DNA of 64,000 bases from an uncultured delta proteobacterium (GTDB lineage: Bacteria > Desulfobacterota > Binatia > UBA9968), in the NCBI GenBank assembly GCA_963755715.1, contig CAVWLW010000003.1, positions 32,001-96,000 on the forward strand. The letters run 5' to 3'. The notes beneath the pieces are model-generated. The model worked only from the letters and a program-made list of their open reading frames with translations. It was not told the DNA's origin and did not search any database. Positions within the stretch are counted from its first letter, which is position 1, and every line of letters begins with the position of its first letter. Shown here piece by piece: positions 1 to 64,000 of this stretch. The position numbers were made by a program, and so were the translations under genes.

Positions 1-1
1 T

Positions 2-136
2 GCCGGCTTTCTTGCGAGCGGCGTCAGGCTCGTCCTTACGCCTACGCGTACGGGCGCGCGCCGACTGTTGTTTGCGTCGCTAATCTACCTTCCTGTTCTC
101 TTGCTGGTGATGGCTTTGGACCGTGTGCCGATATGA
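2..136 (+). CDS. ctaB: C-terminal end of heme O synthase (protoheme IX farnesyltransferase), truncated by window edge
   Basis: Frame 2 reads AGFLASGVRLVLTPTRTGARRLLFASLIYLPVLLLVMALDRVPI*; ARRLxFASxxYLP is the typical CtaB/CyoE tail; sits upstream of oxidase subunit III genes. Confidence 0.7.
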   Translation, partial: AGFLASGVRLVLTPTRTGARRLLFASLIYLPVLLLVMALDRVPI

Positions 137-258
137 ACGAGCAGATTATGGAACCGCCGGAAGGAATTGACACGCGCAACCGACGTCTCGGTTTCGCGTT
201 GGCCATTTTGGCCGTGTCGTATATCATTGCGGTGATAGTTTTCATCATTATGAGATGA
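133..258 (+). CDS. 41-aa single-TM protein in cox operon (not in ORF track)
   Basis: ATGA overlap with ctaB stop; MNEQIMEPPEGIDTRNRRLGFALAILAVSYIIAVIVFIIMR*, basic patch followed by a hydrophobic helix. Confidence 0.6.
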   Translation: MNEQIMEPPEGIDTRNRRLGFALAILAVSYIIAVIVFIIMR

Positions 259-273
259 CACGACCGTTGGTCC

Positions 274-939
274 ATGGCTAAGAGTTCAACAGCGCGCAAA
301 TTAGATGACGCACCGCTGGTTCAAGCGGACCGGCGACCTGCGTTCGGTGGCGGTGGGCCACCGGCGCCGCCGGTTCGGCCCAATACACCGATCGCCAACA
401 ATGCTTGGCTCGCAGTCCTTATGTTGTTGGGCGCGGAGGCGATGTTTTTTGCCGGCCTGATCGGCGCGTTTTTGGTTTTCCGCATCGCCAGTCCCGTCTG
501 GCCGCCGCCGTTTCAGCCGCGCCTGCCGACCGCGGTTACCGCGATTAATACGCTGATTTTACTTGCCAGCGCGGTAACGATCCGGCTCGGAATGAGAGCG
601 AATCAACGTGGCGACCGCGCGCGTCTGGTGCGTTTGCTGTTATGGACCGCCGCAGCGGGCACGAGTTTTTTATTGATTCAAGGGTTCGAGTGGTTTCGCC
701 TGATTCATTTTGGCTTGACCGTGTCGAGCAGCGTCTACGGCGGTTTGTTTTACACGATTATCGGCTGTCACGGCTTGCATGTTTTCGGCGCGTTAATCTG
801 GTTGGTTGTCGTGTGGCAAAAGGCGAGAGCCGGAAAGTACACGCGGCAGAATTACGTCGGTTTACAAACTTGCGGCATGTATTGGACATTCGTTGTGGGT
901 TTGTGGCCCGTCCTCTATGGGCTCGTTTATCTCTATTAA
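274..939 (+). CDS. ctaE: Cytochrome c oxidase subunit III family protein (copy 1)
   Basis: EAMFFAGL, NTLILLAS, QGFEW, GCHGLHV, YWTFVVGLW motifs; about 5 TM helices. Confidence 0.85.
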   Translation: MAKSSTARKLDDAPLVQADRRPAFGGGGPPAPPVRPNTPIANNAWLAVLMLLGAEAMFFAGLIGAFLVFRIASPVWPPPFQPRLPTAVTAINTLILLASAVTIRLGMRANQRGDRARLVRLLLWTAAAGTSFLLIQGFEWFRLIHFGLTVSSSVYGGLFYTIIGCHGLHVFGALIWLVVVWQKARAGKYTRQNYVGLQTCGMYWTFVVGLWPVLYGLVYLY

Positions 940-993
940 GCGATTTGGTTGACACTCCAGAATCGATACGTTAATTTGCGGTTGATTATTCCG

Positions 994-1281
994 ATGCTTA
1001 GAAAAATTCATTGCATCATGATGGCGGCCGGCTTTACGTTGCTTGCGCGGACGGCAACGACGTGGGCTTGCGCCGTTTGTCTCGGCGGCGAGAGTGATTC
1101 ATTGACGGACGGCTTTAAGGCCAGCGTGCTATTTCTCATGGCGACGCCTTATCTCGTCGTCGGCTCGATCGTCTGTGGGCTCATTTTCAATTACCGGCGA
1201 GCACTGAAAAAGCGCGAGAAGTCGGAAACACTCGAGCCCATCGGTCACTTAGCATGGAATCAGGAGGATAGCGTTAGATGA
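994..1281 (+). CDS. Small membrane protein with signal peptide, CAVC motif and one TM (cox-cluster accessory)
   Basis: ATTWACAVCLGG followed by hydrophobic VLFLMATPYLVVGSIV; ATGA-type overlap with next gene; start may be 949. Confidence 0.6.
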   Translation: MLRKIHCIMMAAGFTLLARTATTWACAVCLGGESDSLTDGFKASVLFLMATPYLVVGSIVCGLIFNYRRALKKREKSETLEPIGHLAWNQEDSVR

Positions 1282-1886
1282 GTGAAGTTGCGGCAGCGCA
1301 CTTGGAAGTGGAGCCCCAAGAATCGCCCTTGACCCCCGAGAGTTGGGGCAAACTGGGCATGTGGCTGTTCCTCGCCGGCGACGCCATGTCGTTTGGCTGT
1401 TTGATCGTCGGTTACGGGATTTTGCGCCATGCCAGTAGTAATTGGCCGGTGCCTAAAGACGTGCTGGGAATTAATCTCACGGCGTTTATGACGTTTCTAC
1501 TGATCGTTAGCAGCGTCTGGATGGTGCTGGCGTTAGAAGCGATTCAGGAAAACAACAAAGCCCGGTTCAATAAGTTTCTCGGTCTGACGATTTTGGGCGG
1601 TGCGATGTTCTTGGGGTGCCAGGCTTACGAGTGGACTCACCTGCTCGGTCATCGGTTACCCGAACTCGGCATCTCATTTTCCAGCAGTCTCTTCGCCTCG
1701 ACGTTTTTTATTCTGACGGGTTTTCACGGCATGCACGTGACCGGTGGGGTAATTTACAATACCTCCGTGCTGGCGGCGGTCAACCGCGGCCGCTATCAAG
1801 CGAAACACGTTGAGATCGCCGGCCTCTACTGGCACTTCGTCGACTTGGTGTGGATATTGATTTTTACGTTTGTTTATCTACTGTAA
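1278..1886 (+). CDS. ctaE: Cytochrome c oxidase subunit III family protein (copy 2)
   Basis: GKLGMWLFLAGDAMSF, QAYEW, TGFHGMHV, GLYWHFVDLVWI motifs; RBS AGGAGG. Confidence 0.9.
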   Translation: MSEVAAAHLEVEPQESPLTPESWGKLGMWLFLAGDAMSFGCLIVGYGILRHASSNWPVPKDVLGINLTAFMTFLLIVSSVWMVLALEAIQENNKARFNKFLGLTILGGAMFLGCQAYEWTHLLGHRLPELGISFSSSLFASTFFILTGFHGMHVTGGVIYNTSVLAAVNRGRYQAKHVEIAGLYWHFVDLVWILIFTFVYLL

Positions 1887-1905
1887 TCCGTTTCGGGAGA
1901 GCGAG

Positions 1906-2184
1906 ATGTCATCGACCACACACTCCAGTGCCCAATACATCAAGATTTTCTATATCCTCCTGGCGCTCACCGTCATCGAGGTCGCGATCGTTTACTTGGG
2001 CTTACCGAAAATGCTGCTCGCCGCGCTGTTGGTGATCTTCGCGGTGTGGAAGGCCGCTTTGGTGGCGATGCATTTCATGCATCTTAAGTTCGAGAAAAGA
2101 ACTTTGGCAGTGGTCGCTCTGGTGCCCTTTGTTCTGTGCGTTTTCTTGATCCTGATGCTGATGCCGGACATCTTTCCCCATTGA
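1906..2184 (+). CDS. ctaF: Cytochrome c oxidase subunit IV family protein
   Basis: LLALTVIEV...KAALVAMHFMHLKFE; 3 TM. Confidence 0.85.
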   Translation: MSSTTHSSAQYIKIFYILLALTVIEVAIVYLGLPKMLLAALLVIFAVWKAALVAMHFMHLKFEKRTLAVVALVPFVLCVFLILMLMPDIFPH

Positions 2185-2609
2185 TTGCCATTTCCGAGCT
2201 TCCGAGTTTGAATGCGGCGCTGAATAGTCTCAGCGCCGTTTTTCTTTTTGCCGGTTTTCTCTTCATCAAGTCGGGCAACCAAAATGCCCATCGGAACTGC
2301 ATGTTGACGGCATTCGCCTGCTCGATATTATTTTTGACTTCCTATCTCGTTTATCACTATCACGTGGGCTCCGTGCCGTTTAAGGGCCAGGGTTGGATTC
2401 GCCCCGTCTATTTCACGATTCTCCTGACCCATACCATCCTCGCGGTAACCGTGGTGCCGCTGGCGCTCATCACGTTGCGCCGCGCCTGGCGGGAAAATTT
2501 TCCGGCGCATCGGCGCATCGCGCGCTGGACATTTCCGATCTGGCTTTACGTTTCCGTCACCGGAGTGATCGTTTATTGGATGCTCTATTGGCTGGTGCCG
2601 TCGCGTTGA
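2181..2609 (+). CDS. DUF420 family membrane protein (oxidase-associated)
   Basis: LNAALN...HRNCM...FLTSYLVYH...HTILA...HRRIARWTFPIWLYVSVTGVIVY; probable TTG start overlapping upstream stop. Confidence 0.85.
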   Translation: MIAISELPSLNAALNSLSAVFLFAGFLFIKSGNQNAHRNCMLTAFACSILFLTSYLVYHYHVGSVPFKGQGWIRPVYFTILLTHTILAVTVVPLALITLRRAWRENFPAHRRIARWTFPIWLYVSVTGVIVYWMLYWLVPSR

Positions 2610-2653
2610 CAGCGGAAAAGCCTTCACGATAAACCGGAAGGCCTGGAGGGACG

Positions 2654-3454
2654 ATGAAATCCATTGGCATCGTGGGTTGTGGGGCCATCGGTAAGGCGCT
2701 GATTCAAGCCGCCGAAGCGGGCAAGCTCTCGGTGCGCATCGCCGGCGTCACCAGCCGAACGGAAAAAAGCGCGCGCGAGTTTCTCGCGGCATTTAAAAAT
2801 CCGCCGCCGTATTTGTCGTTGGTCGAACTGATCAACGCCGGCGATTTGATTGTCGAAGCCGCCGGTGGCGCTGTCGTCCCGGAACTGGCGAAGAAAGCTT
2901 TCGCAGCGGGTAAAGATTTGATGGTGATCAGCGTCGGCGCGCTGCTGGATCATCCCGAGATTATGGCGGAGTCGCGGCGCACCGGTTGCCGTTTGTATGT
3001 TCCGTCGGGAGCGATCGCTGGGTTGGACGGCATCAAGTCCGCTTCCGTCGGTCAGATTACCCATGTGACACACACCGCGCGCAAGCCTCCGGTCGGGCTC
3101 GAAGGCGCGCCGTACTTGATCGAGCATGGGATTTCTTTGGCCGGGTTGCGCGAAGAAAAAGAAGTATTTTCCGGCTCGGCGCGCGAAGCCTGCCGCGGCT
3201 TTCCGGCCAACGTCAACGTGACGGGAGCGGTCAGTTTGGCCGGCATCGGCCCCGATCAAACGCGCGTGCGAATCCTGGCCGTGCCGGGACTGGCGCGAAA
3301 TTGCCACGACATCGAGGTCGAAGGCGAGTTCGGCCGGCTGCACGTGCATCTCGAAAATATCCCGAGCGAGAATCCGAAAACCGGCAAGCTCACGGCGTTG
3401 TCGATCATTCGCGCCGTGCAAGACGCCGTCGATACGGTGCGCATCGGGAATTAA
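2654..3454 (+). CDS. nadX: L-aspartate dehydrogenase
   Basis: GCGAIG Rossmann motif, SVGAL, PSGAIAGLD, FPANVNV, ENPKT motifs. Confidence 0.85.
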   Translation: MKSIGIVGCGAIGKALIQAAEAGKLSVRIAGVTSRTEKSAREFLAAFKNPPPYLSLVELINAGDLIVEAAGGAVVPELAKKAFAAGKDLMVISVGALLDHPEIMAESRRTGCRLYVPSGAIAGLDGIKSASVGQITHVTHTARKPPVGLEGAPYLIEHGISLAGLREEKEVFSGSAREACRGFPANVNVTGAVSLAGIGPDQTRVRILAVPGLARNCHDIEVEGEFGRLHVHLENIPSENPKTGKLTALSIIRAVQDAVDTVRIGN

Positions 3455-3532
3455 GGTCGCGGATCCTCGACTAGGTTTTGCCGAGGCATCTCGCGCCAAG
3501 GCGCTAAGCACGCCAGGTATAAAATCTAAACG

Positions 3533-5128
3533 ATGAACAACAGCGACATCATCGTTCACACGCTGCAAGAAGCCGGAGTGCGCTGGGTTTTCGGCGTGCC
3601 GAGCGGGCCGGTATTGCCGCTGATCGAGGCACTCAGGCAGAGTCCCATCCAGTTTGTTCTTACCGCGAGCGAAACATCGGCCGGATTCATGGCTACCGCG
3701 GTAGGTTACCTTACTGGAGTTCCGGGCGTGTGCGTATCGACTGTTGGGCCCGGTGCCACCAATCTCACGACTGGCGTCGGCTGCGCCTGGTTGGACCGCG
3801 CGCCGGTGCTGGCGATTACCTGCAATGTCGCGACTCCGTGGCTCGAGCGGCGGATTCAAATGCGCATCGACCATCATATGTTGTTCAAACCGCTGACCAA
3901 AGCGACTTTGTCTTTGCGTGACAATCCCGTCCGCGCCACGATCGCGCAGGCACTCGCGATGGCGTGCACTGAACCGCCGGGCCCGGTGCATCTCGACCTG
4001 CCCGAAGACATTGCGCTGTCGGTGCAAAGCGACTTCACTGCGGCGCCGGTACAGGCGAGCGGTCTTGCGGATCTTTCGGATGAAATCGTGCGGACTGTGA
4101 GTGTTGCATTGGCGCGCTCGCACCGCCCGTTGTTGATCACCGGGTTGAGTTTCACGCGCAGCCGAGCGGCGGCTGAATTACTCAAGTTCGTCGAGCGGCA
4201 AAAATTGCCTTTTGTCGAGACCATGCACGCCAAGGGATTTTTGCCGGAAAATCACACGCATTGGGCCGGCGTTATCGGCCGCGCCCGGCGCTCCGACGTG
4301 AAGCGCTTTACGGACCAAGCGGATCTGATCATCGCGGTGGGTTACGATCCGATCGAGATCAATTATGAGGACTGGGCTCGGAACACGCCCATCATCCACA
4401 TCAACACGGAAGCCGCCGAGCCGGGAGATGGGTTGAAATTTCTCTGGAACAAATCCTGTGATCTCGACGCAGCGATCGAGGCGATTGCTGGAATCGAGGC
4501 GTCCGCCAACGATTGGTCGGCTGAGGAGTGGCAAAAGCACCGATCGTTGCTCGATCGGGCTTTGCGTCCGGATGGCGCAGATTTCGCGGCGCACCAGGTT
4601 TTGGACGTCTTGCGCGACAAATTTCCACGGGACGGCATTCTCGCCTACGACGTCGGCGCGCACACCCATCAAATCGCCTCGCAATGGCGCACGGATGTGC
4701 CGCGCACGCTGTTGTCGACCAACGGCTGGTCTTCGATGGGCTACGGCATGCCCGCGGCCTACGCGGCAAAGCTGGTTCATCCCGAGCGCGCCGTCGTTGC
4801 GATCGTCGGCGATGGCGGTTTTCAGATGACCGCCGGCGAGTTGTCGCTGGCGCGGCGTTTGAATTTGGCCGTGCCGCTGATCATTCTCAACGACGGCTGG
4901 CTCGGCTTGATGAAAGTGAAGCAGGAACGAAAAAATTATGCGCTTTCCGGCGTTCACCTCGGCGCGCCGCCCGAGTCGCCGGCGCATTACTTCGGCGTTC
5001 CCTGCCGGCCGGCGAAAAACCTCGATGAATTCAGCTCCGCGCTCGATTGGGCGTTCGCCATCGATGGCCCAACCGTCATCGAAGCGTTTATCGACGCCGG
5101 CGCTTACTCTGCGACGGTTTTCGATTGA
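3533..5128 (+). CDS. Thiamine-diphosphate-dependent enzyme (acetolactate synthase large-subunit-like)
   Basis: FGVPSG, GPGATN, PGPVHLDLP, SMGYGMP, GDGGFQM...LND ThDP motif. Confidence 0.85.
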   Translation: MNNSDIIVHTLQEAGVRWVFGVPSGPVLPLIEALRQSPIQFVLTASETSAGFMATAVGYLTGVPGVCVSTVGPGATNLTTGVGCAWLDRAPVLAITCNVATPWLERRIQMRIDHHMLFKPLTKATLSLRDNPVRATIAQALAMACTEPPGPVHLDLPEDIALSVQSDFTAAPVQASGLADLSDEIVRTVSVALARSHRPLLITGLSFTRSRAAAELLKFVERQKLPFVETMHAKGFLPENHTHWAGVIGRARRSDVKRFTDQADLIIAVGYDPIEINYEDWARNTPIIHINTEAAEPGDGLKFLWNKSCDLDAAIEAIAGIEASANDWSAEEWQKHRSLLDRALRPDGADFAAHQVLDVLRDKFPRDGILAYDVGAHTHQIASQWRTDVPRTLLSTNGWSSMGYGMPAAYAAKLVHPERAVVAIVGDGGFQMTAGELSLARRLNLAVPLIILNDGWLGLMKVKQERKNYALSGVHLGAPPESPAHYFGVPCRPAKNLDEFSSALDWAFAIDGPTVIEAFIDAGAYSATVFD

Positions 5129-5143
5129 GCCACGCGGTTCTCG

Positions 5144-6370
5144 ATGACCGTACCCGCACCGGCGCGCGAGCGCTTTCGTTGGACTATCCTGGCGCTGATC
5201 AGTGTCTCTCATATCATCGGCGCGTCGGCCCAGTATGGCATCAACACGCTGGCGCCATTTTACAAAGACGAGCTCGGCCTCTCACGCGCGCAAGTCGGTT
5301 TGTTCTTCTCGGCTTTTTATTTGGCGATGACCGGGGCGTCTTTCGCCACCGGCTGGCTCGCCGACCGTTTCGGCGTGCGCCGGACGACGTGGCAGGGACA
5401 TTTCCTATTAGGAATTTGCATCGTCGCCGCGGCATTGTCGCCGTCATTCTGGACCGCCTGCATCAGTTTCTTTCTCGCCGGCTGCGGCTACAGCTTTCTC
5501 AATCCCGCTTCGACCATCGGCGTGATGGCTTGGTTTCGGCGCGACGAGCGCGCCACCGCGATGGGTATCAAACAAACCGGAGTTCCGGCCGGCGGAGTGG
5601 TCGCCGCGGCTTTAGCGCCTTCGCTCGTGCTCGTGATCGGCTGGCGCGGTGCGCTGGCCGCGCTCGGGATCGTCAATTTTCTTTTTGGATTTATCTTCGC
5701 TTCGCTATGGCGCGATCCGAGCGATGACAAACAGGATCCGTCCACGGCCGAAACGGTCATCACGGAAAAAAATCCTTTGGATATTTGGCGGCTCCTGCCG
5801 CTGGGTTGCGCCACGGGGATCTATCTAATCGGCCAGATGGTTTTGCTCACCTACGTGCCGCTCTATTTGAAAGATGTCATGGGTTTTTCGCCTCACTCGG
5901 CAAGTCAAGCGCTTGCTTTGACGCAAGCGGGAGCGATGGTCGGAAGGACCGGCTGGGGCTTTATGAGCGACCGCTTATTCGGCGGCCGGCGCAAAATCGT
6001 CTTGATCTGGATCGGCGTGATGTCGGTCGCGCTGATCGCCGCGCTGAGTGTGATGGAGCGCGGATCGTCCTACTATTTACTGTTGGCGATTCTCTTTTTT
6101 GCCGGCGTCTCGATCGTCGGCTATCAGGGCGTGTCCTATGCGCTCATCGGCGAGATTTCCGGCAAGGCGCGAACCGGCGCAGGCTTGGGCATGATGATTA
6201 CCATCAACTCCGGCGCGGCGACGCTGGGCACGCCCGTGTTTGGCTACATCGTCGATCGTACCGGCTCCTATGCGCTGGGCTGGCAAATTCTCGCGGCCCT
6301 ATTGACCGCCGGCATTATCGCCTTGGCTCTTTTGTTAAAAGAGCCGCCACCGGATCCTTCGCGACCGTAA
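5144..6370 (+). CDS. MFS transporter
   Basis: GWLADRFGVRR and GFMSDRLFGGRRK motifs, about 12 TM. Confidence 0.9.
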   Translation: MTVPAPARERFRWTILALISVSHIIGASAQYGINTLAPFYKDELGLSRAQVGLFFSAFYLAMTGASFATGWLADRFGVRRTTWQGHFLLGICIVAAALSPSFWTACISFFLAGCGYSFLNPASTIGVMAWFRRDERATAMGIKQTGVPAGGVVAAALAPSLVLVIGWRGALAALGIVNFLFGFIFASLWRDPSDDKQDPSTAETVITEKNPLDIWRLLPLGCATGIYLIGQMVLLTYVPLYLKDVMGFSPHSASQALALTQAGAMVGRTGWGFMSDRLFGGRRKIVLIWIGVMSVALIAALSVMERGSSYYLLLAILFFAGVSIVGYQGVSYALIGEISGKARTGAGLGMMITINSGAATLGTPVFGYIVDRTGSYALGWQILAALLTAGIIALALLLKEPPPDPSRP

Positions 6371-6459
6371 GCCCGCGTGGTTTGCTCGCCTTCCTCCGGT
6401 GTTAGTCTGGCATCATCGAAGCCACTTTACGCAGCGGTTTTAAAGCCAACGGAGGTTCT

Positions 6460-6814
6460 ATGGCCGGCGAAAACTTTCGTATCGAACGAGACTCGATGGG
6501 CGAGGTGAAGGTGCCGAGCGAAGCTTATTACGGCGCGCAGACGCAGCGTGCGGTCGAAAACTTCCCAGTGAGCGGCATCGGTTTTCCGCGCCAATTCATC
6601 CGCGTGCTTGACGATCCGGGCTGGGTGTCGGGAAGATGGATCTCGCCGATGGCCGGCGATCGGTTACGAAAAAGCCGCCAAGTTAGCGCAGCGAGCGATG
6701 GCGAGCGGCCAGACCATCAGAGAACTGGCGCAGCAGGAAAAAGTACTTGGAGATGACGAATTGGCAAAGATCCTCGATCCATGGCGCATGACGCAGCCGG
6801 GGATCGAGGATTAG
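6460..6814 (+). pseudogene. fumC: Class II fumarate hydratase remnant with large internal deletion
   Basis: N-terminus [30 protein letters not shown] joined out of frame to C-terminus [12 protein letters not shown]...ILDPWRMTQPG; 355 bp versus about 1.4 kb expected; good RBS GGAGG. Confidence 0.8.
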
Positions 6815-6992
6815 TCAGAGAGCCAGAGCGAAGCGCCAGTTCATTTTGTCGCTGTCCACTTTACTCAAGGGGCCAGGGCACAATAGGAAAAAACCTACAT
6901 GTAAGTAAAATGCAGACAAAGAGCCTTTTAAAGCACCTATTTAACAATATGTCTTCCTTGCTAAAACAACGAGTTACGACTATTTTCCGACT

Positions 6993-7008
6993 TGGCACAT
7001 GGCTTGAT
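6993..7008 (+). promoter_or_regulatory. Possible sigma54 -24/-12 promoter (one mismatch)
   Basis: TGGCACATGGCTTGAT versus consensus TGGCAC-N5-TTGC; GA instead of GC at -12; about 110 bp upstream of the 7116 ORF. Confidence 0.4.
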
Positions 7009-7115
7009 ACAACTTAAGCATTGTTGCCAAAAGGCCGCGTGGGAGGGCTCGATCCTTACTAACTACGGCCTGTGGGTTTCGACAGAGGTGACTTTCCAAT
7101 CACGCGGGGGGAGTT

Positions 7116-7340
7116 ATGAAAGCGGCTACAATCATAGGCATCGCGCTTATCATTCTAGGGATCGTCGCTCTCGCTTATCGGGGAATTACTTATACCCAGC
7201 GTGAGAAGATTGTCGATATCGGCCCTCTACAAGCTACCGCGGACCGCGAAAAAACTATTCCACTGCCTCCGATATTAGGAGGACTGTCCCTGGTTGGCGG
7301 TATCGTGCTGGTGATTGTCGGGTCGAAATCGAGGTCGTAA
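7116..7340 (+). CDS. Small two-TM membrane protein (DUF3185-like)
   Basis: GIALIILGIVALAY-GITYT-REKIVDIGPLQA...TIPLPPILGG; RBS GGGGGAG. Confidence 0.75.
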   Translation: MKAATIIGIALIILGIVALAYRGITYTQREKIVDIGPLQATADREKTIPLPPILGGLSLVGGIVLVIVGSKSRS

Positions 7341-7702
7341 CTGTTCTAGCTACTTGCGGCAAGTTTTTACAGTGACGACTGCTGAATTGGCAACACAATT
7401 TAAGTAAGCATAGTTTGAGCCATTTTAAGCAGCATGCTGTGACACAATTCATCAGAACAAATAATCGTGGTGCGGTAACCCGTTTGGGTACGTTGCCGTC
7501 CATTCCGACGCTGCAATTTTGACGTGCAGTCGGAAGAGAGCGTAGGCCATAGTGGCGGTCGCGCATGAATATACACGTCGGCGCTCGTGCAGTCGTTTCA
7601 ACGCATCAAACTTTCGACGACTATCGAATGTTAAAAAATTAGTGGAGTATTCTCGGCTCGCAGGCGCGGAAAGCGCTATCTTTAAATAACCGGAGAGGCT
7701 GT

Positions 7703-9118
7703 ATGGTCGCACCTAAAATCCTGGTCGTAGACGACGATAAGAACCTGCTTGAGCTTGCCAAGACGCGCTTGGCCGCGGCGAACTATGGTGTAACCGTCGC
7801 CTTGGGTCAGGAAGAAGCGCTCGAGGCGGTGAATAACGAAAGCTTCGACTTGGCGATCGTTGATTTGCGCCTCGCCGATGAGGACGGCATCACTTTGATG
7901 GAGAAATTGCACGCTATTTTTCCCGGCATGCCAGTGATTATTCTTACAGGTCATGCCAGCGTTGAAGGCGCGGTCGACGCGATGAAAAGAGGCGCCTATA
8001 CTTATCTTACCAAGCCTTTTGATCCGCGCGAGCTGATTCTGCAAATCGGCCGAGCATTGGAGAGCTGCAAACTGGCCTCCGAGAACCAAATGCTCAAAGG
8101 CATGTTGAAGGAAAAATATGACTTCGCCAACATCGTCGCCAAGAGCGACAAGATGCAGCGAGTGCTGGAGGCGGTTTCTCGGATCGCAAAAACCGATTCA
8201 ACGGTCTACATCCATGGCGAGAGCGGCACCGGCAAGGAATTGATCGCCAAAGCGATTCACTTGGCGAGCCCGCGAAAGGACAAACCTTTCGTTGCAATTA
8301 ATTGCGCCGCGATCCCGGAAACACTGCTCGAAAGCGAGCTTTTCGGCCACGAAAAGGGCGCTTTTACCGGCGCGGTGCGCAGCACCAAAGGTCTCTTTAC
8401 TCAAGCGAACGAAGGCACACTCTTTCTCGACGAGATCGGCGATATGCCGTTGTCGATTCAAGTGAAACTGCTCCGTGCTTTGGAGGAACGCCAATTTTAT
8501 CCCGTCGGCGGTGAAAAGCCCGTCCAGGTCGACGTGCGAGTGGTGGTTGCGACCAAAAAAGATTTGGTGGAAGAAGTAAAGAAAGGGCAGTTCCGCGAGG
8601 ATCTTTTTTATCGGATCCACGTGATTCCCATTGTCCTGCCGCCGCTCAAGGATCGTATCGAGGATATTCCTTACCTCGTCGATCATCTGCTGAAAAAAAT
8701 CAGCCAGCAAATGAAGCGAGACGTCAAAGGCCTTACGCCGAAGGCCATGGAAAAGCTGATGCAACACGATTGGCCGGGCAATGTGCGAGAATTGGAAAAT
8801 ACTCTCGAATATGCCGTGACGATGACCCAGCGCGATGTCGTGACCGACGATCTCGTTCTGCAAACCAAAGTTTCCACGGGCGCGGTGGCGACGACGGGGG
8901 ATACGATTCAAGCGCAACTTTTACCGACAAACGGATCCTTCAAGACCTTGAAGGAAGCCAGATCAGAGTTCGAAAGAGCTTATCTGGTTCGCCTGTTGCA
9001 TTCGTGCAACGGCAAAGCGACCCGCGCCGCGGAGATCGCCGGAAAATATCGCGCCGACTTCTATGACCTGCTGAAAAAGCACGACATCAAGCTCGCCGAG
9101 TTTAAGAGATTCAACTGA
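7703..9118 (+). CDS. Sigma54-dependent response regulator (REC-AAA+-HTH), GlrR/QseF-like
   Basis: ILVVDDD receiver, [30 protein letters not shown]; C-terminal [11 protein letters not shown]...[19 protein letters not shown] like GlrR. Confidence 0.9.
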
Positions 9119-9172
9119 CGAGTCGAACTCGCTCCCACGCGCAGTTTATCGATTCGCCGCGAATCTTATGTC

Positions 9173-10497
9173 TCACCTGGAACAATCGACACAGAAGTAA
9201 CTTGCCTGCGTTCTGGAGATTTTTAGTCGACCAACGATCGGCGCGTCGGCGTGTTCTTCAAGATTGACTTTTAGACGCAGGAATCCAGGGTGAGTGCTGA
9301 TAACCAGCACCACCAAGCCGAGCGCGCTCAGGCTCATTATTTGAACGGCGGCGGGGCCGCCGAAGTAATGGGCAAGGGCGCCGGCCAACAGCGTGCCGAT
9401 CGGCACGGTCGCGCGGCTGATCAAATAAAAGCTCATGACGCGGCCGCGGATATGTCGCGGCGCACTTAGCTGCAGCAACGCCTGGTCCTGGGTCTGGTAA
9501 GTCGTCATAAAAACGCCGCTCATGAAAGCGCACGTCAAGGACAACCAAACCCAATGCGACAAGCCAAAGAAGAATACCGAGATACTGAAAACCACAGCGC
9601 CGATGACCGCCGGCAGGGCGTAAGCGTTCCGGCGCGGGATGGAAGCCACGACCAGCGCGCCCAGCAATGAGCCAATGCCAAAGGCGCTCAGTAAGAAACC
9701 TTGAAGCTGGGCGCCGCCATGTAAAACATCTTTCGCGAAGATCGGCATCATGTTGGTAAAGGGCATGCCGAGAGTGAGCGGGCCGAGCGCCAGGATCAAC
9801 TGGGTGCGAATGTTGCTGTTGGCTCTCACGTAGGCAAAGCCGCCCTTGATGCTTTGAAAAAACGACTCCCGGGCGACACGGGCCGACTCGAGGCTGCGCT
9901 CGGGGATATGCATCTGGATCGTCCAGACCGTCGCGAGCAGGAACATGGCCGCTTGGACATAATAGGAACCGTGCACACCAATGGTGGCGATCAGTAAACC
10001 TGCGAAGGCCGGTCCGACGGCGCGCGAGCTGTTGACAGCCATGGAATTGAGCGCCAGCGCATTCATGAGGTGTCTTCGCCCGGCGAGGTCATTCACCAGG
10101 ATTTGGCGCGCGGGATTCTGAAAGGCTTGCACGGTGCCGACCAGGAAGCCGGTTACGTAAACATGCCAGGGTTGGACACGATTCGTAAGACGAGCGTGGC
10201 CAGAATGAGATTGAGAACCGCATTGGTAACTTGGGCAACGATGAGTTGTGCTTTACGACCGGAGCGGTCCGCCAGCGCGCCCGCAACGATGCCGAAAAGG
10301 AAAAGCGGAATGCCGCGCATGGCGGCGGCAAGGCCCAATTGCAGGGGTGAGCTGGTAATATGGTAAATGAGATAGCCGCGGGTGATGCTGTCCATCCACT
10401 GGCCCAGGCTGGTGTCGAGCTGCCCAAGCCAAAGGAGTCGATAGTCGCGGATGCTGAGGGAATCAAAGGTATGGATTCTGCTCAGCAACCCACGCAT
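9173..10497 (-). CDS. MFS transporter (transmembrane secretion effector-like), frameshifted near 10150-10170
   Basis: ORFs 10153-10497 (RDYRLLWLGQ, GALADRSGRK) and 9173-10132 (QAFQNPARQ, RGRVMS) are consecutive parts of one MFS. Confidence 0.8.
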
Positions 10498-10665
10498 TTT
10501 TGGCCGCCAGCGTTTGCAGAAGGGTCTGTTTGCCTTTGCGTTCCTCCCGTCGGCTCCGGGTTCCTCGTTGTCATGTCGTTCCAGCTTTCTTGTGCGGGCG
10601 GGTCATCGGATGAATTGTCGAACGACTTGGAGTGGGTAGCGCAGAGAATGCGGTTCACTGTCATT

Positions 10666-12091
10666 TCAATTCTTCCTACTGCCCCTTACGGCGGAGAAGA
10701 GAATGGAAAACAAGGTGAAAAAGTTAATGATATGAACGGTGTGATTGAAGGTTTGCATGAAGGCGTCCGGAAAAACTCCCCAGCTCTGCGGAAATTCGAT
10801 TTGAGATCGCGTTAACCCGGCAACGGTTAAGCCATAAGTGAAGAGAGTTGTGGAAAGCGCGACACCACAAGACGCGCCAAGACGACCGGTCGTAATCGCC
10901 ATGCCGGCAGCCGCTCCAACCTTGTCTCGGGGTGCTGATCCGAGAATCGCGTTCTGGTTCGGTGTATTGAAAATGGCGATGCCAAGCCCGGAAAGCGCTA
11001 GCGGAAGCATGATTCTCGGTATCGAAGCGCTGCGGGTGAGAGAGGCGATGAAGAATTGTCCCAGGACGATCACACTCGTGCCGATCGTACAGAGGAAGCG
11101 CGAGCCAAATCGATCAGAGAGTCGACCGGCCAGCGGTGCAACCATGCACGATCACAACCGAGTTGGCGATGATGATCCAGCCCATTTTGGAAGGAGAAAA
11201 GCCCATGATGCTCTGCAGGTAAAAGGGCATGAGAAATTGAATGGCTGCCTGCGATGAGGTGATGAAGAACAGACTTAAATTGGCGAAAGTGAATAACCGG
11301 CTGCGGAATAGCGAAAGGCTCAGAATAGGAACTTCAACGCGTAGTTCGGTCAGGATTAAAAGAAACAATCCAGTGAACGAAAGCACAAGGAGTGAGATGG
11401 ACGTGAGGTTGAGTCCCTCGTGGGGGAGGTCTCGTATCGTGTAAAGAAAAAGCGTGTTCGTCGCGAGCAACAGGAAGGCTCCGACGAAATCAATCTTGGC
11501 GCCTTCCTTTTCGTCTCCGCCGGTTTCCTCCATCGTCTTCCATGCTAGGTAAGCCCCAAGCATTCCGACCGGTAGATTAATGTAAAATATCCAACGCCAG
11601 CCGAGCGTATCGATCAGGAAACCCCCCAGAGTGGGCCCGGTAAGGAAACCGGTATGCAGCGCTACCGAGGTATAACCCAGCGCTTTTCCCCGCTCTTCCG
11701 GTGGAAAAACCGTTGAAACGATAGCTCTCCCATTGGCGGTCAACATGGCGCCGCCAATCGCCTGCAAGCATCTAAACAGAATGAGCTGCGCTGGGGAGTG
11801 AGACAGACCGCATAGGGCTGAGCCGAAGATGAAAAGAAGAAAGCCGGTTATATAGATCCGCTTGCGACCAAAAAGATCGCCGACCCGTCCCACCGTTATG
11901 ACCAGACCGATGAGAGTGAGATCATAAATAAGCAGAGTCCACTGGACGGTTGTGAGGTCGGTTCCAAAAGTTCCGGTCAGGGTTGGCAATGCAACTAAAA
12001 GAACTCGTTGATCCACGGCCACCATGAACAGCCCTACACAAACATTGAAAAGAACCAAGCGGGGATTCCGAGGACGGCTGGTTTGTGTCAT
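10666..12091 (-). CDS. DHA2 (EmrB/QacA) MFS efflux transporter, frameshifted near 11140
   Basis: GRVGDLFGRKR, WRWIFYINLPVG, and downstream part AGRLSDRFGSR...PNQNAILGS. Confidence 0.85.
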
Positions 12092-12400
12092 AGGGAATTT
12101 TGAAACAAGAAACATCTTTGGATGCGGCGTACATCACACACGCTACAAGCGCTCGCGCAAACCAGCAACCGCAATTGAATACAATGAGAACACTATTTAA
12201 AGACTTAAATCCAAAAGGAGCAGGCGAACGGTTCCTAGCCGGTTTGTATTTGGCTATCCGGACGGACCGCTCTTACCGCCTTGCAGGGCTTTTTCTAAGG
12301 CGTCCATTTCCGCGCCAAAGGTGCGCCAGTCGCCTTTGTCTAGATTGCCGCCCAGCGACATGAGTTTTGGTCGGGATCTGAGGAATTTGGAGAATCGGTC

Positions 12401-12572
12401 CTAGGACGCCTTCAACTTCTCTGCGGCAATCGCGACATTAAACGCACCTGTGTCCAAATTGCTGTTTCGCGCCAGCTCGTACCCGGCGGCTTCAAGGATC
12501 ATTTTCAAATTGCCGCGGACATTACGTTGGTCATCGGCGACGAGTAAACGAATGAATCTCCGATACCGCCAT
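12401..12572 (-). pseudogene. Truncated receiver-domain remnant
   Basis: RBS AGAGGAGA then ATG; after a frameshift reads IRLLVADDQRNVRGNLKMILEAAGYEL...*, similar to the start of the 16401-17057 regulator (HILVVDDERNIRNNLAMVLEAEGY); lacks the phosphoacceptor Asp region. Confidence 0.6.
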
Positions 12573-12602
12573 CGGCATTCTCCTCTCGCTGGTCATTTGG
12601 CT

Positions 12603-12812
12603 TCATTGAGAGATCAGGAGCTCCAGCTCTCCTTCACGCCGAAGTACTTTTGCGCTCACATCATCGCCATGTCTCGTCAGATGAAGGTCGACGATCGACG
12701 CTCCGACCCGAAGGTTGGTGATCTCGATATCATTCAAGAACGGTGGCAGAGCCGGTCGAACGAGCGAAACTCGACCTCTGACGCCATCGACGTGGAGCCC
12801 GAGGGCCGCCTG
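12603..12812 (-). pseudogene. C-terminal fragment of amylo-alpha-1,6-glucosidase (glycogen debranching-type) protein
   Basis: Minus frame reads QAALGLHVDGVRGRVSLVRPALPPFLNDIEITNLRVGASIVDLHLTRHGDDVSAKVLRREGELELLISQ*; no start of its own. Confidence 0.7.
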
Positions 12813-13111
12813 AAGTGGATGTAATCGCAGTGAAAGTGGATCACATCAAACCGCGACAGATCGCGAGAGACCAGTTCCAACATGCGAACGTGATGGGGCA
12901 GCGTCTCCCGCACATCCGGATCACGCCAGAGCGCTGTGGGACAGACGGGCACGAGGTGGCCGCTTGTTCGCGAATCGCCACTGGCAAATAGAGTCACGTC
13001 ATGACCGAGCCCGACGAGTTCCTCCGTCAGCCAGGAGACCACCCGCTCCGTTCCTCCGTAAAGCTGCGGAGGCACGCTCTCATAAAGAGGCGCGACCTGC
13101 GCGATTTGCAA
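12813..13111 (-). pseudogene. N-terminal fragment of GT4 glycosyltransferase
   Basis: MQIAQVAPLYESVPPQLYGGTERVVSWLTEELVGLGHDVTLFASGDS...FDVIHFHCDY; family similarity ends abruptly at about 12813. Confidence 0.85.
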
Positions 13112-13235
13112 CCGGTCTTCGATGGGTCGCGATCAGACTTTGAATCATACAGCATAGTCCTGCACCTGTTTCCTCGATTGCCAACGTGAATAGACGGCAA
13201 TTGCATGTCATGAATTCCCGTTCACAGTTCACAGC

Positions 13236-14720
13236 TCAGTTCAAAACTCGTGGCGGCGATGAAATTTCACCGGCACTTTCTTGGCGTGCCTTCCGTGCGG
13301 CGCGCCTTTTTTTGTTCTTGACCCGAACCTGGGGCAGGCCTTTGCGGTTCTTGTGGAAATAGCAAATCTCTACCAACGAAGGCCATAATTCGATGGAGCC
13401 TTTAATCACACTGATAGCGTCGTCGACGATGCGCAGCAGGTTTTGTTGGAAGAAGTCGGGCTCGAAGCCATAAAACGCCCTCTCCAAATTTGCTGCGAAG
13501 AGCCGAAGCGACTGGGCTCGCGCGGCGTTCCTGTCGCTTTCCGCGGCCTGCATCGCACGGCGGTGCAATTCAGTGATCTTGGTAAGAATCTCTTCGGCAT
13601 CCTGAGCGGTCACCTCGGGTTCGTAATCGAACGCGATGCTCAGATCATCGAGCCGCGTAAGCGTGGACTTGATCTTCCGTTTTAGCAGATTGGACACTTC
13701 CTCATTGAAGATCTCCGCGGCCGGCGGATTGCGCATGTAGTTGCTCTTGGTGTGGTTCTGCGCGGCATCGACATGAGCGGAGCAAACGCCGTCCTGCTGG
13801 ATCCACAGACGGTAGATGTAATCCTCGAAGCGCAGCCAAGTCGGGAAGAATGGCGGCAGGCCGAAGGTGTTGTCATAACCCGCTACGCCTGAGTCCATAC
13901 GCCAGTTCTTCTTGGTCAGCACAGGACGGAAGTTCACCAGCACGTAGAACTCGGTTAGCTCGTCCAGGGTTGTTTGTTGCTCATCGGCCAGGAACATATC
14001 CACATAGTCGAGAGCGTCGATATCGTTGGTTCCGGAACGGAAGGTTTGGGCCATCTTCACAATCGCGTTGTCGGGCACCGATCCGTGCTGAAGTATTAGC
14101 GAGTTCTCCCGCGTCAGACCCTTGGTCGCGTTGGTCTCGAGATCCATGGCGGTGTCCATGAGCAATTCACCGCGCTCATAGTTGCCGGGGACCTGGGCGG
14201 CCGATTTGCCCAACACGTCGAGGAAAGAAGCGACGATGTCGAATGACTTCCGGGTGTAGCCGTTCTGACCGGCTTTATACAACCGGCCATGGCAGACCTC
14301 GTCTTCGCCGAGCGATTCAGGGCTGTCTTCCACCAAAGCGTACGGTCGCATGTCGTCATCGGAACTGAGCATTATTCCACCGAGGGTATACATGAGCGTG
14401 CAGTTGCGGTTACCGCCGTAGCTGGGCCGAAAAAGGTTCTTGACCAGAGGTTCCAGTTTCCTGTCCCTCAGCCGCTCATTGAGGAATGCGAGGAAATGCG
14501 CCTTTTCTTTCGGGCCGACATAGAAAAGGTCGTTATGGGTGCGAGTTTGTTCCAGCAGGGGATAGTACTTCTCGTGATTGGCCGGGCTGGAGTCGTCCAG
14601 GACCAGAAGCCGGACCGACTGGCCGTTGCGCCAAAAATGTTCGTCGTATTGCTTGATGGTTTCGCCGACGTCGCGGAGACGGTAAGTGGGAACAACAAAA
14701 AATAAATCTGGATCGTTCAT
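13236..14720 (-). CDS. Hypothetical 494-aa protein with GT-A-fold glycosyltransferase-like motifs
   Basis: FFVVPTYR first strand, LLVLDDS, SYGGNRN, SSDDD (DxD), RFED; long clean ORF upstream of the GT4 fragment. Confidence 0.6.
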   Translation of the reverse strand: MNDPDLFFVVPTYRLRDVGETIKQYDEHFWRNGQSVRLLVLDDSSPANHEKYYPLLEQTRTHNDLFYVGPKEKAHFLAFLNERLRDRKLEPLVKNLFRPSYGGNRNCTLMYTLGGIMLSSDDDMRPYALVEDSPESLGEDEVCHGRLYKAGQNGYTRKSFDIVASFLDVLGKSAAQVPGNYERGELLMDTAMDLETNATKGLTRENSLILQHGSVPDNAIVKMAQTFRSGTNDIDALDYVDMFLADEQQTTLDELTEFYVLVNFRPVLTKKNWRMDSGVAGYDNTFGLPPFFPTWLRFEDYIYRLWIQQDGVCSAHVDAAQNHTKSNYMRNPPAAEIFNEEVSNLLKRKIKSTLTRLDDLSIAFDYEPEVTAQDAEEILTKITELHRRAMQAAESDRNAARAQSLRLFAANLERAFYGFEPDFFQQNLLRIVDDAISVIKGSIELWPSLVEICYFHKNRKGLPQVRVKNKKRRAARKARQESAGEISSPPRVLN

Positions 14721-14866
14721 TAAAATACATGGCCTCGGATTTCTTTAAACTGAGATCAATCGTGAGCGGAAAGAAATCGAATTTGCTGAGCAGGGGGACT
14801 CTAAGCTTCTTCTCCTCAGTCACGCCCAATAAACCGCGCCAACGAGGGATAAGGTACCTTGTCCGA

Positions 14867-15505
14867 CTAGGCAACGAACACGCCCTTTAAGACCATTTTC
14901 GTTCGCTCGCGGTTTTCTTTTTCGAAGCTGGGCTCGTGTGCCGCTACCCATGTCTGGCTAAATGATTTGACGAGATCAGAAAATATTTTAGCTTGATCCT
15001 TTTGGGTGATTTCAAACTTCGCGCGCGCCACGGTATCCAGGTGCGGCAATGACAGATCGATGAACGCAACGCCATCGTCAAAATTGCCGTTGTCCCGGGT
15101 CGGTGGGTTGATGATGATCATCGATTCGAGAACTTGATGATCGACCCATTTTACTTCCAGACCCCAGCTCTGGGCCAATTTGCTGCGCCGAATAACCTCG
15201 GCTTGCGATTCGCTATCGAGGCTGCTGTGCAGCGGACAGGGGAACATGATTCTTCGCTTGTTGTGGGCCGGAGAAGAGGAGGCGAGTCCTCTCCTTTGGC
15301 AATTGGCAAACATGCCGTCGATATCGAATCTTGAGTCGCTTAAAAGAATTATCCACACCGCTCGAGCGTCCCGAATAGAGTCGGCGACGGCAGGCGGTGG
15401 ATTCTCGCCATAATACAGCGAAACGATTTTTCCTGAGGTCACCTTCCTGGTGAGTCTAGCCAGCCAATTGATGATTCCTAAACCGCCGGTACTTTCGTCT
15501 TCCAT
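14867..15505 (-). CDS. Hypothetical 212-aa protein (possible PLD-like/DUF5919-type sensor fold)
   Basis: RBS AGGGAG; alternating alpha/beta pattern ending SFSQTWVAAHEP; fold call is tentative. Confidence 0.55.
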   Translation of the reverse strand: MEDESTGGLGIINWLARLTRKVTSGKIVSLYYGENPPPAVADSIRDARAVWIILLSDSRFDIDGMFANCQRRGLASSSPAHNKRRIMFPCPLHSSLDSESQAEVIRRSKLAQSWGLEVKWVDHQVLESMIIINPPTRDNGNFDDGVAFIDLSLPHLDTVARAKFEITQKDQAKIFSDLVKSFSQTWVAAHEPSFEKENRERTKMVLKGVFVA

Positions 15506-15557
15506 GGTCGTTGTCTCCCTTTAGGATTTAATGAGTCGTTTGTCGTCGCGCTTGTTT

Positions 15558-16389
15558 TTAGCGCCCGTCTCCATACAAATACTGCTCCGATGGCGTGACC
15601 ACGAAATAGGTTTTTACGCGCGTCACTCCGGGGATCTTTCTAATTATGTCGGCGACGATCTGCTCCAAGCCGGCAGCCACAATGATCCCTGAAACATGCA
15701 CCTCGCCGCACCGGGTTTCCACTTCGAGATTCGAAATGTCCAGACGTAAGGAAGCGATTAGCAGCGCCTCACTCTCGCGGTGATCGTCAGGTCCTTCAGG
15801 GCTTGCAAAGACTCCGGAGTCGGCCGGTATTCTTCTTTTGAGAAACCTCTGCAATCATGCGAGCGGCTGTCTCTACGGTGGTTCTGGCGGTGTTCAGCAC
15901 GAGGTCGTATCGAGTAGGATCGCGCCAATCGATCTTGAAGAGCTCCTTTATCCGTCGGGCACGGATTGTGTCCAACTCTTCGAGGAATTTTCTCGCGGCT
16001 TCCTCTGCGAGCCCTTTGCGCGCCATGACATGTTGGATCCTTGACTCCGTTGGAGTATCCAAAAAAACATTCAACACGTGACGAATGCCCGGGAAAAACT
16101 CCTGACCGGCGCGGCCGTGGTACACAATATTTCCCTCTTGCGCGAGCTCACATACCGCCGCCTGGAGCGCGATCCGATAAACCCAGCGGCTCTCAAGCCA
16201 TTGCTCCCACCAGTGATGCCGCTTTTCTTCCAGCACTTCGAAGAGCTTCGCTTCGGAGATGCCGTAGCGCTCGTTAGCTTTGACCAGCACTTCTCTGCTG
16301 ATGCAGCGATGACCCAGGATAGCGGCGACACGCTCTGCGACTGCGCGACCATCGCCGAAAGCCTCATGAGATAGGGTGATAATAGACAT
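15558..16389 (-). CDS. Cytidylate-kinase-like protein with C-terminal BON domain, frameshifted near 15820-15840
   Basis: MSIITLSHEAFGDGRAVAERVA...GNIVYHGR...WRDPTRYDLVLNT; downstream frame EVETRCGEVHVSG...IPGVTRV is BON-like. Confidence 0.8.
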
Positions 16390-16400
16390 AGGTTTATGCC

Positions 16401-17057
16401 TTATGGGTGGTCGGCCGCGTCGAGGCGTCCTAAGCGCTTCAGAGCATCGCGTGCCGGCTGAAACGTCGACTGGGCGTCAAGTGCCATGTAATAATAATGC
16501 ACGGCGTGGGATGTATGACCCTCGCTCTCGGCAAGCTCACCGAGCTGATAATGCGGCTCCGGGCGCGTAACATCGCGCATTATGGCGATTTTTAGGTATA
16601 CGCGCGCTTCCGTGTAGGATTTGCGTCCGCGGGCTAGCTCGGCGAGGTGGAGAAGCTCATCGACGGTTCCGCTCATGCCGATCTTTTGTCGTTGAAGGAT
16701 TTCTTCGCAAAGCAGCAGGATATTCTTTGGATCGAACGGCTTCTCAATGAAGTCTACAGCTCCGAGTTTCATTGCATCGACGGCTCGGCTTACAGTTCCG
16801 TAGGCAGTCAGCATGACCACCGGCATCTTGGGTCTAAGGCCTCGTAGATAGCGAAGCAGTTCCAAGCCATCCATCTTCGGCATCTGGATATCGACGAAGA
16901 CGATATCGTAGAGGCCCGCTTTAACTTGCAGCAGAGCGTCATCGCCATTGCTGGCCTTATCCACCTTGTACCCTTCGGCCTCGAGCACCATGGCGAGATT
17001 ATTGCGGATGTTGCGCTCGTCATCGACAACCAAAATGTGAACCTGCGATTGAGTCAT
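16401..17057 (-). CDS. Response regulator: receiver plus TPR-like C-terminal domain, no HTH
   Basis: ILVVDDE, VFVDIQMPKMDG, LTAYG, FIEKPF; helical tail PEPHYQLGELAESEG...YYMALDAQSTFQPARDAL; RBS AAAGGAG. Confidence 0.85.
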   Translation of the reverse strand: MTQSQVHILVVDDERNIRNNLAMVLEAEGYKVDKASNGDDALLQVKAGLYDIVFVDIQMPKMDGLELLRYLRGLRPKMPVVMLTAYGTVSRAVDAMKLGAVDFIEKPFDPKNILLLCEEILQRQKIGMSGTVDELLHLAELARGRKSYTEARVYLKIAIMRDVTRPEPHYQLGELAESEGHTSHAVHYYYMALDAQSTFQPARDALKRLGRLDAADHP

Positions 17058-17113
17058 CGGACTGCTCCTTTCATGCTGTTGCCGGACGAGATTCGCGATC
17101 TATTTGTATAGAG

Positions 17114-17129
17114 CGCATGAAACGTGCCA
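17114..17129 (-). promoter_or_regulatory. Sigma54 -24/-12 promoter driving the leftward REC-TPR operon
   Basis: Minus strand TGGCACGTTTCATGCG; GG-N10-GC spacing exact; about 60 bp upstream of ATG 17057. Confidence 0.7.
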
Positions 17130-17222
17130 TCCCGCGCATTCCAAGCTGCCGACTGCCGATCGGAAAGAGCCGTGAAATTGCAGGCAGTCCTGCTGTGGCC
17201 CAAGAGCCGCGAATCACTGCTG

Positions 17223-17267
17223 CTTGCAACTTGCAAATGTCGATCACTTGTTTCTTGCAACTTGCAA
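17223..17267. promoter_or_regulatory. Tandem palindromic enhancer-like sites CTTGCAACTTGCAA (TTGCA-N3-TGCAA) x2
   Basis: Identical 14-mers at 17223-17236 and 17254-17267, 31 bp apart, between two divergent sigma54 promoters. Confidence 0.7.
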
Positions 17268-17320
17268 CGAGCGGCTCGTTTACCTTCCTTCGAAAGCTAA
17301 CGATTTCGTAATCGAATAAC

Positions 17321-17336
17321 TGGCACTAGGGTTGCA
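17321..17336 (+). promoter_or_regulatory. Sigma54 -24/-12 promoter of the kdp operon
   Basis: TGGCACTAGGGTTGCA matches TGGCAC-N5-TTGC(A); about 40 bp upstream of the first small ORF. Confidence 0.85.
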
Positions 17337-17376
17337 CCACAGCCTAAAGCAGGACTCTACTTTTAGGAGCGATCAA

Positions 17377-17460
17377 ATGGCTGACGCTATATTCATCATC
17401 ATCTCGGTCGTGTTTTTTGTCATCTCATGGTTCTACGTCCGCGGCTGTGATCGTCTGTAA
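17377..17460 (+). CDS. 27-aa hydrophobic peptide upstream of kdpF (second small Kdp-associated peptide)
   Basis: RBS AGGAG; MADAIFIIISVVFFVISWFYVRGCDRL*. Confidence 0.7.
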   Translation: MADAIFIIISVVFFVISWFYVRGCDRL

Positions 17461-17469
17461 GGAGGAACT

Positions 17470-17559
17470 ATGGGACTGGAATATATTATTGGCTTTATCG
17501 TTTCGGTGGTTGTCTTGGTGTACTTGCTTTACGCGCTGCTATGGCCAGAGAAGTTCTAA
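17470..17559 (+). CDS. kdpF: K+-transporting ATPase subunit F
   Basis: RBS GGAGG; MGLEYIIGFIVSVVVLVYLLYALLWPEKF* with YLxYAL..PEKF signature. Confidence 0.9.
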   Translation: MGLEYIIGFIVSVVVLVYLLYALLWPEKF

Positions 17560-17631
17560 CTGAGAGCAAGAAATCGCGGCGATGCGAAACAAATTGAAAA
17601 ATATTGCATTAGTAAGAAGGCGGGAGACGTC

Positions 17632-19353
17632 ATGACGGTAAATGGATGGATTCAAATCTTACTATATATGGCGATAATTTTCGCCATAACCAAGCCGCTC
17701 GGCAGCTACATGTATCGTGTATTCGAGGGGGACCGGCAACCTTTGCCGCGCCTGTTCGGGGCGATTGAGCGGTTGCTTTACAAGCTTTGCGGCGTTGATT
17801 CGAAGCAGCAGCAAGACTGGAAGCAGTACACGCTAGCGATGCTCGTGTTCAGCGCAATCACCTTGCTGGTCACCTACGGCATCGAACGGCTGCAACATAT
17901 TCTGCCGCTCAATCCGCAAAATTTTCCACCGGTCGCCCCGGACTTGGCGTTTAACACGGCGGCGAGCTTTACGACGAATACCAACTGGCAGGCGTATACA
18001 GGCGAGTCGACGATGAGCTACCTGACGCAGATGGCCGGACTCGCCTGGCATAATTTCATGTCCGCCGCTGTCGGCATCGGCATAGCGCTCGCGTTGGCGC
18101 GCGGTATCACCTACCGCTTGCAGGCCGGCGCGGCGAAAACACTGGGCAATTTCTGGGTCGACCTCGTGCGCGCCACAGTGTACGTCTTGATTCCTATCTC
18201 TATCCCGGTCGCATTGCTGCTGGTGTCTCAGGGAGTCATTCAAAACTTTTCGTCATATGTCGACATAACGACACTGGAGGGCGTCAAGCAAACCTTGGCG
18301 ATGGGGCCGGTGGCATCGCAGGAAATCATCAAGGAACTTGGGACTAACGGCGGCGGATTTTTCAACGCCAACAGTGCCCATCCATTCGAAAGCGCTACTC
18401 CGCTGACCAACTTCATCGAAATGCTGCTGATTTTTTCCATTCCAGCCGCGATGACCTACACGTACGGCCGCATGGCGCGGGACCAGAAACAGGGATGGGT
18501 GCTGTTCGCCGCGATGGCGCTTATTTTCGTCGTCGGTGTCTGGGTTGCGTACTCCAGCGAAGCGCAAGGCAATCCACTCATGCGCGGTATGGCGGTCGAT
18601 CAAGGCGCAGGCAACTGGGAGGGGAAAGAAGCGCGTTTCGGTATCGCCAACTCTGCGCTGTTTGCCACTGTCACCACGGCAACTTCGTGCGGCGCGGTCA
18701 ATTCGATGCACGATAGTTTCACCGCGCTCGGCGGGCTCGTTCCGCTCGCCAACATTCAACTCGGCGAATTGGTTTTCGGCGGCGTCGGCGCGGGACTCTA
18801 CGCGATGCTGATTTACGTCATCCTGTCAGTTTTTATCGCGGGGCTGATGGTCGGACGCACGCCGGAATATCTCGGCAAAAAGATCGAATCGCGGGAGATC
18901 AAACTCTCGATGCTCTACGTGCTGATCTTCCCGCTGTTGATCCTTTATTACGCCGGCTGGTCGCTGGTCGCGCCGTACGGCGTTTCATCTCTAAACAACG
19001 CCGGCCCGCACGGCCTCAGTGAAATTCTCTACGCTTATAGCAGCGCCGCGGGCAACAATGGTTCCGCCTTCGCCGGCCTGAACGCAAACACGCTCTGGTT
19101 TAACGTGAGTCTCGGTTTGACGATGCTCGCTGGGCGTTTCTTGATGATCATTCCCGCGATGGCGGTGGCCGGCTCGCTCGTTGGTAAAAAAGCGGTGCCG
19201 GAAAGCTTGGGCACCTTCCCGACCAACGGATCGCTTTTCGTCGTGCTGCTCGTCGGCGTCATCATCATCGTCGGGGCGTTGACTTTCTTCCCCGCGCTCG
19301 CGCTCGGTCCGATCGTCGAACATTTTTTGGCTCAAGCAGGAAAGGTTTACTAA
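17632..19353 (+). CDS. kdpA: K+-transporting ATPase subunit A
   Basis: [37 protein letters not shown]. Confidence 0.97.
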
Positions 19354-19354
19354 C

Positions 19355-21413
19355 ATGGCAGACACACGCTTAAAGGAACGTTCTCTGTTCGATCCGGAAA
19401 TCATGCGGCCGGCGATTTGGGACAGTTTCCGCAAACTGACGCCGCGCCACGTGATCAAGAACCCGGTCATGTTCGTGGTCGAGATCGGCAGCGTGCTGAC
19501 CACTTTGATCTTGGTGCGCGATCTTTTCGCGCCGACGCCAGGATCTCAGCCGCTCTGGTTTACCTTCAACGTCAGTTTCTGGTTGTGGTTCACCGTGGTC
19601 TTCGCCAACTTCGCCGAAGCGGTGGCCGAAGGACGCGGCAAGGCCCAGGCGGCGACGCTGCGCAAAATGCGCAAGGAAACCAACGCGCGGCGCTTGGTTA
19701 ACGGTCATCGGGAAGAAGTCGTGCCCGCGTCGGCGCTCCGCAAAGGGGACACCGTCGTGGTCGAAGCCGGCGAAATTATCCCCGGCGACGGCGACGTGAT
19801 TCAAGGCATCGCATCGGTCGATGAATCGGCGATCACCGGCGAATCAGCGCCGGTCATTCGCGAAAGCGGCGGCGACCGTTCAGCGGTCACCGGCGGCACC
19901 AAAGTTTTGTCCGACCGGATCGTCGTGCGCATCACGGCAAGCCCAGGGCGAATCTTTTCTCGATCGCATGATCGCTTTGGTCGAAGGCGCGGAGCGGCAG
20001 AAGACGCCGAATGAAATCGCGCTGAATATTCTACTCGCCGGCCTCACGCTGGTTTTTCTTTTTGCCTGCGTCACCCTCGTGCCGATGGCGCTCTACTCCG
20101 GCATGGCCACCGTTTCCGTCACTGTTATCGTGGCGCTGCTCGTTTGCCTGATTCCGACGACTATCGGCGGTCTTCTTTCGGCAATCGGTATCGCCGGCAT
20201 CGATCGGTTACTTAGAAAAAACGTGCTCGCCATGAGCGGACGCGCCGTCGAGGCCGCCGGCGATGTCGACACTCTGCTTTTAGACAAGACCGGCACGATC
20301 ACGCTCGGCAACCGTATGGCCACAGAGTTTATCACTGTCGATGGCGTGAGCCCGGAAGCTCTCGCGGACGCCGCCCAGCTCGCGAGTCTCGCCGATGAAA
20401 CTCCGGAAGGCCGCTCGATCGTCGTGCTGGCGAAGGAGAAATACGGACTGCGCGGTCGCGACGTGCAAAGCATCGGCGCAAAATTTATTCCGTTCAGCGC
20501 CCAAACACGCATGAGCGGTTGTGATCTGGACGGCCGCATCATCCGCAAAGGCGCGGTCGATGCGATTGTCAGCTTCGTCGGCGAGATGGGCGGCGCAGTG
20601 AGCTCGCAAATCGAAGGCGTCACTCACGGCATCGCCGATGCGGGAGGCACGCCGCTGGTGGTTTCCGAAGGTAGCGAGGTTCTCGGCGTGATCCATTTAA
20701 AGGACGTGGTGAAGGGGGGCATCAAAGAACGCTTTGCGCGCTTCCGCGCCATGGGCATTCGAACGGTCATGATCACCGGCGACAATCCGCGCACCGCCGC
20801 GGCGATCGCTCGCGAAGCCGGCGTCGATGATTTTCTCGCCGAAGCGACGCCGGAAGCGAAAATGCGTTTGATCAAAGAAGAACAGAACAAGGGCAAATTG
20901 GTGGCCATGACCGGTGACGGCACCAACGACGCACCCGCGCTGGCGCAAGCGGACGTCGGCGTGGCGATGAACACGGGCACGCAAGCGGCCAAAGAGGCCG
21001 GCAACATGGTCGACTTGGATTCCAACCCGACCAAGCTTTTGGAAGTCGTCGAGATCGGCAAGCAGATGCTCATGACCCGCGGCGTGCTCACGACTTTTTC
21101 CATCGCCAACGACGTGGCCAAGTATTTCGCGATCATCCCGGCCATGTTCATGGGCGTCTATCCGCAGATCGCGCCGCTCAATATCATGCATCTGGCGTCG
21201 CCGCAAAGCGCGATTCTTTCGGCGGTTATTTTCAACGCGATCATTATTATCTTGCTTATTCCGTTGGCCTTGCGCGGTGTCCAGTATCGCCCCATCGGCG
21301 CCGGCCCGTTGCTGGCACGTTCCCTATTGATCTACGGCGTCGGCGGGGTGGTCGCGCCGTTCATCGGCATCAAACTCGTCGATTTGGTTTTGGCAGCCGT
21401 CGGACTTGTCTAG
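19355..21413 (+). CDS. kdpB: K+-transporting ATPase subunit B, +1 frameshift near 19946
   Basis: [42 protein letters not shown]; break at CCAGGGCGAA (extra G). Confidence 0.95.
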
Positions 21414-21421
21414 GAGAATCT

Positions 21422-22099
21422 ATGAAAACTTTCACTATCGCTTTACGCGCGACAATCGTTACGTTGGTGTTAACAGGACTTATCTATCCCTTCGTCATGA
21501 CCGGACTCGCTCAAGTGCTTTTCCCATGGCGCGCAAACGGCAGCCTGGTTACGGACGAAAAAGGCCAGGTCGTCGGCTCCGAGTTGATTGCCCAGGGATT
21601 CTCGAATCCCGCTTACTTTCAGCCGCGGCCTTCGGCGGCAGGGGAGAAGGGCTATGACGCGACTTCTTCAGGCGGCTCCAACCTCGGCCCGACATCGAAG
21701 AAGCTGCAGGATCGTATCAACGACGATCTCAAGCGCTTGAAGGCGGAAAATCCGCAAGCCACCGGACCCGTTCCAGCGGAACTTGTCACTACTTCGGCGA
21801 GCGGACTCGATCCGCACCTGTCGCCTGAAGGCATGATCTGGCAACTGCCGCGAGTTGCCAAAGCGCGCGGCGTAGCTCTCGAGCGGGTGAAGGCTGTGGT
21901 CGATGCCAACGTCGAAGGAAGAACATTCGGCGTCTTGGGCGAACCGCGAGTCAACGTGCTGATGGTCAATCTAGCGCTCGATCGCCAATTTGGCCGGCCA
22001 GCTCCGCTTCCTCCGGCTCCTGAAAAGAAAGAGGCAAAGGAAGCAAGCCCAGACAACAAAGGCGGTACTCAATCAGCCGCTCCGGCCGAGAAGCCCTAA
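21422..22099 (+). CDS. kdpC: K+-transporting ATPase subunit C
   Basis: ANGSL, GSELIAQ, YFQPRPS, SGGSNLGP, SASGLDPH, GEPRVNVL. Confidence 0.95.
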   Translation: MKTFTIALRATIVTLVLTGLIYPFVMTGLAQVLFPWRANGSLVTDEKGQVVGSELIAQGFSNPAYFQPRPSAAGEKGYDATSSGGSNLGPTSKKLQDRINDDLKRLKAENPQATGPVPAELVTTSASGLDPHLSPEGMIWQLPRVAKARGVALERVKAVVDANVEGRTFGVLGEPRVNVLMVNLALDRQFGRPAPLPPAPEKKEAKEASPDNKGGTQSAAPAEKP

Positions 22100-22126
22100 C
22101 CAGACGAGAATCAGGAGGGTCGACCG

Positions 22127-22886
<760 letters not shown>

Positions 22887-22916
22887 ATCTGAACTTCACG
22901 AAGAGGAGGAAGGAGA

Positions 22917-24615
22917 ATGGTCATAGGCAAGCCACTGGGGAGATTTTTGTCGGTTACAATACTGTTGAGCTGGACGCTGATGTTGCATCCGGTTCTCGCA
23001 GAGGAAGCTACGCCACCGGGCGGGGCGCCGCCGCAAGCAGCGGAGCCGAAACCTGATCCTGCCGGAGTATCGACGGGCGATAAAACGAACGTCATCGACG
23101 CCGGTGGAAATTCCTTTGCCGTGTCGGAGCCCAGTGACAAAGCCGATCCAGATTACGCCAAAAAGAAAAAGGACTTCGAAGTGTACCAGACCCAGGCAGG
23201 CAAGGAACCACTTGCGACGAAACTTGCCGATGCCGTTGGCCACCTTCGGCTTGCGACGAACTTTAGCTGGACGCTCTTGACCGGCTACCTGGTGCTGTTC
23301 ATGCAAGCCGGCTTCGCGCTTCTCACTTGCGGCTTGGTGCGCAAGAAAAACGCCGCGCATCTAATGATGTTAAACTTTGCTGCCTATGTCTTCGCCTTTC
23401 TCGCTTATTATGCCTGTGGCTTTGCCTTTCAGTTCGGCGCCGTGGCCGTCAACGCCGCGCCAACTAACCTCGGCGGCACGCCGACACTCAATGAGTTTCT
23501 CCTTGGCAGCGGCCAGTGGGGTTTTCTGGGCGGGAAAGGGTTTTTTCTAAGCGGCGCAGGCTACGACGCCGGAAGCAAGTTTAGCGCTCTTCGAAGTCGT
23601 GTTTATGGCGACTGCCGGCTATATCATCGTCGGCGCCATTTGCGAGCGCATTACATTCTGGGCGTTTATTCTGTGCGAACTTTTCGTGGGGGCCATTCTT
23701 TATCCCATGTTCGGCTGTTGGGTCTGGGGCGGCGGCTGGCTGTCGCAGCTGGGCGCCACGATGAACTGGGGACATGGTTACGTCGATTTCGCCGGCTCCA
23801 CCGTGGTCCACGCCGTCGGCGGATTCTGCGCAATGGCTTTGGCTGTGCTCCTCGGCCCGCGTATTGGCAAGTACGGCGCCGACGGAAAACCACGCGCCTT
23901 TCCAGCCCATAACATTGTCTTCGTGGTCACCGGGACATTTATTCTGCTGTTCGGTTGGATGGGTTTTAACCCTGGTTCCACTCTGGGCGCGACGGACTTG
24001 CGGATATCGGTGATCGCGATAAACACCAATCTCGCTGCGGTTGCGGGATCGGCGACGGCGATGATTCTTTGGTACTTTCTGTTTAGGAAGCCGGATATAA
24101 CGATGGCGTGTAACGGCATGCTGGCCGGCCTGGTTGCGATCACCGCGCCTTGTGCCTTCGTGAGCGCCAACTCCGCTGTGGTGATCGGCATCATCGCCGG
24201 CATCGTCGTCTGCTCTGGAGTCTTGTTCAATGAGCGCGTGCTCAAAGTCGACGATCCCTGTGGCGCCGTCTCGGTGCACGGTTATTGCGGTTGGCTCGGC
24301 GCAGTCTGTGTCGGTATTTTCGCCGATGGGACCTACGGGGCCGGCTGGAACGGTGTCGGGGCTGCGAGCTATCTTGGCAAAGCGGGCCAGGGGGTGACGG
24401 GTTTGCTCTACGGCGACTTATCCCAATTCTGGTTGCAGTTGGGCGGTGCCACCCTGTGCATGATCTATGCCTTCGGCTTCACTTACGTCACTTTCAAGCT
24501 GGTCAACGCCATCGTGCCGTTGCGAGTGCCGGCCGAAACTGAACTTGAAGGTCTCGATATTCCCGAGTTCGGCATGACCGCCTATCCCGAGGATGCGCTG
24601 GCTGAAGCGAAGTGA
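22917..24615 (+). CDS. amtB: Ammonium transporter with long N-terminal extension, frameshift near 23580
   Basis: FMQAGFALL, DFAGSTVVH, GWMGFNPGS, NGMLAGLVAIT, DDPCGAVSVH (both pore His), E..GLD..EFG tail. Confidence 0.92.
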
Positions 24616-24886
24616 TCGGCGGAGATTGCTTATCGATAGATAGTGGGAGAAGTCTACCTAGGAGAGAGAGGCTATAGTCACATATCGAGTCGCGGCATAA
24701 AAAACGTTTGGTACGGGCCAATAAAGGAGCAGTGCTGCTTTTGGGGAGTGGCACGCTCCTTTTCGGCGTTTGGTCACAATCTGTGGGTTACGGCGGTTTG
24801 TAGTAGCGTGATTTGCGGCAAGAATGATAAACAGATCAGTTCATTAGAAAAAGTCGATGCTGCGCAACACCTGAAATATTTCTACC

Positions 24887-26044
24887 ATGGGTAAAAAACA
24901 GAAACGCCCTGAAGATTTCCTCGAGCTGGTCGAGCGCGCCAAGCGCGGACGGCTGAAGGTTTATATTGGCTCGGCCGCCGGCGTCGGTAAAACTTATCAG
25001 ATGCTCGAGGAAGCTCACGCGCTCAAAAAGCGCGGCGTCGACGTGGTGTTGGCGTTCATCGAGCCGCACGACCGGCTCGATACCGCGGCGCTGATCGAGG
25101 GACTCGAGGTGGTGCCGCGCCAGCGCGTCGATTATCGCGGCGTGGTTGTCGAGGAGATGGATCTCGATGCGGTTCTCAAGCGCCGTCCTCAGGTTGCCAT
25201 CGTCGATGAGCTGGCGCATACCAACGCGCCGTTTTGCAAAAACAAGAAGCGCTATCAGGACGTGTTGGAACTGCTCGAAGCCGGCATCAACGTCATCTGC
25301 GCCTTCAACGTGCAACATCTCGAAAGCCTCAACGAAATGGTCAAACAGGCCACCGGCGTGGTGGTTCGCGAGACTGTGCCGGACTCGATCCTGAAGCGGG
25401 CCGATCAAGTCGTCGACATCGATCTGGCGGTCGAAGATCTCATCGATCGCCTTAAAGCGGGCAAGATCTATGCGCCCGACAAGGTTGGATGGGCGCTGGA
25501 GAATTTTTTCTTACCGGAAAAACTTGCGGTGCTGCGTGAAATCGCCTTGCGGGAGGTCGCGGAAAGCGTCGATCGCACGGTTGCGGCCAAAGCCGGCAAC
25601 GGTGATGCCGGCCGCAGGTCGGCGGCGAGCGAACGCGTGATGGTTTGTCTGCCCACCCGGCCGCCGCCCAACGGCGCCATGCTGCTTAGACAGGGCTCGC
25701 GCTTGGCGGGCCGGTTGAACACCGACTGGTTTGTTGTCCATGTCGAGACCAAAAGCGAAGCCGGTCACCGGATCGACGCGACACTGCAGCGGTACCTTCT
25801 GGACGACGAGCAAAGAGCCCGAGACTTGGGCGCTGAAGTCGTGCGCCTGCGCTCGGAAGAACCGGTTGACGCGCTCCTCGAATTTGGCCGTGATCATGGC
25901 GTCCGCCATATTGTCGTCGGGCGATCGCACAAGCCTTGGTGGCGTCGTATGTTAGGTCAGTCGCCGGTCTTTAAGCTGGTTACCGAGGCGGCCGGATTCG
26001 ATCTCCACATCGTGTCGTTGGAAGATCGGGAGGCAAAGGAATGA
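24887..26044 (+). CDS. kdpD: Stand-alone KdpD N-terminal sensor (KdpD domain plus USP domain), no TM or kinase domain
   Basis: RGRLKVYIGSAAGVGKTYQML, VDELAHTN, KRYQDV, NVQHLESLN; USP-like RVMVCL...HIVVGRS. Confidence 0.9.
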   Translation: MGKKQKRPEDFLELVERAKRGRLKVYIGSAAGVGKTYQMLEEAHALKKRGVDVVLAFIEPHDRLDTAALIEGLEVVPRQRVDYRGVVVEEMDLDAVLKRRPQVAIVDELAHTNAPFCKNKKRYQDVLELLEAGINVICAFNVQHLESLNEMVKQATGVVVRETVPDSILKRADQVVDIDLAVEDLIDRLKAGKIYAPDKVGWALENFFLPEKLAVLREIALREVAESVDRTVAAKAGNGDAGRRSAASERVMVCLPTRPPPNGAMLLRQGSRLAGRLNTDWFVVHVETKSEAGHRIDATLQRYLLDDEQRARDLGAEVVRLRSEEPVDALLEFGRDHGVRHIVVGRSHKPWWRRMLGQSPVFKLVTEAAGFDLHIVSLEDREAKE

Positions 26045-27880
26045 ATCTTTACAAAAAACTATTGCTGGCCCAGGCGCCGATCGCCATCGCCCTGGCGATT
26101 GTCGGCATTTTTTCGGTGATCGTCGTGTCCTATCTCGGCACTCATTCGCAAACCATTTTGAAGGACAACTACCGCAGCGTGCTGGCCGCGCAGCGGATGA
26201 AAGAAGCCATCGAACGGATGGATAGCGGCGCGCTGTTTATGGTCGCGGGCGAGCGTCAAAAAGGGCTTGAGCAGGTAGAAAAAAATCAGCCGATCTTCGA
26301 AGCCGAGCTGAAAGTGCAAGAGGGGAATATCACGGAGTCGGGAGAGAAGGAGTTCACCGAGGGGCTGCGCGCCGCGTGGATGGATTATCAAACGAAATTT
26401 GCGCGCCTGCAAAAAAGCACGAGCAGCGAAGAGGCAAAACAAATCTACTTCTCCGAGCTGGAATCGGCCTTTTACAGAGTGAAATCGGCCGCCGACGAAA
26501 TCCTGGCGATCAATCAAGACACCATGGTGCGCAAAAGCGATGACGTGAGGCGCACGGCGGAGCGCATGAACGCGGTCACCATCACGGTGGCGCTCGCTGC
26601 CCTTGCGCTGGGACTCATCGTCTCGACATTTTTGACTCGGCGCCTGCTCCGGCCGGTTTCGGCCCTCAGCGAGGCGACGCGAAAAATCGGCGAGGGCAAC
26701 TTCGACACGCGGGCTCACGTGCGGGGCAACGACGAGCTGGCGCAGTTGGCGCGGGACTTCAATGCCATGGCCGCGCGCTTGGCGGAATACCGCAAAAGCT
26801 CGCTCGGTGACTTGCTGCAGGCGCATTTGAGCATGCAGGCGGCGATCGACAGCCTGCCCGACCCGGTAGCGATTTTTAATATCGACGGCAATCTCCAGAA
26901 CGTCAACCGTGCGGCGGAAACGCTGATTGGGCTGAGAACTGACAGGCGGCGCCAAAGAGCCGTTCAAAACCGTCGACGCTGCGACACGAGCCGTTCTCGA
27001 GCGCATGCGCAGTCACGTGCTATCGGGCAAAGGCGCGTTTAACCCGAGAGGGTTCGAAGATGCGGTCCAGCTCCCGACTATGTTGGGCGATCGGTATTTC
27101 TTGCCGCGCGCCACGCCGGTCTACGAATCGCGCGGCGTGATCGTCGGCGCCACGGTGCTCTTGCAGGACGTTACCCGCTTGCGCCGCTTCGAAGAATTGA
27201 AAAACGACGTGGTGGCGACCATCGCGCACGAGTTCCGCACTCCGCTCACGTCCTTGCGCATGGCGGTGCATCTGTGCACCGAACAGGTCGCCGGTCCGCT
27301 CACGGAAAAGCAAGCCGAGCTTTTGCACGCGGCGCGCGAAGATTGCGACCGGCTGCAAGCCATGGTCGACGATCTCTTAGACATGTCGAGGATCGAATCG
27401 GGCCGCGTCGAGCTCTATCCGTTGCCGACTCCGAGCGGCGTGCTTGCCGAGAGCGCCGTGGAACAATTCAAGGCGGAAGCGGAGGCGAAAGGCGTGCGCC
27501 TGAGCGCGGACATCACGATTCCGGAAGTCAAAGTGCTGGCGGATCACGAGCGCGTGGGCCATGTATTTGCGAATCTTGTCGGCAACGCGTTACGCCACAC
27601 CCAACGCGATGGTTCGGTGATCCTGGGTGCGAGCGTCACCAACGGCGCGGTGCGCTTCACTGTAACGGACACGGGCAAAGGAATTCCAAAGGAATACCAG
27701 GAGCGAATCTTTGAAAAGTTTTTCCAGGTCCCGGAGAGCGGACCGAAAGGAACCGGCCTGGGTCTTTATATCGCCAGGGAGATCGTGCGCGGTCATGGCG
27801 GCGACATTGGCGTGGAAAGCGAACCGGGCAGGGGAAGCACTTTTTGGTTCACTTTGCCGCGGGAGACCAAGAGCGCTTAG
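26041..27880 (+). CDS. Membrane histidine kinase (periplasmic helical sensor, HAMP, PAS-like, HisKA, HATPase), KinB-like; frameshift near 26940
   Basis: Two TM, DELAQLARDFNAMA HAMP, AHEFRTPLTS H-box, NLVGNA, DTGKGI, GTGLGL; ATGA overlap with kdpD-N. Confidence 0.9.
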
Positions 27881-27914
27881 AACGGAGCGGGGTCATGGCA
27901 GTACCCACTCGGAG

Positions 27915-28020
27915 TCCTTCGACTTGGCTCAGGACGAACGGAGACGATCTTAAAGTCGTTGATGATTTTCCGTTCATGCTGAGGGTCTCGAAGCATTGCG
28001 AACCTTTTTTAGCAAGGCTC
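27915..28020. repeat. REP/MITE-like palindromic element
   Basis: TCCTTCGACTTGGCTCAGGACGAACGG ... CCGTTCATGCTGAGGGTCTCGAAGCA inverted pair; relatives at 56339-56429 and 63373-63464. Confidence 0.75.
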
Positions 28021-28025
28021 TTTTT

Positions 28026-29447
28026 CTACCCCTCATATTTTTTTCGCTTGCGCCAAAGCGTCGAGGCGTCGATCCCAAGCACGGCGGCGGCTTCGTCCAA
28101 CGTTGCGGTGCGCGCGATCACCCGGGTGATGTGCTCGCGCTCGACAGCGTCCAAGGAAAAATCGCCGCCCACTTGCGGCGCGTCCGCGGCGCGATGGCGC
28201 GCGGCAATGTGCGCCGGAAAGGCTTCCGGTTCGATGATTTGAGCCGGCCAAAGGATCACCGCTCTTTCGATGGTGTTTCTGAGCTCGCGGACATTGCCGG
28301 GCCACGAGTACGCGGTCAAAACATCGGCGGCGGAACTCGAAAGCTCGGGAGGTTGACGCCGCGCCGATTTTGCGAAGAAAATCAAAAAGCGGCGCGCCAA
28401 ACGCAAAATATCCTCCGGCCGCTCGCGCAGCGGCGGCAGCTGCAAGTCGATCACGTTCAGACGATAGAGCAAATCTTCGCGAAACAGGCCTTGGCGCACG
28501 TGCTCGGTTAAATCGCGATTGGTGGCCGCCACGGTTCGAACGTCGGCCCGCCGGGTTTTGTTCTCGCCGAGCCGTTCGAATTCTTTTTCCTCGATGAAGC
28601 GGAGTAGCTTCGCTTGCAGGGAAGGCGAGATGTCGCCGATCTCATCGAGAAAAAGCGTGCCACCCTCGGCCGCCTCGACGCGGCCCGCTTGATCGCGCAC
28701 GGCGCCGGTAAAAGCTCCTTTGGCGTGGCCGAACAGCTCGCTGGTCAGCAATTCCTCGGATAGAGTCGGGCAATTGACGACGACGAAAGGATGGCGGCTG
28801 CGCGGGCTCAATGAATGAATCCACCGCGCCAGCACGCTCTTGCCGGTGCCGCTTTCGCCGCGCAACAGCACCGCTGCGTCCGAGCTCGCCGCCTTTCGCG
28901 CAACTTCAAAAACCGCGCGAAGCTTCGGTGAATCGGATTCCAGATCGCTGTCCGGCGCCGCCTCGCGCAGACGGCCCTCCAGATCGATGACCTGTCGTTT
29001 CAGGTCGCGTTGCTTGATGCATTGATCGACAACGTGACGAATCTGCGCCGGCGTAAACGGCTTGGCCAGGTAGTCGGCCGCGCCGCGTTTGATCGCGTCT
29101 ACTGCGTTGTCGATGGTGGCGTAGGCCGTGATCACCACCACCAACAGATTGGGACAATCGGCGATCAGTTTGGGGATGAGGTCGAGACCGCTGGTGTCGC
29201 CGAGACGGACATCGAGAAACGCCAAATCGTAGGCTTGTTGGGTGAGCGCGTCGAGCGCGCTTTCTCCGGACGATACCGCGGTCACCTGACAGCCGGCTTG
29301 CTCGAGACAGAGCGAAAGCGTGGCGCGGATGTTCTTTTCATCGTCGATGACAAGTACCCGGAGTCTTGGATCCGGAGTCGGTTTTGAGGAGGACCACGAT
29401 GATCCGCCTTGTTTGGGCACTATGCTATCCGAGAGTTGTCGATGCAA
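28026..29447 (-). CDS. Sigma54-dependent response regulator (AlgB/NtrC-like), convergent on the kinase; start uncertain
   Basis: [51 protein letters not shown]. Confidence 0.92.
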
Positions 29448-29501
29448 GCGGCCGCGCGATTGGATCGTCGATGGCGCCGCGAGGCGGGAAACGGCTCGGC
29501 G

Positions 29502-31926
29502 TTACGGTGCTACTTGGACGCCGAGCATGCGGCCGAGATCTTCACAGCAAGCGACCCAACGGCGCGCCGTTTCGTCGCCGCGTTTTTCGGCGTCGCGCTG
29601 ATGGGGATATTCCCGCTTCCACAGCTGATAAAAAATATTTTGGACTTTCCAGAGATGGGTCGTGAACGGGAGCTCTTGAAGAAAGCTCGCGGCGTCGTGC
29701 AATTGCTCGAGTGCGGCCAACGAGGATTGCGTCGCAAGCACGCCGGCCACGCGCTCCAACGACTGCCGGTAGGCAAACTCCAAGGCCGTCATGTCGAGAG
29801 CGATGCCTTCGGCTTTGGCGGACTCAAAAAGGCGGGTGACCTCGGCGCGATCGATCTGCGTTCGTTCCAGCGCTGCGCGCAAATCCTGATTCAATACGAA
29901 CTCCGCCGCGGCGGCAAATCCTTTGGGAAGGGGAATCGCGAGATCGGTGAGAAAACGCATGAGCGGCGCGCGCGACTCGTAAACTTGCCGATAGAGCGCC
30001 GCCGCTTCGGCGAGATTGGCAGCCAGGATTTTCGTCAAGACGCTTCTTTGCTGGTCGTGAAAGAGCGAGCGCAAAGAGTAGTTCGATTCGCCGAAGCGAC
30101 GCTCCATCACGCGCAGGACCGCGGTGAGCTCGGCGCGGCGAAACGGTTCCACGGCGCTTTCAATCACGCTTTGATAGCTTGCGTCATCGCGAAATTCGCC
30201 AACCCCGCCGCTAATGTTGTGGTCGCCCAGATGGAGCACGCCGAAATTGAGCCTGGCAGTTTCCTGGGTAATTCTCGACGTGAGACGAACTCGGCCGAAG
30301 GCGAGCTTGGCTCGGCCGGCGGTGAAAACCTGTTGATCTTCACGGCTGGCGTCGTAGCAGTAGATCGCGGTCTCGCGCGGATAGTCTTCGAACAAAGTGC
30401 TGACCGCGTAATGGGCGCCGACTTTTTCCCAGTCAACCTTGGCGGGCCGGACCGAACGCGCATAGATGTCGGATCCATTGCCCTGCGCCGCGACGTTGCT
30501 TTTGGCCGCCGCCAAGCGCTGGGTAAACTGGCTTTCCAAAGACGCGCCGAAAAGGTCTTCCGCTAGTTGCAAGGCGCGGCCGGCGAACTGGAGAATTTGC
30601 ACGGCTTCGATGCCGGAAATGTCGTCGAAGAACCAACCGCAACTGGTGTACATGAGCATGGCATGGCGCTGCATTTCGAGGAGCTTGAGCGCCGTCACGC
30701 TTTCCGTGGCAGTCAAGCTCCGCCCGGCGTGAGCGGTGACAAAGCTTCGAATGTTTTCCGCCGATCGATCGTGAACGACGTCGATGTAGCCATTGCGGGC
30801 GGCCCAGGGATCGTTGAATAGCGCGCGCGCTTTCTCTTCCCAGCGCGGCGCGATGGTGTCGCGCAGCCAGTCCAGCGCGTTGCGCAGCGGCGTGCGCCAC
30901 GCCTGGTTCCAGCCGGGATGGGCGCCCGAGTTGCAGCCGCAATCGCTCCACCAGCGATCGATGCCGTGGGCGCAGCTCCAGGAGCTTTTCTCGACGATTT
31001 CGACTTCGTCGGTCGGCGGGTATTTTGCCAAGAACTCGCCGTAGTTGGTAAGTTGCGCCGGCGCGCCCGCGCCGATCCGATCTAGGACATAGGCCAGGGC
31101 CATGTCGCCGAAGCGATGATGGTGGCCGTAGCTCTCACCGTCCGTGGCGACGTGCACGAGCTGGGCGCCGTCTCTTTGGGCGAAAGCGCCGGTCAATCTT
31201 TCGATGAAACGATCGCCGTGCGAAAGCAGTCCCTCGAAAGCCACGGCGCGCGCGATCGGGCCGTCATAAAAAAACAGCGCGATCGATCTTCCCGACGGCA
31301 GACGGTGCTGGTAGGCGCGGGTGCCGTCGATGGGCCGACCCTTGAGCTCGTGCCATTTCGCCTCGCCGATCCGGCGCACACGCGCCGCCTGATGCGGCGC
31401 CAGAATCGTAAAACGCAGGCCAAACTCGGCGAGCAATTCGAGAGTTTCCAAATCGACGGCGGTTTCCGGGAGCCACATTCCTTCCGGCGCGCGGTTAAAT
31501 CTTTTTTCGAAGTCGCGCACGCCCCAGATAATTTGAGTGGCGCGATCGCGGCTGTTGGCCAAGGGCATGATGACGTGATTGTAAGCCTGGGCGATAGCGG
31601 CAGCCGTGGCCGGAAAAGTATTTTTGGCTTTCCCGGTCGGCGGCCAAGATCGCGGCGTAGACGTCCGGCGCCTTGACTTCCAGCCATGATAAGAGCGTCG
31701 GACCAAAGTCGAAGCTCATTTTGGCGTAGTTATTGACCAGCTTGACGATGCGGCCTTGTCCATCGAGAATCCGCGAAACCGAATTGGGCGCATAGCATTC
31801 CGCGGTGATTCTTTCATTCCAATCGTGATAGGGCGCGGCTGAATCTTGCAACTCGACGGCTTCGAGCCAGGGGTTTTCCCGCGGCGGTTGGTAGAAATGG
31901 CCGTGAATACAAATGAAGCGTTCCAT
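29502..31926 (-). CDS. GH57-family glycoside hydrolase with DUF3536 domain, frameshift near 31620
   Basis: IHGHFYQPPRENPW, AYNHVIMPL, GMWLPETAVD, ATDGESYGHH, WSCAHG, MYTSCGWFF. Confidence 0.9.
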
Positions 31927-31990
31927 GTGAGGATGCTTGGTCGTGGCACGACGTCAGGCTCGGCCCCGACGGCGTGCGCAAGGCTTGGGG

Positions 31991-33242
31991 TTAGGGATTG
32001 GTCATGACCCAGGTAGTTTTGCGCGGGCCGCGCGGCAATACGACAACGCCGCTTTGCGAAACCGTGTAGCGCTCTCGATCCTCGTCGGCATCGTAGCCGA
32101 TTTGTGTTCCCGATGGGATGACGTTGGCTTTGTCGATGATCGCGTGACGAATCTTACAACCGCGGCCGATCTCGACCCAGTCCATGATCACCGAATCTTC
32201 GATCTGGCTGTAGCTGTGAATTCTGACGTTTCTGCCGACCACGCAGTTGTGCACATAGCTGCCGCTGATGATCGTGCCCTCGGCGACGATCGAGTTGACC
32301 GCCATGCCTTGGCGATCTTTCCAATCGAAGACAAATTTCGCCGGCGGATCGGCGTAGCCGACCGTACGCAGCGGCCAACTGCGGTTATATAAATTAAATG
32401 ACGGGTCGATGGAGCACAAATCCATGCTCGCTTCGTAGTAGGCATCGATCGTTCCCAGATCGCGCCAGTAGCTCGGCTCTTCTCCTTTGGACGGGATCGG
32501 CACGCGGTTTTTGCGGAAGTCGTAGGCGAAGATTTTGCTGCTCTGGATCAGCCCCGGCAGGATATCGCGGGCGAAATCGTGAGTGCTGGCGGGCTTCTCG
32601 GCGTCGGCATTGAGCGAAGCGATCAAGACTTCATTGTTGAAAAGGTAATTGCCCATCGACACGAGCGCATAATTCGGCTCTCCCGGGATCGACTTGGGAT
32701 TTTTCGGCTTCTCGTCAAAGCCAGTGATGCGCCAATCGGCATCGACTTTGATAACGCCGAACTGCGAAGCCTCTTCGATCCTGACCGGCAGCGCGGCGAC
32801 GGTGACGTCGGCGGATTTTTTTTGATGCTCGTCGATCATCTGCCGGACGTTCATGCGATAGATGTGATCGGCCCCGAAAACCGCGACCAACCTAGGATTG
32901 TGGCGCTCGAGCAGATATAAATTCTGATAGACGCAATCGGCGGTGCCTTGGTACCAGTCTTCGCCCGAGCGCATCTGCGCGGGTACCGGCGTAACGAAAT
33001 GGTCGCCGAGAAAATCAGTCGTGCGCCAGCCTCGGTCGAGATGCTCGAGCAGCGACTGGGCTTTAAACTGGGTCACCACGTAAATCGACAGAATGCCCGA
33101 GTTGATGAAGTTGGACAGCACGAAATCGATGATCCGATAGCGGCCGCCGAAAGGCACAGCGGGCTTCGCCCGATGCTGGGTCAAGGGATAAAGGCGTTCG
33201 CCTCTTGCCGCCCGCCATGATTACGCCGAGCACGTACATCAT
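31991..33242 (-). CDS. glgC: Glucose-1-phosphate adenylyltransferase, frameshift near 33205
   Basis: MYVLGVIMAGG/RGERLYPLTQHRAKPAVPFGGRYRIIDF, WYQGTAD, EKP, SMGNYLF, YWRDLGT. Confidence 0.95.
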
Positions 33243-33265
33243 AGACCTCTTATTGGAGTTCTCCC

Positions 33266-34706
33266 TTAATTGACAAGTTGCCGGTACAAATCGACGTAAC
33301 CCTTCGCCGAACGGTCCCAGGAAAAATCCATCGCCATGGCGCGACGCCGAAGCGCGCGTCCAGGCTTTCTTATTGTGAAACACCCCCAAGCTTTGATCCA
33401 CGGCGTCGAGCAAAGCAGGCGCCGTGTAGGGCTCGAAAACAAAGCCCGTGCCGGTTTCGGCGCGGGCATCGTAGTGCTGCACGGTATCTTTCAAGCCGCC
33501 AACGGCGCGCACGATCGGAATGGTACCATATTTAAGGCTAAACATCTGGTTGAGGCCGCAGGGCTCGTAGAGCGACGGCATCAGGAAAAGATCCGCGCCC
33601 GCCTCGATCTGGTGCGCGAGGGGCTCGTCGAAACCGATGCGCGCCGCCACCTGCTCCGGATAGCGCGCCGCGGCGGCGCGAAAAAAATCCTCGTAGCGCG
33701 GCGCGCCGGTGCCGAGCACGACGAACTGAACCTGGCGCTCCATCAGCGCGGCGAAAATATTTTCAATCAGATCGAATCCTTTTTGCGGCGTGAGGCGCGA
33801 GATCATGGCCAAGAGCGGCGTATCGCTCTTATCGGCAAGGCCGAGCGCGCGCCTGAGCTTTTTTTTGCAGGAGCTTTTCAATTCGAGACTGTTCTCGCCA
33901 TAGTGGTCCGCCAGGTAGGGATCTGTCCAGGGATTCCATTGATGGTAATCGACGCCGTTGAGAATGCCGACGAGATCGGCGGCGCGCTGGCGCAGCACGC
34001 CTTCGAGGCCAAAACCCTGCTCGGCGCTCATAATTTCCCTTGCGTAAGAAGGGCTCACGGTGCTGAGCTTATCGGCAAAAACAAGCGCGCCTTTGAGAAA
34101 ATTGATATTGCCGTAAAATTCCAAAAACTGCGGCGTAAAAAAGCTCGCATCGAGATCCAACAGACGCCAATCGGGTGGCCCGAAGATTCCTTGAAAGCCG
34201 AGATTGTGAACCGTAAAAACCGTTTTTGCCGCGGCCAATTCAGGGTAGCGAGCCGGTTGAGCTTTCAGAAAGACGATCGCCAAGGCGGTTTGCCAATCGT
34301 GCCCATGCACGATATCCACGCGCTCGCGGCGCAGCAGCTCCAGAGCGGCGCGGCTGAAAAAGCTAAACCGCTCGGAATTGTCCGGATAATCGCCGCTCGG
34401 CGGGCCGTAAAGAAACTCGCGATCGAAGTAGGCATCGGCACGGATCAAGTAAACCGTCGCACGATTGCCGATCGAGCCCTCGAGCACCGTTGCTTCCTGC
34501 CGGCGGTCGGCAAGCGCGACGGAGAGTTTGTCGGGCATCTCGCGCAAAACGAAACCGCCCTGAAGGGCAGAACGATAGGCCGGCGCGATGACGCAGACTT
34601 CGTGACCGAGCCGTGCCAATGCGACCGAAAGCGTGCCGAGCACGTCCGCCAAGCCGCCGGTCTTGGCGAAGGGCGTGACTTCGGAAGCAATCATCGCGAT
34701 CTTCAT
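33266..34706 (-). CDS. glgA: Glycogen synthase, frameshift near 33355
   Basis: KTGGLADV, HGHDWQT, GILNGVD, PSLYEPCGL, GGLKDTV; tail AMAMDFSWDRSAKGY in another frame. Confidence 0.95.
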
Positions 34707-34757
34707 CTCGGTTCGTTGAACCTATTCAATGCAGTTGTTTGGCGCGAGTTTGCCGAG

Positions 34758-36672
34758 TTATTTTTTGTCGGTCAAAAACAATACTGATAATGGCGGCAGG
34801 GTGAGCGGCAATGAAAATGGGCGGCCGTGTTGCGGCCACGGATCGGCGTCCACGCCGCCGCGATTGCCCATGCCGCTGCCGCCGTACTCCGTCGCGTCGC
34901 TGTTCAAGGCTTCGCGCCAAAAGCCGCCGTGCGGCGCGCCGATCCGATACTCTTGCCGCGGCACGGGCGTGAAATTACAGACCATAAGCACTAAATTCGC
35001 AGTGGATTTCCCCTTGCGGATTAAACTCACCACGCTGCTTTCAGCGTCGCCGCAATCGATCCATTCAAAGCCGGCCGGCTCGCAGTCGAGTTCGTGCAGC
35101 GCGGGCTCGCTGCGGTAAAGGCGATTGAGGTCCCGAATCCATTGCTGCACACCGCTGTGAAGCGGGTAATCCACCAGATCCCAATCCAGACTCCCGTCGT
35201 GGCTCCACTCGCGCCACTGGCCGAACTCACCGCCCATAAACAGGAGCTTCTTCGCCGGTTGCGCATACATGTAGCCGTACAGAGCGCGCAGATTGGCAAA
35301 CTTCTGCCAATCATCGCCGGACATCTTTCCCAAGAGGGAGCCCTTGCCGTAGACGACCTCGTCGTGGGAGAGCGGTAGGACAAAGTTTTCATGAAAAGCG
35401 TAGAGCATTCGAAACGTGAGCTTGTCTTGATGGTAGCGGCGATGCACGGGTTCCTTGCGCATGTATTGCAGCGTGTCGTGCATCCAACCCATGTCCCATT
35501 TAAGACCGAAGCCGAGGCCGCCGACGTAGGTCGGCCGCGACACCATCGGCCAGTCGGTGGATTCCTCCGCGATAGTTTGCGTGTCGGGAAAATGCTCGTA
35601 GACGGCGGCATTAAGCCGGCGCAGAAAATCGATGGCGTCGATATTTTCGCGACCGCCATATTTGTTAGGAACCCATTCGCCGTCCTTGCGCGCGTAGTCG
35701 AGATAGAGCATCGACGCCACGCGCATCCACGCGCAGACCGTCGGCGTGATAACGGTCGAGCCAAAACAGCGCGTTGCTGATGAGGAAACTCCGAACTTCG
35801 TTGCGTCCGTAGTTGAAAATAAAACTGTTCCATTCCGGATGGTAGCCTTGACGCGAATCGGCGTGCTCGTATAAATGGGTGCCATCAAAAAAAGCCGGGC
35901 CGTGTTCGTCGCTGGGAAAATGCGAAGGCACCCAATCGAGGATGACGCCGATGCCGCGCTGATGCAGGTAATCGATCAAGTACATGAGGTCTTGCGGCGT
36001 GCCGAAGTTTCCCGACGGCGCAAAAAACCCGGTAATTTGATAGCCCCACGAGCCAAAAAAAGGATGATCCATCACCGGCATGAATTCCACGTGGGTGTAA
36101 TCCAGCTTTTGCAGATAATCGGCGAGCTGGGGCGCCAATTCGCGGTAGGATAGCGAACGGTTGCCTTCCTGCTCGATGCGCCGCCACGAGCCCAGGTGCA
36201 TTTCATAAATCGCCATCGGTTTGTCGAGGCGATTGCGCTGGTGGCGGCCGGCCATCCATTCGCGATCACCCCACGTGTAATCGAGATCCCAAACGATGGA
36301 AGCGGTTTTCGGCGGCACTTCGTTGAATATCGACAGCGGGTCAGCTTTATCGACTCGGTAACCGTTGAACCGCGAGACGATGCGATATTTGTAAAGAGCC
36401 CCCTTGCCCATGTCGGGAAAAAACCCTTCCCATATGCCGGATTGGCCCTTGGGCATAAGCGCGTGGCTATCCCGATGCCACTGATTGAAATCACCCATGA
36501 CGAAAACCTGCTCGGCATCAGGCGCCCAAACGGCGAAATAGGTGCCGGTGTTTTCTCCGGCAATGAGGTGAGCGCCGAGCTTCTCGTAAAGGCGAAAGTG
36601 GCTGCCTTGATTAAAAAGATAGAGATCGTCCTCGTTCAGCAGACTGATGATCGGTGGTTGTGACATTATCAT
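34758..36672 (-). CDS. glgB: 1,4-alpha-glucan branching enzyme, frameshift near 35728
   Basis: [47 protein letters not shown]. Confidence 0.95.
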
Positions 36673-36676
36673 TATT

Positions 36677-38799
36677 TTATCTTATCGGCGCCACGAATGT
36701 CGCCGATGTGTCTTCAATACTTCCACGACAGACCCCATCTCGCAGCATCGTTTCGAGCGGGAGGTGGGCTTTGCGCTGCCAATTGGGCCGCTCTTGCCAC
36801 GTACCGGGAGTATTTTGCGGCAACGGTTCGAGCCAAAGGTCTTCCAAGTTGATCAGTAAGAACTCTTCATCATTCTGAGCGAGAAACGTCAACCATGCGG
36901 CGAGCACGGCGCCAGGGTCGGCGCTATTGTCAGTCAGCGAACCGCGCGAGCGGAGAAATTTAGTCAGCGCTTCTCGCTGCGCTGCGCGGTATTGCTGCTC
37001 CTGTTGCGCTTGCGCTTCTGCGAGCAAGCCCAGCTCGACTCGATCTTGGATGTCGGCACCGGTCCAAAAACCCATGAACGTCGCCGTGTCGTGGGTATTG
37101 AGACTTGCGACGGTATTCGCCGGGACCTTGTCGAGCGCCGGCTCGGCAGCCGCGTTCACGCCGAAGATTCCCACGTGCATGCCGAGAATTTTATGACGTT
37201 CCATCGCTTCGTCGACGTAGAACGGCACCGTGCCGAGATTTTCGCCGACGATTTGCACGTGCGTGGCGGTGTGATTCCAGACACAAGATCGCATAGTACT
37301 CTTGTGCTTGATTGTGAACATACAAGCCCTCGGCGGCGCTGAAGCCGTCCGGTACCCAGAAGGCGCGGTGTAAGCCCATGATGTGATCGATGCGCAGCAT
37401 GCCCGGCCAAAGCCATATGATGGCGAATGCAATCGATGTAGTAGCGATATCCTTGGCGCTCGGATGGCGTCGGGATGAAGCGGCGGAAAGCCCCAGTCTT
37501 GGCCTTTCACGAATAAGCCGTCGGGCGGAGCGCCGCCGTTGGCGCTCAAGGCGAATAGATTCCGCTCGCGCCAGACATCGTAACCGTCGCGATTCACGCC
37601 GAGAGGAAAGTCGAGATAAAGCGTCGCGCCGGTCTTCTTTCGCCTCATCGCGCAACCAGCGCGTTTGTTCGTCGCATTGCCACTGGACGTAAAGATGGTA
37701 CTGATAAGCGCCCTCGTCATAGTCATCGGCGGTTAGTGTGCCGGCGCAGGCGGCGGACGGCCAATAGAACCAGACTTTTGCGTTCGCGCTCGACTTTGGC
37801 GCGAAAGGCGGCGTAGTCCCGCGCCATGGGATGAGTTGTCACGTACTTTTTAAAGCTCGTCCGGCGCTTGGAGTTTTTTTTCAGAAGAAATTTTAACAGC
37901 TCCTCGATCGCCTGACGTTTGAGAGCCATGCACTTTCGGTAGTCAACCACCAATTGCGCGCGGGCATCGTTTAAGTCGCTTTGAAACCCGGCGGAGTTGG
38001 CGATGGCTTGCGCCGCCGGACACTGGGCGAACTCCGGGATCCTCGTCACGTCGAGATAAAACTCATTCCAAAAGAGCCTGCTCACAGGGGCGTAGGGACT
38101 CGGATTGAACGGCTCGTCCAAGAAGCTCGCGAGCATCGGCAGGGTGGCGACGGCTTGCCCCTTCAACTCGCCGACAAAGCCAGCAAATGTCGCGAGATCG
38201 GTGTAATCGCCGGCACCCCAGCTCCGCGCCGAGTTGAGAGCATAGAGCGGACAGAAAACGCCCCATGCCTTAGCGTCGTTGGTGTTCACCGAGGCGTATG
38301 CTTGAGGCGGCGCCGAAATTACATACGATTCCAAATGAAGATCACCGAGCCGAAGCTTTAACCGGTGATAACCGAGGGGAATTTGCGCTTGAATAACAAG
38401 GCTTCGAACCAGGTAGCCCACTCCTTCGACCTCGCGGGCACAGACGCGCCCGCCCGGCTCATCGCTGCACTCGCCCGCTTGCAGCTCGCCGGTTTCGAGA
38501 ACGACTTGGTATTTTCCTTTTGTCTCGGCGAGCCGCTGCGGCAGGCGCACTTTGAAACTTAGCGGCTTGCCTTGCCAGGCAACGAGCACCGGTTCGATGG
38601 CGCGTTGCCAGAGGTTCTGACGCCGTTCGCGCAGGGCGCTTGGAAGATCGTCGCTCGACTTGACCGGCGCGTCGAGGGATTTAAGCACGGCAATAATCGC
38701 CTCTGGGGGCGCGGTGCGCACTTGACCGAAGCCGTCACGGTAGACGGTCTGGAGGTTGTAGAGTCGCGCGAAATTCTTCAGCAGGTCGGGAGTCACCAT
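36677..38799 (-). CDS. malQ: 4-alpha-glucanotransferase (GH77), several frameshifts between about 37250 and 37780
   Basis: WGVFCPLYAL, WGAGD, SPYAPVSR, LYLDFPLG, GAPPD, GQDWG, RIDHIMG, GENLG, THDT, NTPGT, NW. Confidence 0.9.
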
Positions 38800-38983
38800 G
38801 AAAAATAGCTTAGCAAAGCATCGCGCGGATTACTCGGCGGCCGGACGATGAACGATCCAAAAAAAGTTTGCGTGTCACTTTGGCTCGCAGCGTGATCGCC
38901 ACGACAGGGTTATTGAAATCGTCGGATGACCGTTAGCAGTTGGCTAAAAAAACCGCCGGAACCTGAACGGCAATAGAAACGGA

Positions 38984-40040
38984 TTACACTAAACGCACCC
39001 AGGCTTTTTGCAACGAGGTGGCGTAACCGACTTCGGTTGCATGGGTGACGCCGGCCGCATGCAGATCCTCAACCAACTTGGCGGCGTGTCGCTTGGCGAC
39101 GGCGAGAAGCAGGCCGCCGGACGTCTGGGGATCGAGAGCGATCTCGACGAGCCCTTCACGGATCGATTTGTCGATGGTCATTTTATCGCTGAGATATTCT
39201 CTATTCCGTTTGCAGCCGCCGGTGATGTAGCCTTTCTCAGCCAAACGCGGCGCGCCGCGCAGGAGCGGCATTTTTGCCGATTCGATCACTAGAGTGACGC
39301 CGCTGCCGCTGGCCATCCCGAGGGCGTGGCCGAGTATGCCAAAGCCGGTGACATCGGAGCAGGCGTGCACCGAGTGTTTGCGCGCGACCATCGATGCCGC
39401 GGCATTCAGCGTCGTCATCGACTTCACCGCTTCGTTCACGCTCTCATCCGAAGCTTTGCCTTTCTTGAGCGCTGTGGTAATGATGCCGGTGCCGAGCGCT
39501 TTGGTCAGAATCAGCACATCGCCTTCCTGGACGCCGACGTTGCGAAAAATTTTGTCGGGATGGATCACGCCCGTGACCGCCATGCCGAATTTAATTTCTT
39601 CATCGATAATGCTGTGGCCGCCGATGACAACCGCGCCGCTTTCTTTGACCTTTGTCCGCGCCGCCCTTGAGGATCTCACCCAGGATCTCGATATCCATTT
39701 TGCCCTTGGGGAAGCAGACGATGTTCATGCAGGTTACGGGATCGCCGCCCATGGCGTAAACATCGCTTAGCGAGTTCGCCGCCGAGATCTGCCCGAAGAT
39801 ATAGGGGTCATCGACGATCGGCGTGAAAAAATCGACCGTGTTGACGATCGCAAGGTCGGGGCGCAGTCGATACACCCCCGCGTCGTCGCCGGTTTCGGTG
39901 CCGACGAGCATGTCGGAATTTTTGAACTTGGGCAGCTCGTGCAAGACTTGCGCGAGGTCGGCGGGGCCGAGCTTTGCTGCTCAGCCGGCGGCTTTGACCT
40001 CTTGCGTCAGGCGCACAGCTTTTCTCTTTTTTAGGATCAT
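38984..40040 (-). CDS. selD: Selenide,water dikinase with in-frame UGA (Sec) at the catalytic position; frameshift near 39655
   Basis: [22 protein letters not shown](39983-39981)-AAKLGP; [43 protein letters not shown]. Confidence 0.93.
39936..39956 (-). promoter_or_regulatory. Candidate bacterial SECIS hairpin of selD
   Basis: mRNA CUCGCGCAA-GUC-UUGCACGAG; apical G is the 34th nt after UGA. Confidence 0.6.
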
Positions 40041-40074
40041 GATGCGATTACTTTAGTGCGATCAATGGTCAAAT

Positions 40075-42009
40075 TCAACGTGGCGAGAGAGGCTTTTCAC
40101 TCGTCGGCGCAGATTTCAATCGGCGGATGTCGCCGATGCGAATCGTCAGTCCGTCACGATCGAAGTATTCCAGGAGCGGGATCGTGTACTTGCGGCTGGA
40201 GCCGATCAGATCGCGGAACGATGCCGCGGTCATTTCGCCTTTCGTAGTTAAATATTCTTTTAATCTTTGCCTAAGCGTTGCGATGCTGCTCGCCAGAAAA
40301 TACATGTCAGTGGTGACGCGGACGATCGAGCCGTCTCGTTCCAGCAGGCGGATCACTTCATTCAAACGCGGGCGCGGCACGCCGGCCTGCTTTTCGATCT
40401 CTTTCAGATCCGGAGGCGCCAGCGGCTGTTCGCCGAGGAGTTTTTTGATTTTGTCCATCAGCGTCTTTTCTTGGCCGCCGAGCTGGACGCGGTGACTGGC
40501 AAGGCGCAGCAGGTTGTCTTCCTTGGCGATCAATTTTTCTTCGATCATGGTGTCGACGAGCAGGCGGAAAATCTTCGGGGACAATTCATAAACCAGCTTG
40601 CCGCGCAATTCTTCCATGTCCATCCCGGGCAGGAGCGGATGACCGGCGTGAAAATCCTTTAATGACTGGACGATTTGTTCGTTGATGCGCCGCCACTTTT
40701 GTTCGGTGGTGTAAACTTTTTCGCCTTCCGCATTCAAGACTCGCAGCGGTTTCATCGTGTCGATGACATCGCGCATCTGTTCTTCCCTGATGTTGAGAAA
40801 TTGATGAATCGCGTCGATCGGCGCCGCGAACAATTCGCTGGCGTCGATAAAGGCTTGAGTGAGCGCCCCTACGTCGCCGCGGTGCAACGCTTCCAACCGG
40901 TTACTCAGCTCGCGATCACTCCGTTTGTGGCGTTTCGCCCAGGGATTGATCACCAGCCCGCCCGCCAAAGTTCGCCGCGCAGTCTCGTCTCGCACGATGA
41001 AATGGTCGCCGCGCAAGACCAGCAGCGGCTCGTTGAGCATGACTTGGCAATAGGCCGATTGTTTGGGCTCGATTTTTTCCGCGTTGCCGAGAACGACAAT
41101 TTTGCCGAGCCGTTCCGCGGTGCCGAGATGAATGCGCACTCGCTGATGATTTTTGATGCCCTTGGCCGCTGCCGGCCGGACTTCCAGAAATGCATCGAAA
41201 CGATCCGAAGTCAGCGTCAGCTTCTCGTGACAGATCACCTGACCGCGCTCGATCGAGGCGCGCTCGGGACCGGTGAGATTGATCGCCACCCGTTGTCCCC
41301 AGACCGCCGTGTCGACGGGTTTGCCGTGAACTTGCAGGCTGCGCACGCGAAAAAGATAATCGCCCGGCAGGCAGCGCACTTGCTCGCCGACTTTGACTTC
41401 GCCGCTGAGCGCTGTGCCGGTAACGACGACGCCATGCCCTTGCATTACGAAGGCGCGGTCGACGGGCAGGCGGAAGTAACCGTTCGGCGCTGCTTTGGCG
41501 TGGCTTTTTAAAAGTTCGGCGATGCGGTCTTTGAGCTCGGAAATTCCTTGGCCGGTGACCGACGAAACGGTGATCTTCGGAGAATTCTCCAGCGTCGTGC
41601 CGAGAGTCAAGATATCGATCTCTTCCTCGATGTCGGCGATCCGCGCAGGCGAAACTAAATCCGCTTTGGTAATCACAAAAAGCGCAAGCTTGATGCCGAG
41701 CAGGTGGACAATGTCCAAATGCTCTTCGGTCTGCGGCATAACGCCGTCGTCGGCGGCGACGGTAAACAGCACGAGATCGATGCCGTGCGCGCCGGCGAGC
41801 ATGTTCTTGATAAAGCGCTCGTGGCCGGGCACGTCGACGATGCCCGCCGAAGTACCGTCGGGCAGATCGAGATGGGCGAAACCGAGATCGATGGAGATGC
41901 CGCGCTCTTTTTCTTCCTTGAGCCGGTCGGTGTCGGTGCCGGTGAGCGCCTTGATCAGGCTAGTTTTACCGTGATCGATGTGGCCGGCAGTGCCGATGAT
42001 GTAAGGCAT
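40075..42009 (-). CDS. selB: Selenocysteine-specific elongation factor
   Basis: [32 protein letters not shown]-terminal [13 protein letters not shown] winged helix. Confidence 0.97.
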
Positions 42010-42014
42010 GATGA

Positions 42015-42048
42015 GAATTAAAAATTCAAAATTAAAAATTCAAAAATC
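42015..42048. repeat. AT-rich heptad tandem repeat (AATTAAA/AATTCAA) between selA and selB
   Basis: AATTAAAAATTCAAAATTAAAAATTCAAAAAT. Confidence 0.7.
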
Positions 42049-43435
42049 ATTCGCCGGCAAACTTTGGGACGAGGTCGTTGGCATCGAAGATACATCTCAG
42101 GTCGAGGAGAAATCGGTCGTCATTTATCCGGCCGATGATCGGGGGATCGGCGGCGCGGAACTTTTGCGCGATGGCGTTGGCACTGAACTTTGGGTGCGCG
42201 ATGCTGACGACGACTGTCGGCAGCTCTTCGGTGGGCAGGGCGCCGCTACCGATCTGTGCCGTTGAGTCTTCGAGCTGGATCTGGAATTCAACGCCGAGCG
42301 CCGCTTGAAGGTTGGGTAATAACTGTTCGCCGGTCGCGCGAATTTCTTCGACAGATCGGGTAAAAGCTCGAAGCGTGGGAATTTCTTCGACGATGTTCGG
42401 CGACTGGCGGTAGCGGCGCAAGGTTGCTTCGAGGGCGGCCAATGTCAGCTTGCCGCAGCGCAGGGCGCGCTGCAGATGATTTTTGTTCATCCTGCCGATC
42501 AAATCTTTTTTGCCGACCATCAGGCCCGCCTGTGGGCCGCCGAGAATTTTATCGCCGCTAAACGTCACGACGCTCGCGCCGGCTTGAATTCTTTCCGCGA
42601 CGATCGGTTCCTTGGGCAAGCCGTACCGGCTTAAATCGATAAGAGCGCCGCTGCCGAGATCTTCCATCACCGGCAGGTTGTGCTTTTTGCCGATGGCGAC
42701 GAGCTCTTCCAGTGTCACTTCGGCGGTGAAGCCGACCACTTTATAATTGCTCGTGTGAACTTTAAGCAGCAGCGCGGTTTTTTCGTTGATGGCATTTTCG
42801 TAATCAACCGGGTGGGTGCGATTGGTCGCGCCCACTTCACGCAGCACGGCGCCGCTTTTGGCCATGATCTCGGGAATGCGAAAGGCGCCGCCGATCTCGA
42901 TCAGCTCGCCGCGCGAGACGATCACTTCTTTGCCTTCGGCCAAAGTGTTCAAACCGAGCAATACCGCGGCGGCATTATTATTGACCACCGTCGCGGCTTC
43001 AGCGCCGGTAAGCTCGGTCAATAGCTTTTCGAGCGTTTCCTCGCGCTTGCCGCGTTTGCCGGCGGCGAGGTCGTATTCCAGATTGATCGGATGATCGGCG
43101 ACCTCGACCATGGCGTCGATCGCCGCGCGCGGTAGCAAGGCGCGGCCCAAGTTCGTGTGTAAGATGGTGCCGGTGGCATTGACAACTCGGATATGCCCCG
43201 GTTGGCCGTCAATAAAAATCGCGCTTTCGATCCGTTCGACGATCGCATCTTCACTCAGTTCGACTGAGCGACCGCTCCGCCTGATCTCAGCGCGAAGCTG
43301 TTCGAGAACAGCGCGGCTTTGTTCCGTGACATATTCCCGATTGTAACGCGCCAGCAATGCTTCGCAGCGCGCATGTTTGAGCAGACGATCGATGGATGGA
43401 AGCTCGCGCAAAAGAGTGGCGGTCTGATCGGCCAT
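42047..43435 (-). CDS. selA: L-seryl-tRNA(Sec) selenium transferase
   Basis: VNATGTILHTNLGRA, VNNNAAA, SRGELIEIGG, VHTSNY, DLGSG, FSGDKILGGPQAG (PLP Lys). Confidence 0.97.
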   Translation of the reverse strand: MADQTATLLRELPSIDRLLKHARCEALLARYNREYVTEQSRAVLEQLRAEIRRSGRSVELSEDAIVERIESAIFIDGQPGHIRVVNATGTILHTNLGRALLPRAAIDAMVEVADHPINLEYDLAAGKRGKREETLEKLLTELTGAEAATVVNNNAAAVLLGLNTLAEGKEVIVSRGELIEIGGAFRIPEIMAKSGAVLREVGATNRTHPVDYENAINEKTALLLKVHTSNYKVVGFTAEVTLEELVAIGKKHNLPVMEDLGSGALIDLSRYGLPKEPIVAERIQAGASVVTFSGDKILGGPQAGLMVGKKDLIGRMNKNHLQRALRCGKLTLAALEATLRRYRQSPNIVEEIPTLRAFTRSVEEIRATGEQLLPNLQAALGVEFQIQLEDSTAQIGSGALPTEELPTVVVSIAHPKFSANAIAQKFRAADPPIIGRINDDRFLLDLRCIFDANDLVPKFAGE

Positions 43436-43587
43436 GGGGAAAATCAGATTTACACAGGGAAGAAGCAAATTCAACATGACTTTTGAGTGGAGAATCGGTG
43501 CGCCGTTGTCGTTTGCGCATGTTTGACAAGCGCCATCGGCTTCCATAGAGTTCTGCGCGAGACAGGCGCTGGCTCAAGCGAACCGAG

Positions 43588-43953
43588 ATGGATCATCCCG
43601 CCGAAACAAAAACTGTTTCTCAACGTAAAGATCCTCGCACAACGGTCATCGAATTATTGCGCAGCCGCAACAAACAAGCGCGCTTCATGACCGAATTGCA
43701 GGCTTCGCTGGCGCGTTATGGGATCGGCACGGAAGAAGCCGACCGCGCTTTAGCGGAGTTGGAGTCCGAACGAGTCGTGATGATCCGCGACAATTTCTGC
43801 GCTGATCCTCATCTGGCCGGCGTCAACCTGCGCGTCGTCGCGCTGGTGGAGAGCGTCGATGGCGGCGATCCGCAGATGAGCGCGATTCGCCTGATCGACG
43901 AAGCCTGGAACAAGTGGCTGAGTGAGTATCTGGCCAATCATCGGTGCGGATGA
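43588..43953 (+). CDS. Hypothetical 121-aa protein, winged-helix-like N-terminus with CxxxH and C-terminal HRC motifs
   Basis: VIELLRS...ELQASL...ADRALAELESERVV; CADPH; ends ANHRCG-TGA; divergent from selA. Confidence 0.65.
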   Translation: MDHPAETKTVSQRKDPRTTVIELLRSRNKQARFMTELQASLARYGIGTEEADRALAELESERVVMIRDNFCADPHLAGVNLRVVALVESVDGGDPQMSAIRLIDEAWNKWLSEYLANHRCG

Positions 43954-44064
43954 AGCAGATTGGAGCGATGGAGATAGTGAAATGATGGAGTGTTCGGATG
44001 TCTGCCTCAATACTCCAGTGAACTCCAAGATCTCGCAATCTGAGATTCTGACTGGAGCGAAGAC

Positions 44065-46123
44065 TTGCGCGTAGCAGTCGATATCGGCGGAACATTTACC
44101 GACGTGGTCGTGTTTGACGAGGCGAACAGTTCGCTGGCGTTGGCGAAGGCGCTGTCGACGCCGGCGGAGTTGGCGCGCGGGGTGTTGGAAGGTTTGACCA
44201 AGGCTGCCGTGCGCTTCGCCGACGTGTCGACCTTGATTCACGGTTCCACGGTGGTGGTCAACGCGATCATCGAGCGCAATGGCGCCAAGACCGCGCTGGT
44301 GACGACCAAGGGATTTCGCGACGTTTACGAGATCGGCCGCATCAACCGCCCCGAGTCTTTTAACCCGCGCTTTCGCAAGCACCGTCCGCTGGTGCCGCGC
44401 GAAGATATTTTTGAAGTGACCGAGCGCATGCTTGCCGACGGCTCGGTGCGCACGCCGTTCGACGAGCGGGAAGCGCGCGAGGTGGCGCGCATCATCAAGG
44501 AAGAAGGATTCGAAGCGGTGGCGGTATTGTTTCTGCATTCCTATCGTGCGCCGGAGCATGAGATCCGCATGTGCGAGATCCTGCGCGAAACCGATGCAAA
44601 TTTATTTTTAAGCGCGTCCCATGAGCTGTCGCGCGAGTATCGCGAATACGAACGCACTTCGACGGTTGCGGCCAACGCCTACGTCGGACCGAAAGTGAGT
44701 CAATACCTGGGTGATCTCGAACAACGGCTGCGTGACAACAAATTTCGCGGCAATCTCATGATCATGCAGTCCAACGGCGGCTTGTCCGACGTCGACATGG
44801 CGCGGCGCCAGTGCATTCAGATGATGGAGTCTGGACCGGCGGGGGGCGTGGTCGGCACGATGGCGCTCTGCGAATTGCTCGATCTCGACGCCGCGATTGC
44901 TTTCGACATGGGCGGGACTACCGCAAAAGCTTGCGTGATCCGGCGCGGCGAACCGAGCCTTTCGCCGGATTACTTCATCGGCGGCTATAACGAAGGGCTC
45001 GCGGTGCGTATTCCCGTTCTCGACATCGTCGAAGTCGGCACCGGCGGCGGCAGCATCGCGTGGCTCGACGAAGGCGGCGGTCTGCATGTCGGTCCGCGCA
45101 GCGCCGGAGCGGAACCCGGGCCGGCGAGCTACGGACGCGGCGGCACCGAACCGACGGTCACGGACGCGAACGTCATCCTCGGCCGACTCTCGCCCGAGCG
45201 CTTTCTCGGCGGCGAAATGCGCTTGGATCGAAGCGCCGCGGAAAAATCGTTGCGCGAACGGATCGCGCAACCGCTCAACGTCAATCTCGAACGCGCCGCC
45301 TCGGGCATGCTGCAAGTCGCCACTTCGGCGATGGCCAACGCGGTGCGTCATGTGACGCTCGAGCGCGGCCTCGACCCGCGCGATTTTACGCTGGTTGCCT
45401 ACGGCGGCGGCGGACCGCTGCACGCCGCGTCGGTGGCGAAAGAATTGTCGATCGGGAAAATAATTATTCCGAGCGCGCCGGGCCATTTTTCCGCGCTCGG
45501 CATGCTGATGGCCGATCTGCGCCGGGATTACGTGCAAACTTTGTTCGAACGCATGGACGAATCTGGAGATGTTCCAACTGGAAGATCAGTTCAAGAAACT
45601 AGAAGACGAAGGGCGGGCGGCGCTCGAGGCGTCGGGTATTCCGACCGACCGGATCGTCTTCGAGCGCGCCGCCGATATGCGCTACGTCGGTCAGGAACAC
45701 GCGGTGGCGGTGCGCATGCCCGCCAAGGTCGGTGATGAAACCGCGCGCGCCGAGATCAAACGGCTTTTCGACGAGGCGCATGAGCTGCGCTACAGCCACA
45801 GCGCGCCGGAAGAATCCGCCGACATCGTGAGCTTGCGTGTCTCCGCGATCGGGCGGCTCGGCAAACCGCAGTTTGGCCAAATCACCGCCGGTGAAAAAAC
45901 GCCGCCGGCAAATGCTCGGCGCGGTACTCGCATGGTCATCTTCGAAGGCGCCGGGTCCGTCGAGGCGCCGGTCTATGATCGAACCAAGCTGCTGCAAAGC
46001 AATGTGATCTCAGGCCCGGCAATCATCGAGGAGGCGGCGTCAACGACGGTGGTCGAGCCCGGCGATACGGTCACGGTGAATGCGTTCGGACATTTGGTCA
46101 TGCAGCTTAATAGCGCACAATAA
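44065..46123 (+). CDS. Hydantoinase/5-oxoprolinase A (ATP-binding) subunit, frameshift near 45565
   Basis: VDIGGTFTD, EYERTST, ESGPAGG, DMGGTT, GGGSIA, GPRSAGAEPGP, DMRYVGQ. Confidence 0.92.
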
Positions 46124-46170
46124 GTGCGCGCCGAGCCTCAAATCGTTCAAGCCGTTTAAAACATAAAATT

Positions 46171-47971
46171 ATGAATACCGCACAATCAGTGACTAAAACC
46201 CGCGTCGACGCCTTCACCGCCGAAGTGATTCGCAGCGCTTTGGTGGCGATCACCGGAGAGATGAAGACCAATTTGATGCGCACGGCGTATCACACGATCA
46301 TTTACGAAGCCGAAGATTTTACCGTGGGACTTTTCGATGGCGACGGCAACACGATCTCCATCGGGCTCGGGCTGCCGATGTTTATTCGCGGACTTGTCCG
46401 ATGCGATCAAGGCGAAGATCGCGCACTGGGGTAAGGAAAACATCGAGCCGGGCGACATTCTCCTTACCAACGATAGTTACACCATGGGCAGCCACTTGAA
46501 TCATCTGATTTTTACGTTGCCGATTTTTAACGACGGCGAGCTGATGGCGTTTTCTTCTGCGATGGCGCATTGGCAGGACGTCGGCGGACAGCTTGGTGGC
46601 GTGACTCGCGATATTTTTTCTGAAGGTCTGCAGCTGCCGTTCGTGAAAAGTTTCCGGGCCGGAATAGAAAATCCCGAGATCACTGCGATTATCAAAGCCA
46701 ACGTGCGTGTGCCGGAGCGGGCCATGGGCGATATGCGCGCGCAGCTCGCTTCCATCCGCACCGGTGAGCGGCGGGTGATGCATTTACTAAAGCGCTACGG
46801 CAACGAGGCGTTCAAACAGAGCATCCGGTTAATTTACGAGCAGAGTGAAAAAGTCGCGCGCGCGGCAGTGGAGAAAATTCCCGACGGCGTTTACGAAGCC
46901 GAGTCGTTCATGGACGACGACGGCGTGAATCTCCTCAAACATATTCCGATCAAAGTCCGGGTCGAAGTCAGCGGCGACAAGATGACGATCGATCTGAGCG
47001 ATGTCAGCCCGCAGGTGGCGGGATTCTACAACTCCGGCATTACCGCCGGGCGCTCAGCCGCCGAAGTTGTTTTCAAGTGTGTCACGGCTCCGCTATTACT
47101 GCCGATCAACGACGGCTCGTTTCGGCCGCTCAAGATCATTCTTCCGCCGGGGCGAGTGGTGAGCGCGGTGAAGCCGGCGCCGGTGCGTGTCTGGATGACC
47201 GTGCCGATGACCGTGTGCGATACGATTTTTCGCGCGCTGGCGCCGGCGTGTCCGGAACGCACGATCGCCGGACATTACGCCGATCTCTGTACCGTCAACC
47301 CGCATGGTTTCGATGCATCGACCGGGCGCTTTTTCTGGTCGCATATCGGCCATCCAGGTGGTGGTTGGGGCGCCAAGCACGATGAGGACGGCATGAGCGC
47401 GACTGTGTGTCTTAATGACGGCGACACGCACAACTCGCCGGTAGAAGCGACCGAAGCCAAGAGTCCGATCATCGTCGAGCGACGCACCTTGCGCCAAGAC
47501 TCCGGCGGTCCGGGCAAGTTTCGCGGTGGTCTCGGCGTGGCAAACGAAGTGCGCATGCGCCGGACGGCGACGATTCACGCCCATGTGGAGCGGACCATCT
47601 GCGCGCCGTGGGGCCTACACGGCGGCAAGGACGCGCTGGCGAATCGAATTTCGATCGAGCGCACGAACGGCGAGGTAGAAAAATTTCCCACGGGTAAAAT
47701 CAAACCGACGGAGATCGATGCGGGTGATTCTTTCTTGATCGAGACGGCAGGCGGCGGCGGTTTCTGGAATCCGCTACAGCGCGATGCCCAGCGCGTGCTC
47801 GCCGACGTACGCGCCGGTTACGTGTCGCTGGAGGCGGCGCGGCGGGATTACGGCGTCGTGATTCAGCAGCACGGACGACGGTTTGAATTCGATGCCGCAG
47901 CGACCGCGGAGTTGCGCCGGCAAAATAACGCATTACAAATTCCAGATTCCAAATTTCAGGTTGGGGAGTAG
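46171..47971 (+). CDS. Hydantoinase B/oxoprolinase subunit (copy 1), frameshift near 46392
   Basis: EMKTNLMRTA, PGDILLTND, GSHLNH, HWQDVGG, EGLQ, DSGGPGKFRGG, GGGG. Confidence 0.92.
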
Positions 47972-48009
47972 ACAGCAGCCTCACATGGGAGCGCGGCGAG
48001 TTTTGGAAT

Positions 48010-49786
48010 ATGAAATCTGAAATTTGCGATGCCGAGCGCAGCGAGGCCACGGTGGATGCCTTTACCGTCGAGGTGATCCGCAGCACGGTAGTGGCGATCA
48101 CCGATGAGATGAAGACCAATCTCATGCGCACCGCCTACAACATGATTATCTATGAAGCCGAAGATTTCACCGTCGGCCTGTTCGATCCCGACGGCAACAC
48201 GATTTCTATCGGCCTGGGGTTGCCGATGTTTATCCGCGGGCTGTCGGACGCGATCAAAGCCAAGCTCGCGCATTGGGGCAAGGAAAACATTTTTCCCGGC
48301 GACATACTTCTCACCAACGATCCGCAGGTGATGGGCAGCCATCTAAATCACATGATTTTTACTTTGCCGGTTTTTCACGATGGCGAGCTGGTGGCGTTTT
48401 CGTCGTCGATGGGCCACTGGCAGGATGTGGGCGGCGTACTCGGCGCGGTGACGCGGGATATTTTTTCCGAAGGGCTGCAGATGCCATTCGTGAAGATATT
48501 CAAATCCGGCAAGCAGGACGCCGAGCTGACAGCGATCATTCGCAGCAACTGCCGCTTGCCGGAATTCGCCATGGGTGACTTTCGCGCGCAGATCGCCGCG
48601 ATCCGCACCGGCGAGCGGCGTTTAACGCGATTGCTCCAGCGCTACGGCGCCGAGACGTTCAAAGAGTCCGTGCGGCTGATATTCGATCAGAGCGAGAAGT
48701 TGGCGCGCGCCGCGGTGGAAAAAATTCCCGACGGGGTTTACGAAGCCGAATCGTTCATGGACGACGACGGCGTCAACCTGGGCAAGCATGTGCCGATCAA
48801 AGTCCGCGTCGAAGTGCAGGGCGACGAGATGACCGTTGATTTGAGCGGCGTGAGCCCGCAAGTGGCGGGGCCGTACAATTCGGGTTCGACGGCGGGACGC
48901 TCGGCGTCGGAAGTCGCTTTCAAATTTCTCACAACGCCGCTGCTGTTGCCGATCAACCACGGCTCTTTCCGGCCGCTCAAGGTCATCTTGCCGCCGGGAC
49001 GCATCGTGAGCGCCACCAAACCGGCGCCGGTGCGCACTTGGATGACCGTGCCGATGACGGTTGCGGATACGATCTTCAAGGCGCTGGCGACCGCTTGTCC
49101 CGACAATGTTATGGCGGGGCAGCACGCGGACCTCGCCATTCCGCGCACCTTCGGTCTCGATCCCAAAACTGGCCGCGCTTTTCACTTTCCGCAGACACTT
49201 TCGGGCGGCGGTTGGGGCGCCTTGCACGATTGCGACGGACAGAACGCAACATTTTGCATCAACGATGGCGACACGCATAACACGCCGGTGGAAGCAGGCG
49301 AAGGGAAAGGGCCGATATTCATCTCCTATCGAAAGCTGCGCGAAGATTCAGGCGGTCCGGGCAAGTTCCGCGGCGGACTCGGCGTGGCGCAAGAAGTACG
49401 AATGCTCGCGCCGGCCAGCGTGCAATCCGCGATGGAGCGGACGCTTTGCCCGCCGTGGGGACTGCACGGCGGTAAAGACGCGCTGGCCAACCGCTTCAGT
49501 ATCGTGCGCAAGGACGGATCGATACAGAGATTGCCGACTGGGAAAACCGCCGGGCATGTCGCTCTCGAGGCCGGCGACGGATTTCTCATCGAAGTGGGCG
49601 GTGGCGGCGGATTTTGGAATCCATTGGAGCGCGATCCGGCGCGCGTGCTCGACGACGTTCGTTCCGGCTACGTTTCGCATCGAAGCGGCGCGGCGCGAAT
49701 ACGGAGTGGTGATTCGGCAAAACGGGCGGAAGTTCGAGATCGATGTGGCAGCGACTGCGGGAGTTAAGGCGAGCACGCGAATCTGA
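48010..49786 (+). CDS. Hydantoinase B/oxoprolinase subunit (copy 2), frameshift near 49678
   Basis: Same motifs; close paralogue of 46171-47971. Confidence 0.92.
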
Positions 49787-49841
49787 GCGGCGGCCCATTC
49801 CTGCCTGAGAGGCTGGGGCGCGGTGAGGAAATTTCTATAGG

Positions 49842-49917
49842 TGTCATGCTGAGCACGCGAAGCATCCCGCATTTCAAGGACGAAGCGAGATCCTTCGCCT
49901 ATCGGCTCAGGATGACA
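49842..49917. repeat. REP-like palindrome (TGTCATGCTGAG...CTCAGGATGACA family)
   Basis: Inverted termini; right arm GAGATCCTTCGCCTATCGGCTCAGGATGACA nearly identical to 56497-56527. Confidence 0.75.
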
Positions 49918-50022
49918 TCACGATGCAGTTGCCTTGCAAGCGAAAAATATCTTCTGATTGGTGCCGCCAGTTCGCTGCCCGGCAACAGCTGATTGTCGAT
50001 TCTTATAACCGGAGGCGGATTA

Positions 50023-51023
50023 ATGACGACGAAAAATCAACGGCCGATACTTCAAGCGGCCGCGGTTTTGGGAGCGGCGTTCCTCTTGGTTGTTTCGGCA
50101 TCTCCGGGATTCGGCTCAAGAAACCCGAACCAAGATCCGCATCTCTTACCCCAACATCTCGATCTGCTGCCTGGCTTTGTTCGCCGCGCAGCAGTGGAAG
50201 ATCTTCGAACAGAACGGCCTTGACGTTGAAAGCATTCAGATGCGCTCCCAAGCCGCCAATTCAGCCTTGGCCAGCGGCGACATTCACTATGTCGCCGGCG
50301 TCGGTCCCAACTCAGTTGCGGCAACGCTGCGGGGATTGCCTTCCAAAGCCGTCTGGTTTGCCTCTGAGTCGCTGATCTACACGGTTCTCGCTCGGCCCGA
50401 GTTCAAGTCGCTAAAAGAATTGCGCGGCAAGCGGCTCGGCCTTACCGGACTCGGCGGCACGTCGGACGTGGCCCTGCGCATTGCTCTGGAAGCGGTCGGG
50501 GAAAATCCCAAAGACTTCATTATTGTCGCTCTGGGCGCACCGCAGCTGATGAGCGGGTTGGAGAGCGGCACCATCGAAGCAGCGCAGCTCAATTCGCCGT
50601 TGAATTATCACGCCAAGAAAAAAGGTTTTCGCGAGCTCCTCGATATCGGTGCGCACGTGCAGATGCCGCTGGGCGGGATAACCGCGTCTAATGCCTCCAT
50701 CCAAAACCGCAGCGAGCGAGCTCAAACGCGTGATCCGCTCTTTGCAAATGGCCAAGAGAGCGCTGCTTCAGTCGAAAGAAAAAGCGATTGATTTGATCAT
50801 GCGCACCATTCGCGTCGACCGAGAGGTGGCGGAAGAAATGTTCGCCGATAATCGGCGTAGCGCTTCGGGCAACGGCGTGCCGAGCCGCGAGGGCATGGAG
50901 CAGATCGTCAAATCGCTGCAGATGCTCGGTCAGTTCACCGGCAAGAAGATTGCTTTCGAGGAAATCACCGACACGCGTATCGCGCGGGAAGTCGCGAAGG
51001 AGTTAGGTTACAAGGTCGATTAG
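50023..51023 (+). CDS. NMT1/SsuA-type ABC substrate-binding protein (subfamily A), frameshifts near 50105 and 50712
   Basis: Signal peptide; SICCLALFAAQQWKIFEQNGLDVE, ELRGKRLGLTGLGG, AREVAKELGY. Confidence 0.85.
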
Positions 51024-51078
51024 GCTTCAAGGTTTTGGCTTTAGGGTGTCCGGATCTGCTTAGTCTACGAGCACAACA

Positions 51079-52044
51079 GTGCGAGCTGGATTGATTCTCC
51101 TGTGTGAATTGATTTGCGCGCTATGCCTCGGCGATCCTTCATTCGCGCAGGACAGAGTTCGCATTGCCTACGTCGGACCGTCCCTCAGCAACTTGCCGCT
51201 GCTCGCTGCCAAAGAAACCGGAATATTTGCTCGCCATAAGTTGGACGTCGAGATTCTGCTATTGACGTCGCAGCTCTCAGCCGTGGCCCTGGGCGCCGGG
51301 GAGCTTGAATACGTCGCCGGCGTCGGTCCTGGGTCAGTCGGCGGGACTCTCGCGGGTATTCCTTCCCGCGCTGTATGGGTCGTCTCCAATCGGATTCTAC
51401 ACTCGGTCGTCGCGCAACCGGAAGTGAAGTCTTTACAAGACTTGCGCGGAAAAAAGATCGGCGTCACCGGATTAGGCGGGACGACGCATACCTCGTTGAT
51501 GATGGCGATCGAAAAGTTCGGCGGCAATCCGCGGGAATATATCGTCGTGTCGCTCGGACCGCAGCAATACCTGCGGGCCTTAGAGTCTAAAGCTGTAGAC
51601 GCTGCAACCGTCGACCCGCCGTTGCTGTTTCTTGTGCTGAAAAAAGGCTTCAGCAGGATCCTCGATCTCGGCTCGGTCGTAGAGATGCCGGTGGGTGGTT
51701 TGACCACAATGATGAAGACATTAAACTCAAAGTCCGAGCAAGTCGTAAGAATCATCAAATCGCTGCAAGAGGCGAAAGATTTACTGCTGAGCTCCAAAGA
51801 ACGCGCCGTCGACTTCACGATAAAAGTCATGAAGATGGACCGCGAAAGCGCGCTCAGGAGCTATGAGCTCATGGCTGTTGCCTGGGTTGGCACCGGCGTG
51901 CCGACGCGCGCGGGCATGGAAAATATTATCCGCGGGGTTCAGTCACAGGGTCGCTTCGCTGACAAGAAGGTGGCGTTCGAAGACGTCGCCGATAGCAGAT
52001 TTGCAATTCAGGCAGCGCGGGAATTGGGTCATAAAGCCGAATAG
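51079..52044 (+). CDS. NMT1/SsuA-type ABC substrate-binding protein (subfamily B)
   Basis: AQDRVRIAY, LPLLAAKETGIF, DLRGKKIGVTGLGG. Confidence 0.9.
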   Translation: MRAGLILLCELICALCLGDPSFAQDRVRIAYVGPSLSNLPLLAAKETGIFARHKLDVEILLLTSQLSAVALGAGELEYVAGVGPGSVGGTLAGIPSRAVWVVSNRILHSVVAQPEVKSLQDLRGKKIGVTGLGGTTHTSLMMAIEKFGGNPREYIVVSLGPQQYLRALESKAVDAATVDPPLLFLVLKKGFSRILDLGSVVEMPVGGLTTMMKTLNSKSEQVVRIIKSLQEAKDLLLSSKERAVDFTIKVMKMDRESALRSYELMAVAWVGTGVPTRAGMENIIRGVQSQGRFADKKVAFEDVADSRFAIQAARELGHKAE

Positions 52045-52077
52045 CCTGCATGGGTCGATTACAAAACGAGGTGCGCC

Positions 52078-52917
52078 GTGAAGCAGTTGACAGCTAACGT
52101 ACTCGTGGAAACCGGGTTGAAGGGCGCCAATCACGGCGTCGTCACGACCTCGGATGGCGTGGTGTTAATCGATACGCCGCATAAGCCGAGCGACGCCGTG
52201 CGGTTGAAAGGGGAGATCGAGCGGCTCGGCCGGCTGCGTTACATTATCAACACCGAGCCGCACGGCGATCATTGGACCGGCAATGCTTTCTTCGACGTAC
52301 CGGTGGTCGCGCACGAAGGCGTGCGCTCGCGCATCCTCGGCACTGATTTGGCCGCGCATGTCGCGCGCGTGGCTTCCTTCGGACCTGACGAATCAAAGTT
52401 TCTGGAAAACTATAAAGCCAACGCGCCGGTGATCACGTTTCAGAGCGAGATGACCTTGCACGTGGGCAATCACACGTTTCATATGATCCATATGCCCGGC
52501 CACACGCCGTACCAAGCGGCCGTGATCGTCGAAGAAGAAGGCGTCGTTTTCACCAGCGACAATATTTTTTGCAAGGTGCAGACTTGGCTCCAAGAGGCCA
52601 ATCCGGATCATTGGCTGAAAGCGCTCGCGTCACTGCGCGCGTTGCGCGAGGATACGTTCGTCCCCGGCCACGGGCCGGTTTGCGATAAGCGCTACTTGGA
52701 CGAGCAAGGCTCTTTCATCAGCGAATGGGTCGAGTACGTGCGCGGCGGCATCGAGCGCGGCATGAACAAAGAGGAGTGCGTCGCCAACCTCACCGCATTG
52801 ACCGACCGATATCCTATGGACGTCGGCCAAGACGGCATGGCGCCGCACGTGATGCGCTTAAACGTCGCCAATCTTTATGATTACCTAACCAGCGCCGGCA
52901 TCCACAAACCTAGCTAA
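52078..52917 (+). CDS. MBL-fold metallo-hydrolase (cyclase-like)
   Basis: VLIDTP, NTEPHGDHWTGN, PGHT, FTSDN, VPGHG. Confidence 0.88.
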   Translation: MKQLTANVLVETGLKGANHGVVTTSDGVVLIDTPHKPSDAVRLKGEIERLGRLRYIINTEPHGDHWTGNAFFDVPVVAHEGVRSRILGTDLAAHVARVASFGPDESKFLENYKANAPVITFQSEMTLHVGNHTFHMIHMPGHTPYQAAVIVEEEGVVFTSDNIFCKVQTWLQEANPDHWLKALASLRALREDTFVPGHGPVCDKRYLDEQGSFISEWVEYVRGGIERGMNKEECVANLTALTDRYPMDVGQDGMAPHVMRLNVANLYDYLTSAGIHKPS

Positions 52918-52920
52918 ATA

Positions 52921-53067
52921 TTTTTGGATTTTCGATTGCCGATTTTAGATGGGGGAATCGAAAACATGAATAATCGATTTTGGCGGGCATTTTTCCAGCT
53001 GAGTTTGTTTCCTAATCTAAAATCCAAAGCATGTCCTGAGCAACGACGAAGAATCCAAAATCGAAAA
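52921..53067. repeat. Inverted heptad repeats flanking RBS/start codon of an SBP gene, with a half-REP inserted in frame
   Basis: TTTTGGATTTTCGATTGCCGATTTTAGAT (52922-52950) versus AATCTAAAATCCAAA-[GCATGTCCTGAGCAACGACGAAG]-AATCCAAAATCGAAAA (53014-53067). Confidence 0.75.
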
Positions 53068-54037
53068 CGGATCGGGATTCTTGCAATCGCAATGGCGCTG
53101 CTAAGCCATTGGGCGACGGCGTACGGCCAGGAGGGAAAAACCAAGATCAGAATCGCGATTCCTAGTGCGTCGATATGTTGCCTTCATTTATTTGCCGCGC
53201 AGCAGTGGAAAGTTTTCGAAGACAACGGGCTCGACGTCGAGATCATTCAAATGCGGCCCGCAGGTGGCCAACGCCGCGATGGTCAGCCGGAGAAATTCAT
53301 TATTTCGCAGGCGTCGGGCCGAATTCAGTCGCTGCCACTTTGCGGGGACTACCGTCAAGGGCAGTTTGGTTTGCATCGGACCAGTTGATTTACTCGCTTG
53401 TTGGCGCGTCCGGAGTTCAAATCACTGAGGGAGCTTCGCTCCAAGCGCATCGGCGTGGGCGGTTTGGGCGACACCACCGAAGTGTCGCTGAGAATCGGTC
53501 TCGAAGCCGCCGGCGAGAATTCCAGAGACTTCATTATCCTCGGCGTAGGCACGCAAAACTTGCTGAGCGCGCTCGACAGCGGGAGCGTCGATGCCGCGCA
53601 ATTCAATCCGCCGCTCCTCTATTATGCAAAAAAGAAAGGCTTCCGCGACCTGTTGGACATCGGTGCGCATGTAAAAATGCCGCTCGGCGGCCTGACGACG
53701 CTGGATCACAACAATTCAAAATCGTCCGGCCGAAATGCGCCGTCTCATTCGCGCTATGCAGCTCGCCAAGCGAAGCCTGCTTCAGTCCAAGGAAAAAAGT
53801 GTTGAACTGATGATCCGCGTGCTGAAATTGAACCGGGAAACCGCCGAGGACACTTTTGTTGATTATCAAAAAACCGTCAGCGGCAATGGCGTGCCGAGCC
53901 GCGACGGCATCGAACAGATCGTCAAATCGCTTCAGCTGTTAGGCCAATTCGTCGGTAGGAAGGTCGGCTTCGAAGAAGTTGCCGATGCGCGAATCGCCAG
54001 AGAAGTCGCGAAGGAACTGGGTTACAAGATTGAGTAG
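52966..54037 (+). CDS. NMT1/SsuA-type SBP (subfamily A), several frameshifts (about 53260, 53290, 53400, 53705)
   Basis: SICCLHLFAAQQWKVFEDNGLDVE, FAGVGPNSVAATLRGLPS, AREVAKELGY across frames. Confidence 0.85.
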
Positions 54038-54134
54038 CTTGGATTGTCGGGGGAGACGGGAGTCGAGCCGTACGATTGTTGATCGAGCCAATTTGAGTGC
54101 CAGTGTTACCGAGGAATGAAGGGCGGCGAGCGTG

Positions 54135-55108
54135 ATGCAACCCAAGTTCTTAACGGCATCGTTTTTCGTGGGAGCATTCTGCTTGGTGTCCAATGCCAGC
54201 GGCGGTCTATTGGCTCAAGACAAGGTTCGTATCGGCTACATCGGCTTGTCGTTGAGCAGTATGCCGCTCCTTGCCGCACGGGACCTCGGGTTATTTGCCA
54301 AAAACGGCATTCAGGCGGAACTCTTGATGCTTACCTTCCAGCTTTCGTCATGGCGCTCAATGCCGGAGACTTGGAATACGTCGCCGGCGTTGGCCCCGGC
54401 TCGGTGAGCGCTACCCTGGGAGGGAGCTCGTCGCGCGCGGTGTGGATCGTCGCCAATCGGCTGATCTACAATGTTATCGCGCAGCCAGAGGTGAAAACGC
54501 TTCAAGAGCTTCGCGGCAAGAGGATCGGTGTGAGCGGCCTGGGAGCGACGACCCACACTGCGTTTACGATGGCCGTGGAGAAAGCCGGGGCCAATCCGAA
54601 GGACTTCATCGTGGTTGGCCTCGGGCCACAACAGCAGCAGCGCGCGCTGGAGTCGAAGAGCATCGAAGCAGTGATTGTCGATCCGCCGGTGCTGTTTGTA
54701 TTACTCAAGAAGGGTTTCAGCAAAGTTCTCGATATCGGCGCGGCGGTGGAAATGCCGGTGGGCGGACTAACGACGCTGATCAAGACTCTGGGCGCCAGAC
54801 CGGATCAAGTCCGACGCGTCATCAGAGCGCTGCAAGAAGCGAAGGAAGCGCTCATTGCTTCAAAAGAAAGATCAGTGGACCTTATTGCCAAGACGATGAA
54901 AATGGATCAGGAAACCGCGACAAAGACGCATGAGATGATGGCATTGGCGTGGGCTGGGAGCGGAGTGCCGACGCGAACGGGCATGGAGAATATCGTCAAG
55001 GGGATTCAATCTCAGGGTCGATTCGCGGATCGGAAAGTCGCTTTCGAGGAAATCGCCGACCCACGCCTCGCATTGCAAGTCGCGCGCGAGCTCGCTCACA
55101 AGGATTGA
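54135..55108 (+). CDS. NMT1/SsuA-type SBP (subfamily B), frameshift near 54345
   Basis: AQDKVRIGYIGLSLSSMPLLAARDLG; paralogue of 51079-52044. Confidence 0.85.
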
Positions 55109-55247
55109 GAGAGAAACACTTGATCCCGAAATTCGAAACGGATCCAAATATTCAATTAGTCGCCGATTTTGGATTTTGATGGAGGGAAGGGACCGTGAAG
55201 TAGAAACATAACCGCGAATTCATTTCCATCCATGGTGGGAGTTGCCT

Positions 55248-56228
55248 ATGTCAAGCTCAAAATTCATATTGTTCTTCCCGGCTTTGGTCGCGTCATTCTA
55301 TCTCGAGAGCTCGCTTCACGCGCAGGAAAAGTTTAAAAAGATTCGGGTCACCTATCCGACCGAATCGATCGCCGTGCTGCCGTTATTCGCCGCCCATCGA
55401 TGGAAGACCTTCGAAGACAACGACCTGCAAGCGGAAATCATTCAGGCTCGATCGCAGGTCGCCAACGCGGCGTTGGCGAGCGGCGAGATCGGGTATTTCG
55501 CCGGTGTGGGCCCGGCTTCGGTGAGCGCGACGTTGAGAGGACTTCAGTCGCGCGCGGTTTGGTTCGCCAGCGACGAGATTATCTACTTGCTGCTCGCCCG
55601 GCCTGAATTTTCGAATATCCGGGATCTCCGGCAAAAGAAGATCGGTATCACCGGCTTGGGGGGCACGGCGCATGTAGCTTTGCAGATTGCCCTCGAGGCG
55701 GTGCACGAGAATCCGAAAAACTTTTTGTACGTGTCGATCACCGCGGCGCAGCTCATGGCAGCGCTGGAAACCGGCGTCATCGACGCGGCGCTCATGAGTC
55801 CGCCTTACGATTTCTACGCTAAGAAAAAAGGATTTCGCGAAGTGCTCAACGCGGGGACCTATGCTCGGATGCCTTTCGGTGGCCTCACGGTGATGATCGC
55901 GACGCTGCGTAATCGAGCCGACGAGTTAAAGAAGGTGATGCGCGCCATGCAAGTGGCCAAGCGGGAGATGCTCAAGTCCAAGGAAAGAACTGTCGCGTTG
56001 ATCTCGAATTTTCTAAAAGTCGACCGCGACGCTGCGGAAAACACCTACGCGGTTTATGGCAAAACCGTCAGCGGCAGTGGCGTGCCGAGTCATGACGGCA
56101 TCGATCAGATCATGAAATCACTCCAGTTGGCCGGCCAATTCACCGACCGCAAAGTGAGCTTTGAAGAAGTCGCCGACGACCGGATTGCCAAGGAAGTCGC
56201 CAAAGAGCTCGGCTACAAGATCAATTGA
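55248..56228 (+). CDS. NMT1/SsuA-type SBP (subfamily A)
   Basis: KIRVTYPTESIAVLPLFAAHRWKTFED, FAGVGPASVSATLRG, AKEVAKELGY. Confidence 0.9.
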   Translation: MSSSKFILFFPALVASFYLESSLHAQEKFKKIRVTYPTESIAVLPLFAAHRWKTFEDNDLQAEIIQARSQVANAALASGEIGYFAGVGPASVSATLRGLQSRAVWFASDEIIYLLLARPEFSNIRDLRQKKIGITGLGGTAHVALQIALEAVHENPKNFLYVSITAAQLMAALETGVIDAALMSPPYDFYAKKKGFREVLNAGTYARMPFGGLTVMIATLRNRADELKKVMRAMQVAKREMLKSKERTVALISNFLKVDRDAAENTYAVYGKTVSGSGVPSHDGIDQIMKSLQLAGQFTDRKVSFEEVADDRIAKEVAKELGYKIN

Positions 56229-56274
56229 TTGGCGGCGGGTGTCCATCTGCTAGAGGTTAATTCCTCTTTCCACA

Positions 56275-56541
56275 AGACTGTGCCGCAACCAAAAAGTCGG
56301 AATCAGTGTCATTCTGAACGCCAGACTGCGTGAAAACACCGTTCATGGTTCGACTAGGCTCACCACGAACGGTGTAGTCTCATTAGAAATAGAGTACTTA
56401 TCCGTTCGCCCTCAGCACCGTCGAAGGGCTCCGAGGGAGTTTTCACACAGTCTGACGAAGTGAAGAATCTCGACCGGTTGACGGGCTACAAAAGACGAGA
56501 TCCTTCGGCTATCGCCTCAGGATGACATTACAACACAATCT
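56275..56541. mobile_element. Nested non-autonomous elements: outer degenerate-TIR MITE > REP pair > inner MITE > REP pair
   Basis: Outer AGACTGTGCCGCAA/TTACAACACAATCT; REP TGTCATTCTGAACG|AAGTGAAGAATCTC...CTCAGGATGACA split by inner element with TIR CAGACTGCGTGAAAAC (56322-56337)/GTTTTCACACAGTCTG (56439-56454), 15/16 match. Confidence 0.7.
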
Positions 56542-56587
56542 CGCCGCCAGTGAGACGCGTTGATGATGATTCGAATTCGCGAGATTT

Positions 56588-56648
56588 GGAGGGGGCGACC
56601 CTGCGTGGTCGCCCGTTCGAAGGGCAGACACATAGGTCTGCCCTTACA
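56588..56648. repeat. GTAG-family REP doublet (degenerate copy)
   Basis: GGGGCGACCCTGCGTGGTCGCCC...GGGCAGACACATAGGTCTGCCCTTACA; near copy of 59121-59181. Confidence 0.75.
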
Positions 56649-56780
56649 TCGATATGTGGGTGAAATTTACTTGACCGCTACTACCTGCGCCTCGCCTTGA
56701 CACACCGAGAGCATGTCGGATATTTCTGACCGCGATACGGTGACGTTCCCTTTAGCTTTGATTCAGAGAGGAAAGCAGTC

Positions 56781-57929
56781 ATGGCGTTGAGTAAAGAAGA
56801 AAACGAAATGCTCACGAGAGTGGGACCGGGCACGCCCGCGGGCGAGATGCTGCGGCGCTATTGGCAGCCGATCGGCTTGGCGGCGGAGCTTCAAGACAAA
56901 CCGAAGCGGAGACGCATCCTCGGTGAAGACGTGGTCATGTTTCGTGACGATCGAGGCAGGGTTGGAGTGTTGACTTTGCGCTGCATGCATCGCGGCACGT
57001 CCTTGGAGTTCGGTCATATCGAAAACGGCGGGCTGCGCTGCTGTTATCACGGCTGGCTTTACGACGTCGAAGGCAAGGTTTTGGAAACTCCCGGCGAGCC
57101 GCCGGCGAGCACCTTCAAAGAGCGCATTCGTCAGCCGGCTTACAAAGCGCAGGAATTGGGAGGTGTCATCTTCGTTTATATGGGTCCCGAGCCGGCGCCG
57201 CTGTTGCCGAGGTATGATGTCCTGGTGAGAGAGGACGGTGTGCGGGCGCGGCGCGCGCGTACGGTCAACTGTAATTTTTTTCAGATGATTGAAAACTCCG
57301 TCGATCAGAATCATTTGAAGTGGCTGCATCGCACGGCGAAGACGCCGGACTGGGACGACGGCGAGATCGATCCACAACCATTCGAATACGGAATTCTCAA
57401 CACCTACACACGGCGTGTCGCCGGTAAAAAATGGGCGCACTGTAACTTTTTTGTCATGCCGACGATGAATAAGACCGGCAATGTCGAGGAAGGCCATCCG
57501 ACCGAACACAGAGCGAGCAGCGCCGGCGAGGTCATGCGCTGGCGGGTGCCGATCGATGATACGCACTCGATGCATTTCACCGTCGAGTTCGGCGTTGTCG
57601 TCGACGGCAAGCCGGTTGCCAACATCATGAAAGACGATTCGGCGGCGGGGCTTTGCGAGACTCAGTTCGGCGTCTACAAGTGGGATGAATCCATCGGTTG
57701 GTTTGCCAGAGGAGATCAAGATCGGGTGGCGCAAGAAAGCCAGGGACCGATCTACGACCGGACGACGGAACACCTAGTGTACACGGACCGCGGGGTGATT
57801 CTCTTGCGGCGCTTGTACAAAGAATCCATCGAGGCCGTGAAGCGGGGAGGCGATCCGATCGGCGTCATCCGCGACCCGGAAAAAAATCGGATCATCCGGC
57901 TGCAGCCGCATGAGGATTTGCTGGACTAA
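56781..57929 (+). CDS. Rieske non-heme iron oxygenase alpha subunit (phthalate dioxygenase/LigX-like)
   Basis: CMHRG...CCYHGW Rieske ligands; ENSVDQNHLKWLH and QDRVAQESQG iron-site motifs. Confidence 0.92.
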   Translation: MALSKEENEMLTRVGPGTPAGEMLRRYWQPIGLAAELQDKPKRRRILGEDVVMFRDDRGRVGVLTLRCMHRGTSLEFGHIENGGLRCCYHGWLYDVEGKVLETPGEPPASTFKERIRQPAYKAQELGGVIFVYMGPEPAPLLPRYDVLVREDGVRARRARTVNCNFFQMIENSVDQNHLKWLHRTAKTPDWDDGEIDPQPFEYGILNTYTRRVAGKKWAHCNFFVMPTMNKTGNVEEGHPTEHRASSAGEVMRWRVPIDDTHSMHFTVEFGVVVDGKPVANIMKDDSAAGLCETQFGVYKWDESIGWFARGDQDRVAQESQGPIYDRTTEHLVYTDRGVILLRRLYKESIEAVKRGGDPIGVIRDPEKNRIIRLQPHEDLLD

Positions 57930-57935
57930 ATAACC

Positions 57936-58011
57936 CGTTCAAAACGCTCAAGCAGTTCAAAACGTTCAAGACGTTTGGTCATTCAAAGATTCAAGGTTTC
58001 AAAAGTTCAAT
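57936..58011. repeat. Short tandem GTTCAA-core repeats (8-9 bp period)
   Basis: CGTTCAAAACGCTCAAGCAGTTCAAAACGTTCAAGACGTTT...TTCAAAGATTCAAGGTTTCAAAAGTTCAA; related short array at about 46137-46162. Confidence 0.6.
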
Positions 58012-58035
58012 GTTAGGGCGGGAGCGGAAATCATA

Positions 58036-59109
58036 ATGAAGACCGGCAGGAAAGGCGTCATTTTCGGATTTTTATTCGCCCTGGTCTCATTTCATTCCGC
58101 CGGCGCGGCCGAGACCTTGGACTCATTGATCGCCGGAGCGAAGAAAGAACCCGAGTTTACTTTTATTGCCGGGGCGCAGACTTTCGGCGGGCAAAAGACT
58201 TTGTCGCTGTTGGAATCCGCGTTCAATAAAAAATTTGGTCTCAACGGCAAGATTCGTTTCAGCGCCGGACCAGAGATGAACGCCATGGCGGCGCGGGTGA
58301 TCACCGAGCTCAAGATGGGCGCCAAAGCGTCGAGCGATATCTATCACGGCTCGCAATCGCATTTCGCTTTGTTGCACAAAGAGAAGGCGCTGGACACAGT
58401 GAACTACTCGGGGATCTTTCCGTGGATCACCAAAGACATGGAAATATTTCCGAGCGAGGGCTTGCTGATTTTTACTTCGCTGCGCGGAATTATTTACAAT
58501 TCGAAACTCATTCCGAAGGACAGGGCGCCGAAGACCTACGAAGATTTGGTCGATCCGAAATTGAGTCCGGCGTGGGCCGGCAAGATGGCGATCCCGCCGT
58601 ACGTTTCGTGGCTGGTCGAGCTGTCGATGATCTGGAGTGAAGACAAGGTCAAGAATTTCACCCGCAAGCTGGTGGCGCTGAGCGGCGGGCGGTTGCGTTA
58701 CAGCGAAGAGGAGCGCGTGGTCAGCGGGGAATTTCCGATCGCCGCCAACATGGGCGGAGCCACGGAGCAAATGTGGCAGTGGCAAGCCAAGGGCGCGCCG
58801 CTGGTGGCGATCATGGGCTCGACGCCGGTGCTGCCGTCTTACTTTCAGCTCGGTGTGCCGAAGAATACCGCGCATCCAAACTTGTCAAAGCTCTTCGTCG
58901 GCTTTATGGCGTCGAAAGAAGCTCAAGCCATCCTCGAAAAAAATGATTTTCGCACTTCGCACCTCGTCGAAGGCACGATCATGGCGAAGTATCTGAAACA
59001 AAATAAAGTGCAGCTGCAGGAAGCTAAAGATTCGATCGCGTTTTATCTACAAGGCGAAGATAGCGGCTTGGAGTTCAAAGAAGAGCTGACGAAGATGCTG
59101 AAGCAGTGA
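58036..59109 (+). CDS. Extracellular solute-binding protein (Fe3+/polyamine-type ABC family)
   Basis: Signal peptide, LIAGAKKE, GIIYNS, APKTYEDL, AHPNLSKLF. Confidence 0.85.
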   Translation: MKTGRKGVIFGFLFALVSFHSAGAAETLDSLIAGAKKEPEFTFIAGAQTFGGQKTLSLLESAFNKKFGLNGKIRFSAGPEMNAMAARVITELKMGAKASSDIYHGSQSHFALLHKEKALDTVNYSGIFPWITKDMEIFPSEGLLIFTSLRGIIYNSKLIPKDRAPKTYEDLVDPKLSPAWAGKMAIPPYVSWLVELSMIWSEDKVKNFTRKLVALSGGRLRYSEEERVVSGEFPIAANMGGATEQMWQWQAKGAPLVAIMGSTPVLPSYFQLGVPKNTAHPNLSKLFVGFMASKEAQAILEKNDFRTSHLVEGTIMAKYLKQNKVQLQEAKDSIAFYLQGEDSGLEFKEELTKMLKQ

Positions 59110-59120
59110 ACGATGCATGG

Positions 59121-59181
59121 TGTAGGGGCGACCCTATGTGGTCGCCCGTTCGGAGGGCGGACACACAGGTCCGCCCCTACA
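59121..59181. repeat. GTAG-family REP doublet
   Basis: TGTAGGGGCGACCCTATGTGGTCGCCC...GGGCGGACACACAGGTCCGCCCCTACA: two hairpins inside terminal TGTAGGGGCG/CGCCCCTACA. Confidence 0.85.
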
Positions 59182-59238
59182 TCGGAATGTCTTGATGATC
59201 CGATTGGGCGTTGCGAATAGAAGGAAGGAAATCCTCCC

Positions 59239-60373
59239 ATGCTGTCGAAAGAAGAAAACGAACTCTTGACTCGTGTCGGTCCGGGTACGCCGGCGGGAAC
59301 GATGCTGCGCCGTTACTGGTGGCCGGTGGCGTTCAGCGAAACGGTGAAAGCCAAAGGCGCTCCGGTCAAAGTGAAGTTGTTGGGGGAAGAGTTTGCGATG
59401 TTTCGCGATGGCGCGGGACAGACTCGGACTCGTCGCTCTCCATTGTTCGCATCGAGGTACTTCGCTCGAATATGGCCGCGTCGAGGACAATGGCATTCGC
59501 TGTTGTTATCACGGATGGCTCTACGACATTCAAGGCAATTGTTTGGAGCAACCTGCGGAGCCCGGCGATAGCACTTTCAAAGAACGTATTAAGCACCCGG
59601 CATATCATGCGCACGATGCCGCCGGACTAATTTTCGCTTATGTCGGGCCGGAGCCGGTGCCAATGCTGCCGAGTTACGACTTGCTCGTCAGAGAAGACGG
59701 CTGCCGCGTGGTCGGCGGCGACGAAGAAAATTGCAATTGGTTGCAGCGCGCCGAGAACTCGGCGGACGGCGCGCATTCGATCGCGCTGCATGCGGCGGGT
59801 TATCCAAACATGGCATTGAAGCGGCCGACGATTAAATGGGAGCCGACGCGATTCGGCATCAAAGAAACTACCTGGATCGAAGATGTGTCGAAACCGCGCA
59901 TTTCCCATTACGTTTTTCCATCGCATGTGCGCCACTCCGCGGCACGCGTCGGCGAGCAACCGCGCCAGGTGATCCGTTTCCGCGTTCCGACCGACGATGT
60001 CACGACGACCACGTTCTGGATCGATTTCTATCCGCACAAAGAGGGGAAACCGACTAGACCGATGGCGTTGTCCATCAAAGGATTTAGAAAAAGCCAACCG
60101 GGCGTTTACGAGCGAGTCCAAGACGGCTGGTGGAATCTTCCTAACCGGGAGCAAGACCGTGTGGCTCAGGAAAGCCAGGGCCTAGTCGCGGATCGCACCA
60201 AGGAGCATTTAGCAACCTCGGATCAAGGGATCTTGATGCTGCGCAAGATGATTCGAGACTCGATCGAGGCGGTGCAACAAGGCAAGGATCCGATCGGCGT
60301 GATTCGAGATTCCAATGACAACGGACCGATTACCTTCGACTCCAGCAGAGATGCCGTCGAGGCATTGAGTTGA
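59239..60373 (+). CDS. Rieske oxygenase alpha subunit (copy 2), frameshift near 59418
   Basis: MLSKEENELLTRVGPGTPAG; CSHRG...CCYHGW; ENSADGAHSIALH; QDRVAQESQG. Confidence 0.9.
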
Positions 60374-60452
60374 AGCTAATACGAGTCGAAGATCGAGGAT
60401 CGCAATTTTCCATCCTCCATTCGCGGCCGCATTGCTGAGAGAGGTGAAACTG

Positions 60453-61511
60453 ATGCTCTATGTCTTGATCGTCTGCGGCGTCTTTTTGCACGCGCTATTA
60501 TCCGCTACATCCGCGCAGGCGCAAAAGCTGGAGCAGATCGTCGCGGAAGCGAAGAAGGAAGGGGAAGTCATGCTGGTCGCCAGCGCGTCGACTTTCGGCG
60601 GTAAGAAAGGATTTGCCGAGCTCGAAAATCTTTTCGCCAAACGTTACGGTTTCAAGGCCAAGGTCAGTCTCACCGGCGGCCCGAGCTTTCCTCAAGTGGC
60701 CGCACGCATCATCGCCGAGCAAAAGGCGGGAGCCAAATCGTCCACTGACATGTACCTAGGGTCCGACGGGACTTATGTGACCATGGATCAAGAAAAGGCG
60801 CTGGAAAAGGTGAACTGGTCGGGAGTCTTTCCCTGGGTGACCAAAGAGATGGAAATTTTTCCGCAGCAGTCGGTGCTGATTTACGCTTCGTTTCACGGCA
60901 TCATCTACAATTCGAACTCGATCCCGAAAAATAAGGCGCCGAAGAGTTACGAAGATCTGATCGATCCGGCGCTCGCGCCCACTTGGGCGGGAAAGATGGC
61001 GATCCCTTCGTATATTCACTGGCTGCTGCGCGTGTCGCCGATTTGGGGGCGGGAAAAAGTTTTGCCTTTCGCGCGCAAGCTCGCGACTCTGGTCGGCGGA
61101 CGATTGCGCCAGGGAGAGGAAGAACGCATCGTCAGCGGCGAGTTCCCGATCATGGCAAGCACCGGCGGTGCGCTGGAGGCGATGTGGAAATGGCAAGCCA
61201 AGGGGGCGCCGCTCGTGGGGCTGCCCGGCTCGACGCCGGCGACAAGCTCTTATTATCAACTGTCGGTGCCGAAAAATTCGGTTCATCCGAATATGGCCAA
61301 GCTATTCATCGCGCTTATGGTGACCCGAGAAGGCCAGGCAGTGCTGGAAAAGAACGACATGCGCAGCTCCTACCTGGTCGACGGCACGCTGATGTCAAAG
61401 TACGTCAAAGCCAACAAGCTTAAGCTGCAAGATCCGCGCGAGCTGAACGAAGTTTTCCAGAAGGAAGACACCAGCCTGGAAGAAGAGTTGACGAAAATCC
61501 TGTTGAAATAG
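60453..61511 (+). CDS. Extracellular solute-binding protein, paralogue of 58036-59109
   Basis: AEAKKEGEV, SGVFPWVTKEMEIFP, GIIYNS, APKSYEDL, WAGKMAIP. Confidence 0.85.
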   Translation: MLYVLIVCGVFLHALLSATSAQAQKLEQIVAEAKKEGEVMLVASASTFGGKKGFAELENLFAKRYGFKAKVSLTGGPSFPQVAARIIAEQKAGAKSSTDMYLGSDGTYVTMDQEKALEKVNWSGVFPWVTKEMEIFPQQSVLIYASFHGIIYNSNSIPKNKAPKSYEDLIDPALAPTWAGKMAIPSYIHWLLRVSPIWGREKVLPFARKLATLVGGRLRQGEEERIVSGEFPIMASTGGALEAMWKWQAKGAPLVGLPGSTPATSSYYQLSVPKNSVHPNMAKLFIALMVTREGQAVLEKNDMRSSYLVDGTLMSKYVKANKLKLQDPRELNEVFQKEDTSLEEELTKILLK

Positions 61512-61560
61512 GCCCGGGTTTCAAACCTCCCTTAGCTGGATCGGAAACATATAACGCTGC

Positions 61561-63306
61561 ATGTCGACACAAGTTCTCACTGTTGATCAACCGCGGCCGC
61601 TGGTGAATTGGTCGAAGCTAGGGCTCTTGGCGATAGCCGGTTTGGCGGCGCTCTCGATCCTCACTCTGCTGGGCATGATCATCTGGATGAGCCTGCGCAC
61701 GGGCGTGCCCGGCCAGCCTTCGGCGTACACATTGAAGAACTACGCGGCGCTGCTCGGCGATTCCTATACCTATCGGGTCATGACCACCACGCTGATTTTC
61801 GCGGCGATCACGATCGCCGTTTCGGTGCCGCTGGGATTCATCTTCGCCTGGTTCATCGAACGGACCGACATACCGTACAAGACAGTGGCCATGAGTGTGC
61901 TCAGCATCGGTATCTTGTTCCCGACTTTTCTCAAAGCCATGGGTTGGGTGTTTCTGCTCCATCCGCGCATCGGCGTGATCAACATTTTCTTGATGCAGCT
62001 TTTCGGCCTGACAAACGCGCCGCTCAATATTGCGACGCTCCCCGGAATCGGTTTCGTGCAAGGCATGACGCTAACCCCGCTCGCCTATGTGATGATCTCG
62101 GCGGCCTTGCGCAGCATGAATCCTGCGCTGGTCGAAGCCGCCAGCGTCCACGGCGTGAGCCAGTGGCGCACGCTCGTGCGCATCGAGCTGCCGCTCATCT
62201 GGCCGGCGTTGTTCTCGGCCGTCATCTGGATGCTTACGGTGGCTATCGCCGCCTTCGACGTGCCGGGAGTGATCGGCATGGCCAATAATATTTTTACCTT
62301 CAGCACCGCGATCTACTTCATGATCAATCCCAACGAAGGCTTGCCGCGTTACGGGCTCAGCGGCGCCTACGGCAGCCTCATGGTCGGTTTTTCGTTGATT
62401 CTGATGATTCCCTATTTCCGCGCTTTGAAGCAGAGCCACCGTTATCAAATCATCTCGGGCAAGTCGTATCAGTCGCGGCCGGTCGCGCTCGGGCGCTGGT
62501 GGCTGCTCGGTTGGGGCTTGCTTGGATCATATTTTCTGCTCGCATTCGTGTTGCCGCTGCTGGCGATTTTCTGGGTGTCATTATTGCCTTACGTTCAAGC
62601 ACCGTCGTGGCACGCGCTATCGGTCATCTCTTTCGAACGCTACACGCAGATCGCGTTTGACAGAGCGCTTTTGGAGGCGGCGATGAACACGGTGCTGTTG
62701 ATGGTGATCGTGCCGACGGCCATCGTGATCATTTGTTCGGCGATTTCCTGGATCGTCACCCGCTCGCGTATGCGCTGGCGCGTCGTGCTCGATGCCATTG
62801 CGTTTTTGCCCCATCCGGTGCCGCACCTGCTGTTCGCGCTTTCGATCGCCTATCTGGCATTGCTGATTTCCAACGTGGTCCCGCTCTACGGCACGATCTT
62901 CGTGCTGATGGCGGTTTACGTCGTGTGTTGGATCAGCTTCGGCACGCGGGTGCTCAACAACAGCATGATCCAAGTGCATCGCGAGCTGGAAGAAGCGGCG
63001 CAGGTCGGCGGCGCGTCGACATGGCGCATTCTCTTGAAAGTGATCGTGCCGTTGATCAAACCGGGACTGATTTACACCTGGATTTGGACGTCGCTTTCGG
63101 CTTATCGCGAGCTAACGATGGCGGTGTTTTTAGCGTCGCCGAAAAGCCAGGTGTTGTCGACTTACATTTGGGGCCAGTGGCACGGCGGCGGACTCGGCGA
63201 CGCGGCGGCGATCGCAATAGTCATGATCGCTGTGATGGCGCCGCTGGTGACGACCTTTTGGATCTACGCGCGCAAGCAGCAGCACGTGGCCTCGTCGGCG
63301 ACGTAA
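61561..63306 (+). CDS. ABC transporter permease, FbpB-type with two TM modules
   Basis: Two EAA loops (LVEAASVHG, LEEAAQVGGA), ERTDIP, about 12 TM. Confidence 0.9.
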   Translation: MSTQVLTVDQPRPLVNWSKLGLLAIAGLAALSILTLLGMIIWMSLRTGVPGQPSAYTLKNYAALLGDSYTYRVMTTTLIFAAITIAVSVPLGFIFAWFIERTDIPYKTVAMSVLSIGILFPTFLKAMGWVFLLHPRIGVINIFLMQLFGLTNAPLNIATLPGIGFVQGMTLTPLAYVMISAALRSMNPALVEAASVHGVSQWRTLVRIELPLIWPALFSAVIWMLTVAIAAFDVPGVIGMANNIFTFSTAIYFMINPNEGLPRYGLSGAYGSLMVGFSLILMIPYFRALKQSHRYQIISGKSYQSRPVALGRWWLLGWGLLGSYFLLAFVLPLLAIFWVSLLPYVQAPSWHALSVISFERYTQIAFDRALLEAAMNTVLLMVIVPTAIVIICSAISWIVTRSRMRWRVVLDAIAFLPHPVPHLLFALSIAYLALLISNVVPLYGTIFVLMAVYVVCWISFGTRVLNNSMIQVHRELEEAAQVGGASTWRILLKVIVPLIKPGLIYTWIWTSLSAYRELTMAVFLASPKSQVLSTYIWGQWHGGGLGDAAAIAIVMIAVMAPLVTTFWIYARKQQHVASSAT

Positions 63307-63356
63307 AGTTAAAGAATTCGCAGCGACAAAATCCAGGCCGATCGCCACAGCCCCTG

Positions 63357-63490
63357 CAGGTCGCTAAAATAGCCGTTCATCTTTCGACAAAAGCTCAAGA
63401 CGAACGGGGAAGCGGTTGAAATCGGTTGAGGTTTTTCCGTTCGCGCTGAGGTTCTCGAAGCACGAGCGTCATTATTCATCAACGTGGCAG
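63357..63490. repeat. REP/MITE-like palindromic element
   Basis: CCGTTCATCTTTCGACAAAAGCTCAAGACGAACGG...CCGTTCGCGCTGAGGTTCTCGAAGCACG; same family as 27915. Confidence 0.7.
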
Positions 63491-63515
63491 CGCAAACGAC
63501 CGGAGGTATTCTGCC

Positions 63516-64000
63516 ATGACGGCGACGACAGAAACGCCGAGCGTAACGAGCGACGGCGTCGATTTCGTTCACACCGGACCGGGAACGTTAGCCGGACGAT
63601 ATTTGAGAATGTTCTGGCAGCCGGTCTACGTTTCTCAGGAGCTGAGAGCCGGCTACGCCGTGCCGATCCATATCATGGGCGAAAGCTTCACGCTTTATCG
63701 CGGCGCGAGCGGAAAGGCTTACGTCGTCGATTTTCGCTGCGCCCATCGGGGCACGCAGCTATCGGTCGGCTGGGTCGAGGACGATTGCATCCGCTGTTTC
63801 TATCACGGCTGGAAATACGACGGCGCCGGCCAATGCATCGAGCAGCCGGCGGAAAACGAAAGTTTCGCGCAGAAAATAACCATTCGTAGCTGCCCCACGC
63901 AGGAGTACTTGGGCCTGATCTTCGCCTACTTCGGCGAGGGGGCGGCGCCGCCGTTGCCAGGCTATCCCGAATTGGAGGAGGACGGCGAGATCGACGTTGG
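63516..64000 (+). CDS. Rieske oxygenase alpha subunit (copy 3), runs off the window; absent from ORF track
   Basis: RBS GGAGG; MTATTETP...DFVHTGPGTLAGRYLRMFWQP...RCAHRGTQLSVGWVEDDCIRCFYHGWKY. Confidence 0.9.
   Translation, partial: MTATTETPSVTSDGVDFVHTGPGTLAGRYLRMFWQPVYVSQELRAGYAVPIHIMGESFTLYRGASGKAYVVDFRCAHRGTQLSVGWVEDDCIRCFYHGWKYDGAGQCIEQPAENESFAQKITIRSCPTQEYLGLIFAYFGEGAAPPLPGYPELEEDGEIDV

Follow-up and report, generated by a model that had tools for sequence, protein, structure and literature searches.

A divergent P-II gene adjoins kdpC in kdp loci of uncultured soil bacteria and may encode a dedicated regulator of the potassium pump

Introduction

Carbon, nitrogen, and energy status are classically sensed by P-II proteins, and transporters for ammonium, bicarbonate, and nitrate are known to have P-II-type regulators of their own. 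Why, then, should two P-II genes and an ammonium transporter gene lie within an operon for the Kdp potassium pump? This question is raised by a 64,000-nt stretch of DNA from an uncultured delta proteobacterium (UBA9968; assembly GCA_963755715.1, contig CAVWLW010000003.1, positions 32,001-96,000 of the forward strand), which we call the window and whose numbering is used throughout; the locus under study spans 17321-29447. The original prediction treated the P-II, GlnK, and Amt genes as a module that joins K+ and NH4+ homeostasis, in which Amt might deal with ammonium leaking through Kdp, or P-II might tie Kdp to nitrogen or energy status. We found no published description of a P-II gene in a kdp operon.

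Results

The plus strand carries, in order, a predicted sigma54 promoter, a 27-amino acid ORF, kdpFABC, a divergent P-II gene (here PII_1), glnK, amt, a gene for a short KdpD (kdpD-N), and a histidine kinase gene; an NtrC-type activator gene is convergent at the 3' end. All four pump subunits are encoded in F-A-B-C order: kdpF (17470..17559; Pfam Potass_KdpF, 33.4 bits), kdpA (17632..19353; KdpA, 810 bits), kdpB (19355..21413; a P-type ATPase with a TGES motif and matches to E1-E2_ATPase/Hydrolase, read in two frames in this assembly), and kdpC (21422..22099; KdpC, 240 bits). Only 27 bp separate kdpC from PII_1, which overlaps glnK by 14 nt; spacers of 30 bp and 271 bp follow between glnK and amt and between amt and kdpD-N. 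Every gene is where the original prediction placed it, and the spacers of 27, 30, and 271 bp that it gave are correct. Nor is the architecture an artefact of one assembly, as it recurs in independent soil data: short contigs from independent runs bridge the kdpC/PII_1, PII_1/glnK/amt-start, and amt/kdpD junctions, and two metagenome loci (L048 and L077) have the full gene order of the window with amt intact.

The kdpB, amt, and kinase genes each shift frame once in this assembly, a point that had been missed. In kdpB there is an extra base near 19945, in amt two bases are missing near 23580, and the kinase gene has an extra base near 26944. That the frame changes three times in 7 kb, at no point in a homopolymer run, might be taken to mean that these are true pseudogenes and the locus is inactive in the source strain. 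We regard this as very unlikely, because each indel is absent from contigs of independent soil DNA runs (X1, X4, and X15). Thus, kdpB occurs without the indel at 19946 in X1 (depth 13.9/13.9), X4 (5.89/9.85), and X15 (3.58/3.58), amt without that at 23578/9 in X1 (19.6/19.6) and X4 (4.66/4.66), and the kinase gene without that at 26945 in X1 (28.6/37.9) and X4 (10/10). Moreover, splits of this kind affect at least three unrelated genes in the 64 kb, namely glgB, a gene for an AIR-synthase-like protein, and an MFS gene, similar breaks affect other kdp genes in several congeneric assemblies, and one-frame orthologues exist for kdpB in three related loci, one of which also has an unbroken kinase gene. 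The frameshifts are therefore most likely assembly errors rather than signs of gene decay.

The region upstream of kdpF has the features of a sigma54-dependent promoter. The predicted -24/-12 element, TGGCAC-N5-TTGCA (17321..17336, plus strand), is the sole match in the window to TGGCAC-N5-TTGC with zero mismatches; with up to one mismatch, five matches are found against 4.99 expected, which is chance level. A related element, GGCA[CT]-N5-NTGC, lies 140-154 nt 5' of kdpF in all 11 loci that have at least 330 nt of upstream DNA. About 65-100 bp 5' of the promoter are two plus-strand copies of TTGCAA-C-TTGCAA, 31 bp apart (17224-17236 and 17255-17267), which we read as a putative enhancer (UAS) for an NtrC-type activator; paired TGCAA-N(1-2)-TGCA sites occur at equal offset in 8 of the 11 loci with upstream DNA under a strict pattern, and as variants in the other three. 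A GG-N10-GC consensus, an upstream activator site, and a nearby activator (EBP) gene (28026-29447) can thus all be recognized by sequence. Immediately 5' of kdpF, an ORF with its own Shine-Dalgarno sequence (17377..17460, plus strand) encodes a hydrophobic peptide of 27 amino acids that has no match in Pfam or NCBIfam and is nearly identical in 11 related loci. Divergent from all of these, a minus-strand gene (16401..17057) encodes a response regulator with a receiver domain (Pfam Response_reg, 116 bits) followed by about 90 amino acids of unknown type, and eight related loci show weak receiver matches on the opposite strand 5' of kdpF, at the same position.

As the original prediction had it, no terminator or promoter is evident between kdpC and the P-II genes: a motif search finds no sigma54 site inside kdpC, and the first conserved hairpin, which the original prediction had overlooked, comes only after amt. 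This terminator-like element (plus strand, about 24723..24769; region z = -2.4) has a stem of about 18 bp, a 3-nt loop, and a T-run, is followed by TTTTCGGCGTTT, and is conserved with compensatory stem changes in six related loci. A consensus scan for terminators also lists weak candidates within glnK (22691) and within amt (23092 and 24296), although such sites are altogether no more numerous than in shuffled sequence (22 vs 17.3 +/- 5.0). Given the tight junctions, the lack of a sigma54 site in kdpC, and the position of the hairpin, PII_1, glnK, and amt appear to belong to the kdpFABC transcription unit, as far as can be judged from sequence. The hairpin is probably the end of a kdpF-to-amt transcript or an attenuator, and, since it is strong and conserved, kdpD-N and the kinase gene probably form a unit of their own; the consensus scan identified no promoter for them. 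In metatranscriptome X17, only kdpA, kdpB, amt, and the kinase gene are covered, by short contigs of which none spans kdpC/PII_1.

The regulatory genes at the 3' end differ from a KdpD/KdpE pair, that is, a full-length KdpD-Usp-TM-GAF-HisKA-HATPase protein with an OmpR-type KdpE. The short KdpD (24887..26044, plus strand; 385 amino acids) has a KdpD domain (Pfam, 303.5 bits) and a Usp domain without a kinase core, and scores 376.6 bits against NCBIfam KdpD_non_kinase, below the cut-off of 550. The membrane histidine kinase (26041..27880, plus strand; frame broken in this assembly) has the architecture 4HB_MCP-HAMP-PAS-HisKA-HATPase, and so a 4HB-HAMP-PAS input. No OmpR-type regulator gene was found within 16401-29447, and the only full-length regulator of the locus is the NtrC-type activator (28026..29447, minus strand; receiver-AAA+-HTH_8, with matches to Response_reg, HTH_8, and Sigma54_activat at 224 bits), which has counterparts at the equivalent position in seven related loci. 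Elsewhere, the genome encodes GlnD (723 bits, cut-off 519), a PtsN-like protein (113 bits, under the curated cut-off of 138.7), and two diadenylate cyclases.

PII_1 (22127..22561, plus strand) encodes a 144-amino acid member of the P-II family (Pfam PF00543, 71.7 bits, cut-off 25) that falls far under the GlnB and GlnK equivalog cut-offs (89.4 vs 202 for NCBIfam GlnB, and 69.9 vs 181). In phylogenetic analysis, it forms its own clade apart from the GlnK-like proteins (support 100/100, branch 1.16). The P-II T-loop carries R47 and Y51, which provide target contact and the uridylylation site; PII_1 aligns with canonical P-II here and retains both residues, with a one-residue deletion after Y51, and across 84 family sequences the conservation of Y46, R47, G48, and Y51 is 90% or more. 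The phosphates of ATP are gripped in P-II by R38 and by the B-loop, T-G-x-x-G-D-G-K-I-F. Neither is kept in PII_1: DGE replaces GDGK, the K90 equivalent is Glu in at least 90% of the 84 sequences, G87 is Ser or Cys, and R38 is Asn or Ser. Q39, K58, R101, and R103 are retained, and family members (50-97% identity) differ little or not at all at K34, G37, Y46, R47, G48, Y51, K59, and D87-G88-E89. With K90 and R38 gone, canonical binding of ATP and 2-oxoglutarate should not be assumed. An AlphaFold2 model predicts a P-II fold (core pLDDT 80-93) with a beta-alpha-beta-beta-alpha-beta core made up of strands 2-8, 28-33, 57-64, and 88-94 and helices 10-23 and 66-81, the T-loop lying between the second and third strands. 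Beyond the core, a disordered linker leads to a C-terminal helix that ends in LRRKFHEA; most family members carry a helix at this place. The top PDB sequence match is 8wm7_E (E 3.7e-27).

The neighboring glnK (22548..22886, plus strand) encodes a canonical P-II of 112 amino acids with a GDGKIF B-loop and Y51 (Pfam P-II, 106.6 bits). Directly adjoining it on the same strand, as in a GlnK-AmtB pair, amt (22917..24615; frame broken in this assembly) encodes an ammonium transporter that has a signal peptide and is extended by about 115 amino acids at its N terminus. The intact Amt orthologue of L048 scores 363.2 bits against TIGR00836 (cut-off 343.3), and its translation, read directly, contains DFAGSTVVH, SVHGYCG, GWMGFNPGS, and CWVWGGGW as candidate motifs for the Amt pore residues (twin His, Phe gate, Trp/Ser site, and Asp160). 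By sequence, the nearest PDB entries are 6eu6 (E 4.5e-61) and 8qj3 (4.7e-58), labeled just 'Ammonium transporter', which we take to be sensor-type Amt proteins; for E. coli AmtB the value is about 1e-43. Two further glnK/amt loci are present in the genome, so the pair in the kdp locus is an extra, third copy; its GlnK shares 74% and 69% identity with the other two P-II proteins encoded in the genome.

A survey of PII_1 homologues recovered 52 metagenome loci from soil. In 45 of these, kdpC lies immediately 5' of PII_1, with spacers of 15-117 nt; the other seven have less than 140 nt of upstream sequence and are uninformative. The same adjacency occurs in four congeners. Downstream of PII_1, the order is far less constant. 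Among the 29 loci readable from PII_1 to kdpD-N or amt, 18 pass straight to kdpD-N, four have glnK and amt, four have glnK without amt, and three (L044, L045, and L047) have amt remnants only. L045, which is 97% identical, has a clean deletion of 1,835 bp (window 22572-24406) that begins 10 nt past the PII_1 stop codon and removes glnK-amt, suggesting that selection keeps PII_1 while the pair is lost. Four loci of a distant lineage, whose KdpB is about 64% identical, keep PII_1 and glnK without amt. PII_1 is itself an accessory gene of kdp loci, as kdpD-N directly follows kdpC, with no P-II gene, in 7 of the 11 congeners with kdpC, and likewise directly follows kdpC in 11 of the 13 other kdpC-bearing genomes in a 100-genome sample of the phylum. 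None of those 11 congeners has the P-II/GlnK/Amt trio. Thus, the conserved core is kdpC-PII_1, and not P-II/GlnK/Amt.

These counts divide the original prediction. Its architecture stands, as does operon membership so far as it can be judged by sequence, and a P-II link from nitrogen or energy status to Kdp agrees with how strictly PII_1 keeps to kdpC. The trio as a conserved module is not borne out, and the present data lend no support to a role for Amt in handling ammonium that leaks through Kdp. With amt patchy and lost in relatives, a joint K+/NH4+ system is at best a lineage-specific extension.

Discussion

On balance, we favor the reading, to which we give an even chance, that PII_1 is a P-II regulator dedicated to Kdp, that GlnK-Amt is a lineage-specific and dispensable add-on co-transcribed with the pump, and that the locus is under NtrC-type/sigma54 control. 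Judging from the domains, the membrane kinase would sense K+ or osmotic shortage and phosphorylate the activator, which would bind the paired TTGCAA-N-TTGCAA sites and open the promoter at 17321. A single transcript would then carry the 27-amino acid peptide, kdpFABC, PII_1, glnK, and amt, and end or attenuate at the hairpin. Made in step with the pump, PII_1 would be a trimeric T-loop regulator that relays adenylate/2-oxoglutarate status, probably with uridylylation of Y51 by GlnD, to the pump or its regulators; KdpB, the short KdpD, and the kinase are the candidate targets. ATP-driven K+ uptake would thereby be gated by energy or nitrogen state. The short KdpD is, after PMC11018627, a putative serine kinase for KdpB and by analogy may shut off the pump. 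Where GlnK-Amt is present, it could add ammonium uptake when K+ is short, the ammonium replacing K+ in part as a cation or going into glutamate as the K+ counter-ion, with GlnK plugging Amt once nitrogen is sufficient.

Several other readings deserve consideration. The insert may be a passenger: a cassette of glnK and amt would have entered between kdpC and kdpD, a duplicate of its glnK would have turned into PII_1, and the insert, with none of its three genes serving Kdp, would now be disappearing. The amt remnants, the clean deletion in L045, and the seven congeners without a P-II gene agree with such a history, as does one congener with PII_1 (G018), in which the insert position is taken up by the C-terminal part of a GnlK-like protein and by a porin-like ORF of no relation. 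A joint of 21996 to 24861 in runs X1 and X4 hints at forms that lack the whole insert, albeit weakly (flanks of 29 and 54 nt, 90% likeness). We nevertheless think a passenger unlikely: PII_1 is an old and clearly separate clade whose T-loop hardly varies, it adjoins kdpC in all 45 informative loci, the majority of which have neither glnK nor amt, it is spared to within 10 nt by the L045 deletion, and it persists with glnK in the absence of amt in the distant lineage. Alternatively, as in the module of the original prediction, PII_1 could be a second GlnK aimed at the neighboring Amt, the channel being controlled by two P-II proteins that act singly or in heterotrimers. Its T-loop would suit that role, and the 14-nt overlap with glnK, seen also in L048, suggests coupled translation; however, Amt cannot be the conserved target of a family that has 18 loci leading directly to kdpD-N and four more with glnK and no amt, and this reading seems to us the least probable.

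The remaining two alternatives give PII_1 a different task within Kdp control. Canonical P-II binds NtrB, and PII_1 could likewise bind the kinase or the activator, shift the balance of kinase and phosphatase activity, and so tie kdp transcription to nitrogen or energy state. A histidine kinase beside an NtrC-family sigma54 activator follows NtrB/NtrC logic, and GlnD is encoded in the genome. Against this, PII_1 appears to be transcribed with the pump and to be set apart from the kinase genes by the hairpin, and the kinase of one lineage (d) has an identity of only 26-36%, against 49-60% for PII_1; we hold this reading to be doubtful. The other alternative makes PII_1 a cytoplasmic K+ sensor. 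Among pyruvate kinases, the K+-dependent enzymes have Glu where the K+-independent ones have Lys, and by analogy the change of GDGK to DGE and the loss of R38 could make nucleotide binding dependent on a monovalent cation. K+-loaded PII_1 would then give the short KdpD/Usp kinase its missing K+ input and stop the pump once cytoplasmic K+ has recovered, with GlnK and Amt, where present, adding NH4+ as a stand-in cation. We judge this quite unlikely.

The Kdp-dedicated reading has partial precedents. SbtB, with SbtA, is a P-II-like regulator encoded in a transporter operon. As in SbtB/SbtA and in the cyanobacterial pairing of P-II with the ABC transporter NrtBCD (PDB 8wm7), the gene for a small trimeric P-II-fold protein lies beside the transporter that it should gate and is expressed along with it, both the partner and the co-expression being predictions for PII_1; here, that partner would be a P-type ATPase system, and we found no P-II regulator of a P-type ATPase in print. 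PII_1 is probably not of the SbtB type; it branches off from canonical GlnB/K, with about 45% identity, and has its own C-terminal helix. The GlnK-AmtB pair of E. coli and most prokaryotes is matched in that glnK is directly 5' of amt, the T-loop and GDGKIF are canonical, and the Amt orthologue passes TIGR00836. In contrast to that pair, the one described here is inside a kdp operon and shares the sigma54 promoter of kdpFABC, is a third copy that close relatives dispense with, and has an Amt with a signal peptide and extension that is nearer to 6eu6/8qj3 than to E. coli AmtB. The GlnB-NtrB-NtrC-sigma54 circuit likewise combines a P-II, a histidine kinase, an NtrC-family activator, and a sigma54 promoter with paired upstream sites; here, a K+ pump would be regulated, the kinase is membrane-bound with a periplasmic four-helix bundle, and the P-II lacks the ATP-loop lysine. 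A nitrogen-status signal protein also feeds Kdp control in the PTSNtr-KdpDE-KdpFABC pathway, in which PtsN (EIIA-Ntr) reportedly acts on KdpD in E. coli and rhizobia; PII_1 belongs to another protein family and has another putative target.

The short KdpD offers one more comparison. In PMC11018627, short KdpD/Usp proteins are serine kinases of KdpB without a K+ sensor of their own, and the input in Deinococcus geothermalis is c-di-AMP. The loci are alike in having a stand-alone KdpD+Usp beside kdpFABC and the TGES serine in KdpB; here, a separate kinase and NtrC-type activator are added, and a P-II gene lies between kdpC and kdpD-N. The two diadenylate cyclase genes mean that a c-di-AMP input may exist here too. 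PII_1 is a candidate answer to the point raised by Silberberg et al. (PMC11018627) of what controls short KdpD/Usp kinases that lack K+-sensing domains.

As the host organisms are uncultured soil bacteria, any test of these proposals requires heterologous expression. Loci in which GlnK-Amt is present, decaying, or absent offer a natural series for asking whether ammonium uptake helps during K+ starvation; in older chemostat work, NH4+ reportedly replaces K+ in part and cycles via Kdp. Taken together, our findings suggest a link, hitherto undescribed, between potassium uptake and the nitrogen or energy state of the cell, and a P-II branch bound in its genetics to a P-type K+ pump would carry the principle of dedicated P-II regulators over to potassium homeostasis.

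Organization of the kdp locus

The kdp genes are read from the plus strand, behind a sigma54 -24/-12 element that matches the consensus perfectly (TGGCAC-N5-TTGCA, 17321-17336). This is the only zero-mismatch site in the 64 kb; one-mismatch sites occur at chance level (5 vs 4.99 expected). A 27-codon hydrophobic ORF (17377-17460) precedes kdpF, kdpA, kdpB and kdpC (17470-22099), and 27 nt beyond kdpC lies a divergent P-II gene, designated PII_1 (22127-22561), which overlaps by 14 nt a canonical GlnK-like gene (glnK, 22548-22886). The amt gene (22917-24615) begins 30 nt beyond glnK and is separated by a 271-nt spacer from a gene for a short KdpD with KdpD and Usp domains only (kdpD-N, 24887-26044), which is followed by a 4HB-HAMP-PAS-HisKA-HATPase kinase gene (26041-27880). 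Convergent to these, on the minus strand, is a gene for a receiver-AAA+-HTH_8 sigma54 activator (29447-28026). ORF listing, Pfam scans and direct reading of the sequence thus place every element of the original prediction where it had been reported. Directly beyond the activator gene, the minus strand carries a glycogen gene set (GH57/DUF3536, glgC-like, glgA-like and glgB, 29502-36681); a GH57 gene occupies the same position in the related locus L087 and in L011, a contig of a congener (G018:C16). The window also encodes a tandem Hydantoinase_B/oxoprolinase pair (46277-49767; 431 and 498 bits).

Three-frame translation revealed one frame change each in kdpB, amt and the kinase gene of this record. 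When the DNA was aligned with that of close relatives from metagenomes, the lesions fell at an extra base at ca. 19945, two missing bases at ca. 23580 and an extra base at ca. 26944, none of them in a homopolymer. To check these indels, Logan contigs from three soil DNA runs, each of a different study (X1, X4 and X15), were aligned to the region. The depth of indel-free contigs was 13.9/13.9 (X1), 5.89/9.85 (X4) and 3.58/3.58 (X15) at site 19946; 19.6/19.6 (X1) and 4.66/4.66 (X4), with no coverage in X15, at 23578/9; and 28.6/37.9 (X1), 10/10 (X4) and 0/2.84 (X15) at 26945. At least three other genes in the window are split between frames, namely glgB (34758-36681), an AIR-synthase-type gene (38984-39980) and an MFS gene (10666-12133), and kdp genes other than these three show similar breaks in several congeneric assemblies. 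Because of the indel-free independent contigs, the other split genes and the congeneric breaks, we regard the frameshifts in kdpB, amt and the kinase gene as very probably assembly errors. The split genes, each present as two overlapping frames, point to an indel-prone assembly with about one break per 8-10 kb of window; further possible cases lie at 50027-51023 and 53166-54037.

PII_1 recurs beside kdpC in metagenomes

The order of the genes could have been unique to this assembly, a concern attached to the original prediction; it recurs in independent contigs and in metagenome loci. The kdpC/PII_1 junction is bridged by X15 record 13 (21910-22180, zero mismatches) and X4 record 27, the junction of PII_1, glnK and the start of amt by X1 record 3 (22542-22981), and the amt/kdpD junction by X1 record 6 (24407-24909); these contigs bridge the junctions singly, and none covers the entire stretch. 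Scanning metagenome contigs with a PII_1 alignment produced 52 loci, which were mapped with the window's proteins. In 45 of the 52, kdpC is the gene immediately 5' of PII_1, in the same orientation and 15-117 nt away; the remaining seven have less than 140 nt of sequence 5' of PII_1.

Downstream of PII_1, kdpD-N comes next in 18 loci, with glnK and amt absent. Four loci carry glnK and amt (L048, L049, L050 and L077, with amt intact in L048 and L077), and four from a more distant lineage (KdpB ca. 64% identical) pass from glnK to kdpD-N with no amt. In seven the contig ends after glnK, two retain only the last ca. 75 codons of amt (L044 and L045), one has glnK and an amt remnant (L047), and 16 end too early or are unclassified. 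The close relative L045, which shares 94-97% DNA identity with the window, lacks exactly 22572-24406; the deletion begins 10 nt past the stop codon of PII_1 and takes out glnK and the greater part of amt. Two loci (L064 and L093) extend more than 2 kb 3' of PII_1 with no match there to the window-protein queries.

Several loci (L055, L059, L062, L063, L065, L069, L083, L084, L052 and L011) encode, between PII_1 and kdpD-N, a small conserved membrane protein ending in ...YGFLQGAWPFG.VE.IWC.VALRRW, which has no counterpart in the window. In lineage d of the metagenomes (L082), KdpC is a 361-aa protein with an insertion, and an ORF of 111 aa, of unknown nature, lies 5' of kdpD-N. X1 and X4 contigs also join 21996, at the 3' end of kdpC, to 24861, just 5' of kdpD-N, skipping 2,864 bp that hold PII_1, glnK and amt; they probably derive from related organisms without the insert, although the flanks, of 29 and 54 nt at 90% likeness, make this weak.

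Distribution in the genus and phylum

Among the 30 other species genomes of the genus sampled (at least 31 with the source, an uncultured soil bacterium), 11 have kdpC. A P-II gene is next in four of these (G018, G441, G014 and G012) and kdpD-N is directly next in seven; amt follows kdpC in none of the 11. In the G018 contig L011 (ca. 10150-11900), PII_1 is followed by a porin-like ORF that encodes a signal peptide and then by a fragment resembling the GlnK C-terminus, which suggests a former glnK(-amt) insert that has since been replaced. A 100-genome sample of the phylum contains 13 other genomes with kdpC, of which 11 pass directly from kdpC to kdpD-N, one (G048) has a different P-II-like gene and one is unplaced. 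In the G048 locus (contig C481, L126/L128), from another family of the phylum, KdpC bears a large internal insertion, and its gene is followed by one for a highly divergent P-II-like protein of 101 aa (B-loop TERKEDCRIF) and then by kdpD-N; this arrangement may be an independent P-II/kdp association and hints at a second origin.

A scan of genome contigs with the PII_1 alignment gave a single weak match (44% identity), which falls outside the PII_1 family. A phylum-wide profile search at a threshold of 1e-28, which does not separate canonical P-II proteins, matched 243 of 401 genomes and found no further PII_1-type gene among them (best non-self score 131 bits vs 249 for self). Because direct passage from kdpC to kdpD-N prevails in genus and phylum, kdpFABC-kdpD(N)-kinase is the ancestral frame. 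A P-II gene recurs in the gap between kdpC and kdpD, but only in a minority of cases, and the GlnK-Amt pair comes on top of this and is unstable.

PII_1 is a divergent P-II protein

Pfam assigns PII_1 to the P-II family with 71.7 bits, and the protein misses the curated GlnB/GlnK cut-off by far (89 vs 202). A database search returned 190 relatives, mostly of 141-148 aa and nearly all metagenomic, and those with names are annotated only as 'nitrogen regulatory protein P-II'; the ESM Atlas gave nothing beyond generic 'P-II family' clusters at 0.86-0.87. A midpoint-rooted tree was built in which the GlnK-like proteins linked to kdp and the other two P-II proteins of the genome served as a small outgroup sample. 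In it the PII_1 family is monophyletic (100/100) and set off by a long branch (1.16); its short forms (103-107 aa) branch at the base, and those of 141-148 aa are nested within them.

Across 84 sequences, the T-loop is near-invariant (KGAGxQQG..K.YRG..Y.EDS), including R47 and Y51. The ATP-holding B-loop of PII_1 reads DGE where GDGK is expected, and glutamate replaces the lysine in at least 90% of the 84; the R38 position is N or S, and Q39, K58, R101 and R103 are retained. In the AlphaFold2 model of PII_1, the P-II core (pLDDT 80-93) is followed by a disordered linker at 108-127 and by a C-terminal helix at 128-142, which terminates in a conserved LRRKFHEA. The PDB entry that PII_1 matches best is 8wm7, a P-II protein on a nitrate transporter. 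Complex prediction with three PII_1 chains and the short KdpD scored 0.00 against a mark of 0.32, a result neutral as to binding. The genome encodes GlnD (723 bits vs a cut-off of 519), so modification of PII_1 at Y51 is possible. It also encodes two diadenylate cyclase domains and a PtsN-like protein that scores under its cut-off.

The neighboring GlnK-like protein is canonical throughout; the genome encodes two further P-II proteins, each at an amt locus of its own, with which it shares 74% and 69% identity. The intact Amt orthologue of L048, 91-95% identical to the two amt pieces of the window, scores above the TIGR00836 cut-off (363.2 vs 343.3), has the usual pore motifs as judged by eye, and has a signal peptide as well as ca. 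115 aa of N-terminal extension. Among solved structures, the closest to it in sequence are 6eu6 and 8qj3/8qpf, which we take to be sensor-type Amt proteins, and not E. coli AmtB.

A conserved regulatory frame

The motif GGCA[CT]-N5-NTGC occurs 140-154 nt 5' of kdpF in all 11 loci whose upstream DNA extends for 330 nt or more, the relatives' -12 element reading TTGCG where the strict pattern has TTGC[AT]. Some 65-100 bp further upstream are paired TGCAA-N-TTGCA sites, 31 bp apart, in the strict pattern in eight of the 11 and as variants in the other three. The 27-aa hydrophobic peptide (MAD.IFI..TVVFF.IS..YV.GCDRL) has its own ribosome-binding site just 5' of kdpF and is kept in 11/11 related loci that reach this position; it matches no Pfam or NCBIfam family and might serve as a leader peptide or as a second KdpF-like subunit. 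A convergent NtrC-type activator stands at the far end in L011, L012, L069, L076, L083, L084 and L087.

The spacer 3' of amt holds a strong hairpin with a stem of ca. 18 bp and a loop of 3 nt, after which comes TTTTCGGCGTTT. Six relatives (L044, L045, L047, L048, L077 and L095) preserve this hairpin with compensatory changes in the stem, and two of the six have a 4-nt loop deletion; between kdpC and amt there is no conserved structure comparable to it. A consensus scan placed weak terminator-like sites inside glnK and amt; such sites in total (22) are not above shuffles (17.3 +/- 5.0). A sigma70-type scan of the 271-bp spacer ahead of kdpD-N gave no site, and no promoter was found for kdpD-N and the kinase gene. 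Rfam scanning of 16800-29600 gave no riboswitch and one sub-threshold sRNA match, inside amt on the opposite strand. Short metatranscriptome pieces (run X17, 90-99% identity) fall on kdpA, kdpB, amt and the kinase gene; they leave kdpC/PII_1 unbridged and are not usable as a sign of (co-)transcription. On the sequence features, the simplest reading would be that transcription from the sigma54 promoter runs as a single unit up to the hairpin, and that kdpD-N and the kinase gene are expressed separately or by read-through.

A proposed P-II regulator for the Kdp system

In the regulatory scheme that we propose, the membrane kinase would sense K+ or osmotic shortage, and the activator would bind the paired upstream sites and open the sigma54 promoter, so that the pump, PII_1, GlnK and Amt would be produced together. 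Silberberg et al. 2024 (PMC11018627) show that KdpD of E. coli and Deinococcus is a serine kinase that inactivates KdpB, and point out that short KdpD/Usp proteins have none of the known K+-sensing domains; by analogy, the short KdpD of this locus would likewise be a serine kinase that inactivates KdpB. GlnK-Amt would supply ammonium uptake under K+ shortage, possibly with NH4+ partly replacing K+, or with nitrogen going to glutamate as K+ counter-ion. Replacement of K+ by NH4+, and NH4+ cycling via Kdp, are the subjects of work by Buurman et al. (1989, 1991) cited in PMC1609136. Its repeated loss shows that GlnK-Amt is not essential to the arrangement. The original reading of the locus as a joint K+/NH4+ system is supported in part: the architecture has proved real and recurrent; the Amt module is unstable, and the kdpC-linked P-II family becomes the object of interest.

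Our search of openly accessible full-text papers turned up no account of a kdp operon that contains a P-II gene or is driven by sigma54, although comparative P-II surveys may mention such operons. The principle of a P-II-type protein dedicated to a co-encoded transporter is already known from GlnK-AmtB and the nitrate-transporter P-II (PDB 8wm7). Because PII_1 is always beside kdpC and mostly without Amt, the explanation that best accounts for PII_1 is a dedicated regulator of the Kdp system, to which it would convey adenylate, 2-oxoglutarate or GlnD information, with KdpB, the short KdpD and the kinase as candidate targets.
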